Origin: Mytilus edulis
Lineage: Eukaryota
Reading direction: 5' to 3'
Length of the DNA stretch: 64,000 nt
NCBI RefSeq assembly: GCF_963676685.1
Contig: NC_092349.1
Location: 18,042,001 to 18,106,000 of the forward strand
Shown: one piece after another, positions 1 to 64,000 of the stretch
Numbering within the stretch: the stretch's first letter is position 1
Layout of the letters: every line of letters starts with the position of its first letter
Program-made: the position numbers and the translations under genes
Notes under the pieces: model-generated
What the model saw: only the letters and a program-made list of their open reading frames with translations
The model's database searches: none
What the model was told of the DNA's origin: nothing

Positions 1-1185
1 TCAGACCCTTTTACAGAAAATAACGGAATATGGAGTAAATGTGCACGAAACCTAATCGCACACAAAGTCAATGCATAAAAAATACTAATGATCAATCATT
101 TGGTCAAAGTTGCTGGAGGGTCTTCAACAATAAAAGAATCATTTATACCGTAAAACAGGGTCAAGTGTGCCTAGTGTCGACTTAAGCAGTACTAGTATTT
201 AAAGCATAATACTGCACTGTCACTATATTTCAATCTAGTCATAAAAATATCACCAAAGTTTAAGCACAATACAAGACTTAAACATACAGACAGATCCGGT
301 ATTAATGATCATGACAATTACGAATTTTGCTTTTTCCTACATATCGGTCTTTTAATGTTGACCATAAAACCTTCAAGTCTTAAAATACAATAAGTCTATG
401 TTTTTGCTTTCAGACCAGAATATTGTCGAAAAAAAAGCTAAAAAAAAATTGCAATTTAATGTCAGAAAGAGTCTGAGAAACGCTCAGAATGCACGTTTTT
501 GCGTTAGTTTTCTCAGAGCTTCTGGGGGCCTTGAGCGACCCCAAGAAGCTCTGATGCCAAATTTTTTTCGCCTCACTCCGCTCGCCGATATATTTTGCCT
601 CACTATTCGACTTGGGATTTCGTCCTTAAATATCTTACTTTTTTGAAATGGTAAATAACAATAGTTTTATTTGTTCAATCAATTTCAAGAAAGCAAATGT
701 TTTGTAATAAGTAATTACGTTCAAAAGGAAGGTTTGCATACCTATAAATTGTGTAAAGAAAGAACATTTTGATGGTTAAATAAAAAAGTTAAACAAGTTT
801 TACATTCAAATGAAGTAAAAGAACAAGCATTTATAAAACATTATTGCGATTTCGAAGTGGTTTGTTAATATTTAAAGGTTAATACAATTCAAAAGCCTTA
901 TTGCTATTCACATTAATTATGACATGTATGGTTCATTTCTACATATATCAATGAATTATCACTTCCCAGTAGTCAGCACTTTTTGTGTTGACATGAATTG
1001 TCATTGTTATGGTTATATTTATAAATTTACTATTTACAAAATTGTGGAATTTATGAAATACTAAGGCTTTTCTACCTCAGGCATAGATTACCTTAGCTGT
1101 ATTTGGCAAAACTTTTAGGAATTTTGGTTCTCAATGCTCTTCAACTTCGTACTTTATTTGGCATTTTTAACTTTTTGGGATTCGA

Positions 1186-1229
1186 GCGTCACTGATGAGT
1201 CTTTTGTAGACGAAACGCGCGTCTGGCGT
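1186..1229 (+). ncRNA. Minimal type I hammerhead ribozyme (family A) inside a dispersed repeat spanning about 960-1270
   Basis: Stem I GCGUCA/UGGCGU, core CUGAUGA, stem II GUCU-uuugu-AGAC, GAAA, stem III C-GCGC-G with palindromic loop, GUC cleavage triplet (cut after 1223). Confidence 0.8.
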
Positions 1230-1308
1230 ATATACTAAATTTAGTCCTGGTATCTATGATGAGTTTATTTTCGTCTTATACGGTAACAAACTGTGAGTAC
1301 TATGTTAC

Positions 1309-4300
1309 CTTATTCTGTTGTGCATTCCCTTTGATCATGTTCACAGCGGCATTTTCAGGTTCCATTGCTGCTCTAGGCATGTCCATTTCCATCAGCCAGC
1401 TGCTACCAACATATCCTTCAAACCCATAGACTGTACTCTTCAAATGACTGGCATGGTCTTTCTTTAGTATCAGTGCCTAAAACGTTAGTTCTACTACATG
1501 ATATTGGTGATTTTGGTTTAATTTTGAGTGTATCCTAAGGGAACAACCAGTGGGAGAGATATATTATAAAAAAGGAATTTCACTATACATTATTGTGTTA
1601 ACTTTTAAAAATAAGATTGATAGTGATGAAAAACTAAATAAAATTGTTTGCACTATGACTCAGACAAAACAAGAGTGTGTCCATAGTACACGGATGCCCC
1701 ACTCCCACTATCATTTTCTATGTTCAGTGGACCCTGAAATTGGGGTAAAAACTTTAATTTGGAATTGAAATTAGATCATATCATAGGGAACATGTGTACT
1801 AAGTTTCAAGTTGATGTAACTTTAACTTCATCAAAAACTACCTTGACCAAAAACTTTAACCTGAACTTTGCACTATCATTTTCTATGTTCAGTGGACCAT
1901 GAAATTGGGGTCAAAACTATAATTTGGCATTAAAATTAGAAAGATCATATCATGGGGAACATGTGTATTAAGTTTCAAGTTGATTGGACTTCAGCTTCAT
2001 CAAAAACTACCTCGACCGAAAACTTTAACCGGATGGACGAACGGAGGCACAGACGGACGGACGGACGGACGGACGGACGGACGAACGGAGGCACAGACCA
2101 GAAAACATACTGCCCCTCTACTATCGTAGGTGGGGCATAAAAATCATACTCCCCTTTTAAATTGAAATGGTTGCTCCCTAATGAGGCCGTTTAGAGCTAA
2201 TCTGGAACCTTATCATCAAGGAGCAGGTATAACAGAAATGGACTGCTCAAACTTAAGTCCAATGACCATCCCTGTCAGTTACTCATATGATGCAATCTCC
2301 GACCGTGCGAGGGCTGTATGGCCAGTCAAGGTCGTTAAACACTTCAATTTGAATATGATGTAATTGCAATTTTCTAATTTGCTATATATAGGTATTTGTT
2401 GCTTAAACACTAAAAGATAACAATATGTCGTTTCCCATTTCTTTTCTCGAAAGGCTTTTGATCCCCGAGTATGGAAATACTTACACAGACCTTAATTCAA
2501 AATAAGTGGGTTTAAGCGTTTTTGATAATGTTAAGAAAGAGAATCGGGCACACCAAGTTTTTATTTTCAATTCATTGAGAAAAAAAAATTGTTTTTACTA
2601 TGTTGACATATTTGTTTGTCTTAAAGCAATTAAAATTATAACACAACGCTAACTGTTTTTAACCAATTTTTGACATTTTACCTAGTATCATGTCTGTTGT
2701 TTTTGTTCACACATTGTTGTCAATTAATGGACTTTGATACGACTGTCAAGTGAGAGATGTGGCTAGCTATAAAACCACGTTTAATCAACCATTTTCTACG
2801 TAAGCCTGTACCTAGTCTGGAATATGACAGTTGTGCTTCCATTCGTTAGATGTGTTTAAGCTTTTGATTTTGCCATTTGACAAAGGACTTTCCGTTTAGA
2901 GTACGTATAAGACTTGTATTTATGCTTTTTATGCCCCACCTACGATAGTAGAGGGGCATTATGTTTTCTGGTCTGTGCGTCCGTTCGTCCGTCCGTCCGT
3001 CCGTTCGTTCGTTCGTCCGTTCGTCCGTTTGTCCCTTTTAAGGTTAAAGTTTTTGGTCAAGGTAGTTTTTGATCAAGTTGAAGTCCAATCGACTTCAAAC
3101 TTGGTACACATGTTCCCTATGATATGATCTTTCTAATTTTAATGCCAAATTAGACTTTTGACCCCAATTTCACGGTCCACTAAACATAGAAAATGAAAGT
3201 GGGAGTTTCAGGTTAAAGTTTTTGGTCAAGGTAGTTTTTGATAAAATTGAAGTCCAATCAACTTGAAACTTAGTACATATGTTCCCTATAGTATAATCTT
3301 TCTAATTTTAATGCCAAATTAGATTATTACCCAATTTCACGGTCCAGGGAACAAAGGATAGTGCAAGTGGGGCATCCGTGTACTTTGGACACATTCTTGT
3401 TCTAAATAAATTAACATTACCAAAACATCATTTTGTTGTCGTCAACGCAGAGAAAATACTATAAATTTGAGAATGGAAATGGGGAATGTGTCAAAGAGAC
3501 AACAACCCGATCAAAGAACAGAAAATGGATTTTCAGTACAGCGAAAAGATCCCGCATCCGGAGGTGTGCTTCGACTGGATTCTAACCATAAATGTGTACT
3601 AGTTCAGTGGTAATGGACGTCATTCTTGACTCCGAAATATATAAATAAACTAAAATTAAAAATCATGCACGACTAACACAGATCAGAGACTCATGATTTG
3701 GCTGAGGCGCATCAATACTTTAGTATACTTACATGATGAGGCATTGTTACCATCATTAGTTCACCCATAGGATTATCTGCATGTTGATTGTTTGGATTCC
3801 AATCAAAGCTGACAAAAGTTTTATTCACCTCCTCGGAAACACAATAGGCCGCTGAGGGTTTGTAGGAGTAAACACCCAAATATTTATCTAAATCGTTGTT
3901 ATGTGTCGTATCCCCACGTGGGCTAGCACCAAGGTATGCCAGTTGGACGATGCCATTGTATTTCCCGCCACTTGTTGGAGTAAAGTTTATCGTACTTTGA
4001 CCTTGATTGACATGGGGAGTAACTGGTTGTGAAAAATAAAGCAAATACTTTCTTGTTTGATTTGGAAGCTCATCGCCAGGTTCATTTAACTCCATAATGA
4101 ACTTCGATCCATGTTTGACTTGTACAGTCCCTGTTCCAGTGTTATGTGGAGCCTGGGTAGGGTTTGTTATTACTGGATTATGTGTTTGGACTGGGCTTTG
4201 TGTCGGCGCAACGGTTGGTGAAGGTGTATTTACACTTCCTGTAATAAGTAATGACGTTGATACTCAATAGCTTATATTATAAACTGAGGGTATTCTTTTT

Positions 4301-7300
4301 ATACACGTGAAACGAAATAATAAATATGATTCTAACATGACGTCTTTCAAACGCTTTGAGTACACACCCGTGGTAAAATATAAATATATTGCCTGGGCTA
4401 TTCCGATCGTACCCCACGTCATATGCCTGTTTGTGAATGAGGTACACGGCGTCATAGAACAATGACGTAAGAATATAAACATTTTATGGGAAAATACACG
4501 CTTGTGAAACCTAAAATTATGACAAGGACACGAACACAAACGATCCTAAAATGTGGAATAATAAGCCAATTTAAACCATATAAGTAAATTATCATTTAAA
4601 TTCATCCAAAACTATCCATCCATAAACCATATCCATTTTTTTTAAATTACAACTTACAACTCCCGTTAGCGCCATGTGTCGCATATTTTTTTTAATACGT
4701 TGTTGTAAATAGTTTCAGCATGTAACTAATTCAGTTTGCTCCGTTCTTTTACGCCAATTCAATAGTGCGTTTATTTATGTGAACGACAGTATTTGACTCA
4801 TCCTAGAGCGCTTTGATCCAAAAGAATTGCCGTATTTGTCCTATTAGAATCGAAATAATTCATGGGGGCCTGAATATGTCGTGATTTTACCACGGGTTGT
4901 CCCTTTATGCCGATATTTTATTCTAAGCGATGGCGATGGGTAAAATATTGGCATAAAGGGACAACCCGTGGTAAAATATTTGTCATAAAGGGCCAATCCG
5001 TGGAAAAATCACGATATATTCAAGCCCCCATTAATTATTTCCTAATTGTAACAGGACTTCCTTCAAACGCTTTGAGTATACACCCATGGTAAACTAAGAA
5101 TATATTGCTTGGGCTGTTCCGATCGTACTCCCACGTCATATGCTTTTTAATGAATGAGTTACACGACGTCATAGAACGATGACGTAAGAATTTAAGCATT
5201 TTACGGGAAAATACACGCTTATGAAACCGAAAATCATCACAAGGAAACGTAAACAAACGATGCTTAAATGTGGTATAGGCCAACTTATTTTTTATACATA
5301 TGATATATAATTATGAGTAAATTATCATTTAAAATCATCCAAAACTATCTAAATACGTTATTGTAAATAGGTTGAGCATGTCACTAATTCGGTTTGCTCC
5401 GTACTTTTACGCCTATTTAAAAGTACGTTTTTTCATGGGAACGGCAAATATTTGCCTCCACCTAGAGCGCTTTGATTCAAACGAATTGCCGTATTTGTCC
5501 TATTAGAATTGAAATAATTCATTGGGGCTTGAATATATCTATATCTATCGCTAGGGTAAAATATTTTGCTTAAAGGGCCAACCCGTGGTAAAATCACGAT
5601 ATATTCAAGCCCCCATGAATTATTTCTTAATCAACGTATATAGGTAGTTGATCTGTTGTTTATTCACTACATCACGCACTGAATGTTAAGTAAGGCCGTG
5701 TTCAGTAAACTGAAACATGTTTAAATGTGGTTTAATGTAATGTACACTAGTTTCACATTAAATTTGTTCACATCTATACACCTTGTTCAGTTACCTGTAC
5801 ATAAGGTGTAACACCACTAATGCAGGCCCGACCAGAAAGCACATACCAGAAAGTAGTACATAAAAATATGGCATGAAATTTAAAAAGGAGGGTACATTTT
5901 GCCTTTTTGTCAGATCGGAAGTACCTGTTTTGGTACATCCGAAGTTCCGGGAACCAGTTCTTTCTTATATGCCATGCAAGGTATGTTGATTTTTTCAGTA
6001 CATGACACCAGAAGGTGTTGCTTTGACATGCAATGATTGTCACTTCATTTGAACTTTTAAAGATAAAAGAGCTGTGACCACTCGAAATTGAGGAATTTAA
6101 CATAGAAACAATGGGGCCATTAATTAGTGGTGAAATTCCATAAGATTTGATCACGTAGGCTGCATCAGCGTGCTAACAGATCTAGACGAATAAACAGAAT
6201 CACTGGTACCTTTGATAACTATTGTAAACTATATGTCATTTAAATGTTCATTACGTAGAACAGAATTCAAATTTCGAACAACTTTTCTAGTATTTAGGGA
6301 AGGACTGTTTGACTTTAAAAAAGGGAGATGGGTTTTTCCACAATTTGACTAAAAAAAAAATCGAGTCATACAGATGATTAAAATGAACACATATTCCGAA
6401 TCCAAAGTTTCCCCATGCATTATAGTGTTAAATATTGAATTGCTACCATAAAAAAAAAAACTAAATATAAACTTTCGCGCGAGAAAAAATTCTGACAGAC
6501 TCAAGACCCCCCTTTTTTAAGTAAAGTGGTTGCTCCTTTAAGAAAGTCATTTTGGATGATTTGCAGTAGTTTAAATATCTCAATTACGCATTAAAAACGT
6601 AGGCTGCATCAGCGTGCTAACAGATCTAGACGAATAAACAGAATCACTACATTTCTATCTTTTCTGTTTGTTTCAAATGGTATTTTTTTCTCCAAGGTGT
6701 ATTTGGCAAAGGGAGGGGGTAAGTTTTTTTTATATTTCTAATTGTATTTTAACGGATCTGAGATACTACACATGCAAACAAACAATTAACCTCACCCTTT
6801 TTAAGTAATGCATTTATGAGTGAATGATCGTTGATTGAGTAAAGACCAGTGGCAAATATTTCTGTCAGTATGTTCCTCCAGTCGATTCGGGAAGACCTTT
6901 TCAAATGATATATGTGTTCGACAATGATGATAGATGAGTCTTGATAAGGGGTTAATAAGGCTACGTAAATTGTTTTCATAAAAAATAAATATATCAAGTT
7001 TAGAAAAATATTTCTGTAAAGAACTTTATCAATAAGTATTAATTTTATATAAAAACCGTTTCTTATTTTAAATAAACATGTGAAAATTAATGTTCTGGAT
7101 GCCTAGTTTTGTGTACACTTAACATACACAAGGCCTACATCGACTATCGACTGCATGTAGACAAAACAGGATTTAAACTACATGTAAACATATCAATGGG
7201 AACGTAATTATGTTTAGTTTAAGCGTGAGTTACACTAACACAACACCGAGTTTAGGTCTATTTGAACACGGCCTTAGTCTTGTAAAAAATAGTTGTCAGA

Positions 7301-10300
7301 AATATTCACATTCTTTTGATGTATTTCAGCTTTTGCTTTTGCTATTTGCTGTGACTTATGGGACTTTTTTCCCCCGGTTATTTCGGTATTTTTGTTATTT
7401 GAATTTGACATTACTTATATATGTCACATTACAGAAATTAGCATGACTTTAATGTGAGAAGTACGAATATTGAGGATCTCAAGGATTTTGTATGAAATTA
7501 TACCTCAAATGGAGCAAGAGACTTCATCAAAATTTCAAGCAATTTTTACCTCCATAGATGCAATGCAAATATTTATTGTATTATTATGTTAAAAAAATTG
7601 GGTACGATTTATAGTTTTTTGTCTTAATTAATATGCAGCCTGTGTATGCATACCTTAAACCAACTTTATCTATGGTATTATAAGTATTAAAATGTTAAAT
7701 TTTTTACATAACGATAGAGATATGCATGTTTCAGGAGCATGTTAGATGTCATTAAATCAGAGCGAGAGAACTTATTAACATTTATCTGAATGTCTGAAGC
7801 TCTACGAAAACTGAAGGTTTATTATATACTCGCCTCCACATGTTCCAGTGAGGGGTTGATCAATCCAGTTACCTACTGGAACTGTGGTACAACCTATGAA
7901 ATTAATTGCATAGCTGCAAAACAAAATTGGAAAAAGATATTGAAATTATAGAAATACTCATAAAAGATAACAGAGAAAAACACTATTTACACCAATTCAA
8001 ATGAAAGAAAAGCATTGAAATGAGGCGTCATAAAAAGTTCTACCACCCTTTTGATGAGAATATTGAATTAGAGCAAACGACTGATAGTTCTTCATTTGAT
8101 GTATTACGTGTTAATAAGACAATATTCATTTTTTCGTATTCCAAACTCATAATTGTTTTTGGTATGCATTTGAAAGAAACGCATAGTCAATGTTAATTCG
8201 TCGATGTACAGCAAAACACTATAATTTATGTTTAAATGTTATTGTATGATAGCAATGCATTTAAAGGTCAAAATGTCGTACCTGGGAAACAAGTGACAAG
8301 GGCATTATATTTGAAACTGTAAGATCAAAATGCTTTTCTTAACTATTTTGTTTGCGATTGACTGGATTCATATGAGCTCAGCTTAATTTGTTTTCTTTTT
8401 CAGATTCTTCAGGTAAGTTAAGACAATAGTAGTTTCCCAATGTTCAAATCCTTTAAATCGATACAAAAAACGAACTAAGTCGGTGTGTCGAAAGCGTAAG
8501 CGTCTTCTGCTTTGAATGCATGAACTGCCGTGCCAATCAAAAGTCAGTAAAACTTAACAAATTGAGGAATAAATTATTTGACGCGTATTTGGCTTTATGA
8601 ATTTTGGGTCCCTAATGTTCATCAACCTCGTACTTTATTTCGATGATACTTTAGTGATGCGAGAATCACTACTGGGTCTTTTAAAAACGAAACGCGCGAC
8701 CGGCGTACAAAATCATAAGTATGGGTTCTTTGATAGTTTTCTCTATACGACATAATCGGTAAGAATAAAGATAAGATGACTATTTCTTAAATTTGACGAC
8801 AGCGTTGAAGAAAATGTAAATGTAGCTAAAATACTTACTTGAAATTATTAGAAGAAGTTGTGAGTTTGATATGAACAAATTTCCCAGTACGTGTACAATG
8901 ATCCGGTTTACAATTGTACATTGCTGGTGGGTGGTGCCAAACATCTGAACCTTCCATTGCATATTGTATCTGAAAGAGAGGCGAAAGATACCAAAGGGAC
9001 GTTCAAATTAATAAGACGAAAATAAACTGAAACGCCATGGGGATGATATCAAGTGCTCCGCAAGGGTAAGCAGATCCTGCTTCATATGTGACACTCGTCC
9101 TGTTGTTCATGTTAGTACAAACTTGATCAAACTTGGTAATACGTGTGATTTGGTTGGTCACATTCGGGTGATAGAATCTCCAACAACCATAATGTTGTAT
9201 TTGTATTGAAATTGATTTGCATATTTTGGTATTAATATTGATTCATCGTATGGTCTTTCAATCGGAAATAAACACACATATTCTAAAATTAGTTGTTGGT
9301 ATGATACGGGTTACCAGTATGTTCATCTCATTTAATTTAGGATGGTATGGTACTTATCCTCTGCTTGATTTTCATATGATGAAACATATTTTTTAACAGA
9401 GCTTGCATGCATGTCAGTAACTGCCAGAAGTCCTTTGTTAATGTATGTACACCTGTAATCTTTCTCAGTTTCTTTTGTTACCAATTGGACTCGGACTTCT
9501 TTTAAACTGAGTTTTTCGTGCATATAGTGCTTTGTGTTCTTTTTTTACATGGCTTGATGTGTAGGCAAGGTTTGAGATCTCACAAAACATATTTAAACCC
9601 GCTGCATTTTTGCGCTTGTCCCTCTGGCAATTAAATGCTTGTAGAATTTTCATTTAAGTTCATTTATGTTTTTGACTTTAGTATTAACTGCAGTACTGAA
9701 CTAGTACACATTTTGGTCTAGTGACCAGCTGAAGCCCGCCTCCGGATACCTAGTTTTCCCGTCCTGTTGGAGATTCATTGGTAGCCTTCGGTTGTTTTCT
9801 GATCTTTGGTTGGGTTGTTGTCTCTTTGACACATTCCCCATTTCAATTCGAAATTTGAGCCCATTAACTAACCAACTTATGATGGCGAAATAGTACATTG
9901 ATTATTCGATGTAGTTATTATTTTTTAATTGCATTGGTTCAGTTTTACAATCTTCATTTTGAGCCTTGAAAAATATAATCAGTTTATTTAATAAAGCCTA
10001 AGCAGAATACTAAGTATATGACTGACCGCTTCAATAGGAATGTCATTTGAACCCAGATCAATAGTTATATCAATGTTTCTATTGACATCGCAGACGGCTG
10101 ATGCTGAAATGTCATCTGGGTGACAACTTTCACGCTTTTCATGCACTTCCTCGTTTGCGTCATATTCTGTATCCCTTTTACCACTACAAGTAACTTGCTC
10201 TGGGTTAGGGACCCAATTCCCAGGTAAAAGATAATGTCCGATGTAGTTTACAGCAAATGCCATTTGTCCTTCAAGATATATAAATGCAAGAGTTAAAACA

Positions 10301-13300
10301 AGTTAAAATGTCCTGTACCCAGTCAGGAATATGGCAGGTTTTATCTAGAGTTTGTTTCTATGTAAACTGGTGTTTGCATTTGTTGTAGTTCAGTGTTGTT
10401 TTTTTTTACAGAATTTTAAACCTTGTATCTATGACAAATTTATTTATTTGTTGTTCTGTTGTTTTTATTCAATAGTTGACGTGCCTACCTCGGTGTTTGT
10501 TTGTTACCCGGATCTAATTTGCGTTTTCGAATTATGACTAGTGATACTATATTAATCCACATTGTATGCTCTTATATTATGTTATCTTGATTGCGCCATT
10601 TGCATGGCGGATTACGCATGCATAACCGGAGACACTGACTCTTTCAATGCACTTATTTTTTTTTTATTTTTTTTTAATTCTATCGATTCCTTCATGTTAA
10701 TTTTACCTTGCGTTTTGAATAAATAAATTAGTACTGAACAACAGTAAATTTCTGTGTGACTACATATTTTGAAATGTTTGTAGGTCGCAATTTATTCAAA
10801 CTAAAATATGTTTCATTTTGATTGATTCTATGCCATTTTATTGAACGTTTATTTCAATCTACACACTAACTAGTATGTTATTACTACATATGGAAAGTAC
10901 TGTCAGAGTAAAAAAAACTTAATCTATTACATACCATGTGAATTAGGAATATTTATAGTGACTCGTTTATCTTCGTTAGACATATGACAGGAGTTCGTAT
11001 CGCAGTTACGCATTCCATGTTTCCCTGAACGCCAGTTTGACAACGAATTAACTGAATACTGTAAACGTGTAATGTCATGTATAGGTTTGTCGCTGTCTAG
11101 TGTGATATGCAGAGTTCCACCGCTGCATGTACCTGATAGATGGCCACTACCTCCATCAAATGCTGAAAGAGATGAGCATAAATGTGAAATAGTTTAAGAT
11201 AAAGAGATAATGTATAAATATATTCAAGAAATTCCACAGTGTAAACATTCCATTATCATATCTATCATAATTTATCGTCAACATGTTTGACAGATTTGCC
11301 ACTGGATGTTAAAGACAAAACATCAATTGATTAATCTTCTAAATTTAAGATCTGCTTTTGAAACGTTTTTAATCTATTAGTATTTATCAAACATAATTAA
11401 AACCACAATGTCTCGTTTACTTGTTATATGTATTTCAAACAGAAAAATGGGGAAATTTTTATGATATCATGGATATGTATTACTTCAAAAGTAGTCATCA
11501 TTAAAATAATCTCTCAAAATATGCTACGATAAAGTAGAGTAAAATCAATTCACTTGATTTCCATCAACGCAACACACAAGTTTTAAAAATAAATAATAAT
11601 GTTCCTTTGCGCTCGAAACGTAAACTCTGACAGGTGCCATTTGTGAAGATTTGTGATTTGTGGACTTCTTCTGTCCTTTGATTGATAATTAACCAAGTCC
11701 TTACCACCAACATATGTCACTACAACATGTTTATAAAGGTAAAATGAGGGCAAAACTGTGTGCTTTTGGAAAAGGGTTTGGTTCAATCTTTTTTGGCCAA
11801 ATAATATGAGTAAGATCATGGTGATTACATTTCATATAGTATGTCATTTTTCACATGTTTAGAACACGATATTGACAATAAATATGGCATTTCCTCACTT
11901 AGATTTTTGATGATACCATTTTGTTTTAATTACCAATATTAATTTGACTATTATAGTTTTTTTCATTCTTTAAAAAAATGTTTTTTGAGCAGATTTGTTC
12001 ACCTACCGTGGTATCCCTTAAATCTTACCTGATGCTTCTTTAGGACAGTCAAAGTGAGTCTGATGACCATTTATATTGCTTAAACAATATGGTTTAATTA
12101 CTGGGTCAGCATTTTTAAATATGTGGGTTAAAAGAGCAGAACCTCTGACCAACGGGACCTTCAAACAAACAAAAGAAAATTGGATGATAAATACGGGAAA
12201 GGAATTAAGAAAACGACCCGATCAGTATCACATCATACCGCTAAATACTAGCAACGTCATAAATTAATATTATTGTCACACGGTTTTGTCTAATGTTTAT
12301 GTCATATGTCTCGCTTGAAACCACAGAATCACAACCACAATAGATTGATTTATGACACTTTAACTTCTTTTGAATCGAGCGTCACTGATGCGTCTTGTGT
12401 AGATGCGTGGTCTGGCGCAAATACAAAATTTCAATCATTTTATCTATGATGAGTTTATTTCTTATAAACCCCATCAACAGTTGAAACAAAAGTCATTAAA
12501 AAAGTCAACGGGAAAAAGTTTCATAATATATATGTTTCATCGTACTAATGTCTTCGACAATGAAAAGCACATACAGTACAAACATGTCAATCATACCTCC
12601 ATTGTCCCACTATTTCCGTGGTATTCAAAGTTGGCAAATAAATCTCCAAAATCGGTCATTACAGGCTCCGAACTTCCAGATATTCCAATCCTCACTCCTG
12701 ATTTACCTGAATTGATAATAAACAAATCTCTAATTTAGCTACTTATTTATTTATATGCTTATTTTGATTTTTACAATATGAATTTAAGAGGAGTTTGGAT
12801 ATACCTGTATTAAAAATATTTCCTAAAAATGATTTATCCTTCTTTTTTTCGAAAACCTTCGAAGACATGCTTTTATCAGTAATTGTTTGCAGACTTTATT
12901 ATTTTATACCAGATATTTTTTTATTTTTTTTTCAAAAAGGATAGGCGGAAAATATGAAAGGAATAGTCAAACTCATCAGTCAAAATCGAACCGACAATGC
13001 CATGATAAAAAGCAACAAACGATCAAATGACAAACGTTCAGCATACAAAAACACAAACAATGTATGTATGAAATAAGTAAGCTTTCTTTTTCAATTTCGT
13101 TTTGAATATGTGATGTCGAGACTGGCTTTTGGCAAACGTTTCATTTATCTCACTTCATAATCTTTTTTTTTCATATAGTTCCGATAATAATTTGACGTGT
13201 AATATGTAGTTAGCAAAATTTTTCTGATTATATCTGAGTATAGTTTTTACCTGTGAATACCCCACCCTTGTTGCCATCTGGACCAGAGGTCATTTGTTTC

Positions 13301-16300
13301 ATATTTGTTCCAAGTGACCATATCTTATTCCAAGATTGTCCTGCAATACTAGCAGACTGCTGTAACATCATGTCAGATCTGTCAGGGTCGTACCATCTAT
13401 CTAAAGTATAGGCGTCATAGACCATACCTTCACTCTCCATTAAGGCTGAAAATGTGAAACATCCCCATTTGTCACAATATTAATTATTCTCCAAATTCAA
13501 AAAATATAAGCAGCAAACAATAAAAACATTTCAACGACGAAAAGCATAACAAAAAAGTCAGATCTGGCTGTTATTTGTAGGTCCTATTTGCATGGCCATT
13601 AAGCTTATAATGTCTTTCGATACCTATACATCATTAGTTATATTTTTCATTTTTGTCTTTGCACGTTCCTGATGACGATCTTAACCGTTTCCTTATGATA
13701 CATATGTTTAAGGATGTATAGTTCGTTTTTTAATTTTATCATTATCAATTATCAGTTTGAAAATGATGTTCCAATAATGTTTTTGTATATTTTCGGTTTA
13801 CCGCAATGCTAAACTAATACGACGAATTCATATTCGCTTACAGCGCCAAAAGTTGTATTAAATTGAAGAAGTCAAGCATTAAAAGGTCAACTGAAATATA
13901 CAGAAAGAATTAACAACAATTATAACATTTTGCCATTCAATCAAAATGTTGTAGCTAATGAAAAATTGTTGAATTAAGTTATTTTTGCTACAAAGGAATA
14001 CGTTAACCAATTTCTTAAGCTAGTTTATGACTATTTTTATTTCAAGTGTTTGAACTATGAATTCCATCATGCACTAATTCAATGTTCAACACGAAGTAGT
14101 CAAAATCAGAGACAAAAGATACCAGGCAATTACTATTTGTTAACAAAAGCCAATTTTTTAACATCATAATATAAACTCTCTAGTGCAATTTCACGTTATA
14201 AGGTTGATCTTTGGTGATCTGTTTGATTGATCTGTAACTTGTTGACGCAGCCGGTCATGTAATTTGCCGTTAAAGAATCTAATGCATTCTGGGTAATATT
14301 TTCATAAGCGTTCACCAAAACGTTGTGATTTGTTCAAAACGTTCTAAACAATGGAAATCCACCCAATGACGTAACGTCATTTTCATTTTGGAGTACGAAC
14401 AATGAGATTACCCACAGTCCTTTAGATTCTGATAAGGCGAATTCCTCGGTTTTGTTTGTTACCACATAATTATTGTCTTATCGTGATTTCAACATAGTTA
14501 AACTACCGTAGCCTTATTAAGCATTAGCTTTCGATTTTATTTTCACCGATTCGACTCAATATCTCAAAGTTTATTTAAAACATACTAAAACGTCTATTCA
14601 AATTTCAAACTTCCTAAACAAACAATTTATAAATTGTTGACGAATAATATGTATTATTTTGACTTATTACATTTAGTGTGATATGTCATATTTTTTTGTT
14701 CGAACCGTTATTCATCGAGTTGTTTTGATGTTCATCTTGTGGTTCTCGTTAAAATGTAACAACATTACGTATGCATTTCATAATAGACGTCATCTATTTT
14801 TAAAACTATCGAGATGATCTCCAACGAATTTCGTAAATCATATGACTAGAAATATGAATACAAATATTGCAGCACGTACAATCTAATAGTGACAATTGTT
14901 CGATGTCCATGCGCAAGTCCATGTCACAGTTAAGAATATGTAGTTCATCATTTTACCTGTATTTGAATAACTCGCATGAATACTGATTCGTCATCGTTTT
15001 TCTTTAGCTCTTTGGTAAAATTTAACCAAACCTGACTGCTTATAGAAATGTTAAAAATAAGATAAATTCATATTTTGATATTTTTTCAATTTCGTAACTA
15101 ATGCCCCTTTAATTTGGACGGGGAATTTATCACTTGCATAATGGTATAGACATTTACTATAATTTAAGGTATATTATTGTTGTCTCTCGACTATTTACTA
15201 AACGAAAGTGTATGATCTAATTATAATATATTTAAAAGATAGACTTTGCTGTACCTTCATATGGATATAAAATCATCGGAACAGGCGATGCTTTAATGGC
15301 ATTAGAAGCAAAGTGTTGAGTAGGTAGAGGGCGTTGTGATCGCAGGTTACCAGTTCTGTGAGGTGGTGCTTTCTGATTTAATTCATTATTTATTCCAAAT
15401 ATAGTTCCAGGATCGGCTGTATCTAGAGGAAGGTCTTCCAGTCGGTGGCAACCATTTGGTAATATACCAGCAACATTTTGTAATACACCAACTAAAATAT
15501 ATACATAATTTTATGATATAGAACAACGAAAAGTTAACATGGTTAATGCAACTTTCAATTTGTTATCAAATTAGCTCGCATAAAAAAATCAAATTCAATT
15601 TTATTACAAAATGTATATTTCAGATAAAATTGTTATTAGGGCGATTTCCAATCAAAGAGATATATTTGTCTACTAACTGAGCTCGGGACATCGATTGCCA
15701 AAGACGACGGTTTGTTTAACATGGTCTTCAAATCTATCCAATTGCAATAAAAAAAACTGTTTCGGTCTATACACATCCACGGCTTTCAAATCCGAAAGCG
15801 TTCCTGATGAGGGTAAATATAGAAAAGCGCTTCGGACGCATGAAATCATTAAACCTATAGTTTTCATAGTTTATAAAGAACTAATTTTGAACAATTAAAG
15901 TATTTCATTAATTATGGTGACTTGAGTAACACCGGTATCACTCAGATTACAATTCTACCTTGACAGGTAAGTTTGTATTTAGCCTATACAATACTTATTT
16001 AGCCTTGAGAATTGAAAGGTCAATTTATCCCATTCATACAATAGACGTTTACCTATAAGGGTCAGAATGGGGTTTACAGAATAGAGAATACACATGTAAT
16101 AGCAACAAATAAATAGAGAATAGAGAAAATGAACAACAAAATAAAGAATAGAGAATAATTTAATGGGGTGCAAAAGCATAAAGAATAACTGTGCAAAAAA
16201 AAAGGTTACTTAGCTAACTGTAATGCAATACTGATAATATAAATAAATGATCCAAGTACAGAATTGATAAATAATCTTGTAACACAAAGACTAAATAGTA

Positions 16301-18060
16301 AAATCCTTTTCATGAGAATTTTACAGAATGAGTTATTTTTAAGGCTATTAAAAGAAAAATGTCCTAAAAATTTAAAGAATACAGATATTAAAAAAACCAA
16401 TGCAGGTCCTCATGTCATTTACATTGTCAAAATATAGAACACATCTAGTCAAACTGGTTTTAAACTAGACATCTAGTAAAACTGGTTTGGTATAACTGAC
16501 TGTTTATTGCCTTAGATGTCTTTTTCACAGTGACCTTATGTGTTTGTGCTAAGAGTACATTGTACTGTCATATTTATTGATTTTCTGTTCGGACATGACC
16601 TACATTGGCTTGAGATTTCAACTGATATAAGTATAATAAATTAATATTTGGAATTTTATATCCTGGTTGATAATGTTTTTTGGGGAGCAAGATGTTTTCC
16701 TCATTCTTGTTCACATTATGATTATTTTAACATTTAAAGATAGAAAAAATGTCAGCTCTCATTTAAAATATTTTTCAACTACATAACAGAATAATAATCT
16801 CAGATATGGTGTAAACAAAAAACAAGACAGTGTAATGCAAGGATAGTCTATTTCTATAAAGTCAAGCAGATAGGTTTTTTTTATATCTAAAAAAAACTAC
16901 CATGTAAAGAAATATGCAAGTAAAAGGCCAAAAATATCCCCAAAAATTCAACATTAACAGATTTTTAACAATTAAATCAAGATGCACAAAGTTTTAAGCA
17001 TTGGTCAGAATATAGGGTTCTTTTGTACTTTAACAACATCACAATAACAATAAAGTGACCTTAATTTTGGACAAGGTAAATGGCATGAAGCCAAATTTAT
17101 CAACTTCTATTGTATGAATGGGATAAACTGACCTTTCAATTCTCAAGGCTAAATAAGTATTTTATAGGCTAAATACAAACTTACCTGTCAAGGTAGAATT
17201 GTAATCTGAGTGATACCGGTGTTACTCAAGTCACCATAAGTTTAAAATTTACTAGAAAGAATATCGCGAAAAATAAATAATAGAGAGGTCGGTTGAAAAG
17301 GGTTAACGCGAAATAAAGTATTCGCGAATATAAATATGTATTTCGGTATTAGTTAGAGGCTGTAACTTCGCCCCTCGACAGCTGATCAATGTATAACTCA
17401 TTTAACGGCTTTAAACACAGTAAGGCTTATTTAGTGTGTGGAGAAAAGAGATTTTCAAATTTACTAATAAATTTGTCCGTTTATAAATTTAAAAATTATT
17501 AAGTACCTAGGGTTTCAACTCCCTCAGGCAAAGTTGGCTTTAGATTAATTTGGCTATTTATTTTTGGTATTTTTGACATATAGCTCAATGTTTTCGGTTC
17601 TTATACATGTTATACATCTTCGGATTTCAAATGTTGGGCTTTGAGCGTTCCTGATGAAAGTAAATCCAGAAAAGCGCTTCGGACGCAAGAAATTAATAAA
17701 CGTGTTGTTTTCATTTTTTTTCTCAAACACTTGATTATGTAGCCAACATTTTATTCAAGACGTAGCTGTCAAATATTCATTCGCAAAACCAACGAATTAC
17801 CCTCGTTACAGTATTTTGGACTTGTTAATATATTCCTTTAAAACAATCAAGACCTTTCACACGCGATAAGCAATACAACATGTAAGTTAACAGCTTGTTT
17901 TCGGTACTGCTATTAAATATTGATTTGTATTAAGTTAATATGTTAATGCAAAACTGTGCATTATAAGTCTGTCACTTAAATTAAATTAATAAAATATGTT
18001 CACACGAAGTATAAAGGAATATATTAGAAGATACTTACATGTTACCACCAAGATCAACAT
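1309..18060 (-). CDS. Secreted glycoside hydrolase family 81-like endo-1,3-beta-glucanase, N-terminal 683 codons; 3' end lies beyond the left edge of the window
   Basis: Phase-consistent exons (minus): 18060-18039, 15491-15255, 13445-13251, 12706-12597, 12158-12029, 11162-10935, 10268-10027, 8969-8839, 7913-7834, 4238-3733, 1476-1309. Signal peptide MLILVVTFGVLQNVAG; GH81-like motifs RPLPTQHFASN...LYPYE, VPLVRGSALLTH, KFIMELN...QTRKYLLYFS, YNGIVQLAYL, LDKYLGVYS, LMMVTMPHH. The catalytic C-terminal region is not in the window. Confidence 0.8.
1668..2143 (+). mobile_element. Non-autonomous Helentron/HINE-like element with internal tandem repeats, (GACG)n microsatellite and terminal hairpin
   Basis: Two internal units of about 165 bp, (GGAC)n at 2033-2095, terminal hairpin TGCCCC...GGGGCA followed by A-run; sister copies at 2926-3401 (inverted), 20108-20339 and 29570-29661 (partial). 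Confidence 0.7.
2926..3401 (-). mobile_element. Inverted copy of the same HINE-like element
   Basis: Reverse complement of 1668-2143, including (CGTC/CGTT)n and the ATGCCCCACC...GAGGGGCAT hairpin. Confidence 0.7.
4340..5630. repeat. Two tandem diverged copies (about 700 bp and 580 bp) of an element ending in a long palindrome
   Basis: 4340-4880 aligns by eye with 5058-5540; hairpins at about 4853-5040 (ttttaccacgggttgtccctttatgcc / ggcataaagggacaacccgtggtaaaa) and 5512-5628. Confidence 0.7.
15798..15839 (+). ncRNA. Minimal hammerhead ribozyme-like motif (family B), stem II degenerate
   Basis: GCGUUC-CUGAUGA-ggguaaauaua-GAAA-A-GCGC-U-UC-GGACGC. Confidence 0.55.
15912..17239. mobile_element. 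Non-autonomous DNA transposon with about 134-bp terminal inverted repeats, in GH81 intron 1
   Basis: 15912-16045 is the near-perfect reverse complement of 17106-17239; TA at both ends; no internal coding capacity. Confidence 0.8.
17645..17686 (+). ncRNA. Minimal hammerhead ribozyme-like motif (family B) at the end of a dispersed repeat (about 17450-17720)
   Basis: GCGUUC-CUGAUGA-aaguaaaucca-GAAA-A-GCGC-U-UC-GGACGC; stem I pairs over 6 bp. Confidence 0.6.
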
Positions 18061-19362
18061 GGTGTAATGTGTAAATGAATGACCTTATACGATAAGGAAT
18101 ATCAGGTAAGAACTTATGCGACACTAGTGCGTAAAGACATTAAAGTTTACTGTCACGGTATTTGTGTTTGTACATGCAGATGTGTCAGGAAATAATTGTT
18201 GACTTTGCCAATGTTTAAAGCAGGTTTCCTGACTCCTCTTATCATAAAACAACCGATGAAAAAAAAAAAACAGCACATCACAGTTAATTTAGAAAAGACG
18301 TTGTTGTTTTCATGATCGAGTTCCTAATTATATTCACCCTTCATTTTAATATAAACGAACACAACATATCAATATTAGATTAAACTGTGCCCCCATACCT
18401 TTAAAGAAGTAGGGTAAACTTTTTCGAGTACGTGTCCTAGCTGCATCTGATAACTTAAATAATCAGAATCAGAAAGTTAAATAATAAAGAATCTAAAAAA
18501 AAAATACACTTGAAATAGATTCTTATGTAAAATTTAGACATCTATAGCTAACTACCATATTTTTCTAAATTAATTAATTTGTGTTTGAAGGTACTCCCGT
18601 TTGATGTTTGGTTTTCATTACAAATGGCAATTATTTTATTTCAATATTTGGAACAATACTAAAACCTTATCAAAATACATGTACATTGCAGAATTGAAGT
18701 ATTTCTAGGCATTTATAAACAGACGCCTGGCGCAAATACAAAATTTCAGTCCTGTTATCTATGATCAGTTTATTTACAACGACTGTGTCGATGCCACTGC
18801 TGGTGGATTTTTTTTTTATCCCCGATGGTAGTTAGCACTTCGGTGTTGACATGATTTTTTATTGATACAGTCATAATTATAAATGATTATTTTAAAACTT
18901 AGAATGTGTGAAATACTTAAGCTTTTCTACCTTATGAACAGATTACCTCAGCTGTATTTGCCAAAGACTTTTAGGAATTTTGGTCCCCAATGCTTAATGT
19001 TCGATCGTCACTATATTGACTTCTTTAAACGAAACGCGCGTATGGCATACATACAAAAATTCAATCCTGGTATCTATAAGTTTATTTATAAATTGGTAAC
19101 ATGTTCAGAAATACGCTTTCACCAGAAAAATTAGTGTAAACACAAAATATTTAATTAAATCTGTTAGTTTTTGGTAAAGCTTTAAAGCAGTTTCGAATTC
19201 CTAGTCCTATTGTGAAATAAATCCATTAACTATTGGTCCTATGTGTTTTTAAGTTTAATTCAAGAATGTGATAATGCCTATTACGCCAAGATTACAAATG
19301 CAAGATTTAATGTCAGCTAGATCTTTTTGACAAAATTGTCAAGCCCATTTTGTTGTATGGGT

Positions 19363-20480
19363 TTTAGTAATAATGAGGTATTAGAAAAGATACATTTAAA
19401 ATTCTGTAAATTACTCTTAAATCTGAAATCCTCAACACCAAACTATATGGTTTACGGGGAATTAGGTCGCCATCCGGATGACATAGATAGAAAAGTTCGA
19501 GCAGTATTATTTTGGGCAAATTTGATATCCGGCACTTAACAAGCAAAATACTTCAAACTTTCTCGACATATGAATGTTAATTTTAACATACAGTCTAAAT
19601 GGATTCTTTTTGTCAAAAAATATTTCAAGACTGTGGTTTCTCATATATATTTTCAAAATTTTATAGATAAAGATTGGTTAAAAACTGTTATAAAGCAAAG
19701 ACTGTTCGGCCAGTTTCTTCAGAATTGGAACTCGCTAATTCAAAATTCGTCAAAAGCTATTAACTACAAAATTTTTAAGAAAAACTGGGAATTTGAGGAA
19801 TATTTTAAAATTTTGAACTTTAAAATTGTCGTTGTTCTTTGTCGATTTCGAACGACCAATAACAAATTGCCGATTGAAACAGGAAGGTGGCAAAATGTAT
19901 TGAGAAAAAAAACGTGTTTGCCATCTATGTAAAAATCGACAAATTGGTTACGAATATCACTATATATTGGAATGTACTTTTTTCGATCAAAAACGTACAG
20001 AGTATTTATCCTCCTATTTTGTAAATCGACATAATACATTCAATTTTTTTTCGGAACTAATATCGAGTACACGAAAACAAGTCCTGAAGAAACTTTTTTT
20101 ATTTATAAACAAGAGGACCGTGAAATTAGGGTAAAAACTCTAATTTGGCATTAAAATTAGAAAGATCATATCATAGGGAACATGTGTACTAAGTTTGAAG
20201 TCGATTGGACTTCAAGTTCATCAAAAAATACCTTGACCAAAAACTTTAACTTGAAGCGGGACAGACGGACGGACGAACGAACGAACGGACGCACAGACCA
20301 GAAAACATAATGCTCCTTTACTATCGTAGGTGGGGCATACAAATATTAATACTTGTGTTTGTCCTCCTGGCTAGTGACTTCTGTAACCTCTCTCCTTCTT
20401 TTGTATATATTGTGAATAGTTATAATAATTGTTGTTATCTCTGTACTGATGTAATGCATTGGCTTTTGAGAATAACATAT
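19363..20480 (+). mobile_element. Degenerate 3' fragment of an L2/CR1-group LINE, interrupted by a HINE-like insertion (20108-20339)
   Basis: Frame-disrupted peptides LEKIHLKFCKLLLNLKSSTPNYMVYGELGR and LCRFRTTNNKLPIETGRW, typical of LINE ORF2 C-termini. Confidence 0.75.
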
Positions 20481-20829
20481 ATAGATATATAACTTTAGGT
20501 CAGAATACAGTTTTCAATTAAGAGAGAGTATCTATATCACTGTAATTATGAAGTGTATCAATATTCGTTGGACAGGTAAACAAGTCAATGAACACAAAAA
20601 TGGAAATATTCGGAATATCATGAAATGAAAAAAGTTTAAGACAACGTACATCGTGATGATAAGCATATCGTGTTTTGCATCTATGTGATCAAACGATCAG
20701 TAGTAAATTTGGCAATGAGGATTAAGACTAAACCGGGATGATGACATAATCAAAAGGTTCTTATGATACTGTTAAACTTAAAACAATTCGTGACAAACAA
20801 CTATTAGTGATTCTACTCCATCGCCTTAT

Positions 20830-21100
20830 CATTGACCTGTTCGTAATAATAAATTAACTGTTAACAAAACTTTAAATTTTTGAAATACTAAGACTTTTTT
20901 ACCTCAGGAATAGGTTACCTTAGCTGTATTTGGCAAAACGTAAATAGATTTCTGGTCCTCAATGCTCTTCAACTTCGTACTTTATTTGGCCTTTTAAACA
21001 TTTTTTGTTTCGAGCGTCACTGATGAGTCTTTTGTAGACAAAACGTGCGTCTGGCGTATATAAGTTTTTGTAATCCTGGTATCTATGCTTAGTTTATTGA
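20830..21100 (+). repeat. Copy of the family A hammerhead-bearing repeat with mutated core (GAAA to AAAA)
   Basis: Near-identical to 1000-1270; further degenerate copies at about 8575-8740, 12360-12460, 18720-19090 and 58030-58085. Confidence 0.75.
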
Positions 21101-22045
21101 AGTAGTGAGACTAATGATTATCCGTTGGTTACATTGCATTGCATGCACTGACACGTCTTATCTGTTATTAGTTAGAATCATAGTATCAATAGAGGGTATG
21201 CTACTTTTCAAGAATTTGATATCCATAGATTTGATTTGGGATGCGAGGAAACTGAAACAAAGTTGAAAGCTGTAAAACAAACGTTCTGTTAAACAAACAA
21301 GTCATCTTTACTAGTAAAATTATACTGATGATGTTGATGGACTGTTTAAAGTCTCAGGTAGTATTTGGCTATTTGCAAAGTAGAGAATGCTTTTTACAAA
21401 TGGAAGCTTTGACATAAGAGAAAAATTCTATTTCATTCATTACTGTCTTTTGCAGAGTGCCTGTAACAAGTCAGTCGACATTTTTTCCAATGATAGTCTT
21501 TTATAGTTAAAGAACATGTTTCTTTCTTTTTCTCGTGTTTACATAAATATAAAAGCAAAACTAAACCAGAAAAAGTAATGAACTACTGAAAATAAGAAAC
21601 TCATGTTCTAGTGAGATATATTTAAACCTTCAAATCATTATAATTCATGATGTCTACATTATAATAGTACTGATATAATCTTTTAAGAGTCACATGCATG
21701 TTTGCCATACTAATTCAATATGTTTAACTTTAGAACCTTTTCTTCAACTAGTTTACTATAATTGTTCAGATAGTTCAGATATTTGATTTATGAAACAATT
21801 ACCCTGACAAAACACCCAGCTTTCATCAAGTATTTATTTTTATCATGCTTTGTATCTAATAGATTCATTGGATCTGAAAGTCGGTACACTACAATACCTT
21901 ATTCATATGACCATTACTATCTCATATCTGCCAACACACCAGTTCTAAGAGGGTGGATCTTAATAAAATTGTTTTCAATTTAATTTTTGATTTTTTTTTA
22001 AAGCAGCGTCTTTGATAATGTCTCAGCAACAAAATTATTGTTTAA

Positions 22046-22789
22046 AGTGGTACCTAACACTACAGGGAGATAACTCAGTAAAATCATTTAAATGCTTTAA
22101 TCATGTTGTATTGTTCAGGAAATATAAAGCTTCTCAACGATCAAAATTAGTGTTTGTCAAACTGCTATGTAGGTGTCATACCACCAATTAAAAGTCCCTA
22201 TCTGTTCAACCAAATTTTATAATTTTCACAGCTTTCTAAATATTTTACCTTAAGTTTAACTTCATAGAAACCAGGCATATCCTGAATCGTACATGCATCA
22301 GCTTTCTACATGCCAATTTTCAACAGGTGTTTAAAATCATATAAAAAAGAAAAGGCCTTCCGAATAGAGGTACCACTAAAAATAACCCCTGGTTTTCTGG
22401 AAATCTTAAATTAGTATACTATGGAGTGCATTAATCCTCAATTTTGAATGCAAACTCATAAACAAGTAAATTTTAGCTCAAAATGGTCTCAATATATTTC
22501 TCTTTCACCAAACGTTTCATTTCTGCTAATTTGTTGGTTAGTTTAAGTAAACAATGACATCAAATGCACTATTTTTTGTCCGAGTAGGCCTACTTTCACA
22601 TACGTTCTAAATTTGAGGGAGTAATTGGTGGTATGACACCTGTATCAAACCATTTTTTCCGAGAAAGTGATTGATTCATTTGTTTTGAATTTTTTGTATT
22701 TTTTACAAGGGTCAAAGTAAATATTTTGTCAAAATTTTATGAAAATTAGACGAGCCAAATTAATTTTTGTGAAGGTGTTGGGTACCACC
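22046..22789. mobile_element. TTAA-flanked MITE (Kolobok-like) with a nested 471-bp TIR element at 22171-22641
   Basis: TTAA at 22042-22045 and 22790-22793; TIR (a/g)gtggtacc(t/c)aacac; nested 20-bp TIR aggtgtcataccaccaatta; uninterrupted sister at 37407-37679. Confidence 0.75.
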
Positions 22790-24021
22790 TTAAAGTCAGA
22801 GGAGTGAATTTTTTAGTTGCAGTATCTCACTGAAACCTACATGTATGTAGTAATGAACCCTAAAAGCAGAATATTTGAAAGCCAATGATGAATAAGAACC
22901 TTAACAGTTGAAGATCTCTATGAAAAAAAAAATTATAACAAAATCCATTTATTGTCTACATTGCCTATAGGAGTTTGAAACTTTAGTTTCCAACTATTTA
23001 CAAATTATTAACAATTTTCGAAGGTTTATTATATCCCATGTCAGAATCAAAAAGTAAAATAACAAAAATACCTAACTTGGAGGAAAATTGAAAACAGATA
23101 GTACCTAAGCAAATGGCAAAATCAAAAGCTCAAACACATCAAACACATGGATAACAACTGTCATATTCCTGACAAGCATTTTGTTATGTAGAAAAGGGTG
23201 GATTAAACCTGGTTTTATGTGTGAACAAAACAAAATGTAAAAAGTAAATTTTGACTACTGAGCATATGAAACAACACAGGACTGATAATCTACCAGCAAC
23301 TAACTACACAGTATAAAACCACTGACACTCATACAAAGAAAATAAGTGAGTTTGGAGGAAAGGACATGGGGATAGCCTTTAATGTTTATAATATTTGTAA
23401 AGTTTTTTAAATAAAGGAATAATATATCTGCCTTATGCAAAGCTCGATCGTATTTTTATGCCTGGCTTTTGTTATTTTTGTAATTTTTTTGTTTATAGCT
23501 CTTTGTCTTCTGGCCTCCCAAATCACAGAAAAGACATTATTTGTTGAAATGAACATCTGGTGCAGAAAAATTGGTACTGTTATTGTTAATACAGTAAATT
23601 CATCTACACATTGCAACCAACAATTATATATAACATAACAAACAATTATATTTAATAAGTTTTATTTTACAAAAATAATAAATATAAAAAACATATTAAA
23701 AGTTACCATCAGGTGTTTTACATACAGTTGGATGTTGTCAATTTGAAACCCCTTTAAAATATTGATTTAACTGTCTCTTATCATATATTGGATGTTGCTG
23801 CAAAATAATTCATCCGAAACAGATAAACAAAATTTTATCTAGAGACAAATTATTCAGGTAGACTGCATCGCACAGAATGCATGACTTGCTACTAGTGAAC
23901 ACTGAATACTTTAGATCAAGTTTCAGTATCTACCAATAAATTTGGGAGAAAATAGGTAAGATTTTTATAACTATTATCATGCTAATCTGTCAAAACATGC
24001 AATCAGTTTTTCTCTTTTCAA

Positions 24022-27000
24022 TCATGTTGTTTTTAAGAAGTCTGGTATAGAACTGGTTGTACCACATGCTGGATCATGACACATTACCCCATTCCCACCA
24101 ACACTTGTTTCCCAACATTCAAAGTTCTGCTTTTTAAGCTCTATTTCTACAGTTTGTAATATTTCTTCTGTTGTTTCTAAAATTAGAAAAAAAAGTTAAT
24201 TGTATTCCTGTCTAAAAGGTTGGTTACAGTCATCTTGTCTAATTCTACGGAATTTTTAATGTATTTAATGAAATCAACATGCCTTCATTAGCTAACATAA
24301 TTGTTAACACAAATCATACCTAATATTCAAATTACTATATATTTTTTTTGGAGGTCTCAGATAAAGTCATGTTTGACACATCATTATGGTAAAAAAAAAA
24401 AGATTTGTGAAAATGAGTTCATACTTCTTATTTTGAAATGGATTTCTCTGAATTAAACTTTGTAAAGTAGTTTTTCAATGCATTAAAATTAATATTAATC
24501 CTTTCATATAACTTTTGAAGAATTGATAGCCATATTTTTGGCGAACTAATGCTCTTAGGACTTTGTTGATTTATGCCATTAAAATTGCCCTTATCATGTT
24601 TATGTCCTACGTCCTTTTGTGTCATTACAATTGACACTGTTTGGTTCTATAATTTTACTAATATGTGCTTGGACCATTGGTTATCCTGTTTGAATAGTGT
24701 TACACTAGGGCCGTTTATAGCTTGCTGTTCCCTCTGAGCCAAGGCTTTTTGTTGAAGGCCATACTTTGACATATAATTGTTAACTTTCTATACATTATTA
24801 CTTGGATGGAGAGTTATCTCATACCACATCTTCTGATTTATATACTGTAAATTCAGAAATTATTGCGTGCATTTATTATTGCAATTTTCTGGTTTTAGAC
24901 TGAAATGCAATATTGAGAAAAATCCTATTTAAATCATATAAAAATTACAAATGCGAGTTTAAATTGTTACGATTATAACTAGTCACTTGGATGGAGAGCT
25001 GTGTTGATGGCTCTCATACTACATCTTCATTTTTATATTTAGTGATGGTTGAGTGCTGCCACATACCTGGAGAAATCAAACAGAAAGCACAGCCACCACC
25101 TCCAGCTCCAGTCAGTTTACAATGGAGTCCATACTGTTGACATGTTTTACAAACACTTTCCAATGACGGGTGACTTACACCTAGAAACCTCAGTAAGTCA
25201 TGATTCATATCTATCAAATCCTGTAATAAATATAAAAATTCAAGACAGAGTTATCTTCTCTTTGTTTTAGACTGTTTCACTCCCTTTGCTTAATCCTCAC
25301 ATATCTTAAGAGTGCATACAATTTATAATTGTCATTTTCATTTTACATATTTTTGTATGCTGCTGCAATCCCTGAGACAAATCATTGATGACCAAAACTA
25401 ACAAAGACCATAAATGAACTAGATGATTACTGCTGCCAGAAAGCCACTGAAACAGAAAAATTCTCAAATAGCAATCAGAAAACTTTTAACTGATTATTTT
25501 GTAAATTGATCTAAGCATATCAGCAGCATTAGACATTCATTTAGTAATGATTGCAATGTGTTCTTTTCCCTCAATTTTATTTGTTAACAAACCTTCAATT
25601 TCTTATAACAGGAAGTGACATCACAATGGTTCCCTGTCATGTCTGATAAAACAGCTTCACATCTGCTAACTATGGCTTCCATAGAGTTTAACACTGGTGT
25701 TATAATATCTTCATACTGGAAGCAGAAATTTAATAAATATAACAAATAAATAAATAATAAGAGGTGATACACTTTTTACAAGTGCCATTCCTAACCTTCT
25801 CTTGTCTGGGTACACCCTTTTTCTAAATTCAAAATCAGCCAATCAAAATGATAAAATCTTTACCAATCATCTGAGCAATGTTATTGTAACCAAAAAATAA
25901 TGACATTTTAAAACTTTTTATAACCTGCAATGCAAATTGAGACTGGCTGTGTGGTAACCTATATAAACACTTGCATTTTTCATATTATATTGCAATAGAT
26001 AATCTCAAAATTATGTCAATTGTTCAACTATCACAATATTAAGCAATTGTGAAGGCAAAAATTTCTGAATTAACATTATTGTGGATTTAGCTATTTTTAT
26101 GGGTATCAATCTTCATAGAATAAAAGAAAATTGTATTAAAGCAACTGTGGATTCATTATTATTATCGTTGGATACCAAATTTCCTGGGTTTTGGTGGGGA
26201 CAGGTGAACCACTAATTTAAATGTTCAACGAATTACAAATTTTATCTAATGTTGTATGCAGACTTTTGCAAAACCAAGAAAATACATCTCCACGAAAAGG
26301 CAAGTTTTCTGCAATCCACACAAAGTGGTACCAACGAAAATAAATGAATCCACAGTTATACTTGAATTTGTGGTTTTTCAAAAGTCTGCACCCAATGCAA
26401 GCCTACAGATAAATTGTACTTTGTTTAATGTTTAAATTTGTGGTCCATCTCTACCCAGAAAATCCTAGAACAATGTCAGCAAATGAACATAAATGATTCA
26501 ACAGTATACTGTAAACCAACTTATTTTCGCGAGCGATTTATTTTGGCAAATTTCGCGGATATAAATCGTTGCCAATATGTAAACCTTGGATCTTTCCTTA
26601 TCAAACTTCATCAAGTAAATCAGAAAATCGCGAAATTATTTAGTCGCGAAGTGGTCAACATAGGGTAAAATGCGAAATAAAGTATCCGCGAAAATAAGTT
26701 GGTTTACAGTATTCTCTCATTATAGCCATTCCAGAGCAAGAAACTCTGTAATATTTAAACATTTGTAATAATTCCTTTCAACCTTTTCATTACTGTGGAT
26801 TCATTATCATTCTTTGGGTACCAATTTTCATGGTTTTTGTGGGTACAGGTGAACCATAAATTCAAATCTTCAACCAATTACAAATTTTCTATAGGCTTTC
26901 TATACAGATATTGGAAAAACCACAAAATCAAATACCCACGAAAACGGGTTTTCCTCAATCCACGAAAAATAAATGAATCCACAGTAACGCATCATTTACC

Positions 27001-30000
27001 ATTTGATATTTCCTTCTGACTCCTGCCACTAAATCTTTAGTACACCGTGGAATCTTTGTGTTGATCAATAATATTCTCAGATTTGGTATTCTACAACAAA
27101 CACTTTAAATTCAGAATAGAATATGAGCATTTATCATGATTAGGTCTGTTTGAGTAAAAAAATTAGGTCTGTTTGGGTCGAAAATAAACAGACAGTCCCA
27201 TGGTTATAATTCAAAAAGAGCAACTGACAAACAATAGTACACAAAGCACAACTTAAAACTGAGCAACATGAACCCCACCAAATACTGGGGGGAACTCAAA
27301 TGAATTTACTGTTATTAGGAAATATTCACAATCACTATCAAACAAAATTTGGAGCTTGTTTATGCTTTTGTTTTGTGTAGAAATGTTTGTAGCCGTCTCA
27401 TTCATGTTAATCGTAGAGGCTCCTTTTATGCAAATTCTTATTATAAATAGGTACTTTGTGTTGCATATTTATAATAAATTTTATGACATAATTTTCGAAT
27501 TTCTATATATGTGGAAGATGCATTTAGTAATTTAATAATCATGAAAAAGAGGACCACACTACGACTTTGACGATTAAAACATTTCAATGGTCTTCTTTTA
27601 CACAGAATTTCTAGAAGGATAAACCAGATAGTGATAGAGTCTTTAAACTTTCTGAGGGAAAAGTCAACTTTACCTTTAAGAGCCCTTTGCTCGATTGCTT
27701 TTATCCGGTTTATAATGGTGTTTTTCGTTCATCAATATCTTATTTTATTGTTTTAAACAGTACAGTTGTATATTAGTCAATATTTCAAGATGACAATGTA
27801 AGTTGGACTTCATGCAAGCAAATCAAATTGGTCAAGTTTGTGGACTTTTTAAATACTTTCTACCCAAAATTATAACCATAGAATATATACATTGTACTTC
27901 ATATATATGAAAACTTACTTGTCTAGTTTGTGGACTGTTCCTGACTTCAGTTTAATTGCTTTACCTGGAATTGTAAAAAAAGAAGTCCTTTGTATGTTTT
28001 GGAAATCCAGTTTATCTAGTACAGAATGTTTTTATTTGTTGCTGAGCTTTTGTCATCTTAGTTTTCAAAATCATTGGATCATAATTTAGTCTCTTTCATG
28101 GCTATATTTTCTCTACCTTCTTAGTATGCACTGTAAACTAGATTTAAACTTGTTCATGAATGATGATTTTAATTGATTTTGTTCTTGAATCTTTATCAGC
28201 ATATCTGTGCAGAGCTTACCATATGTTGCTATAGAATTGTCAATCCCAGAAGGTGTCCCATGATTCAATGTTTCACCCATGAATGCCCATTTATTTATAA
28301 GTTCAAGGTCATCAGACTTCCAAATATTATCACTGCCAGGTGCTGATACATTCCCAGTCAATATTAAAAATGCAGAGGACAAACAGACAGAAAATCCAGC
28401 AGATGAACCAAGTCCAGCTCCGATTGGCAGTTCTGATTTGACCTTTAGTTCAATTCCCTGCTTCCTGTAATGAATAAATAAATCTTATTTTTTCCTGCAA
28501 TGTAATAAAAATAGCATTTAAATGTCATAATAAACTTGAGAATGGAAATGAGGAATGTGTCAAAGAGACAACAACTCGACCAAAGAGCGGAAAATAGCAG
28601 AGGTTTACACAAAACTTATACCTTGCAATTGTTTAATGCATTCCAAATTTAACATAACACACTCCAAATCAGTTAATTTGAACCTCAGATAAGTTTTATA
28701 TTTCTTCTGGTCCCTTCAACTTCAACTTAACGAGATTTGAAAATATTATGATATCAAATATAAAGCACTTATAAGTTGACAATCTATTTTAGATCATGTT
28801 TATACGCCAATAAAATGTTTTGATTTGAATGTGTTGAATTGCTTGTCTTTTTTTTTAAAAACAATTATAAATTTTGTCCATTTTGAGTTTTCATAAGTTT
28901 GAATATCAATAAAATCATGAAAATATCAAATCAAAGCAAAAGGAATATAATTCTTTTCAATTTATGATACATATCCTTCATATGTAAATGGTGTGTATCT
29001 TTAAAATAAGAAGGATGAAATGTGAAATTATTTTTTTTTTTTATGGAAGAAAACAGCAACTATTTATGAATTATCTCCCTTGGTTCCATGGATTATGATA
29101 TTTCTTTGAACCATTACTACTAATGAAACTTTCCTTGACACATTTTCAATTTCCATTCTCATTTTTATTTCCAATTATTTCTGAATTAAATAGGAAAACA
29201 ATATAAATGTATTAGTCATAAATCATAGTTTGTTTTTTTTTAAATTTTAAACAGATTTTATTAATAATCAACTGTTACATCAATCCTAAGTTGTCCAGAA
29301 AAGCAACTAAGGGGCCCTGGTTTTTACAGTCTCGTTTGTTAGGGGAAAAGCAAATGAGAAATCATAGTTTGATTATACAAAAACACCAGAAATTGTGTGT
29401 ACTGTACCTGTTCTTACACAAAGACAGATAGATGTAAAGGAATACTATGGAGGCTGTATTGTTGATTTCTGTTGCTCCACTTCCAGCTATTTTTTTCAAC
29501 TGTTTAATCACATCTTCTGTTGGTGGATTGGGATTCAAAATTTCACAACCTAAAAGATGCATAAAAAGAATATGTCCCAAGTACACGGATGCCCCATACT
29601 CACTATCATTTTCTATGTTCAGTGGACCGTGAAAATGGGGTAAAAACTCTTATTTGGCATTCGTAAAGTAAAAATTGACGATAGACAGTTTTTAACTAGG
29701 TTGTTCCTGATCAGTTTTATTCTAATACCACTTCACATCCTTTAAACATGTTAAAGATTAAAACTTGTACCTTTCAATGTTCCTGGTAAAGGTAAAACAG
29801 GAATAAGGTTAATGTTATCATGAATTTCTAAAAAATGTGAATAGTTTGACAAAACTTTTATAACCTATTGTTTTTTATTATTAAAACAAGAGTTCCAAAT
29901 GGTGAACATGGTGAAATTGAAATCATCCCTTCGTAAATTTTACAGACGCCATTACGAGTTGGTTGACCGTTATGGAATATCCCTTTCACGGATGATATCA

Positions 30001-32169
30001 CATAAGTTCTTATGTCCTAACTACAATCCTGTTCCCTTTACACAAATGTGACCTATGGAATATGACTTTTTTGTAATAACATGAGGAACACGACGGGTGC
30101 CACAAGTGGAGCAGGATCTGCTTACACTTCCAGAGCACCTGAGATCCCCCCTGTCTCTGGTGGGGTTCGTGTTGCTTAGCCTTAATTTTCTATGTTGTGT
30201 CTTGTGTACTATTGTTTGTCTTTTTTAGCGATGGCATTTGAATGTTTGAATGTCATGAATGTCTCTCTGATATCCTTTTCCCCTCTTCTTTAACAATGAC
30301 TGGAGAAAGTTAAAACATCATAATAACACCAAGTTATCAAAATGCATTCATAAAACCTAAAAGGTTTTATTTGTACTTGAATTTCTTGTCTCCAACTTGT
30401 CCAAGTCAGAATTTTCTCTCCAATAAAAATTTGCACAAGTTGATGTTTCCCCATATTTTATTTTATTCTCTCCTTTGAAAAATATTTAAAATTGGTAAAT
30501 CAATAACATGAACTCCTCTAGAAAATTTCCCTCTTTACATTTAAAATTGTGCTAAGCTATCTTATGTGTTCATCATACATGTACATTACACCTATTTTTC
30601 AATACTAACATGACTAATACGACACTAAGAGCAGTCAGAAATGAGAAAAAAACACTTACCTTGTGAAAATTGAATTGAATTTACTTCTTCCAAGGACCAT
30701 GACTGTGTTAGATCAATATCTGGGAAAACAAGTGATACCCTCTCATCTTTTGTTTGTGACAATTTTAGGTATGTTCTGATGTTCAAGCTACACGCTATGG
30801 CAGACTAAAATAAAGCAAAAACTTATCATTGTCATGATTATTATTCAGTCGAAAATCATAGTCAATGGGTCTGACATACTGAAAAATATTAGACAATGCT
30901 CTCATACATGTATCAATGCAGTAACAATAATTGCTCATTTAGTCAATCAACATTAATTCCAAATATAATTCTAATGCAACATCATTTGTAATGTTCAATT
31001 TGATTGAAATAATGTTATTTATTTTCATTTGTGAACGAGATACATGTATTGCTCTTTTCCCCTCCTTAAAACAGTTTTAGGCTTGACAAAAACAAGTTTA
31101 ATATACATCTCCTCAAACTTTGTGATGTCCCACATAACTTTTCCTCAGTCATTCATGTGACATCGCTGATAATGCCTGCTCTCATCTCAAACCCTCTGGA
31201 CTCTTCTTCTTTCTATACTGGGCAGGTAATTATCACACAATCAGACTATGTACAGTTAAAATCAAAATCATGTGAGTCATGTTAAAAACAAGTTGGTCCT
31301 TAGAAGCTGTATGTGCTGATTCTCTCCTTGAAGGAATCAGCTGTCAGGACTTTGGGATTGAGTGTTTTAAGCTCTGGATTTCGGGATTGACCCTTTCAGG
31401 ATCCAGGAATTCTTTTTTTTCGAATTTCAGCATGTCAGGATTTAAATGTATTTAAATTCTGGATCTCTGGAATTCGGGATCAGGACCCCATCTAACACCC
31501 ACCCCCTCCCCCCTAAATACATGTAGTCACAGGAAGGTGTCAAAGCAAAAATTTAAAATAGCCCTCTAACCTAGACTTCATAATTGTGTCCCAGAAAATA
31601 AAAACAAATTATAGCCTTGCCAGACGTTATAATTATTACAAATGGTCAATATAAATTATCCGTGTTTCTTTTCCAATGTTGACGGAAGTGATCCAGGAAG
31701 TACCGAAGTATGTCACGTGGTAATTCGGCATACCGTAAACAAGTTCCGAGGACAGCATAAAATAATAATTTATTTATATATATACGAATGCATTTATATA
31801 TAAGATTGGTACTTTTTTATTGTTATCATATCTAAAATGCTTAATTTATAAAAATGTCCGAAATTCCCCGTTGTCCGATTTTCCCCATCTTTACCCTAGC
31901 TGCGGCCATGCTCTAGCTGCGGAACCGTAGCTCTTAGGTCCTTATGTTATTTTTTGACTATTTGCAGACCTATGGTCCGCAAATAGTCAAAAAAATAACA
32001 TAAGGACCTAAGAGCTACGGTTCCGCAGCTAGCCATGCTCTAACTCAAATAAATAATTTATAAAAATAAACAGATGAATGGATTTCAAATTCGTTACCCG
32101 GCCATAGACAACTGAATGTTCTCCATGTAAAATTATCTTTCCCGGTGCAGATACTATAATTTCTGTCAT
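24022..32169 (-). CDS. MVK: Mevalonate kinase (390 aa, 9 coding exons)
   Basis: Exons 32169-32098, 30804-30660, 29549-29408, 28464-28220, 27964-27919, 27090-27000, 25715-25593, 25220-25067, 24176-24022; all GT-AG with matching phases, 1173 nt. Motifs SAPGKIILHGEHSVVYG, LPIGAGLGSSA (GHMP), HGTPSGIDN, KLTGAGGGG. Confidence 0.97.
26509..26709. mobile_element. TA-flanked MITE (Tc1/mariner-like)
   Basis: TIR ctgtaaaccaacttattttcgcg / cgcgaaaataagttggtttacag with TA on both sides. Confidence 0.75.
26791..26986. mobile_element. TA-flanked MITE family (ctgtggattcatt ... aatgaatccacag)
   Basis: Terminal inverted repeats; related copies near 26144-26356, 41530-41716 and 62915-63126. Confidence 0.65.
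29900..30290 (+). mobile_element. Degenerate 3' fragment of a Penelope-like retroelement in MVK intron 2
   Basis: Translates to KLKSSLRKFYRRHYELVDRYGI, resembling the post-RT region of such elements; a related sequence lies in reverse near 8975-9165. Confidence 0.5.
31683..31720. promoter_or_regulatory. Cluster of ETS-like (GGAAGT) sites and an E-box in MVK intron 1
   Basis: CGGAAGTG 31683, AGGAAGTA 31695, GTCACGTGG with CACGTG at 31714-31719, in a CpG-containing patch within AT-rich DNA. Confidence 0.4.
31914..32031. mobile_element. 118-bp near-perfect palindromic MITE with 9-bp TSD
   Basis: Arms tagctgcggaaccgtagctcttaggtccttatgttatttttt(t)gactatttgc; TSD gccatgctc at 31905-31913 and 32032-32040. 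Confidence 0.85.
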
Positions 32170-32315
32170 CTTTGAACCATGTTTATCATCTAACAATTTC
32201 TTTCTGTTTCACGTGGTTTTGTTTGTTTTTAATTTGCGGTACTCTCAAAGCAAGGGGAGGGAAGCAACAGTTTTGTTGGCTGAATGCATTTCCTGTAAAA
32301 CAGAGTCAAAACAGA
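32170..32315. promoter_or_regulatory. Candidate bidirectional promoter region shared by MVK and MMAB, with an E-box (TCACGTGG)
   Basis: 146 bp separate the divergent ATGs (32169 minus, 32316 plus); CACGTG at 32210-32215. Confidence 0.7.
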
Positions 32316-35300
32316 ATGTCAAAATTTGTGTCCTCAATGTTAAGATTTACATCTACTGTTACAAAAACTGTTGTTACTAGATCATTGTAAGTATGTCCAG
32401 AAATATGTACTCAGATATAGATATGCAAATGGTTTGTTTTAGGTTCATGTGGATTTTTTGGCGAAAAATGGCTGTGTTTATGTAAGCTCTCGAGATGTTT
32501 CGGCCTTATGTCGTTTCGGCCATTCATGAATCCATGACAACTCGCCCCTCTTTTTCAACAAGTCGCCTTTATGTTCAAAAACTATCACAAATCGCCCTCT
32601 TTTTTACCAACTCGCCCTACTGTCTAAAAAATTAACCCAACTGGTATGAACTGTATATGGAAGAAGAAGAAGAAGAAGAACTCTTGTTTTATCCAACTGG
32701 CCCCACTTATGAACAGGGTTTAACCGTTAAATCCCATTGAAAATAGGTCTGACAAATTGCCCCACTTACATGCTATACTAAGTTAGTATTAGACTGTCCT
32801 TGTACTTATGAAAAAGGATGCATTCTTGTCGAATATAGGTCTGCCAACTCATTGCACTTATGAGTTAAATGAATACTTATGAAAACCTTAGAATTTTTTT
32901 TGCATTTTGATTTTTTTCTCTGCCTCATAGGTAGTTACGGCCCTGGTAGTGGCCATTAAGTTTTACCCTTGTCTGTCTATAAATCCCTTGTACCGTCCCC
33001 CCTCTCTACTTCCATCCATCAGTATGTCCTAAAGTTGGTTTTCGTTCTCTAACTTCAGTTTGCCTTTACCAAATGTTATGAATGTTATACACAATGCTGA
33101 GGGAGGTTAGGAGGGTTCCTGATCCCAAAATCCCAAGCTTAAAAATACAAAATCCTGAGGTCCTGAATTCAAATAAATTTCAATCCCAACATCCCGAAAA
33201 AACATTAAAAAAATTTTAAAAAACCAATTCCCGGATCCCAAAAGGATCAATCCTGGAAGGGTCAATTCTGAAATCCAGAGCTTAAAAACACGCGATCCAG
33301 GAGTCCCGATAAAGGTCCTATCCCCCCTCAATGCTTATTACTACAGAACACAGATCAAGTTTGAATTTTGCAGGGGTTAAAAAATCCACTAGCCCGACGC
33401 CCGGGACTACAGCATTTAGGCCTCGGGCAACCAAAACTTGTAACCCAATATGCCCGACGGACTAGTAACAAAAAATTCTTGGCGTTTCCAAAATAGAAAG
33501 TGGAATATCCCCTCATCACTATTCTATCTTAGCCAATCAGATTCGACTACGTCATCCCGGATTCCCAGAATTTGAACTGATTTTGTACAAGTTTTAGAAT
33601 AGAACAAATAACTCGGGGTGGATCCCGTACTTTCAATATCGATTTGTCAGTACAGGGGGTTGTACATTGCTTATGCAACCAGAGAAATATAATGTAACCG
33701 GATTGTACCTCCTTTTGAATAATTTATTGCACTATAAATGTGAATCCCTTTTGACAGCAGAAACCTGACTTTTGTCAGATATAAATTTGTAACATGTGCA
33801 CATGTTATGGACGCTATTTTGTTTTGTTTACAAACTGTGAAGAAGCCTCCAGAACCATGACCTAAACATTAACAGTCTTCAGAAAACTTAAACTTGATGC
33901 AATAATATTTTATCAATCATGATTATCTTCACTGATTTAATGAATTCGATTTTTAAAGAAATGAAATTTATAACAAACACAATTTCAGTTATGAGACTGT
34001 GCTCAGTTTGTAATCTATTTATAGCCCACAATTAGCTTACCTATGATAAATGTAAATATGGATATTATTGTACTTCGTTTATAAAACAATTACAAAAGAC
34101 ACAAACTATGAATGGTGATATTTACATGTATCCAGATAAATATTTGAGGTCATCTGATTTATTTTAATAAATAGAATTTTTAAACTGAAAACAAATATGA
34201 GCATTACATATAACCAGCTTATAATTCTTTTACACAAACGTGATGATGTATCTGATAAAAATCACTCCAATCTTTTTATACATGTATAACCATGTATATA
34301 TATAGCAGTGGTCAAGACTTGTACCATCTCGGGATTTGTTCAACTCATTATTACAGAATAGTAAATAAATATTCAATTGTCGATTAATTGAATATATTTG
34401 ATAATGGGATAGTTTTTTGCTGACAAAAGTTTTGGGCATCCAATTTGCAAAAATCTACTGTACAATGGATAAAAATTGTTAAGTTTATAGAATTCATTTA
34501 ATTGTAGCAAACTCTGAATTTGTAAGGCATACTCGGGTTAGCAGGTCAGTTTTGTTGGGCTACTAGTTCTTCCATCAGGGCTAGTAAAATCCTGATACCA
34601 ATTAGCCCTGGGCTAGTGAGCTATAACAAAATTTTTTAACCCCTGATTTTGGTGATGTCACTTTAACCGTTCTAGAGTTATGCCTCTTTAGGCCAACTAA
34701 AATTAATTAGTAGATTTTCATCCAAATTTTTGAAAAAAATTGGGCGGGTGGGAGGATTTTATTTTTTAAATTTTATTTCTTATGAAACCCTCGTCACGAG
34801 TTCTTCATACCCCGGGGTATATGCTAGTGGAAAGCAAGCTTGTATAATGTACATGCTGTATAAGGAATTCTACACTATTTTTTAAACTCTTAAATAAAAA
34901 TCCCTGATTGGCAACTACTGTTATACATGTAATTGCCGCTTTAGAAACCTATGTATAGTATATACATCAAAAAGAAGAGAAATGCTCTCTTCAGTTGGGT
35001 TATACCTACACCAAATTTTTTTTGCTTTCTAAGCAATGGTTTGTAGTCCCTATAAAATCAATAAAATGTATTGGTATAATTGTATGCAACACAAGTATTA
35101 TGAGTACAGAATAAAATGTAAACTCAGTGTTGAAAGTAATTATGATGTAAAACATGAATTTAACCAAAAAGTAGTTGTTGTTTAATGACTAAATTGAGGG
35201 TATTGGGACAGTTACAGAGGGTGTTTGCTGTTTGTCAACAAAAACAACAGACAAGGGCTTGTTATAATTAAAATGCGTGTTTGTCGACTTTTTTTCTCCT

Positions 35301-38300
35301 CAATATACGGTCATACATCAAACAAGTTCGTGCTTGTGTCAATTTGTTTAATCAAGTCATGTTTTTTGAACCAATTTGTTCTACGATTCTTGGGCTTTGG
35401 ATATATCATTCACAGTCCAAATTTCCTAACACAAAGTCATTGTATAAATAAAAAAAACAACAACACGGTTTTCGATTCACTTTATGTGACTACCGCAATT
35501 TGCGATCAAGGACAAGGCGTTTTACTTGTATATCAAATATTTTATGCCCTTCTCGTTATCAATCTCTATTCTCGATAGACGATGTTGTCATCATAGAGCA
35601 GCAGCATATGTCGACTTAATCATTTTCGTTAGATTACTCGAAGAAACACAAAAACGAAATTTGAAACAGGAAGTTTTGAATGAAACGAAATTATCGAAGG
35701 TTCCCGGTAACGGACATGAACAAAATCCGGAAATCGTATTTTTATTAAATAAAAAAAATCGGGGCGGGACGATTTCAGAGGGGCGGGCGGGGATGAAAAT
35801 CTAGCAATTAATTTTAATTGGCCTTATATAAAAAAAAAAAAAAAGCTGAATTATTTGTTTATGTTTTCTAACTGTAGTTTGCCTCAAGGAATTGCTATGA
35901 AACTCATATACACAATGCTTATTTTCTTAAAATACAGATCATGCCTCAACCAAATGCCAAATGCCATAAAAACTTGTTCACAACATTTTTTTTTTTTGCA
36001 CAATGCATGCTTACCACAAAATACAGAAGTTTGAATTTTGAGTTACATGTATCACTAAATTTTCTAGAGTTATGCCCCTTTACAAACGGAAAAATTGCTG
36101 AATTTTTAGTTTCTGTTCTCTAAATTAATTTTGTATCAAACAAATTTTATAAAACTTATATGTTATATACAATTATACTTATTAACACAAAACTCAGAAC
36201 AAATTTGGATACAAGGCCACTTTTGCTGTTCTAATCTGTTTTTACAGGTTATTCATTCCCTTAATAGATGATCATGGGTCACAAATCATTGTTTAATTCA
36301 TTAATTCAAATAGATAGGTCAATCACAATTTGATTTAATAGAAGAAATTTCATATACTGTATTTCAGCAACACAATTCGCAATTTTACCAAATGTTTTAC
36401 GATGTAAACTTAAATGACAAAAAGATAAAACATGTTAAAACCATGATAAAGTTTTTAAAAATCATCTTTCCATTTGTAATCGTCATTTCACTTGTAACCT
36501 GTAATAAATTTTAAATTAAAAAATATAAGCAAGCCCATTGCTTTACATTATATAGACTAAGTACATACCTTTTCATCATGTTCATAGACCAAGCTAAATA
36601 TAATTTCACTAATTTATTTATCGTGAAATTTTATCCTGATTAATAGAAAATAAGGTAAGTGAAAAACAGTTACATTTTTGAAGTGCGTTGTTTTCAGATT
36701 ATGAGATACATGTATGAGTAGGTAGACATATTGTAACATCACTGCAGTAATGGAGGAATCGGAGTACGAGGACATATTCAACTATACAAATTTCCAAGAA
36801 TATCGTATTGGCTTAACAGAGAATCAAAAAAGAAAGATAAGAAACAGAGTGAGAGATTTTATGGTGAAAAATGGACAACTCTATTATATAAAAGATACAC
36901 CTGACGAAAGACTAGTGATTACAAAAGACAAAAAGGACAGCATAATTAAATTATGTCATGTTGGAACTGGTCCTAGTCATTTAGGTAGAAACAAGACAAT
37001 TAGCAAGATATCTGACAGCTATTATTGGTTAGGTATTGTTAAAGATGTTACCGATTTTGTGAAAACATGTCTGCAATGTCAAAACGAAAACAAAAAGACC
37101 ACAAAGACTTGTCATGCTTGTCACTGTCAGGAAATAATGCCTGAACATGTGACTATCAAAAGAGAATGGAATGACGATGGGATAGATTTGATTAGTCCAT
37201 TTCTTCAGAGTGACGAAATATCATTATCTTCTGGTGGTTTTAAGTAAGTAATATGAAAACTTCATACTGTAAATTAAGAAATAATTGTGTGCATCAGTTA
37301 TTGTGATTTTTGCAGAATGGACAAAAATGCCAGATTAATTACTGTAACATATGTAATGTCAGAAATTATTACGTGCATTTATTAATATTGGGGTTTTCTC
37401 ATTTAAGGTGGTACCTAACACTTTCACTAAAATCAATTTGGCTCGTTTAATTTTCATAAAATTTTGACAAAGTATTTACTTTGACCCTTTGACAAAAATA
37501 TAAAAATTTCAAAAAATTTGAAACAACCATTTTATCAGAAAAATTACACTTGTTATATAGCAGTTTGACAAACACTAATTTTGATCATTGAGAAGCTTAA
37601 TATTCCCTTAAAAACACAACGTCATTAAAACATTTAGGTGATTTTACAGAGTTATCTCCCTGTAGTGTTAGGTACCACCTTAAGACTTAAATGTGATTTT
37701 AATTTTTATGATTTTTAGAAAAATCATGTTTTATTCATATATAAAATATTTCAATATGAAAGGTAAAATTATTGTGTTTACAACTCTGTCGCATTTTTCG
37801 CAATAATAAAAATCTCGCGATAATTTCTGAAATTACAGTATTACAATTTGTGGAAAAACTGCATACCGATATAATTATTATACTGTGAGATATCGTCATG
37901 ATCAGAATGCGATTTCTTATTGTTGTGATTCTCACCCATTTGCATTATTAACATTTACAATAATAAAAACCCACAATAATTTCTGAATTTACAGTACACA
38001 AAAGCTGTGATGCAACAAAAATATCACTGAAAACTCCAAAAGTCTTAAATATTGGCATAAATAATTTGTGCAAAGTGATAACATGTATATGTATATGGTG
38101 CACAGCATTTATATATATGCATTTTATATAAAATATTTTACAGCTGAATAGCATTTATCTTTTGGTGTGAAATATTTAATATCTATTTAATTCATGAAAG
38201 TTCTCATTTGATATAATATATAAAGAGAAAAGTAACAATTTCACTATGTTATTCTAGAATACAGCATCCTTAAAATGAAAATCTATAGTTACCGCCCACT

Positions 38301-41300
38301 GAGATCAAATGGCTAATGACACTATAAATGTCACTGTGTGGGCCATATTAAGTGTTTGTTAATTTTATCATCTGCCATGTCTGCAGGGCCAAATAAAAGT
38401 GCACAGCAAAATAATGTTTAATTAGTTTTTAATAATAAATGATATGCATTTTAAATTTATTAACCTACATGTAGGTCAAGCAGACTCATGCTATGCCTTC
38501 AAACTATTGCTAATGCCCAGGTTTGTCTGTACTCAGAGTACAAATTTGAGGTGTAAAACACAGCCATTTTAGCCATAGGCTAAGGTCCACATGAACCATA
38601 TTATTACATACATTGTGTATATATACATGTACATATGCATAGATAAAAATACAATGGTACATGTACACCACATATATATAGTGATACAGCAAGATTTCAA
38701 ATCTCATAACTATGCTATTGTGTATTATATAATTTCGTTTTTTCAGTTCCTCAGATGCACCAAAGATAAAAATACCAAAGATTTATACAAAAACTGGGGA
38801 TAAAGGTATGCACACTATGTACACTATAATATAACAGCTTTATATTCTTTATTTATTAAAAAAATTCATTATTATTTATATATAACCATGCATGATAATA
38901 TTGAATTTCATGAACTACAATGGTCACAGCTGTTACTATTTCAAAATCCTTTACAAATGATCTTTTTTTCAGTGAATTAAGTGTACATCATACCACATCT
39001 TCATATATCTATTGTTACAACTTTATATATGATGAAAGTTTTTAATTACCTTGACTGACTATACAGCTCTTACACAGTCGACTCTGGCTTGCACCTTTAG
39101 GAGCATTTAGATAATTTTAATTTTTACCATAAAGTTTATAGTTTAGAATGATAAATAAGAAAAAAACCTTTTATCAATAAAAGTAATTGTGAATAAAAAT
39201 TTATATGCGCTATAGACACAGCTATATATATTGTATGCTACAGGGGTTGAAGTCATAAAACTTTGCTCAGTGCTTGGAGCACAAAAATCTTGCTCGAAAC
39301 ATGAAATCCAGCATTTTGATTGGTTGATTTTTTAGTACGAGAACAAAAAACTGACTCGAAAGTTTTATGACCGCAAGGCCTGGTCTTTAACATTTAAATC
39401 TTTTTTCTTTTTTTTCAGGAACATCTGCTTTATACACTGGTGAGAGGAGATCTAAAGATGATATGATATTCAGTGCCTTGGGCACTACAGATGAATTGTC
39501 ATCAGCAATAGGGTATGAACAGAAACAAAATATAGTATAAAATGTTTTTACAAAAATACAAAAAAATCTAAGGTAAATTCAGAACCGAAGAAAAACTTAT
39601 ACTGTTTATTTATAAATATTCATTGATTTTGTGGGTACAGGGGAACAACAAATTGAAACTTAAAAAAATAAAAATTATCTAAAGGAATGTATGTAGACTT
39701 GGCCAAAATAACAAAATTAGATATCCAAGAAAATGCAAATTTCCCTTAATCAATGAAAATTGCTACTCATATAATTAATAAATGCAGATTAATGATTAGG
39801 TAATATGTAACACCAAATGATGATTGATATGGAAAAACTGTCATATAAATCCTGTTTTGGATTTTTTCCCCTCTAAAAAAATAGAAAATATTGTTGGTTG
39901 AAACTATAACCTTGTTTTATAGCTAGCTAAACATCCCACTCATATGACAGTGGTTTATAGTTTCGCTTAAGTGACAAAATTGCATGAGCATGTTAGAGTA
40001 TGTCCAATATGTGAAAATGTGTTTGTAGGATTGCAGCAGAATATTGTACAGAATCCAGTATACCAGTCACAGACAGGTTACATGAGGTATTATCAGAAAT
40101 TATCATCACATAAAAAAAATGTATTTCGTGCAAATGTATACCATGTCTACTATTAAGGAGGGGTGAAATAAACAGATGGACATTTGAAGATTGCAAATAA
40201 ACTGACAAAGCCATGGCTAGAAAATAAAAAGACAAGCAGACAAATAATAGTACACAAGCCACAACATAGCTTATAGTGAACTAAAGACTAAGCAACACAA
40301 ATCCCACCAAAAAACTAGCTGTAATAAAAAGTTGATGGCTCATATTTTTCATGCTTTTAGTTTATTTAACAATTAATCTATAGTATTTGATTTAAGAAAT
40401 GGAGATGTGGTTTGATTGAGACAACTATCAACCAGAGTTTAAATTATGTAAAAGTTGGCAAATATAGATCACCTTACAGTTGTCTTTGTTTATGTAATTT
40501 ATACATGTTTCTCGTTCCTCTTTTTAGACCGTTGGTTTTCCTGTTTGAATGGTTTTACACTAGTCATTTTGGGGTCCTTTATAGCTTGTTGTTCGGTGTG
40601 AGCCAAGGCTCCATGTTGAAGGCCATACATTGACCTATAATGGTTTACTTTTTTTTAAATTGTTATTTGGATGGAGAGTTGTCTCATTGGCACTAACACC
40701 ACATCTTCCTATATCTATTTAACAATGAGAAAAAAAACCTCCTGCATAGCAAGCTATTAAAGACCCTGACATGCCAAATAAAAACCAATTCAAAGAAGAA
40801 AAACAACAGCCTGATATATCTTAAATTTATGATTAATTTTATCTAACTTTTTACAGATCTTTTGGACCTAGTAAGGCTTAGGGTTTTGTAAGGATCTAAA
40901 TTTTGACAGACGTAATGTGTCTCAAGGTAGTTGGGGTTGTGTAAAGCGTCACTTTAATTATTTGAACTTTGACCTAATTTTGTTTTTGTTATACTTAACT
41001 GTATTCATATGAGTTTTATTTTACAGGTACAATGTGCCTTACAAGATTTAGGGTCCTGTATAGCTACACCTTATTCATCTGCAAGAGAAGCCCATCTTAG
41101 TAAGTTAAGTAAATAAGATATGTACCTTGTACAACTCATAACTTTTTGAATTGACAGTTTCATGTTATCAACAATATTTCATAAAACAATGTAAACAATT
41201 ATATCAACATTTATGCTCTGAATGACTCTCTTGACTTGATTATATATAATTCACATTACTGTAAATTCAGAAATTATTGCGATTTTTTCATTCTAGACTA

Positions 41301-44300
41301 AAATGCAATTATAATTTTTGCAATATTGGGAAAAATCCTGTTAAATTTATATAAAAAAAAAGCAGATGTAAACAACATAAATGCTTGATCACTGTTTAAT
41401 TTACTGCTATGTTAAAACGCACTAATGACTTTAAATACATTTGTAAAAGTTGTCTCCCATATACCAGGTCTACCCCCTTAAGTATGATAAAAACGTGTCT
41501 AGGTAAGGTCAAATGCAGATTATAACATTCTGTGGATTCATTATTATTCATGGAATATCAATTTTGGTGGATTTCCCTGGTGAAGGAGAACCACAAATTC
41601 AAATGTTCAACGGTTTACAAGTGTTCTATAGGCTTGTATGCGGACTTTGGCAAAACCAGGAAATTATCAATGAAAATACAATGTTTACTAAATCCAGGAA
41701 ATAAATGAATCCACAGTTGCATACATAAAATTTGGCTTAGTGTGACCACATGCTACCAGTGTCAGTAACTTCTTGACTGGCATTTATGAAATAAATATTC
41801 ACAACAGTTAAAATGATTTATATAAATTACAAGCTTAATTCTGTAGTTGTGTTAGCAATAATTAATATTGGTTATTTTTTCCAGGAAAGACCACCTTTAG
41901 TGATAAATATGTGGCAGATTTAGAAAATTGGATTGATGAATACACTGCAGAGTTACCTCCTCTTACTAATTTTATCTTGCCAGTAAGTTTTTACTTCTGT
42001 TAAACTTTATACTATTACTATGCTTATCTTAACTTTATATAATAAGAATTTAAAAATATGGGAACACAGATGTAAGACAACAATTCAAAAACCTAATTAT
42101 CATGAATTTATTTATTTTTGTGGGTACCAATTTTCGTATTTTCAGAAAGACTCGATTTTTTGTTAATAATTGACACCATGTATCATTGGTACAGCGGATA
42201 TAGCTGTATAGGTTTTTCGAAGTGGGAAAAGCTATATTCCGTACACACATTTAACTATTTACCATTCAGAAGGATTTATGTGATCAGCTATACAGCGTAT
42301 ACAAGGCTTCTTTTGAGAAATAAAATATCGATAAATAACATATATGTATGAAAGATTTCAATGCCAATTATTGAAACAGCTATACATATTACGCACACAC
42401 AGTGGCCTTCTATCAGAAAAAAGAGTTGCAATGAATAAAGAATCATATGGGATGAGACAAGCATCAACTTCTTTGACAAGTATTTGCACATGTTTTAAGT
42501 AAGCGTTCTTGATTTAGGAAAAAATTCAGACTTCTCTAATCATCAACCTACAACCAAATCATTTCTTAAAACAACAATTATCTTTACATTGTAGTAAACA
42601 TTGATATTGTGTAAACAAAACAAAGATTTTCATACCGTGTCAGAAGAAAAATTGATCATGACCGCTTGGTTATTAGTTCCTATATCCACTGTACCGATGA
42701 TACATGGTGATTAATTTCATGGTTTTACCAATGTCTGCACACAAGCCTACAGGACATTAGTGATACTTTAAACATATAAATTCAGGATTCTCTTGGAATA
42801 CAATTAAAGAATAGAGAATAATTGGAAAACAAACTAAGAATAGAGAAATATGGCCTTAAACAAGAATAATGCACAGCCATCCACCACTGAAATCTCTTAG
42901 CATTACAATAGACATTTTTTGTAGCTTGAAAGATCTCAGAAAACTATATGTCAAAAAGTAAGATCTTGAGTAAATCTTTCAGTACTAGGGAAAAAGGATA
43001 ATTGAGTTATCTTTCTTGGAACTGTATTTGTTTTTGATTTTTTTTTGTACATTCTGATATTATTATGATTGTAGTCAGGAGGAAAGTCAGCCACACATAT
43101 GCACCTAGCAAGATCTATCTGTAGGCGAGCTGAAAGAAGGTAAATTTCTCACTTAATAACTTAGAAATTCACACCTATAGGTCACAATGAGCAAAGTTAA
43201 TATGCTTGTTTAGTCTTGAAAAGTTTAATTTTTTTTTTCATCAACTCCATCTTTTAGAAATAGAAAATAAATTATAAACTTTGGAAGGGAGATTTGCTTT
43301 GAATATTTTTTCTGTATGTTTTGTTTTAAGTTAAATATTGAAACCAAAAGTCAAAAGAGTTATGACAAAATATCTGGTAATTTTTCAGGGTAATACTGTC
43401 AGTGTTTTCTATGTTTCAGATACTGTAAATTTATTCGAATTATTGCGTTTATTTATTATTATGAATTTTGAAAGGTCAAATATGGGATAATGATAAATGT
43501 TTATGCTTAGTGGGTCTTTTTTTTGCAGCTTGACACCATTAATTAGAGCTGAAGAAATTGGTCCTGAACCCTTAAAGTATTTAAACAGGTATTAATTGAT
43601 TTCCTAAGCTGGTATATAAGAATGTGGCTTTAAGTGTTTTAAACAACAATGCAGAGATAATACATGTAATATGAACAGTTTGTCAAACCAAAATAGCAAC
43701 ACATGAACATAAAACAAAAAGTATAAAAAAAAGACACATTCAATTTAAGTTGATGAAAAATGGACAGAATAAAAAAGGAACCACACTTTCCGGAAACAAG
43801 AGAAGTCATTTTCTATTAAAAGATCTATATACCGATATGCATAATTTTTCCCTCTAAGGGTCCATTATTCTTCTGTTAGATGATTCCTGTAACATAAATC
43901 AGCTGTTATCATTTTGTTTATTAGGATTCCAACCAGTCAGTTCCAAATAGTTATCAAAGGTACCAGGATTATAATTTAGTACACCAGACGCGCGTTTCAT
44001 CTTCATAAGACTCATCAGTGACACTCATATCAAAATATTTATAAAGCCAAACAAGTACAAAGTTGAAGAGCATTGAGCATTTCCAAAGGCTGATTCAGAA
44101 ATTTTTATAAGAGGGGACCAACTGACTGGCTTGACAGGGCTTGGGTCCTGCTTCAATTATTCCTTATATAATCAAACAAATCTTTTCCAGAAAAAGGGGA
44201 GGGGGTGGTTGCCCACCTCTAAATCAGCTTCTAAGTCTAAATCTGCAGTGTCTTTTTTGATAAAAATCTTGATTTAGCGATTTCATATCATTTCTCAATT

Positions 44301-44645
44301 TATGAATCTTTGAATGTTTTACATTATAATGGAAGATTGATTTTCTAAAGTAAGAATGCCTTTATCAAATCTTGATTTTGCTTTAATTTTGAAAGGCATG
44401 CATGAATACTGAATTTATTTATTGAAATATTTTTTTGCTGGAGTTTATTTTATTAACACATTGACTCCCCGAATTATCATGATTATCTGTGTGATATTTT
44501 ATGTCTCAATAATAGTATTTCTGTTATAAATGACTGTTCACCTTTCAGGTTAAGTGACTTTTTATTTACAACAGCCAGATATGCTGCTATGAAGGAAGGA
44601 AGAGAAGAAATTATTTACAGAAGAATACATGCAGATGAAAAATAG
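32316..44645 (+). CDS. MMAB: Corrinoid (cob(I)alamin) adenosyltransferase, mitochondrial (224 aa, 9 coding exons)
   Basis: Exons 32316-32386, 38747-38805, 39419-39512, 40029-40086, 41027-41099, 41885-41982, 43075-43139, 43529-43588, 44549-44645; 675 nt with matching phases. Presequence-like [26 protein letters not shown]; PduO-type motifs [64 protein letters not shown] at 44715-44720. Confidence 0.97.
33371..34645. mobile_element. Non-autonomous DNA transposon (hAT-like termini) in MMAB intron 1
   Basis: TIR caggggttaaaaaat / attttttaacccctg; attttg on both flanks; subterminal gcccgac/gggctagt motifs. Confidence 0.65.
34689..35826. mobile_element. Non-autonomous DNA transposon with about 35-bp imperfect TIRs
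   Basis: aggccaactaaaattaattagtagattttcatcc versus ggatgaaaatctagcaattaattttaattggcct. Confidence 0.6.
36750..37247 (+). CDS. Gypsy/GIN1-like integrase N-terminal zinc-binding (H2C2) ORF/exon nested in MMAB intron 1; candidate alternative coding exon of MMAB
   Basis: 165-aa intact ORF with [15 protein letters not shown]...[21 protein letters not shown] and only the first motif of the integrase core (W...GIDLISPF). Acceptor ttttcag ends at 36697; donor gtaagt at 37244-37249 (phase 2). Confidence 0.8.
   Translation: MEESEYEDIFNYTNFQEYRIGLTENQKRKIRNRVRDFMVKNGQLYYIKDTPDERLVITKDKKDSIIKLCHVGTGPSHLGRNKTISKISDSYYWLGIVKDVTDFVKTCLQCQNENKKTTKTCHACHCQEIMPEHVTIKREWNDDGIDLISPFLQSDEISLSSGGFK
37407..37679. 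mobile_element. 273-bp TTAA-flanked MITE (Kolobok-like)
   Basis: TTAA-ggtggtacctaacact ... agtgttaggtaccacc-TTAA. Confidence 0.8.
43945..44080 (-). repeat. Copy of the family A hammerhead-bearing repeat, reverse orientation, in MMAB intron 8
   Basis: Reverse complement reads GUGUCA-CUGAUGA-GUCUuaugaAGAU-GAAA-CGCGCG-UC-UGGUGU; flanks match 1130-1260. Confidence 0.7.
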
Positions 44646-46312
44646 ACATAATTCGCTTTAATGTCATCTGACGATATATATGATAATGTTAAATTAGTCA
44701 TGTAATTGTTTGTAAATAAAGTATATTTATTGTTTTTTAAAACATTTTTTTTCCTCATGGCTCATAATTGTGAACTTTATAAGACAATTTGTTTTGGATT
44801 TTTAATTTCAACAAAAAAGTAATAAACATCAAAAGTTTACCAAAACTTATAAATAAACAAATAAATGACAACCAACCCTGTAGTAAATGACTGATACTTT
44901 TGATGAAAATGAAAAGCCAGGTATCATGACGTTCTGAGCATTTTAGACTTGTCTGATTGTCTCCATTTACAGCCGTTTTCTAGATATAAGATAAGTTTCT
45001 TGCATTGTCACTAATTCTTTAATTTTTTTTGCATGGTTATTGACCAGAAGAATAACAAGAATCATTTCTCAAATTTGGTTCTAATTTGCGAAGAGGTAAA
45101 ATATATTTCCAATAGATAAAAGAATCAATTCTAAAAATAAATTTAATTTTCCTCATTTTGAAATTGTTTAGAATAAATAAAATGCATATCTTTCCAGGTG
45201 CATTGATTTGGTTATAGAAAATAAAAACACAATTAAGTATTTTAAATATTTAAGCATCAACATAAATCAGTTAGGTATGGCTACAGAAACGTTTCAGAAT
45301 GGGTAATTTTAGACATCTATATGTGCTATTTGAATGATTAGTTTAAAATATTCTTTATGCATTTTATGATGGCTTGAATATCAAATGTTACTAATAGATA
45401 AACTTTTAACACTCTTTTGGACATTTTAAGATTGGAAACTGTTTTTTTTAAACCAAAATTTCTTCTGCAATCCTTATATGGTTAAACATATCACTGTTCT
45501 AGAAATAATACCACCATTGATTTTCCCCTATTAGTCTTTGTTAAATTTTCACTTTTCAAAAAATTGTGTAAAATTTATTTTTGCTTCAAATAAAGAAATA
45601 CTTGGCATGAGTAAAGTTTTATCCTGTCCAGTACTATAGAAAAAATTTCACATAATATTTCATTGCATATAAGAAAATAATCATCACTGAAAGTTAACCA
45701 ATCAAAATTCCCCCCTTATTTAACCTGTGCATGTGTGTAACCAGTGTAACCAATGTAACCATTAGGTCAATGAAGGTTACAAATGTGTACCAGGATTTGA
45801 GAAGTCTGAATATGATGATTGATGATAATTTGTATGAGTGTAACCAATGTAACCAATGTAACCATTATCTCAATGGGGGTTACAAAACAAGGTAACTGAA
45901 TTTTGGTGCACATTTTGTGCCTTATATGTGAATTGGCCACCTTCTTGTCATAAAATTGGTTCAATCCACCATTTTCCTCTTTCGAAATGCCTGCACCAAG
46001 TCAAGAATATGTCAGTTGTTTTCTATTCGTTAAGTGTGTTTGAGCTATTGGTTTTGGCATTTCATTTGGGACTTCAGAGTTCGGTATTTGAGTTATTTTT
46101 CTTTTAAGAATTAAGTTCATTCGGATCATATATAATGTTTCGGATTAGTTAAACAACATCATCGTAAAATGTAGAAAGTGCTTTTCCATCCGAAATATGT
46201 TTCTTACAGGTAAGGCCAAAACATTGATATAGATATATATCGTTTTATGTTTTTCCTTGTATGGTTGCTATCTTAATGACATATTTCCCACAAACACCCT
46301 TTTTTAATAAAG

Positions 46313-47243
46313 CTTTTTATATGACCGCAAAAATTTAAAAAAATTTGGTCGTATATTGGTATAACGTTGGCATCGTCGTCGTCTGAAGACATTTGGTTTT
46401 CGCACTATAACTTTAGTATAAGTGAAAAGAAATCTATGAAATTTAAACACAAGGTTTATGACAACAAAAAGGAAGGTTGGGATTGATTTTGGGAGTTTTT
46501 GTCCTAACAGTTTAGGAACTAGGGGCCAAAAGGGTCCAAAATTAAACTTTGTTTGATTTCATTAAAAATTGAATTATTTGGATTCTTTGATATGCCAAAT
46601 CTAACCATGCATTTAGATTCTTAATTTTTGGTCCCGTTTTGAAATTGGTCTACGTTAAGGTCCAAAGGGTCCCAAACTAAACTTAGTTTGATTTTAACAA
46701 AAATTGAATTGAAGGGGTTCTTTGAATTGCTGAATCTAAAGATGTACTAAGATTTTTGACTATGGGCCCAGTTTTCAAGTTGGTCCAAATCGGGGTCTAA
46801 GATTAAACTTTGTTTGATTTCAACAAAAATTGAATATCAGTTGAGGTTCTTCAATATGCGGAATTTAACCATGTATTTAGATTTTTAATATTTGGGCCCA
46901 GATATCAAATTGGTCCACATTGAGGTCTAAAGGGTCAAAAATTGAACATTATTAGATTTCATAAAAAATTGAATTCTTGGGGTTCTTTGATATGCTGAAT
47001 TTAACCATGTATTTAGATTTTGGATATTGGACCATAATAGGTAAATGTTCAATTTAAAATTTTTAAGTTTAAGTTCTTAGACCACATTCATTCTGTGTCA
47101 GAAACCTATCTTGTGTCATTTATTTAATCACAATCCAAATTCAGAGCTGTATCAAGCTTGAATGTTGTGTCCATACTTGCCCCAACTGTTCCTGCTTCAA
47201 CCTCTGCGGTCGTATAAAGCTTCGCCCTGCGGAGCATCTAGTT
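46313..47243 (-). mobile_element. Helentron/HINE-like element with internal 125-140-bp tandem repeats
   Basis: Terminal hairpin atatgacc...ggtcgtat, short (CGT)n, four related units starting near 46551, 46686, 46812 and 46953. Confidence 0.6.
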
Positions 47244-47370
47244 GGAATAAAAAAAACATTAATATATAACGAATTTGTATTTATGTACAAAAACATAAAA
47301 TACTCCAGTATAAATATTTATAACGAGGTGCAATTATATTGTTAAATATATGGAAAATACATTTTTTTTA

Positions 47371-47526
47371 AGAATTGAATGCTGCTTTTTGTAAATTTAT
47401 TGGGGTGTAAAAGCGTTGACCGAAGTACATTTTGTATGAAGGGCGGAAGCGCTTCATACTAAAAATGTGCGCACGGTCAACGCTTTTACAACCCTATAAA
47501 GTTACAAAAAGAAGCATTCAATACTT
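47371..47526. repeat. About 155-bp imperfect palindrome (foldback element end)
   Basis: ttgaatgc...tgtaaaagcgttgaccg...gtatgaag / cttcatac...cggtcaacgcttttaca...gcattcaa. Confidence 0.7.
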
Positions 47527-48893
47527 ATAATTACATTTTTTTTAGCTAGAATCATGAAAACACGATTTTTATCAAGTTTTCATTTAATTTACCTGTGCAC
47601 TTTATTGCGGGACCTCGTGTCATCATGAATGATAAATGTTATTGTCTAATACAATTGTTTCAGGAATAGCACGAGATGTGCAGTTGGCCAATCAGAATAA
47701 CGTATTATAATGAAACATACATCTAATGTAATTATTTAGAAATTATTATCGTATGTTTTAAAGTTAAATGCATAAAATCAAGGTAAAACAAATGAAACAA
47801 ACATAACCGCAATATGACACATGAAGAGAGGCGAAATATATCAAATAGCAATTCAAACTAATAAATCGAAAAAACCAGCTGAAAATTCCATGGCTAAAAA
47901 AGGAAAAGACCAGAAGACACACAACAGTAAACAAAAAAACACATAGAAAACCCAAGACTGAACAACACAAACCCCACCAAAACTGTCTGTGATATCTTAT
48001 TGTATGTGAATTACACTATTATATTAATGGAGTTAAAAAAACAAACAAAAAAGAGTTCATCCATTAAGGTTCATGTGGACCCTTTGCTAAAAATGGCTGT
48101 TTTTTCGACTCAAAATTTACAGAGTACAGACAAATTCGTGCATCTGGAAAAGTTTTAAGGCATAGCATGCCCTAGATAAATAGAATTCAAATGTATTGTA
48201 TGATCTAGAAAATTCATAACTTAACTGGATTTTGCCGTGCACTTTTTTCGTGCCTGCAGAAGATGATAAGCAAAAAATGTACTTTAATGACTCCAGAAGT
48301 TGTCATAAACCTTAAGCATACAACATGATTACAAAAAGTATAAAAAAAAATACCAATTTTTGTACTACTGAAATACTGCATATTTATTATTTGGCAACTG
48401 ATTTATAAGAAAATATATTTGTTCGTTTGAACAGTTTCAATGTTAAATCTGAATTAAGAATCATGATATGAAAAACTTTTAAACTTCTGTTTGAAGCCTA
48501 TTTGTATATTTGGGTCATCTGAATCTGACATTAACATTGGATTTGTAATTTATCATAGTTGATAAAATAATAGTTAGAAAACGTGCACATGATCTGATGA
48601 ATGTAACTTTCTATAAATAAAGCATTTGTAAAGGCAACAGTAGTATACCGCTGCTCGAAATTTATAAATCGATAGAGAAAAAAAAACACAAATCCGAGTT
48701 ACAAACTAAAACTGAGGGAAACGCGTCAAATATAAGAGAACTACGACACAACAGATACATAATATTAAAATGTACGACACACAGAAACGAACTATAATAT
48801 AACAAATATAAAAATTGATATTGACATTTGTATGTTTGATCAATTTAGAATTGCATTGATCATATTTTGTCTTAATACAGTTTTACAGTATTT

Positions 48894-50081
48894 TCATTTC
48901 ATCCCAGTAAGACAATAGAAGAACATGAGTTCTGTGAGAATAGTTGCCGCCAGTATGATCATAATTAATCTATTAAGAAATGTAGCAAAAACTTTCCATT
49001 GTGCAGTGCTTTCGAAGTGTCCGTCTTTTTCAATAGGCCCGACTTGACTTCCCTTCTTGCATGTATATGATGTTAAACATTTTAGCCATCTCGGGGCTGG
49101 CTTTGCTGCGTCTTTATTGTAAAATAAGTGAATAAGCAAGACACACAGTGTTATCATGGTACTAAACACAAGCTGCAATATCAAAAACATGTTGAAATTT
49201 GATAACGGATCCGTTGCCGGAAGTTTGTCTTCCACCATTGTCATGAATACGGTGAAGGTCAGCAGCATCGTTACGGAGTATGCCATTCTGTCAGAGGAAT
49301 CAAGCGGCAGTAGAAACACTAACAAGTTCGCTACACTTATGACATAAACCGGAACTACTAAATTCATCATCATAAAAAGGGGTCTACGTGCGAGTTTGAT
49401 CTGGTATCTTAACTGTGACCATGTTACGTCGGCATGGAGTGGACCAGTTTGTACTGTAGACTCGTGAATTGTGAATTCAGAATGCATTGTGGTATAATTG
49501 ATGTGCGCGCCATCTCTATTCGTTACCAGTTTGACGTCGATAGCAGGGTGCATCGAATCTAACTGAACTGAACATTCGTGTTCATCGAATGGAAACTTTG
49601 ATATATCAACATTACAGATTGTTTCCCAAACACCTGAACTTGTTATAGTTGCTGATCCGTTATAGAGATATGTTACATAAATCATTTTACTGTCGAAGTA
49701 ATTATCAAATTTATACAAGGAATGATAACCAATGGTGTTGCCAATCACAACTTTCGGAACCCAGGCATCATGAATAGACAGTTGTAAGAAGTCCAGATTT
49801 CCATGCTCGGTAGGTTTCCATGCTATTATTTCATCCCACCATTTTAATGTAAATTTTCCCAAAAATGTAAAAACTCCACTTTTTTCATTAAAGTCTATGA
49901 CTGAGTTAATATGAAATTTGATGTACACATTAACTGTTTCAGCACTTAGTTCTCTTGGTTTTACATGCTTTGTGTAGTTAGCCAGGACTGAGTTGTAAAG
50001 CTTTCTTGCAAACTGATAATTCATTCCACAACAAATGTTTACAAGTGCGGACATTAAGATAAATCTACAGAAAACCAACAT
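48894..50081 (-). CDS. Intronless Cys-loop ligand-gated ion channel subunit, divergent nicotinic acetylcholine receptor-like (non-alpha), about 395 aa
   Basis: First ATG at 50081 (the track start at 50105 is GTG). Signal peptide, Cys-loop CNVDISKFPFDEHEC, WVPKV, ARRP followed by four hydrophobic TM segments; no vicinal Cys pair. Confidence 0.93.
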   Translation of the reverse strand: MLVFCRFILMSALVNICCGMNYQFARKLYNSVLANYTKHVKPRELSAETVNVYIKFHINSVIDFNEKSGVFTFLGKFTLKWWDEIIAWKPTEHGNLDFLQLSIHDAWVPKVVIGNTIGYHSLYKFDNYFDSKMIYVTYLYNGSATITSSGVWETICNVDISKFPFDEHECSVQLDSMHPAIDVKLVTNRDGAHINYTTMHSEFTIHESTVQTGPLHADVTWSQLRYQIKLARRPLFMMMNLVVPVYVISVANLLVFLLPLDSSDRMAYSVTMLLTFTVFMTMVEDKLPATDPLSNFNMFLILQLVFSTMITLCVLLIHLFYNKDAAKPAPRWLKCLTSYTCKKGSQVGPIEKDGHFESTAQWKVFATFLNRLIMIILAATILTELMFFYCLTGMK

Positions 50082-50239
50082 CTTTCTTAAAAAATAAAAT
50101 TCCACCCTTAAGAAAGTGTTGAATATCCCGGAATGCGGTTTAGATTGGACTATATATCGGAATTTCTTTTACAGCAACAACGTTATTAAACTATTGCAAA
50201 AACCTCGTGGGCGTTTTATATCAATTGATGTTCACTCTT

Positions 50240-53200
50240 AGTTTAAACATATTTATTCATCATCAATACAAATATATCATCATACAAAATACACAATAAT
50301 AATAGGATTCGGAAACAAGCAATATATAGCTTATATTAATCCGTTTCCTTGAAATACCAACTCCAGTTAACTATTACATAAATATAGCATGCAATGTTAC
50401 TATGATATGGAACAAGTATAAACTAAGTAACTATATAACAAAAAAGAAAGGAGAAAAAAAAATCATTTTAAAATAATGAAAATAAATACAACAAAAGAAG
50501 AAAAAAAAGTAAAAAAAAGAAAAAGAAAACTACACCGAAATACTACACACATGTTTAGATGAAATGCAACTTAGTGAGAATAGTGAATAACAATTTAACT
50601 TGTAAATCTCTTGCACTTTAGTAGGAATTTTTGTACTTTTCCAAAAATATCTTTATTTTGGTCTAAATTTAGAGCTTGTGACCCAAATAAAAGTAAATTC
50701 GTGTTTAGTGTGACTGGATAATTAATTGAGAAAATAATGTCATTACGCAATTCGTCATATTTTTTACAATGCAATAAGAAATGAGCTGTAGACTCGATCA
50801 AACCACACGAGCAGTTTGAAGAATCTACTAGATTTCGCTTGAACAAATGTTCATTTAGAGAACTACTATTCATCCTTAATCTGGCATGTAATACTTGACC
50901 CATTCTTGTTCCAGTGTAGTAAAAATTTGGGCATTTATTATTTGGGTTTTTTATACGACTTTTAAAAATGCTTAAAGACGTAGAATTTCTCGTTTGGTCT
51001 GGTAACTTATTCCACAATTTAATAGACGAAGGAAGGAAATAATCGGAGTAAAGATTGGTTCTTGTACGAATTTCCGAAGTATTTTGAGTCTGACGAGTGA
51101 AATGGTTATGTAAATTAACTATTTGATTTGGTACCAAGTTTTGTAAATAATATGGAGTTTCCTTATTCACCATTTTATAAAACATAGTGAGCTTGTGTTT
51201 TTCCCTTCTTTCTGAAAGTGTTTCCCAACCCGTTTCCTTATAAAGCATCTGTATCGAAGTTAATTTATTCCCACCTGTTACAATTCTCATAGCTTCAATT
51301 TGAACATTTTCCACTTTATTTATCAAGTATTGTGTTTGATTATCCCAAATGACATCCCCGTACTCTAATATTGGTCGAATGTATGAAAAATACATTTTTT
51401 CTAAAGTGAACCTATTCAGTACAAAACGCATCTTCCTAAGGATATTTATTCTATTGTATGCACGTTTAACTATATATTCAATGTGAATATTCCATAATCC
51501 ATTATTTGAAAAAATAATACCTAAATGTTTATGAGTAGAAACTTCTTGAAGATCAGTGTCATTCATTTTTAAGATCGGATGACTAGGTTTTATTGATTTT
51601 CTTGAAATAATCATGGTTTCTGTTTTTTGTGAGTTAAAGTTTACAAGCCACTTAGAGGACCACATATGAATTTTTTTCAGATCTCCATTAAGAATTTCAG
51701 CAGTATTTTCAGGGGTGTCTACTGTCAAATAAATACTAGTGTCGTCTGCAAATAATTTGATAGTAGCTTTAATATCAGATACTATATCATTAATAAAGAT
51801 AAGAAAAAGTAGCGGACCTAAAATTGAGCCCTGTGGGACACCTGCATTTATCTGTCTCCATGTTGAATTGCTTCCATTTAAGACCACCCGTTGACTCCTC
51901 TCAGATAGATAATCACAAAACCAATTAAGTAAATTTCCAGAAATTCCATATTGTTTTAGTTTTGATAATAGCCCTTTATGCCAAACCCGATCAAAAGCTT
52001 TGCTGATGTCACAAAAAACCACCCTAATCTCTTTTCCGTTATCTAAAGCTCTACCAAAGTAGTTAGAAATATCTATAAGTTGATTTATGGCAGAATCGCC
52101 TTTTGTAAAACCCGATTGATTAGGGGTGATTATCCTATTTTCAATAAGAAAGTTGTGTACATGTTTATAGACACATCGCTCCATGCACTTTGATAAAATA
52201 CTTAACAGCGAGATTGGTCTGTAATTTTTTACTTCATTACAATTATTACTCTTAAAAACAGGAGTTACATTTGCTTTTTTCCAATCTGCCGGAAATATAG
52301 CATTAGATAAAGATAAATTAAATAGTTTACAAAGTGGAAATTTTAGCTGTGATACAGCCTCTTTTAATAAAATTGGACTTATCAAGTCTGGACCTGAGGC
52401 CTTATTTGGATTTAAAATCTTTAAAACATCTTCGACCTCACTATCTTTAAGTGTAATGTCACTTAGTGTATAGTCTGGAACGGTTAAGTCAGGAATAACA
52501 GCTTCGGTATCATCTATGTTTGTCTGCATGGCAAAAAAGTTATTAAATTCATTCGCTTTATCGATATCATTAAAAATCAAGTTATCATTCTTAAGCAGGG
52601 GAGGAATACCCGAGTGAGTAGGTTTGATACCAGAAATTTGGTTACAAGTTTTCCACCAAGTTCTTGCCGATAGGTTACTATTTGACAATTTTTGTATAAG
52701 ATTATTTTGATATTGTTCGCGAGCTTGTCTTATTGAAGTGGTCACTTTATTTCTATTTTGTCTAAATTTATTCCAATCGGCGGGTCGGTTAAACCGCTTA
52801 GCTTTCGAGTGTAAACGGTTTTTCTTTCTTATGAGTTTTCTTAAATCGTTATTTAACCAAGCAGGGTCAGATTTACGAATAGTTACGATTCTATTGGGTA
52901 TGGAAATTTCAGCTGCATCAAGGATACGATTTGAAATTTCTGAATTAATTTTATCAACATCATTTAGAGCAAATATTCTATCCCAGTTGGTTTTGGTCAA
53001 TATGCGTCTATATTCATCAAAATCACCTTGCTTATATAACCATATTTTTCTTTTAAAAGACAAACAAGCAGGTTTTTGTGCATTAATAAACCCCATAACT
53101 GGACAGTGATATCTTATTTGGTCTAAAAGTGGTGGCCCTACTCCACAATACGGTACAAAATCGGAATTATCAGTTATGATTATGTCAATTAGCGAAGACG

Positions 53201-54409
53201 ATTGTTCCGTAAAATGAGTTGGATCTTCAATAAGTTGTTCTAGACTGTAATTTGTACAAATATTATGTATTTTGGAATTAGCCCCATTTAGCAAGTTATC
53301 GTTAAAATCTCCCGTTACAACAATTCGGTCACATTTTACATCATTTACGGCAGACTCAATTGAACTTTCAATTTTTGTCCATATTTCATTATTACTTTTA
53401 GGTGGCACGTAGAAGGTTCCGTACAATACATTTTTGTTATTTATTTTTAGCTGAATCCATATAACCTCAACACCGGGCACTTCCAAATCATCACGTCTCT
53501 TCGAATGAATATTTTCTTTAACATATACTATTACCCCTCCCCCACTTTTCATGGGACCCCTATCTTTCCTGAATGGTTTCTGGTAGTTTAAAAGTTCAAC
53601 TGAGTCTGACGAGTTATTACCGTTCAACCAAGTTTCAGTAAATGACAGTATATCAAAATCTTCGTACTCAGCAAGAATCAGATCAAGTTTTGGAAGTAAG
53701 CTTTGCACATTTAAATGTAAAAAGGAAATTGAAGTTGAAAACATTTCACGTATACTGTTACTCTCTGATACACTTTCGAAGCTAATATTATGATCGTCAT
53801 TATCATCAGATAGCGGATGAGGGCCAGGATTAGTTTCTATTCCGCCCATAATAAGAAGTAATTGAAGAACAAGTAACACAATTATAATTTGAACAACGTT
53901 ATCCGAAGACTGATCTCTATCCCCTAAACAATGCGATTGACTATCGTTTTCGATAAAACCGAAATGTGAACAATTTTTTATGCATTTGTTTAAAACAGAC
54001 AATTCAAGAGAAAACCAAATCATTGTGATAACTCTAAAAGTGTTAACCTTTTCTTTTGAAAAATACAACAAGTAGAAAAGATACACCTCATACGTATTAC
54101 AAAATAGATTATTTGTTTTACCACATATGTTATGTACAAAAAGACCAACTCTCATTCTATATTGATCGATTCCAATACCCATTATGTAACACCAGACTGG
54201 TCAACTAAGTAGTGAGAGTGGTCATACAAAAATACAAGAAGATAACAATACAAGTCTACACTGTCTATAAATAAACATTCAATAGAATTCAAAACATTCA
54301 AAACAGTTTGCATTTCATCGGTGTACAAAAATAAGCAATAAAAAAAGGAATTTAACTTATATACAAAAAATATGTTCCTGACCAGATCAAGGAACATACA
54401 ACTGGGACG
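50240..54409 (-). mobile_element. CR1/L2-group non-LTR retrotransposon (LINE), 4170 bp, with 11-bp target-site duplication
   Basis: TSD tgttcactctt at 50229-50239 and 54410-54420; intact ORF2; T-rich 3' UTR ending AATAAATATGTTTAAACT on the minus strand. Confidence 0.93.
50595..54182 (-). CDS. LINE ORF2: APE endonuclease plus reverse transcriptase (1195 aa)
   Basis: APE motifs LHLNVQSL, FTETWL, GDFND, SLIDII; RT motifs YRPISLLS, DISKAFDRVWH, GVPQGSILGPLLF, LFADD; C-terminal CSCG...HFLLHC. Confidence 0.96.
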   Translation of the reverse strand: MGIGIDQYRMRVGLFVHNICGKTNNLFCNTYEVYLFYLLYFSKEKVNTFRVITMIWFSLELSVLNKCIKNCSHFGFIENDSQSHCLGDRDQSSDNVVQIIIVLLVLQLLLIMGGIETNPGPHPLSDDNDDHNISFESVSESNSIREMFSTSISFLHLNVQSLLPKLDLILAEYEDFDILSFTETWLNGNNSSDSVELLNYQKPFRKDRGPMKSGGGVIVYVKENIHSKRRDDLEVPGVEVIWIQLKINNKNVLYGTFYVPPKSNNEIWTKIESSIESAVNDVKCDRIVVTGDFNDNLLNGANSKIHNICTNYSLEQLIEDPTHFTEQSSSLIDIIITDNSDFVPYCGVGPPLLDQIRYHCPVMGFINAQKPACLSFKRKIWLYKQGDFDEYRRILTKTNWDRIFALNDVDKINSEISNRILDAAEISIPNRIVTIRKSDPAWLNNDLRKLIRKKNRLHSKAKRFNRPADWNKFRQNRNKVTTSIRQAREQYQNNLIQKLSNSNLSARTWWKTCNQISGIKPTHSGIPPLLKNDNLIFNDIDKANEFNNFFAMQTNIDDTEAVIPDLTVPDYTLSDITLKDSEVEDVLKILNPNKASGPDLISPILLKEAVSQLKFPLCKLFNLSLSNAIFPADWKKANVTPVFKSNNCNEVKNYRPISLLSILSKCMERCVYKHVHNFLIENRIITPNQSGFTKGDSAINQLIDISNYFGRALDNGKEIRVVFCDISKAFDRVWHKGLLSKLKQYGISGNLLNWFCDYLSERSQRVVLNGSNSTWRQINAGVPQGSILGPLLFLIFINDIVSDIKATIKLFADDTSIYLTVDTPENTAEILNGDLKKIHMWSSKWLVNFNSQKTETMIISRKSIKPSHPILKMNDTDLQEVSTHKHLGIIFSNNGLWNIHIEYIVKRAYNRINILRKMRFVLNRFTLEKMYFSYIRPILEYGDVIWDNQTQYLINKVENVQIEAMRIVTGGNKLTSIQMLYKETGWETLSERREKHKLTMFYKMVNKETPYYLQNLVPNQIVNLHNHFTRQTQNTSEIRTRTNLYSDYFLPSSIKLWNKLPDQTRNSTSLSIFKSRIKNPNNKCPNFYYTGTRMGQVLHARLRMNSSSLNEHLFKRNLVDSSNCSCGLIESTAHFLLHCKKYDELRNDIIFSINYPVTLNTNLLLFGSQALNLDQNKDIFGKVQKFLLKCKRFTS

Positions 54410-54588
54410 TGTTCACTCTTTGTGCAAACCTATGTAAGATTTCATTAAAACTTGTATCATTATATTTTACAATTATCTATTAAGGTGAAATTGTATTTAA
54501 CATGTTTAATTAATTTACTGAATTATTACCATTTCCACTGTATTTGAACGAATCAAGATTAGTATCTTGGAAGACATCTTCGCTAGCC

Positions 54589-55100
54589 AAGGGTTACGAT
54601 CCACTCCCATTCTCTTCACCCTTGGTGGATTGAGATAAAATTTATGAGACACAACGTAAGGATTTTTATTGGTTGCAGTCGAAACTCAAAATCAAAAAGC
54701 GCCTATAACATGATCACGTGTAAATGTAGAAAGTGTTTGTAAACAATTGCCACGTGTTTATTGTGCAACAAGTCTTTACATTCTATAAACATACGACTAT
54801 ATTTAGTGACAGCTTCAATGTTTTTAATCAATTAGTAGAAGTTCCTGTGTATGTTTCATGCACAAATGCATGAATGTTGACGTATATTTTCGTTTCCGGC
54901 TTAATCAAGTGTGTAGAATCTAGACGCTAACGTGCTTTTACCTCCAAATTGAAGAGTCCAAGTGCGACCATTGTTCAAGAATAATGTATTCGGAATGGGC
55001 GTGATTTTAATCTTCCGATAGATGGCGTAACTTTTTTTCACAAATGTTGGCTTAATCTGCCAAGGGCGAAGAGAACGGGATCGAGTGGATCATAACCCTT
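54589..55100. mobile_element. About 510-bp MITE with imperfect TIRs
   Basis: aagggttacgatccactcccattctcttcacccttgg versus ccaagggcgaagagaacgggatcgagtggatcataaccctt. Confidence 0.65.
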
Positions 55101-55544
55101 TATATTTCATCCAAACGTTTTAAATGTGAAACAATTCAGATAATGTTTTCTTATGGATTATTTTCATGAGTGTATTTGAAATTTTCTACCAAACAGTACT
55201 GAAACCAAACATCTAGTCTAAATACACATAATCTACACACATAAATAGCTTTCAAATGCTGAAGTATTATGAGGTTTTATTTCATAAATACCTGTTAGTA
55301 AAGAAGAGCAAAAGACAAATAGTGTATTGAACTAGGCTATTGTACATTTCGTCAAATTCGGTCTGACAAGTGTACATGTGATTATGGATCATTTTATTTT
55401 TTTGTTTTTGTTTTTTTGTTGTTTTTTTATTTTAACAGTTTTACATGTTTATATTGCAACTGATCTTTTTGTTATTGAACCCTTTGTGAAAAGAAGAAAT
55501 GTAGGAAGGAAAAAATGCAAGACAATACATTGTAAATTTCTAGA

Positions 55545-55797
55545 TGTAAGTCAAGAAAGAGGCCGACTTAACTGTATCTGTAGTATCTTTTATCTCTAGT
55601 TCGATGGGATAAATGCGTTCCACATAGTCACCAAATTTTGAATTATTTAGTGAAAGAACATCATCTATATAGCGAAAAGTAGAGTAAAAGGATATTGCTA
55701 ACTTCTTATCTTTCTTCCTAAAAAGTTCCTGCATGAAGTCAGCCTCATAATAATAAAGAAACAAGTCGGCAAGTAGAGGGGCACAGTTTGTTCCCAA
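55545..55797 (-). mobile_element. Penelope-like reverse transcriptase fragment
   Basis: GTNCAPLLADLFLYYYEADFM...FRYIDDVLSLNN...YPIELEIKDTT. Confidence 0.8.
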
Positions 55798-55939
55798 CTC
55801 TGGCTAAAGCAATCTTTACCTTTGGGTCTAAAATCCTTACTGTTTTGACTGCTTGAAATATTTTACGAACAACTACAGTGACTGAAAAGAAAAAGGCTAC
55901 ATCATCGATTATGTTCTCACTTAATTGTCTTAAATAACA

Positions 55940-56360
55940 AATCAGTGATCCCCTGCAGATAACATGCCCACTATACCGGTGATTCCCTACAGATAACACG
56001 TGCACCAGATCGGTGATCCCCTGCAGATAACACGTGCACCAGATCGGTGATGCCATGCATATGACATGCCCACTAGGTCGGTGATTCCCTACAGATAGCA
56101 TGGCCATCAGAGCAGTTATCCCCTTCAGATAACATAACCACTAGTTTGGTGATCCCCTGCAGATAACATGCCCACCAGATCCGTGATCCTCTGCAGATTA
56201 CACGTCCACCAGATCGGGGATCCCCTGCAAATAACACGTCCACCAGATCAGTGATTACATGCAGATAACATGCCCATCAGATCGGTGATTCCCTACAGAT
56301 AACACGTCCACCAGATACGTCCACCAGCTCGGTGATCCCTTGTGTACTAAACGTCCACCA
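55940..56360. repeat. 34-bp minisatellite, about 12 diverged copies
   Basis: Unit cagatcggtgatcccctgcagataacacgtgcac repeated head to tail. Confidence 0.9.
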
Positions 56361-57468
56361 GTAGTGGCACATTTACAGAGGTTTAGTAGGACAGCTTATT
56401 CTCTTTAATGTAACATTATAGTAGGAATATGTTTTGATATACGTTGGTTGCTAATAATATTCATCTGGTAACCACACCAATTTTGCTTTAGTGTTATATA
56501 ATAGAGCAGTGATCCCATAGACACGAAACGTCCACCATTAGTGGCAAAAACTCACTCATTTTGTAGGATGGCTGTTTCTTTTTAATGTTACATTACAGTA
56601 GAAACATGTTTTGATGTACGTTTGGTGCTTATAACTGTTCATCTGGTACACACACCACATTTAAAATCACATTTTTATCATTAACTAATGAATTTAAACT
56701 TATTGCCATGTTAGTGAAAATGTTCCATAAAAGGCGGTTATCACAGTTTACCATACCTTTATATAAATTATTAAAAAAAAATTGAAAACGAAGTCGACCA
56801 TTTGAAAAATGAACTCATTCATCAGTCAAGAATATTAATTTCAATCTTAAAAATTGAGATGTATTGTTAAAGGCTATATGTTTTCCTCTAGATGTCTGTT
56901 TGGTTCTGTGTTGTTGTATTACTGTCAATTATATTTCTGACAAGTTTTCTTCTATTCATATGGATGTTTTTACTTATACGGTATTTTACTCTTTTGTCCC
57001 TTTCTTGGGACAAAAAGCATCAGAAATCATATGTATTGAAGCGTGTCAGATTATAGAATTTAAGCTAATAAACCTGTTGTAAACTTCTATATATATAATT
57101 ATGTTACATTCCTTTTGATTAGCTTCCTTACATCAAAATGAATAAAGATCTGACGTAATTATAAAGATTAAAGGGAAAATTTTCAAAGCAAGTATTTTGT
57201 TAAAAAAAAGCACATACAAAGTATAAAAACATGGAATGAATCTCAGAAACTTATTCATTATCGATTTTGTCATGACTTTACTGTACTATTATAGAAGGCA
57301 TTTAACTCGTTATCTGAGTTAATATCTTCCATAGGACACATATACAAAAGAACTTCGTCATCTTTATTTTTATCAAAGTTTGTGTTTGCAAGTTTATTAT
57401 ATGTCGGTGGATGTTTCAAGCACGATACCAGGGTAGATTGCAATATATATATATATATATATATATAA

Positions 57469-57875
57469 CTCGTCTAAACATCAACCCAACAATGTTAGAT
57501 CTGTAAATTTGCTTTCGCAAATTTTTGGTTCTTCCCTCGCCGGGATTCGAACCCATGCTACTGTGATATCGTGACACCAAATCGCCTGCACTGCAGCCGT
57601 CCCGCTAGACCACACGACCACCTGGGCTCTCAAAAAAAGAGCTTTCGGTGGGCATGTGTTACCTTTCCACGTCAGTTTTAATCTAGCGGCGTACTACAGT
57701 ACATGATATATAAGGCATGAAGATGTTATTGTTACAGATCAGCTGAATTATCTATAGTAAAGGATCCTACAAATTAATGTAAGATACAGTCACAGAAAAT
57801 AATTATATTCATAAGTACGTCTGAGTCAGTGACAACCCTACAACAGATGTATCCATCGGATCGCCATCAATGATT
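57469..57875 (-). mobile_element. tRNA-related (Pol III A/B box) repeat embedded in a (TA)n tract
   Basis: The minus strand of 57533-57627 has A-box-like TGGTCGTGTGGTCTAGC and B-box GGTTCGAATCCC; (TA)n on both flanks (about 57443-57467 and 57875-57889). Confidence 0.65.
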
Positions 57876-60541
57876 ATATATATATATATGTGGCAGTTAG
57901 GCAGTTTAATGTCCAAATAAAATGAAATAAACATGACAACACGTGCTCCCTATGGTAACACTCAAATTCATTAAAAGATGATTTACAAGAAAAACCTGAA
58001 AACTTAATTTATTGTATATTTTATTTTAAACATTTTTTGATTCGATCGTCACTGATGAGTCTGGTATCTATGATGAGTTTATTTCCATACATTTTGTTTT
58101 ACGATTCATTTCTGAAGCTGCTGTCATAAATGCTTAAAAAATCGTGTAAGGGAGACATATTTAAAATCAATCAGTAAGCGACTTGATATGATTTAAAAGC
58201 AATAATTTTTTTTAACAGTACACATTATGATGAATTTGTAAGAATGAAAACAAAATCACGCCCCTCTATGACCGCCAAAACATAATTATATTTCACCAAC
58301 AACAAAAAATATTGTACCAATTAAACGATTCGTATGAAGTTTTAGCTCAATATGTTCTAATTTGTTTTTAAAATTCATCATATGGGATTCGCCTTGTTTT
58401 TTAAGTACTTAAAAAGTTATAGAAATAAAATATATTTCAATTAATCTAATCAGATAAAAAAAATTACCTCAATGAACGTATTTGGATATCTATTCTCACA
58501 TATTGTAAGAAAATGTTCTAAAATATAATATGAACAACTGTGAACCCTATAAAAGGAGCTAGGACACTAAATATTTGTAAAGTATAAGAACATTTTTTTT
58601 AAAGATGATTCAATTAATTACCACTTCAATAAGTTAAGAACGAGATTCAAATAGATTTATGTAACAATACAAAATAGTTATGAATATCATTCAATATTTC
58701 ATGTTATTAATCAAATTTTTGTCAATAGTGTATCCATACAAGCTGATTAGTTTATAGAAAACAAATTTAGTCTTAGTTTTTAAGACCACATTATTTTGTG
58801 TCATCGTATTCTAATCTTAATCACGGTGTTCTACTTTTAACCCGAAAGTGTTTTTTCTACTTATTTAATTCCAGTGAAATTGAAATGATACTGCATTTTG
58901 ATCCAGATAGGGGAAATAACTCTTGCACTACTTTTTTATTCGGTTTTGCGGGAAAACCACCTTAATGTCGCTGTGTGACTCTTCACGAAAGCACTTAAGA
59001 ACTGATACTTATAAAAAGTAACAATTTAAAGCTACTAAAAATATTCTTTATATTCTTTCTGTTCATTAGGAAAGGTTGAATATTCTATTTTTTTTCTACA
59101 ATCCATGCCGTGAATGGCTTTAGAAATAAAAACATCATTTCTTATACTCGAAATAAAAGGATTTTTACTGACAACAAACAATACTTCAGATTCTTTTCTA
59201 TTCATCAATTTAAATAACATAGACATAGTACATGTATTTATTTCAGATTTTTTGTAATTGTTTGCAATTTGTAAATAATATATATGGTATTTATAATTTT
59301 CCATTTATCAAGTTTGTGGCGTTTTGAATGTATGTCTTTTTCCTTTAATCACGAGAGCTTGCAAAAACACGACTACTTTCTGTACCAAATCAGGAATACG
59401 GCAGTTTTTGTCCGTTCGTTCGATGTGTTTGAGCTTCCGATTTTGCCATTTGAGAAGTGACTTTTCGTTTTGAATTTTCCTCAGAGTTGGTATTTTTGTG
59501 TTATATAACACACCTATAACCTCTAGAAAAAACGTTTTTAATACTTAAATTCTTAAGCAAATATTCACGATTTTTAAAATTATTTTTTGCGTTATGGCTA
59601 CTTCCAAATGCACAATTGACAGGTCATTACTTAGGAGTTTGCCGCCATCTTAACTTTCGTTTTAGGAAACATAGTTCATCGAAGTGTAAACCAACAGAAA
59701 ACATCTAATTGATCCTCCAATGCAAGAACTTATAGATATGCAAATCATATCAGAATAATTAAATCTTAACCTATTATCGGTATACTATATTTCAATGCAT
59801 TAACAATTGAACCGTTTAAACAATGCAAATATCATGCTAATTTATTTCATTGCAGTACATTTTTTGGAGTTCAGAACGTACTTCCAACAAGTATGCAAAC
59901 ACATACTCCAAACAGATAGGCACTCCGGCTTCCTTCATCAATGAAACACTAAAATCCACGAAAAAGCACAACAGTGAGGTGCTAAAAGTGGAATTAAACA
60001 CCATGCAATCAAACAAGTAATCAACCGAACTGCCACATCATCAACAACTGCACTCTTTAATCAATCGAAAACAAAATAAACAGTTAATTGACGATATTAT
60101 TTTTCTAAAAAATATAATTCTCAGTTCGAGATTATTACTTGTTTCTTCGATAAAGAAAATATAATCAGAAGTTAAGATACCTAATCTCTGAAAAACTTCA
60201 GAGAAAGATTTTTATTACGAATACCAATGATGATAGAAATGGTCATGGATTTACATTTCATTAACAGACATATAACAGGCTCATCAACCATGATTAGACA
60301 TTATCCTCTGCAACTTTAAAAGAATTAATTATCAACACAAATTAGATGAAACCTAATTAGCCTTTTCAGTAGAGTTGCATGTTTCATCGTTAAAGTTCAT
60401 ATCGTGCACAATAAAGGCAACAAAAGTATACCGCTATACAATCTTACTAGAACATACATTATATATCGTCTGGCCAACTCTTATCAGTGACATACTTATC
60501 CATACTTTAAGACCAGTATATGATGTAACTTTTGTACTGAA

Positions 60542-63500
60542 ATGACGATATTGAAACTAATGCGATGTATGCAGGTTTTCGGTATTTGGATAGTCCTGTA
60601 TATGTCCGGTACGTAACCAATTAACATAACATTATCAAAAGAAAAATATAAGGATAACTGACTTTCAAAAAAAATAAGCCTCTTTTGGTACTAGCCACTA
60701 CGAAGGTCAACCTGGTAGAGATATATGATCACAGGACTTCTTCTCCTTTTCAGGGAGTACAACCCTCGCTATTCAAGTTGGGGAATTGGTTCTGCTGTAT
60801 GGGATGCATATATACTCAGCAACATCCGGTTGGAATACGGTCGTAAAATTTGCTGCCTCGGTTTTCAATGGAGCAACCTCATTAACAACAGCCTATTTTG
60901 TATGTGTCAGATGCACTTTGAGACAGACGTTTTAACCTTTTTTCCAAGGAAGTCAAACAAATTACATAGAAATACATAGGATTAAATTATTTTCTGATTC
61001 GATAAAAAAGAATAATGTAAATGATTATGTTGAACTCAAACTCTTTCACATGTTAAAATCTGTTTCATTAGTACGTATAAGACTTGTGGATCACAATTTT
61101 ATTCCATATTTTTTTTCAGAAACTCATAGCGTACCTGTAGACTTAGCATCTCCTGAGGTTTTTGACCCTGTTTTCTATTCTAACTACTACCATCAAGTGA
61201 TCACACATTCTGTAAATTCACCAGAAGCTGTGAAACAACACTGGCTTACGCATGGTATAGATGCTGGGTGGCAAGGATCAGGACAGTTTCATTCAAAAGA
61301 GTATATTGCAAGGTATAATGTAACAGATTATTCTGAGACTCCCTAAATATAATGCATCTTCCTTAAATAAAGCTAGTTCAGTTTTATTTGATTATTGCTG
61401 TCAGTATATATCGTTTACTGAATCTGATTTTGACTTAATTTCATTATTCACATCATATTTGAAAGAATCGGACTTCCCCATCAACATTTAGATGTAAACA
61501 GACAGACGCGATTCGCTTGATTTATTTTAGAGATATAAGCATTGCTAAATAAACAAAAACAAACAATAAACTGTCTTTGTTTAAAAAGGAAAGAGACAAA
61601 TTCTTAGTCATGTGATCATAAGATATGGCTAGCACATAATTTTCTTCTAATGAAACGTTGCCTCAATTTTTCTTAGGTATCCCGATCTCCAAAAAGCTTT
61701 TGGAAATAATTATAGAGCCGCCATTCAACATTATCTGACGTTTCACAATTCTGAACATCGGTTAGGTTTATCAACTAGTCATCATTTCGGAGGCCGTTGG
61801 ACGGCATTAAACCATGGTATCTATATCGGTTCTTCGACTCGAACAGGAGGGGCGGTCGACAGTCTTACATGGAACAACAAGGAATTTATCAACTCTCGGG
61901 ATCATGGGCGTCAAATGCAGATGGCATGTAACACCAACAAATACACCGAGTGTTACAACCCGACGGAAGCTGGTGGTCTTTGTGATCACACACTCTCAAC
62001 AACCCACACTCATATAGATTGGGTCCATGTTCATGAAAATGTTATGGAAAGCTTAGTAAGTTAATATGGGGTGTCAACATATCTTAACATATCATAAACG
62101 GTAATCTCAAGGCCAATAAGTCCTAAATATATGAATTATTTATTGTTATAATTTAAAATTGTTTTAAATATTTTTCTATATTTTAGTAAAAATACGTTTT
62201 CTCTTTCAAAACTTATATTTTCTTTTGTATAGCATTTTGTTAAAAGAAGGGAATTATAATTTTGAGATGTGATTGTCAAAACATAATTGAAAACACAAGA
62301 CAAGAAGTACATTGTATACGTTCTAAACCTATTCATTATCTTTTTAATATATAACAAAAATAAACAAATGACATTTCGATTGTAACAATTAACAATACAA
62401 TCCAAGAGAAGGTTGCACGAGTTGTAAATAACTAAAACATACACGCTGAACGATATTCTTCTCCAAATTATCACAATCATAAAAAGAAAAAAAGAGCAGT
62501 TGTGAAATAAGTTAGACAATTCATGTGCATATTCCTTACTTTTGACAGACACCTGAAGACCTGTCGTGCAATACAAGTATTTGAATGATTAGAATTTTCT
62601 GTGGCAAAGTAGCTCGATCCATGTGATAGTTAAACATGCGGTTTGGGCTTTGCGCAATGTAGAAGGCCGAATTGTGCCCTATATTTCTTAATTTATGTGT
62701 CATTTGGTCTCATGTAGAGAGTTGTCTCATTGGCAATCATACCTCATCTTCGTTTATATTTATACTACTACTTCTGCTACTATATCGTCTAGTACTACTA
62801 TTATTACTACTTCTTAAAATACTAATCTTCTTGTATCTGCTGCTGACAATCACCTCAAACTAATATGTACGTAAATTTACCATTTCGTACAAAGTTCGAA
62901 CATATATCTGATACATACAGTGGATTCATTTTTGTTCGTGGGTATTAGTTTTCGTGGATTAAGGAAAACTTACACGTTCGTAGATATTTATTTTCGTGGA
63001 TTTGCCAAAGTCTGCATACACGCCTATTAAATACTTGCTTTTCGATTAACATTTCATTTCTTCGTTCACTTGTACCTATGATATCCACGAAAATTGCTAT
63101 TTCAACGAATAATAGTGAATCCCTGTAATCTTTTGACAGGTTTATCCAGCTTTTTGGAAACCAGTCAAACCTTCATCAGGAACACAACATGATTGTCATT
63201 ATGGACAATGGTGTCCAGCACACCAGGGCTACCATACAACATACGACTATCCTTTCCACAAGAAGATTACAATAGGAACACATGGCATTAATAATTGTTT
63301 TGAATTTGTATCAAATTTTACGATAGGCGGAAACTGGCCTCAAGACGACTTGTTGATTCAGATGGAAGCACCTGCAGTCTATATGACCTATGAGTTTACC
63401 AAACAATTCACGTTCAATCCAGCTACAAGGCTTGCTGAAAATTACCATAATAAACATTTACCATTTATCTTATCGACTCCAGACCACAACTACGCACTTG

Positions 63501-63730
63501 GAGCGTATACCCCACAAAGACAGGATACAGATATACATGAAAATTACGATAGCCATTTATTCAAAGGTTCAAATTTCGCTGGTGCAACCTCAAAATTCAA
63601 TATCGTTTTCTATAAGAGACCTCATGGTACAGGGGTTCGTCAGTATGTTTACAGAACTTACTTCTGTGTCGGAACCTTAAATGACGTCACTAGTTGTTTG
63701 CATAAGATTATGACGGCTGTTCCAAAATAA
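60542..63730 (+). CDS. Secreted His-rich uncharacterised protein (about 409 aa, 4 exons) with bacterial-like motifs
   Basis: Exons 60542-60608 (start and first exon tentative; signal-like MQVFGIWIVLYMSETHS), 61120-61312, 61677-62055, 63140-63730; phases 1/2/0 match. AATAAA at 63747-63752. Confidence 0.8.
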
Positions 63731-64000
63731 AATTAATCCGGAGTACAATAAAGCGTTCAGTGAACATTACTTGTTAATTTACTATTAATTTCAATTAAAC
63801 AAGATATAAGGCAATTATAGCAAAAGGTCCACAAGTTATAATGATTTCGTAAAAGCCTTGAGAGAAGACAAAACAAAAACACAGTGTCTAAAATTATAGC
63901 AGAAGGTCCAAATAAACATGATAAAGTCAACAGTTAAAACGTAAAAACAATTCTAAAAAGAGGGGAGAACAGAAAAAAACATCAGACTACATAACCATAT

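What the first reader, a model, noticed from the sequence alone, without database searches (positions are those of the whole stretch)
7834..11162. Two tandem copies of an unrecognised ~95-aa Cys-containing module inserted inside the GH81-like protein
Seen: module 1 (SGTCSGGTLHITLDSDKPIHDITRLQYSVNSLSNW...MRNCDTNSC...VTINIP...FAVNYIGHYLLPGNWVPNPEQVTCSG) and module 2 (SAVCDVNRNIDITIDLGSNDIPIEAIQYAMEGSDVW...MYNCKPDHC...VHIKLT...YAINFIGCTTVPVGNWIDQPLTGTCGG) share four Cys, QY, two Trp, MxNC and AxNxIG. A Pro/Thr linker follows (about 4238-4140). They lie between the PLVRGS and KFxxxLN motifs, which are close together in the GH81 enzymes I recall. Inference: a disulfide-bonded carbohydrate-binding module for beta-glucan/laminarin that I cannot assign to a named family.
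Basis: partly seen in the sequence, partly recalled or inferred. Interest (0 to 1): 0.7.

Follow-up and report, generated by a model that had tools for sequence, protein, structure and literature searches.

The report
Unnamed module inside mussel glucanase
A blue-mussel enzyme of a family that digests beta-1,3-glucan (the storage sugar of algae) carries two copies of a small unnamed domain, found here only in the animal versions of this enzyme, that likely helps it grip the sugar and is likely freed by a protease cut between the copies.

Summary
Confirmed. The window encodes a spliced GH81 beta-1,3-glucanase (identical to a Mytilus edulis record, 1057 aa). Two 99/98-aa repeats (30% identical) sit in a roughly 290-residue insertion in its N-terminal domain. 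The domain has no Pfam, NCBIfam or PDB sequence match. It recurs as 70 copies (1-3 per protein) in 34 of 36 GH81 homologues examined, from molluscs, brachiopods, an annelid, echinoderms, a hemichordate and amphioxus, and in 0 of 120 bacterial GH81 ORFs. AlphaFold2 (pLDDT 97) gives an Ig/FnIII-like sandwich. The beta-glucan binder CBM56 (Z 8.4-8.5) ties with ordinary FnIII domains and has no sequence link, so binding is untested. New here: a KR/RR convertase-type site follows copy 1 in 25 of 34 proteins, against 0 of 36 later copies and 2.5% of background windows. This predicts a two-chain enzyme with tethered modules. Best reading: a new carbohydrate-binding module family (about 0.5); the main rival is a structural spacer. 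The scan noted this module before in a rock oyster (e1-9587637).

The parts
18039..18060 (-). First coding exon; start of the predicted signal peptide (P0001 1-7)
   Evidence: (joint 15488-18039 in X2), hydropathy
12029..15488 (-). Four exons (15488-15255, 13445-13251, 12706-12597, 12158-12029): first half of the GH81 N-terminal beta domain, with PLVRGS at 12155-12138 and conserved C213 and C226
10183..11145 (-). Module 1 (P0001 238-336), split by a phase-1 intron 10934-10269; C244, Q266, W275, M282, C285, C290, A313, N315, P323, W326, P330, C335
10132..10182 (-). G-KR ... KR acidic spacer (337-353): predicted proprotein-convertase site(s)
7835..10110 (-). Module 2 (P0001 361-458), split by introns 10026-8970 (phase 0) and 8838-7914 (phase 2); extra Cys356 and Cys440 seen only in Mytilus
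4239..7833 (-). Phase-1 intron with a non-canonical GC donor (GC-AG) closing the module block
4105..4238 (-). Pro/Thr/Ser-rich linker (459-503)
3733..4104 (-). Second half of the GH81 N-terminal domain, from the KFIMELN strand; PF03639 match; C591
1309..1476 (-). Last exon inside the window (628-683). The catalytic PF17652 domain (D791, E864, E868) is encoded by seven further exons left of the window, in L001

Best explanation
The two repeats are copies of an unnamed, animal-GH81-specific domain, predicted to fold as a disulfide-held Ig-like sandwich, that likely acts as a carbohydrate-binding module keeping a secreted digestive beta-1,3-glucanase on algal or fungal glucan. Shown: the gene is spliced, the catalytic motifs are intact, the domain is inserted in a loop of the N-terminal beta domain, copy number varies from 1 to 3, and a dibasic site follows copy 1. 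Predicted: a beta-sandwich with disulfides C244-C335 and C285-C290. Inferred: (1) near-invariant Q266 and N315, which strand alternation places on the outer face of one sheet, form the sugar site together with W275 and W326; (2) a proprotein convertase cuts at KR338-339 and KR352-353, giving chains of about 35 and 78 kDa that stay together through the shared beta domain and probably one disulfide to C591; (3) the cut turns a looped-in insertion into two terminal tethered modules, copy 2 hanging on the 45-residue Pro/Thr linker as CBMs usually do; (4) the modules raise activity on insoluble or helical glucan more than on soluble laminarin, as CBM56 does for bacterial GH81.
For: Independent, tandem, variable-copy domain: 70 copies in 34 of 36 proteins. 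Restricted to animal GH81-like sequences: 56 of 59 hits among 1.84 billion representatives and 11 of 11 hits. Q 67/68, N 67/68, W326 66/68 and an aromatic at 275 in 67/68, with Q and N at outward positions of two strands. Three CBM56 chains among the top 14 fold matches (Z 8.4-8.5, rmsd 2.1-2.6, 78-79 aligned), and the top match is an accessory domain of a chitinase (Z 9.5, rmsd 1.9, 83 aligned). Low-complexity Pro/Thr/Ser-rich linkers follow the last copy, long in molluscs. Bacterial GH81s carry CBM56 or CBM6 (4 of 26 scanned), and deleting CBM56 lowers curdlan activity 2.4-3-fold (PMC9609564, passages). Mollusc GH81 is expressed mainly in hepatopancreas (PMC7560691 table). KR/RR after copy 1 in 25 of 34 proteins, 0 of 36 after later copies, 57 of 2278 background windows.
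Against: No binding or cleavage data exist here. CBM56 ties with FnIII domains of adhesion proteins and receptors (Z 8.5-9.0), and Z 7-8 is common for unassigned models (note). hhalign to a 5-sequence CBM56 profile and to one CBM39 sequence is null (Prob 0.1; shuffled median score 10.9 against observed 8.9), whereas CBM56 against CBM39 scores 21.6. The authors of the top fold match judged ChiW Ig-1 too far from the cleft to bind chitin and proposed a linker or scaffold role (PMC5132251, passages). The invariant Trp, Asn and Gln could equally be packing the C-C' and F-G loops over the two small Ala; no coordinates were available to check exposure. The dibasic site is absent in 6 of 6 echinoderm proteins, the hemichordate, one unnamed protein and one mollusc model, so cleavage is not universal. 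Related proteins are not independent counts.
Confidence: 0.5

Rival explanations
1. The domain is a structural spacer or stabiliser: copy 1 packs on the enzyme core and protects it in the gut, and the extra copies are passive duplicates.
For: Copy 1 is always present and forms one side of a 98/98 branch across phyla. It has its own conserved positions (G1 97%, H17 76%, T19 76%, Y83 94%) and is joined to the core by a short conserved DGGxG stretch, as a fixed interface would be. The top fold match was read as a scaffold. Ig/FnIII domains are common spacers in glycosidases (general knowledge).
Against: Copy 2 has been kept since before the protostome-deuterostome split if descent was vertical. 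It holds the same Q/W/N/W set (97% each) although it hangs on a long flexible linker, and it stays 40% identical among molluscs against 13-24% for the linkers.
Confidence: 0.25
2. The domain binds protein, not sugar: it anchors the enzyme to the crystalline-style or mucus matrix, or to an immune partner after glucan is sensed.
For: FnIII domains of receptors and adhesion proteins score as high as CBM56. Echinoderm orthologues add an N-terminal membrane anchor (6 of 6) and Kunitz domains (4 of 5 scanned), which shows that localisation matters. The only non-animal sequence echo is bacterial OmpL47-type surface repeats.
Against: The OmpL47 echo is at most 12.8 bits per domain, lacks the Cys, and was picked by the search itself. 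The domain was not found in any non-GH81 animal protein.
Confidence: 0.15
3. The insertion is a zymogen switch: uncut modules block the cleft or strain the beta domain until a convertase cuts at KR.
For: The conserved dibasic site, often double and flanking a variable spacer, with Gly before the basic run in 17 of 25, looks like proprotein processing.
Against: Neither module would be released, since both stay covalently on a chain. Echinoderm enzymes lack the site, yet most keep the catalytic motifs. A beta-1,3-glucanase has no obvious self-substrate in an animal (general knowledge).
Confidence: 0.1

Closest known systems
GH81 endo-beta-1,3-glucanases (PDB 4k35/5xbz, 6fop, BH0236 5t4a/5v1w)
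   Same: PF03639 and PF17652 above cut-off; NDHHFH and ExxxE motifs; E 1e-21 to 1e-15 to solved chains.
   Different: The animal enzymes form their own clade (100/100, 13 rows) and have 451-729 residues between the LVRG strand and DHH, against 240-350 in 75 bacterial proteins and 286 in lettuce. Bacterial accessory modules seen here are terminal, not inserted.
CBM56 (PF22184; PDB 5t7a, 6a6c, 5h9y)
   Same: Similar size, Ig-like sandwich (Z 8.4-8.5), attached to GH81 beta-1,3-glucanases.
   Different: No sequence match. The module has four invariant Cys, which the five CBM56 domains aligned here lack within the core. It has Gln, Ala and Asn where by-eye strand register puts His, an aromatic and Thr in CBM56. 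It is inserted mid-domain.
CBM39 / betaGRP-GNBP3 N-terminal domain (PF15886)
   Same: About 100-aa Ig-fold beta-1,3-glucan binder of invertebrates (PMC7915573); one clam GH81 model (P0034) carries a CBM39 at its N-terminus.
   Different: No sequence match; not among the 50 rows shown by the fold search (inconclusive).
ChiW Ig-1 domain (PDB 5gzt 467-558) and FnIII domains
   Same: Best fold matches: Z 9.5, rmsd 1.9, 83 aligned; FnIII Z 8.5-9.0.
   Different: 4-11% identity; no PF00041 match; shared fold only.
OmpL47-type bacterial repeat (NCBIfam NF047446)
   Same: Weak likeness over profile positions about 10-75, the B-C strands and following Trp.
   Different: At most 12.8 bits per domain, no Cys, hhalign Prob 14-53%; the animal proteins do not match NF047446.

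Membership tests
GH81 (host enzyme) | N-terminal beta domain PF03639 and catalytic domain PF17652 above gathering score | tested here: met
   54.5 and 188 bits against 25.6
GH81 (host enzyme) | Conserved Asp (NDHH) and ExxxE acidic residues (their catalytic roles are recalled, not from a call) | tested here: met
   D791, E864, E868 in P0001; Asp in 22 of 23 rows and ExxxE in 22 of 23 rows of A2
GH81 (host enzyme) | Endo-beta-1,3-glucanase activity | not testable with these tools
   needs assay
CBM56 | Ig-like beta-sandwich of about 90 aa | tested here: met
   Z 8.5, rmsd 2.1, 78 aligned to 5t7a; tied with FnIII
CBM56 | Sequence membership (PF22184 or profile match) | tested here: not met
   0 of 33 copies at E<=1; hhalign Prob 0.11 with a shallow 5-sequence profile
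CBM56 | Binds beta-1,3-glucan | not testable with these tools
   needs binding assay
CBM39 | Sequence membership (PF15886) | tested here: not met
   0 of 33 copies; hhalign to the single CBM39 of P0034, Prob 0.13
CBM39 | Same fold as betaGRP N-terminal domain | tested here: inconclusive
   not among the 50 rows shown
Fibronectin type III (PF00041) | Sequence membership | tested here: not met
   0 of 33; hhalign Prob 0.8 to five bacterial FnIII
Fibronectin type III (PF00041) | Sandwich topology | tested here: met
   Z up to 9.0, rmsd 2.4-3.0
OmpL47-type repeat (NF047446) | Match to the NCBIfam model | tested here: not met
   0 of 4 animal proteins at E<=0.1
Proprotein-convertase substrates | Secretory signal and KR/RR site in a variable linker | tested here: met
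   hydrophobic N-terminus by hydropathy only; site in 25 of 34; linker 13% identical
Proprotein-convertase substrates | Actual cleavage in vivo | not testable with these tools
   needs proteomics or gels

The most novel reading that the evidence does not exclude
The module founds a new, animal-specific carbohydrate-binding module family for helical beta-1,3-glucan. It entered a loop of GH81 and duplicated before protostomes and deuterostomes split, and most lophotrochozoans and amphioxus cut the enzyme with a proprotein convertase inside the insertion, so that the mature glucanase is a disulfide-linked two-chain enzyme with a tethered binding arm on each chain.
Probability: 0.3. Interest if true: 0.72.

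Novelty: new variant of a known kind. Interest (0 to 1): 0.52.

Why it matters
Laminarin and chrysolaminarin are main foods of filter feeders and grazers. The characterised mollusc glucanases described in the passages read here are GH16 (PMC7551256), and the searches found no biochemical study of an animal GH81. A small, well-folded, easily expressed domain with a clear set of residues to mutate makes a new CBM family directly testable and could give a beta-glucan probe. The predicted two-chain maturation also tells biochemists to look for bands of about 35 and 78 kDa instead of 115 kDa.

Tried and rejected
Single-sequence AlphaFold2 of the whole protein was useless (pLDDT 32). Foldseek found no match at E<=0.001 and was swamped by nanobodies; the second look at those rows gave Z at most 8.0. 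CBM39 structures were not among the 50 rows shown, which excludes nothing. The ESM Atlas gave no hit for module 1 and only unnamed or sub-threshold rows for P0053. Pfam on 33 copies gave 14 scattered families, best E 0.013 in one member; PDB sequences best E 0.32. Exon shuffling: the module block is flanked by phase-1 introns, but 5 of the 9 introns between the ten exons tested are phase 1, so this is weak. Raw-read run X24 (about 18% read) showed no depth over the module exons and none of the joints; its tissue is unknown. A docking test of module 1 on the core could not be run because the complex predictor was not available, so that question is open. The CBM56 primary paper is not held and the supplement of PMC7560691 could not be read. 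Artefact or mis-annotation was rejected on the spliced contigs and the orthologues.
Full report
Locus. The window is AT-rich, intron-containing DNA at G000:C6:18042001-18106000 of a 1.37-Gb genome. An exon of module 1 retrieves one protein, P0001, at 100% identity; the source names it an uncharacterized protein of Mytilus edulis, XP_071178751.1, 1057 aa. It maps to 17 exons on the - strand from 18060 to beyond the left end of the window. Ten window exons translate to 674 of 674 matching residues. Single contigs from runs X1, X8 and X2 (three studies; X8 on record as RNA, the other two guessed) join all module exons; the raw-read run X24 did not cover them. Searches of the own genome with the downstream GH81 exon and with the module 1 exon each returned only this locus.

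Host enzyme. P0001 matches PF17652 (188 bits) and PF03639 (54.5 bits, two stretches) and eight solved GH81 sequences. D791, E864 and E868 lie in the motifs conserved across the alignment; their catalytic roles are recalled. In a tree of 40 catalytic-domain rows (13 animal, 1 plant, 26 bacterial; P0040 dropped because the cutting motif did not match), the animal rows form one side of a 100/100 branch on a long stem, next to lettuce and a Sorangium protein. No fungal rows were included, so the origin is not settled.

Observation. The repeats are residues 238-336 and 361-458, 30% identical, far above shuffles; mollusc profiles of the two align at Prob 99.3. The distance from the LVRG strand to DHH is 451 residues with one module, 561-635 with two and 702-729 with three (31 of 34 proteins measurable). 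It is 240-350 in 75 of 76 long bacterial ORFs that could be anchored and 286 in lettuce. The module profile finds nothing in 120 bacterial GH81 ORFs (best E 2.2).

Family. An iterated profile finds 70 copies in 34 of 36 proteins: one copy in two Lingula proteins, two in 28 proteins, three in Lingula, Owenia, Glandiceps and Branchiostoma. The two misses are a partial record and the plant protein. Against 1.84 billion representatives the profile gives 59 hits. Of these, 56 are known animal GH81s or pieces that match them by BLAST; many are short unnamed fragments and I did not show for each that it lies in a GH81 gene. The other three are bacterial OmpL47-type repeat proteins with at most 12.8 bits per domain. 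A second search gave 11 hits, all GH81-like. In a tree of 68 complete copies, all 33 first copies form one side of a 98/98 branch, so the duplication is older than the split of these phyla if descent was vertical. No Pfam, NCBIfam or PDB sequence family matches.

Fold. AlphaFold2 on the 33-row alignment gives pLDDT 97.0 and pTM 0.87, with strands at 2-8, 11-17, 28-34, 53-56, 61-66, 71-79, 83-85 and 94-98. The wide structural search ranks ChiW Ig-1 first (Z 9.5, rmsd 1.9, 83 aligned), then receptor FnIII domains and a GH76 accessory domain (8.6-9.0), and three CBM56 chains (8.4-8.5). Rows within 1 Z are tied, so the fold is Ig/FnIII-like and does not single out CBM56. Profile comparison with five CBM56 domains taken from the bacterial loci and with one CBM39 is null. 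Among 68 complete copies the four Cys are in 67-68, Q29 in 67, A76 in 66, N78 in 67, W89 in 66, P93 in 66 and W38 in 59, aromatic in 67. Hydrophobic alternation puts Q29, A31, A76 and N78 on the outer face of the two strands; this is inference, since no coordinates were available. Two Trp with a Gln and an Asn on one face fit a sugar site, but they also fit loops packed on a sheet.

New feature. A KR or RR pair lies within 14 residues after copy 1 in 20 of 21 mollusc, 3 of 3 brachiopod, 1 of 1 annelid and 1 of 1 amphioxus proteins, and in 0 of 6 echinoderm, 0 of 1 hemichordate and 0 of 1 unnamed proteins. It follows 0 of 36 later copies and occurs in 57 of 2278 background windows. The mollusc miss (P0029) also lacks the linker and the start of copy 2, which suggests a gene-model gap. 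The linker itself is only 13% identical, so the basic pair is what is conserved. The echinoderm proteins that lack it have an internal hydrophobic anchor instead of a signal peptide (6 of 6). The single-module Lingula proteins have an RRRR run between the module and the returning strand. Three conserved non-module Cys precede the site (22, 213, 226) and C591 follows it in the same domain, so an interchain disulfide is likely. An Ig-type domain has its ends at opposite poles (general knowledge), and a cut would relieve the need to loop back.

Mechanism and rivals. The most likely reading (0.5) is a tethered carbohydrate-binding module on a secreted digestive glucanase, matured by a convertase. 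The rivals are a scaffold (0.25), a protein anchor (0.15) and a zymogen switch (0.1). The binding role rests on context, conservation pattern and analogy, not on a match to a known CBM.

Literature seen. PMC7560691 (passages) lists GH81 in 4 of 7 mollusc genomes, hepatopancreas-biased, and says 25% carried a CBM; its supplement could not be read and may bear on domain annotation. PMC11083476 (one table row) reports a secreted GH81 in potworm and earthworms. PMC12198962 (one passage) notes a bacterial-type GH81 in E. affinis. PMC9609564, PMC7915573, PMC5132251 and PMC7551256 were read as passages. Nine searches showed no listing or passage describing this insertion or the dibasic site; subscription journals are largely outside the library.

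Verdict. It works most likely like CBM56 without being a member of it. Novelty: new variant of a known kind; interest 0.52.

Noticed in passing
window 7833-4239 (-): The intron closing the module block uses a GC donor (GC-AG), supported by three spliced contigs.
   Followed up: yes
P0001 C356 and C440 (module 2 and the stretch before it): Two extra Cys present in 1 of 22 animal rows (the Mytilus row) and in other Mytilus records; likely a genus-specific third disulfide on copy 2.
   Followed up: partly
P0034 (Mactra) 20-113; P0038 (Lingula) 41-90: One clam GH81 model adds an N-terminal CBM39 on a Thr-rich linker; one Lingula model has a weak CBM14-like stretch (E 0.16). Gene-model fusions were not excluded.
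   Followed up: no
P0040-P0043, P0045, P0047 (echinoderms): Orthologues look like type II membrane proteins, most with Kunitz domains before the glucanase, and lack the dibasic site; P0040 has Asn in place of the conserved Asp.
   Followed up: partly
L030 (Sorangium sp. So ce388) 1904-4069 (-): This myxobacterial GH81 is closer to the animal catalytic domain (168 bits) than lettuce (138) or the other bacteria scored (109 or less), and groups with the eukaryote rows.
   Followed up: partly
window 61654-62061 and 63137-63727 (+): Two open stretches (136 and 197 aa) that look like exons of a protein with no Pfam match.
   Followed up: no
window 25017-28484 (-): Exons with GHMP kinase N and C domains, likely mevalonate kinase (the name is inferred).
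   Followed up: no
window 48897-50168 (-): Single 424-aa open frame of a Cys-loop ligand-gated ion channel subunit (PF02931, PF02932).
   Followed up: no
L027, L029, L032, L037, L047, L075, L081 (actinobacterial GH81): About 270-450 residues after the catalytic domain have no Pfam match at E<=1e-4; possibly further unnamed accessory modules.
   Followed up: no

What the first reader, a model, noticed from the sequence alone, without database searches (positions are those of the whole stretch)
36698..38805. Integrase zinc-finger exon in MMAB intron 1 splices in frame to MMAB exon 2: predicted transposon-derived, non-mitochondrial B12 adenosyltransferase chimera
Seen: a stop-free 165-aa gypsy/GIN-type integrase N-terminal region (H2C2 motif) lies in the sense orientation in MMAB intron 1. 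I saw no RT, no complete DDE core and no LTR/TIR around it. It is bounded by an acceptor (ttttcag|36698) and a consensus donor (AA|gtaagt, 37244) overlapping its own stop codon. The donor is phase 2, the phase MMAB exon 2 (38747) requires, giving ...[25 protein letters not shown]... and a 365-aa protein with the whole catalytic domain. Established: MMAB exon 1 encodes the mitochondrial presequence, PduO-type adenosyltransferases are trimers, and integrase H2C2 domains bind Zn and aid multimerisation. Inference: a domesticated integrase exon may replace the presequence and make a cytosolic or nuclear adenosyltransferase isoform. I know of no description of such an isoform. A chance phase match has 1-in-3 odds, so transcript evidence is needed.
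Basis: partly seen in the sequence, partly recalled or inferred. Interest (0 to 1): 0.9.

Follow-up and report, generated by a model that had tools for sequence, protein, structure and literature searches.

The report
Integrase exon spliced into mussel MMAB
In Mytilus mussels, the first exon of an old transposon integrase gene sitting in intron 1 of the vitamin-B12 enzyme gene MMAB is spliced in frame to the rest of MMAB, giving a second mRNA whose protein swaps the mitochondrial address tag for a zinc-finger module; the mRNA is real and already in RefSeq, but nobody seems to have described it or tested the protein.

Summary
Window 36698..37243 is a 546-nt cassette exon. RNA-like contigs from two independent studies join 37243 to 38747 (GT..AG) and start the exon exactly at 36698.

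The predicted 365-aa chimera is already public. It is RefSeq "MMAB-like isoform X1" in M. edulis (first 164 residues identical to the window ORF), M. galloprovincialis, M. trossulus and M. californianus, with ENA models in M. coruscus. The canonical presequence form is isoform X2. I found no paper describing it.

New here:
- The donor "overlapping its own stop" is a native intron donor of an intron-bearing, stand-alone Ginger/GIN-type integrase family. The acceptor also recurs upstream of other copies.
- The exon encodes a confidently folded integrase N-terminal module (residues 1-115) plus a fast-evolving tail.
- With the exon included, MMAB's own ATG gives only a 25-codon uORF.
- Evidence for coding constraint is moderate: 6 of 9 variants are synonymous, and the only indels are in frame.

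Translation, location and function are untested. This is a new member of a known kind, host-transposase fusion by exon capture. Earlier scan notes for this stretch were only first-reader notes on this same window.

The parts
32029..32169 (-). Mevalonate kinase (MVK) first coding exon, head-to-head with MMAB (context)
Evidence: The ORF listing shows ...MTEIIVSAPGKIILHGEHSVVYG on the minus strand.
32316..32386 (+). MMAB exon 1, coding part: ATG plus a 23-codon basic presequence, donor TT|GTAAGT, phase 2
   Evidence: Sequence. 100% tblastn match to residues 1-23 of RefSeq isoform X2, and net charge +4 over the first 24 residues.
36600..36697 (+). Transposon-derived stretch upstream of the cassette, carrying the polypyrimidine tract and the CAG acceptor
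   Evidence: 36643..36699 aligns at 75% to L016, upstream of that copy's integrase exon. Four more genomic matches at 70-82% cover about 36600..36749. No RNA depth was seen here.
36698..37243 (+). Cassette exon of MMAB (546 nt = 3 x 182, phase 2 at both ends), derived from the first coding exon of a Ginger/GIN-type integrase gene
   Evidence: X1 contig record 5 lies on exactly 36698..37243 with 30-nt overhangs. X4 records 9 and 10 do the same. Raw stranded RNA covers it only in the orientation of the MMAB exons. It is single-copy in the genome.
36698..36749 (+). Non-coding leader of the cassette. The MMAB exon-1 frame ends here, at TGA 36702-36704 with a second in-frame stop TAG at 36723-36725, giving a 25-codon uORF
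   Evidence: Frame analysis. A 17-nt allelic insertion at 36719, not a multiple of 3, is tolerated here.
36750..37094 (+). Integrase start codon plus N-terminal extension and HHCC zinc-binding domain (residues 1-115)
   Evidence: Pfam Integrase_H2C2 over residues 58-115. AlphaFold pLDDT is about 90 over residues 1-115. Fold matches: PFV integrase 4bac_A Z 10.2, Ty3 integrase 7q5b_A Z 8.5, MoMLV integrase N-terminal domain 3nnq_A Z 6.2. About 10% amino-acid divergence between M. edulis and M. californianus. H70 and H77 are nearly invariant in the family.
37095..37243 (+). Tail (residues 116-164 plus 2 nt): linker and stub of the integrase catalytic core (...GIDLISPF...), fast-evolving and probably disordered
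   Evidence: About 27% amino-acid divergence and two of the three in-frame indels: the 5-codon HACHC difference and the GMS allele. pLDDT below 50 over 117-152. Relatives continue here into the rve domain.
37244..37249 (+). Donor GTAAGT (the TAA 'stop' at 37245-37247 is intronic), native to the integrase family
   Evidence: Joint 37243->38747 with GT..AG ends. Paralogue L002 has the same AAGTAAGTAATAT after GYK, and its next exon lies about 640 nt downstream. L013 and L006 have a gap at the same point.
37265..37996 (.). Nested repeats in the intron behind the donor: an element with 47-nt imperfect inverted ends (37265..37996) holding a MITE (37403..37683) with perfect 20-nt inverted ends that finish in TTAA
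   Evidence: Inverted repeats I1 and I4. Very high summed RNA depth, and reads from other copies break off at 37403, 37683 and 37996.
38747..38805 (+). MMAB exon 2 (...[20 protein letters not shown]), acceptor ttttcag|T, start of the adenosyltransferase domain
   Evidence: Sequence. Joints 37243->38747 and 38805->39419. tblastn of isoforms X1 and X2.
39419..39512 (+). MMAB exon 3
   Evidence: Joints 38803->39417 (cut +2) and 39511->40028 (cut +1), seen in contigs and in raw reads. 100% tblastn match. PF01923 match.
40029..44645 (+). Remaining MMAB coding exons. Exon 4 starts at 40029. Further exons lie at about 41024-41161, 41887-41982, 43075-43137, 43527-43589 and 44547-44642 plus the stop
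   Evidence: tblastn of RefSeq isoforms X1 and X2 on the window. PF01923 matches.

Best explanation
**What it is.** Window 36698..37243 is a genuine, alternatively included cassette exon of the mussel MMAB gene. It began as the first coding exon of an intron-bearing, stand-alone Ginger/GIN-type integrase (transposase) gene. That gene landed in sense orientation in MMAB intron 1 before the living Mytilus species split.

**How it arose.** The exon arrived with its own acceptor, its own start codon (36750) and its own phase-2 donor (37243|37244). The rest of the integrase is gone. MMAB intron 1 is also phase 2, so the integrase donor pairs in frame with the MMAB exon 2 acceptor.

**What the mRNA encodes.**
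- MMAB's own ATG now opens only a 25-codon uORF that ends at 36702.
- The long ORF starts at the integrase ATG and encodes 365 aa: an integrase N-terminal extension plus HHCC zinc module (1-115), a flexible tail and linker of about 60 aa, and the complete PduO-type adenosyltransferase domain.
- There is no mitochondrial presequence.

**Shown.** The exon borders, the junction to exon 2, the strand, substantial inclusion, presence in five species, the transposon origin of the donor (firm) and of the acceptor (probable), and the fold of the N-terminal module.

**Inferred.**
- The upstream partner is MMAB exon 1.
- The protein is translated, by reinitiation or leaky scanning.
- It is kept by relaxed purifying selection.
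- It stays outside the mitochondrial matrix. Its N-terminus has net charge -6, followed by a basic KRKIRNRVR patch.

The zinc module most plausibly adds a binding or oligomerisation surface to the trimeric enzyme. What it is used for is unknown.

**How sure.** The stated confidence of 0.6 is for the whole statement, including translation and selection. For the shown part alone (a real cassette exon of transposon origin, spliced in frame to MMAB) I would say 0.95.
For: **Splicing and expression**
- Joint 37243->38747 (GT..AG) in contigs of X1 and X4, which come from two studies.
- A 606-nt contig made of 30 nt + the exon + 30 nt.
- Zero depth in the unique intron bins.
- Same-strand raw reads in X21.
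- Contig depth ratio of cassette to exons 2-3 is about 0.35 (X1) and 0.75-0.83 (X4).
- Fourteen RNA-like runs from eight studies hold about 0.30 of the words, which equals the cassette plus exon 2.

**Public models**
- RefSeq isoform X1 is 365 aa in M. edulis, M. galloprovincialis and M. trossulus, and 361 aa in M. californianus. ENA has models in M. edulis and M. coruscus.
- Isoform X2 is the canonical form.
- The window ORF is identical to P0159 over residues 1-164.
- Pfam finds Integrase_H2C2 plus a complete Cob_adeno_trans domain in the product.

**Origin**
- Single copy in the genome.
- Relatives align from their own residue 1 and carry H2C2 + rve, and one also carries Peptidase_C48. These are the Ginger1 features given in PMC2836005.
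- Native donor and a shared acceptor stretch.

**Coding constraint**
- 7 of 9 variants are at third codon positions (P = 0.008). 6 of 9 are synonymous (P = 0.002-0.011). pN/pS is 0.12.
- All three indels inside the ORF are multiples of 3, while the 17-nt indel lies just before the ATG.
- The HHCC ligands and the first 21 residues are conserved.
- pLDDT is about 90 for residues 1-115, with an integrase NED+NTD fold at Z 10.2.

**N-terminus**
- Net charge is -6, against +4 for the presequence.
Against: - No raw read in the sampled 6% of X21 or 18% of X24 crossed 37243->38747. At a depth near 3 about two were expected, so this is weak evidence.
- X1 and X4 are only guessed to be RNA. Their GT..AG joints and empty introns argue that they are.
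- The upstream partner of 36698 was never read. Only a 30-nt overhang is seen, and no joint inside 35000..40999 was listed for it.
- With exon 1 upstream, the main ORF sits behind a uORF and several short ATGs, with only 45 nt to reinitiate. The uORF stop is also a premature stop in NMD terms.
- The integrase part evolves about four times faster than the enzyme part (15% against 4% between M. edulis and M. californianus), similar to the presequence at 4 of 24.
- An open frame at that divergence still has a 0.14-0.22 probability under neutrality.
- No animal enzyme outside mitochondria is known to use adenosylcobalamin (textbook knowledge), so a cytosolic isoform has no obvious client.
- RefSeq models in sister species may not be independent of one another.
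Confidence: 0.6

Rival explanations
1. Regulated unproductive splicing. The cassette acts as a poison exon. Including it ends the MMAB reading frame after 25 codons, so it lowers output of the mitochondrial enzyme through NMD or uORF repression. The long integrase-MMAB ORF is rarely or never translated.
For: - The exon-1 frame meets TGA at 36702 and TAG at 36723, far upstream of later junctions.
- Only 45 nt separate the uORF stop from the ATG at 36750, and short ATGs lie in between.
- Inclusion differs between runs, from about 0.35 to about 0.8, as expected of a regulated switch.
Against: - A poison exon needs no open frame. Here 165 codons stay open in five species and in several alleles.
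- Indels inside the ORF are all in frame, while a 17-nt indel sits just outside it.
- Variants are biased to synonymous sites.
- Steady-state inclusion of 35-80% is high for an efficiently degraded isoform.
Confidence: 0.2
2. Neutral by-product. The transposon exon is spliced in simply because it brought good splice sites. The chimeric mRNA, and perhaps some protein, is made but has no selected function. The frame is still open because the genus is young.
For: - P(no stop) under neutrality is still 0.14-0.22 at the divergence seen with M. californianus.
- The integrase part diverges about four times faster than the enzyme part, and the 116-164 tail differs by 27%.
- The architecture was found only in Mytilus.
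Against: - Synonymous and third-position bias (P about 0.002-0.011), three of three in-frame indels, conserved HHCC ligands and a fully conserved first 21 residues.
- Taken together these are unlikely under neutrality, although each is modest.
- The closest paralogue, L002, has already collected stops and a frameshift.
Confidence: 0.15
3. Same chimera, different 5' end. This is a variant of the best explanation, not exclusive with its other parts. Cassette transcripts start from a dedicated promoter or 5' exon and not from MMAB exon 1. The integrase ATG would then be the first good start codon and no uORF would be involved.
For: - M. edulis RefSeq lists two accessions (XP_071178717.1 and XP_071178718.1) for the same X1 protein, which suggests differing untranslated regions.
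- The upstream 30 nt of the contigs were never read.
Against: - Both contigs stop exactly 30 nt beyond 36698. In a k=31 assembly that indicates a branch at the upstream donor, meaning a donor shared with another acceptor, as expected for exon 1 (inference).
- There is no RNA depth on 36200..36697, and no joint inside 35000..40999 was listed for the overhang.
Confidence: 0.15
4. Artefact. The ORF is a dead transposon fragment with chance splice-like motifs, and the chimera is only an annotation error.
For: Some ENA models of this gene are clearly imperfect inside the catalytic domain.
Against: - Spliced contigs from two independent studies use exactly these sites.
- Raw stranded RNA covers the exon.
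- About 0.30 of the words are held by 14 RNA-like runs from 8 studies.
Confidence: 0.02

Closest known systems
Host-transposase fusion genes born by 'transposase capture' (Cosby et al., bioRxiv 10.1101/2020.05.07.082677; e.g. KRABINER)
   Same: A DNA-transposon coding exon sits in a host intron and is joined to host exons by alternative splicing, using splice sites the transposon brought. The parental transcript is kept alongside.
   Different: - In that study 8 of 9 traced cases use a transposon acceptor and put the transposase at the C-terminal side. The captured parts are mostly DNA-binding domains joined to regulatory domains such as KRAB, in tetrapods.
- Here the transposon supplies the start codon and a native donor as well as an acceptor.
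- The captured part is N-terminal and replaces a mitochondrial presequence.
- The host partner is a metabolic enzyme, and the host is a mollusc.
Ginger1 DNA transposons and their domesticated genes Gin-1/Gin-2 (Bao et al. 2010, PMC2836005)
   Same: - A stand-alone Gypsy-like integrase that begins with an N-terminal motif plus an H2C2 finger.
- Genes with GT-AG introns.
- Ginger1 occurs in a mollusc (Aplysia).
- One relative here carries the Ulp1 (Peptidase_C48) domain typical of Ginger1.
   Different: - Only the first coding exon survives. There is no DDE core beyond a short stub, no GPY/F motif, no inverted ends and no target-site duplication.
- It is not a separate gene but an exon of MMAB.
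Imagin, a Ginger1-derived integrase-like gene of malacostracan crustaceans (PMC12863088)
   Same: An invertebrate domestication of a Ginger-type integrase that keeps the H2C2 finger and has lost catalysis. It lies inside an intron of a gene of the same B12 pathway, MMUT, which is the enzyme MMAB serves.
   Different: - Imagin is a separate multi-exon gene on the opposite strand of MMUT. It keeps the inactive core and is over 400 million years old.
- The Mytilus exon is in sense, is spliced into the host mRNA, keeps only the N-terminal module, and was found only in one genus.
Canonical MMAB / PduO-type ATP:cob(I)alamin adenosyltransferase
   Same: Isoform X1 contains the whole Cob_adeno_trans domain (model positions 1-160 of 171, E 9e-37). 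From exon 2 onward it is identical to the canonical isoform X2.
   Different: It lacks the basic presequence encoded by exon 1 and carries 165 integrase-derived residues in its place.

Membership tests
Host-transposase fusion gene (transposase capture) | A transposon-derived coding exon inside a host gene, in sense | tested here: met
   The integrase H2C2 ORF lies in MMAB intron 1 on the + strand.
Host-transposase fusion gene (transposase capture) | Spliced in frame to host exons in RNA | tested here: met
   Joint 37243->38747 with GT..AG ends in contigs of two studies, phase 2 into exon 2.
Host-transposase fusion gene (transposase capture) | Splice site supplied by the transposon | tested here: met
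   The donor is shared with paralogue L002, whose next exon lies about 640 nt downstream. L013 and L006 show the same gap. The acceptor stretch recurs upstream of other copies, so it is probably native too.
Host-transposase fusion gene (transposase capture) | Fusion maintained by selection | tested here: inconclusive
   In favour: 6 of 9 variants synonymous, in-frame indels only, open frame in 5 species. Against: 15% amino-acid divergence compared with 4% in the enzyme part, and P(no stop) of 0.14-0.22 under neutrality. DNA of the other species was not available for dN/dS.
Host-transposase fusion gene (transposase capture) | A fusion protein is made | not testable with these tools
   No proteomic or ribosome-profiling data could be reached.
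Ginger1 / GIN-type integrase (PMC2836005) | H2C2 zinc finger preceded by a conserved N-terminal motif, at the start of a stand-alone protein | tested here: met
   Pfam E 2.3e-16. Relatives align from their own residue 1. Integrase NED+NTD fold at Z 10.2.
Ginger1 / GIN-type integrase (PMC2836005) | DDE catalytic core | tested here: not met
   Homology ends at 37254, and only the stub ...GIDLISPF... remains. There is no rve hit in the ORF or elsewhere in intron 1.
Ginger1 / GIN-type integrase (PMC2836005) | GPY/F motif and a C-terminal OTU or Ulp1 domain | tested here: not met
   Absent from the window. Present only in relatives, for example P0024 with Peptidase_C48.
Ginger1 / GIN-type integrase (PMC2836005) | Terminal inverted repeats and a 4-bp CCGG/CCGT target-site duplication | tested here: not met
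   No inverted repeat brackets the ORF. The repeats found belong to other small elements downstream. For a remnant this is expected, so 'derived from' stands but 'is an element' does not.
PduO-type adenosyltransferase (MMAB) | Complete Cob_adeno_trans domain | tested here: met
   PF01923 model positions 1-160 of 171, E 9.2e-37, in P0004. The exons are mapped in the window.
PduO-type adenosyltransferase (MMAB) | N-terminal mitochondrial presequence (animal MMAB) | tested here: not met
   Isoform X1 starts MEESEYED... with net charge -6 over 24 residues. Isoform X2 has the basic presequence at +4. Localisation itself was not tested.
PduO-type adenosyltransferase (MMAB) | Trimeric, catalytically active enzyme | not testable with these tools
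   The AlphaFold model of the enzyme part had low confidence because the alignment was shallow there. No complex job was run.
Poison exon (splicing coupled to NMD) | Inclusion puts a premature stop in the host reading frame | tested here: met
   The exon-1 frame stops at 36702-36704.
Poison exon (splicing coupled to NMD) | The isoform is degraded by NMD | not testable with these tools
   This needs NMD inhibition. Steady-state inclusion of 0.35-0.8 argues against efficient decay.

The most novel reading that the evidence does not exclude
The integrase-module/adenosyltransferase fusion is a translated, selected protein of the genus Mytilus. It places a cobalamin adenosyltransferase, or at least a cobalamin/ATP-binding trimer, outside the mitochondrial matrix, possibly in the nucleus via the KRKIRNRVR patch. 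The integrase N-terminal module would tether it to nucleic acid or to a partner. This would be the first host-transposase fusion in which the host part is a metabolic enzyme and the captured exon works by replacing a targeting signal. Together with Imagin in MMUT, it might hint at a non-random link between Ginger-type integrases and the B12/propionate pathway genes.
Probability: 0.3. Interest if true: 0.75.

Novelty: new member of a known kind. Interest (0 to 1): 0.55.

Why it matters
- It is a clean, datable invertebrate example of how a transposon exon that carries its own splice sites and start codon can give an old housekeeping enzyme a second N-terminus in one step.
- Here the new N-terminus replaces a mitochondrial address tag with a zinc-binding integrase module.
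- Both isoforms coexist, so the case is well suited to testing whether such fusions begin as regulated splicing noise or as working proteins.
- It also asks what an adenosylcobalamin-making enzyme could do outside mitochondria in an animal.
- The sequences are already in RefSeq under an uninformative name, so the value lies in recognising what isoform X1 is.

Tried and rejected
- **Rest of the integrase.** I looked for the rve core, GPY/F motif and reverse transcriptase in the window with seven family proteins and all paralogue ORFs. Nothing lies beyond 37254.
- **Recent multicopy element.** Rejected. There is one copy, and the next best is 60% identical at protein level (74% at DNA level) and broken.
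- **Donor created by the stop mutation.** I first thought TAA was a mutated Tyr codon, because relatives read K-Y-V there. I dropped this when L002 showed the same GTAAGT with its next exon downstream. The Y-V residues come from the next exon.
- **Alternative acceptor at 36747 (ctgcag|).** It would give a 496-nt exon, which is out of frame. No RNA evidence was seen for it.
- **Raw reads of the second organism (X21, X24).** They cover the exon on the right strand but gave no read across 37243->38747 in the sampled share. I do not count this for or against.
- **The same architecture outside Mytilus.** None was found among 1.84 billion representatives or in the length-matched search. Absence from annotation is not absence.
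- **Literature.** There is no paper on a Mytilus MMAB fusion. The 10-million-protein screen for transposon domains fused to host domains (PMC12062965) does not mention H2C2, adenosyltransferase or molluscs.
- **AlphaFold of the whole isoform.** The enzyme half is uninformative because the alignment is shallow there.
- I ran no complex prediction. I built and searched no joined exon model of my own. All joined proteins used are database entries returned by searches with the single exon.

Full report

Yes.
- The + strand has an ATG-to-stop ORF of 165 codons at 36750..37247.
- It matches Pfam Integrase_H2C2 over residues 58-115, almost the whole model, with E 2.3e-16.
- MMAB exon 2 starts at 38747 behind ttttcag|.
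- MMAB exon 1 is 32316..32386, with donor TT|GTAAGT. It sits head-to-head with mevalonate kinase exon 1 on the other strand.
- The cassette is 546 nt, exactly 182 codons.

**2. Is it spliced?**

The one run search listed 14 RNA-like runs from eight studies. Each holds about 0.30 of the words of 36698..38805, which is what the cassette (546 nt) plus exon 2 (59 nt) would give. I laid two of these contig sets (X1 and X4, from different studies) and two raw stranded RNA runs of a second organism label (X21 and X24) on 35000..40999.

- Both contig sets carry the joint 37243->38747 with GT..AG ends.
- In X1 one 606-nt contig lies on exactly 36698..37243, with 30 further letters at each end. X4 shows the same at the 5' side.
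- In a k=31 assembly this is how a cassette exon appears. Both ends stop at a branch, so the upstream donor and the exon 2 acceptor are each shared with another path.
- The unique intron bins (36200-36599 and 38000-38399) have no depth, and the next MMAB joints (38805->39419 and 39512->40029) are present. These contig sets therefore behave as cDNA.
- The raw reads cover the exon only in the orientation seen on the MMAB exons. They gave no read across the cassette donor in the 6% and 18% of the runs that were sampled. At a depth near 3 that is weak evidence either way.
- Contig depth ratios suggest inclusion of about 0.35 (X1) and 0.75-0.83 (X4). The tool warns that such depths are rough.

**3. 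It is already a public gene model.**

Searching the exon's protein alone found a 96%-identical Logan protein, P0001. Its 90% cluster also holds a 369-aa "MMAB [Mytilus edulis]" entry, P0004. That protein is the predicted chimera: Integrase_H2C2 plus a complete Cob_adeno_trans domain.

A second search drew words only from the integrase part of P0004. With the cluster listings, it showed the following:
- RefSeq "corrinoid adenosyltransferase MMAB-like isoform X1" of 365 aa in M. edulis, M. galloprovincialis and M. trossulus, and of 361 aa in M. californianus.
- ENA models in M. edulis and M. coruscus.
- "Isoform X2" of 224-226 aa, which is the canonical form with the presequence.

The window ORF is identical to M. 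edulis X1 over residues 1-164, so the window is probably M. edulis. I built and searched no joined model myself. All joined proteins are database entries returned by single-exon searches. I found no paper on this isoform.

**4. Where the exon came from.**

- It is single-copy. The next best place in the genome is 60% identical at protein level (74% at DNA level) and broken.
- DNA homology to that paralogue (L002) runs only from 36746 to 37254. No further integrase sequence is left in intron 1.
- The closest relatives in 1.84 billion representatives align from their own first residue. They are stand-alone integrases with H2C2 + rve, and one also has a Ulp1 protease domain. These are the features Bao et al. 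give for Ginger1 transposases, whose genes have 1-4 GT-AG introns and which occur in the mollusc Aplysia (PMC2836005).
- L002 ends its first exon with the same AAGTAAGTAATAT after "GYK". Its next exon (YVLTIVDY..., 95% identical to the M. galloprovincialis protein P0002) lies about 640 nt downstream. L013 and L006 have a gap at the same point, and P0007 and P0008 diverge right after "GYR".
- So the donor is the integrase gene's own intron donor, and the "stop" is the first intronic codon.
- The 57 nt ending in the acceptor (36643..36699) recur at 70-82% identity upstream of other family copies. The acceptor is therefore probably native too.
- The only luck was that MMAB intron 1 has the same phase.
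- This is the birth mechanism described for host-transposase fusions: insertion into a host gene, then splicing through transposon-supplied sites (bioRxiv 10.1101/2020.05.07.082677).
- Homology stops 10 nt behind the donor, perhaps because small repeats were inserted there. One element spans 37265..37996 and holds a nested MITE at 37403..37683.

**5. What the product looks like.**

- With an alignment of 30 family members, AlphaFold gives pLDDT of about 90 for residues 1-115 and below 50 for 117-152, although the alignment is just as deep there.
- The confident part matches the N-terminal extension plus HHCC domain of three integrases: prototype foamy virus (4bac_A, Z 10.2, 103 residues aligned), Ty3 (7q5b_A, Z 8.5) and MoMLV (3nnq_A, Z 6.2). 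These stand clear of the unrelated rows at Z 5.9 and below. By sequence the best solved relative is also Ty3.
- The enzyme half of the model is uninformative because the alignment holds only Mytilus sequences there.
- The new N-terminus has net charge -6 over 24 residues, against +4 for the presequence, and is followed by a basic KRKIRNRVR patch. Canonical import looks unlikely, and a nuclear signal is possible. Both points are inference.

**6. Is the frame under selection?**

- Between M. edulis and M. californianus the integrase part differs at 15.2% of residues. Residues 1-115 differ at about 10% and residues 116-164 at about 27%. The enzyme part differs at 4.0% and the presequence at 4 of 24 residues.
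- All three indels inside the ORF are multiples of three: one codon, five codons, and the GMS allele. A 17-nt indel allele lies at 36719, just before the ATG.
- Of the nine best-supported variants in the ORF, seven are at third codon positions (P = 0.008) and six are synonymous (P = 0.002-0.011, depending on transition bias). pN/pS is 0.12.
- Against this, a neutral simulation leaves the frame open in 14-22% of trials at the californianus divergence.
- I could not obtain the other species' DNA for a proper dN/dS.
- I read this as relaxed but real constraint on residues 1-115 and little on the tail.

**7. The uORF problem.**

The exon length is a multiple of three and both ends are phase 2, so the exon-1 frame enters the cassette in the integrase frame. 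It stops at TGA 36702, with TAG at 36723 behind it.

If exon 1 is the upstream partner, the MMAB ATG opens a 25-codon uORF. The chimera then needs reinitiation or leaky scanning to the ATG at 36750, which has G at -3 and G at +4. That exon 1 is the partner is inferred from two things: the 30-nt branch signature, and the fact that no joint inside 35000..40999 was listed for the overhang.

The same layout is what a poison exon looks like, so unproductive splicing is the main rival. The conserved open frame and the high steady-state inclusion argue against it but do not exclude it.

**8. Verdict.**

The thing is a host-transposase fusion isoform of MMAB, born by capture of a Ginger/GIN-type integrase first exon that arrived with its own splice sites. 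It was found in all five Mytilus species whose models turned up here.

It is a new member of a known kind. It is already present in RefSeq as "isoform X1" but apparently undescribed. Whether the protein is made, where it goes and what it does remain open.

One curiosity is that Imagin, a Ginger1-derived gene of crustaceans, lies in an intron of MMUT, the enzyme that MMAB serves (PMC12863088). This is probably chance, and I did not test it.

**9. Limits.**

- Read laying and the look-up of sequencing runs allow one call each, so neither the 5' overhang nor the third organism label (X19) could be examined.

Noticed in passing
window 32029-32386: MVK (minus strand) and MMAB (plus strand) first exons lie head-to-head, with 146 bp between their start codons.
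   Followed up: partly
window 37265-37996 (nested MITE 37403-37683): Two nested small repeats sit just behind the cassette donor. The inner one has perfect 20-nt inverted ends that finish in TTAA, and its summed RNA word depth reaches about 370,000 in X4. Reads from other copies break off exactly at 37403, 37683 and 37996.
   Followed up: partly
window 40400-40800: Another very abundant repeat lies inside an MMAB intron. Summed depth reaches about 150,000 in X4, with loose ends at 40524 and 40718.
   Followed up: no
window 36655-36697: AATAAG|GTAAGT ... TTTTCAG|AT looks like a 43-nt mini-intron of the transposon's leader. The stretch is conserved upstream of other family copies (L016 and four more places), but no RNA was seen on 36600-36697.
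   Followed up: partly
window 36719: The X4 contigs carry a 17-nt insertion allele in the non-coding leader of the cassette. Three close substitutions lie at 36729-36735.
   Followed up: no
window 37095-37110 (residues 116-120): The M. edulis complex has five extra codons (HACHC) directly behind the HHCC finger. They are absent in M. californianus, M. coruscus and the paralogue. They add two Cys and two His residues next to the zinc site.
   Followed up: no
L002 (G000:C7:26601204-26604545); L009-L012: The integrase family has intron-bearing members in this genome. L002 is a broken two-exon copy. L009-L012 are four places (on C12, C8, C6 and C4) that match the query almost identically and each carry three TAA stops, which suggests a more recent multicopy family.
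   Followed up: partly
P0004 (CAG2211821.1), P0155 / P0005 / P0167 (M. coruscus): The ENA gene models of this MMAB differ from RefSeq inside the catalytic domain, with extra or missing stretches. For example, a run in P0004 maps to 39971-40156 of the window. These are probably retained introns or mis-joined exons in those annotations.
   Followed up: no
literature: PMC12863088: Imagin, a domesticated Ginger1 integrase of crustaceans, is nested in an intron of MMUT on the opposite strand. MMUT is the partner enzyme of MMAB. This gives two Ginger-type captures in genes of one pathway, which is probably coincidence.
   Followed up: no
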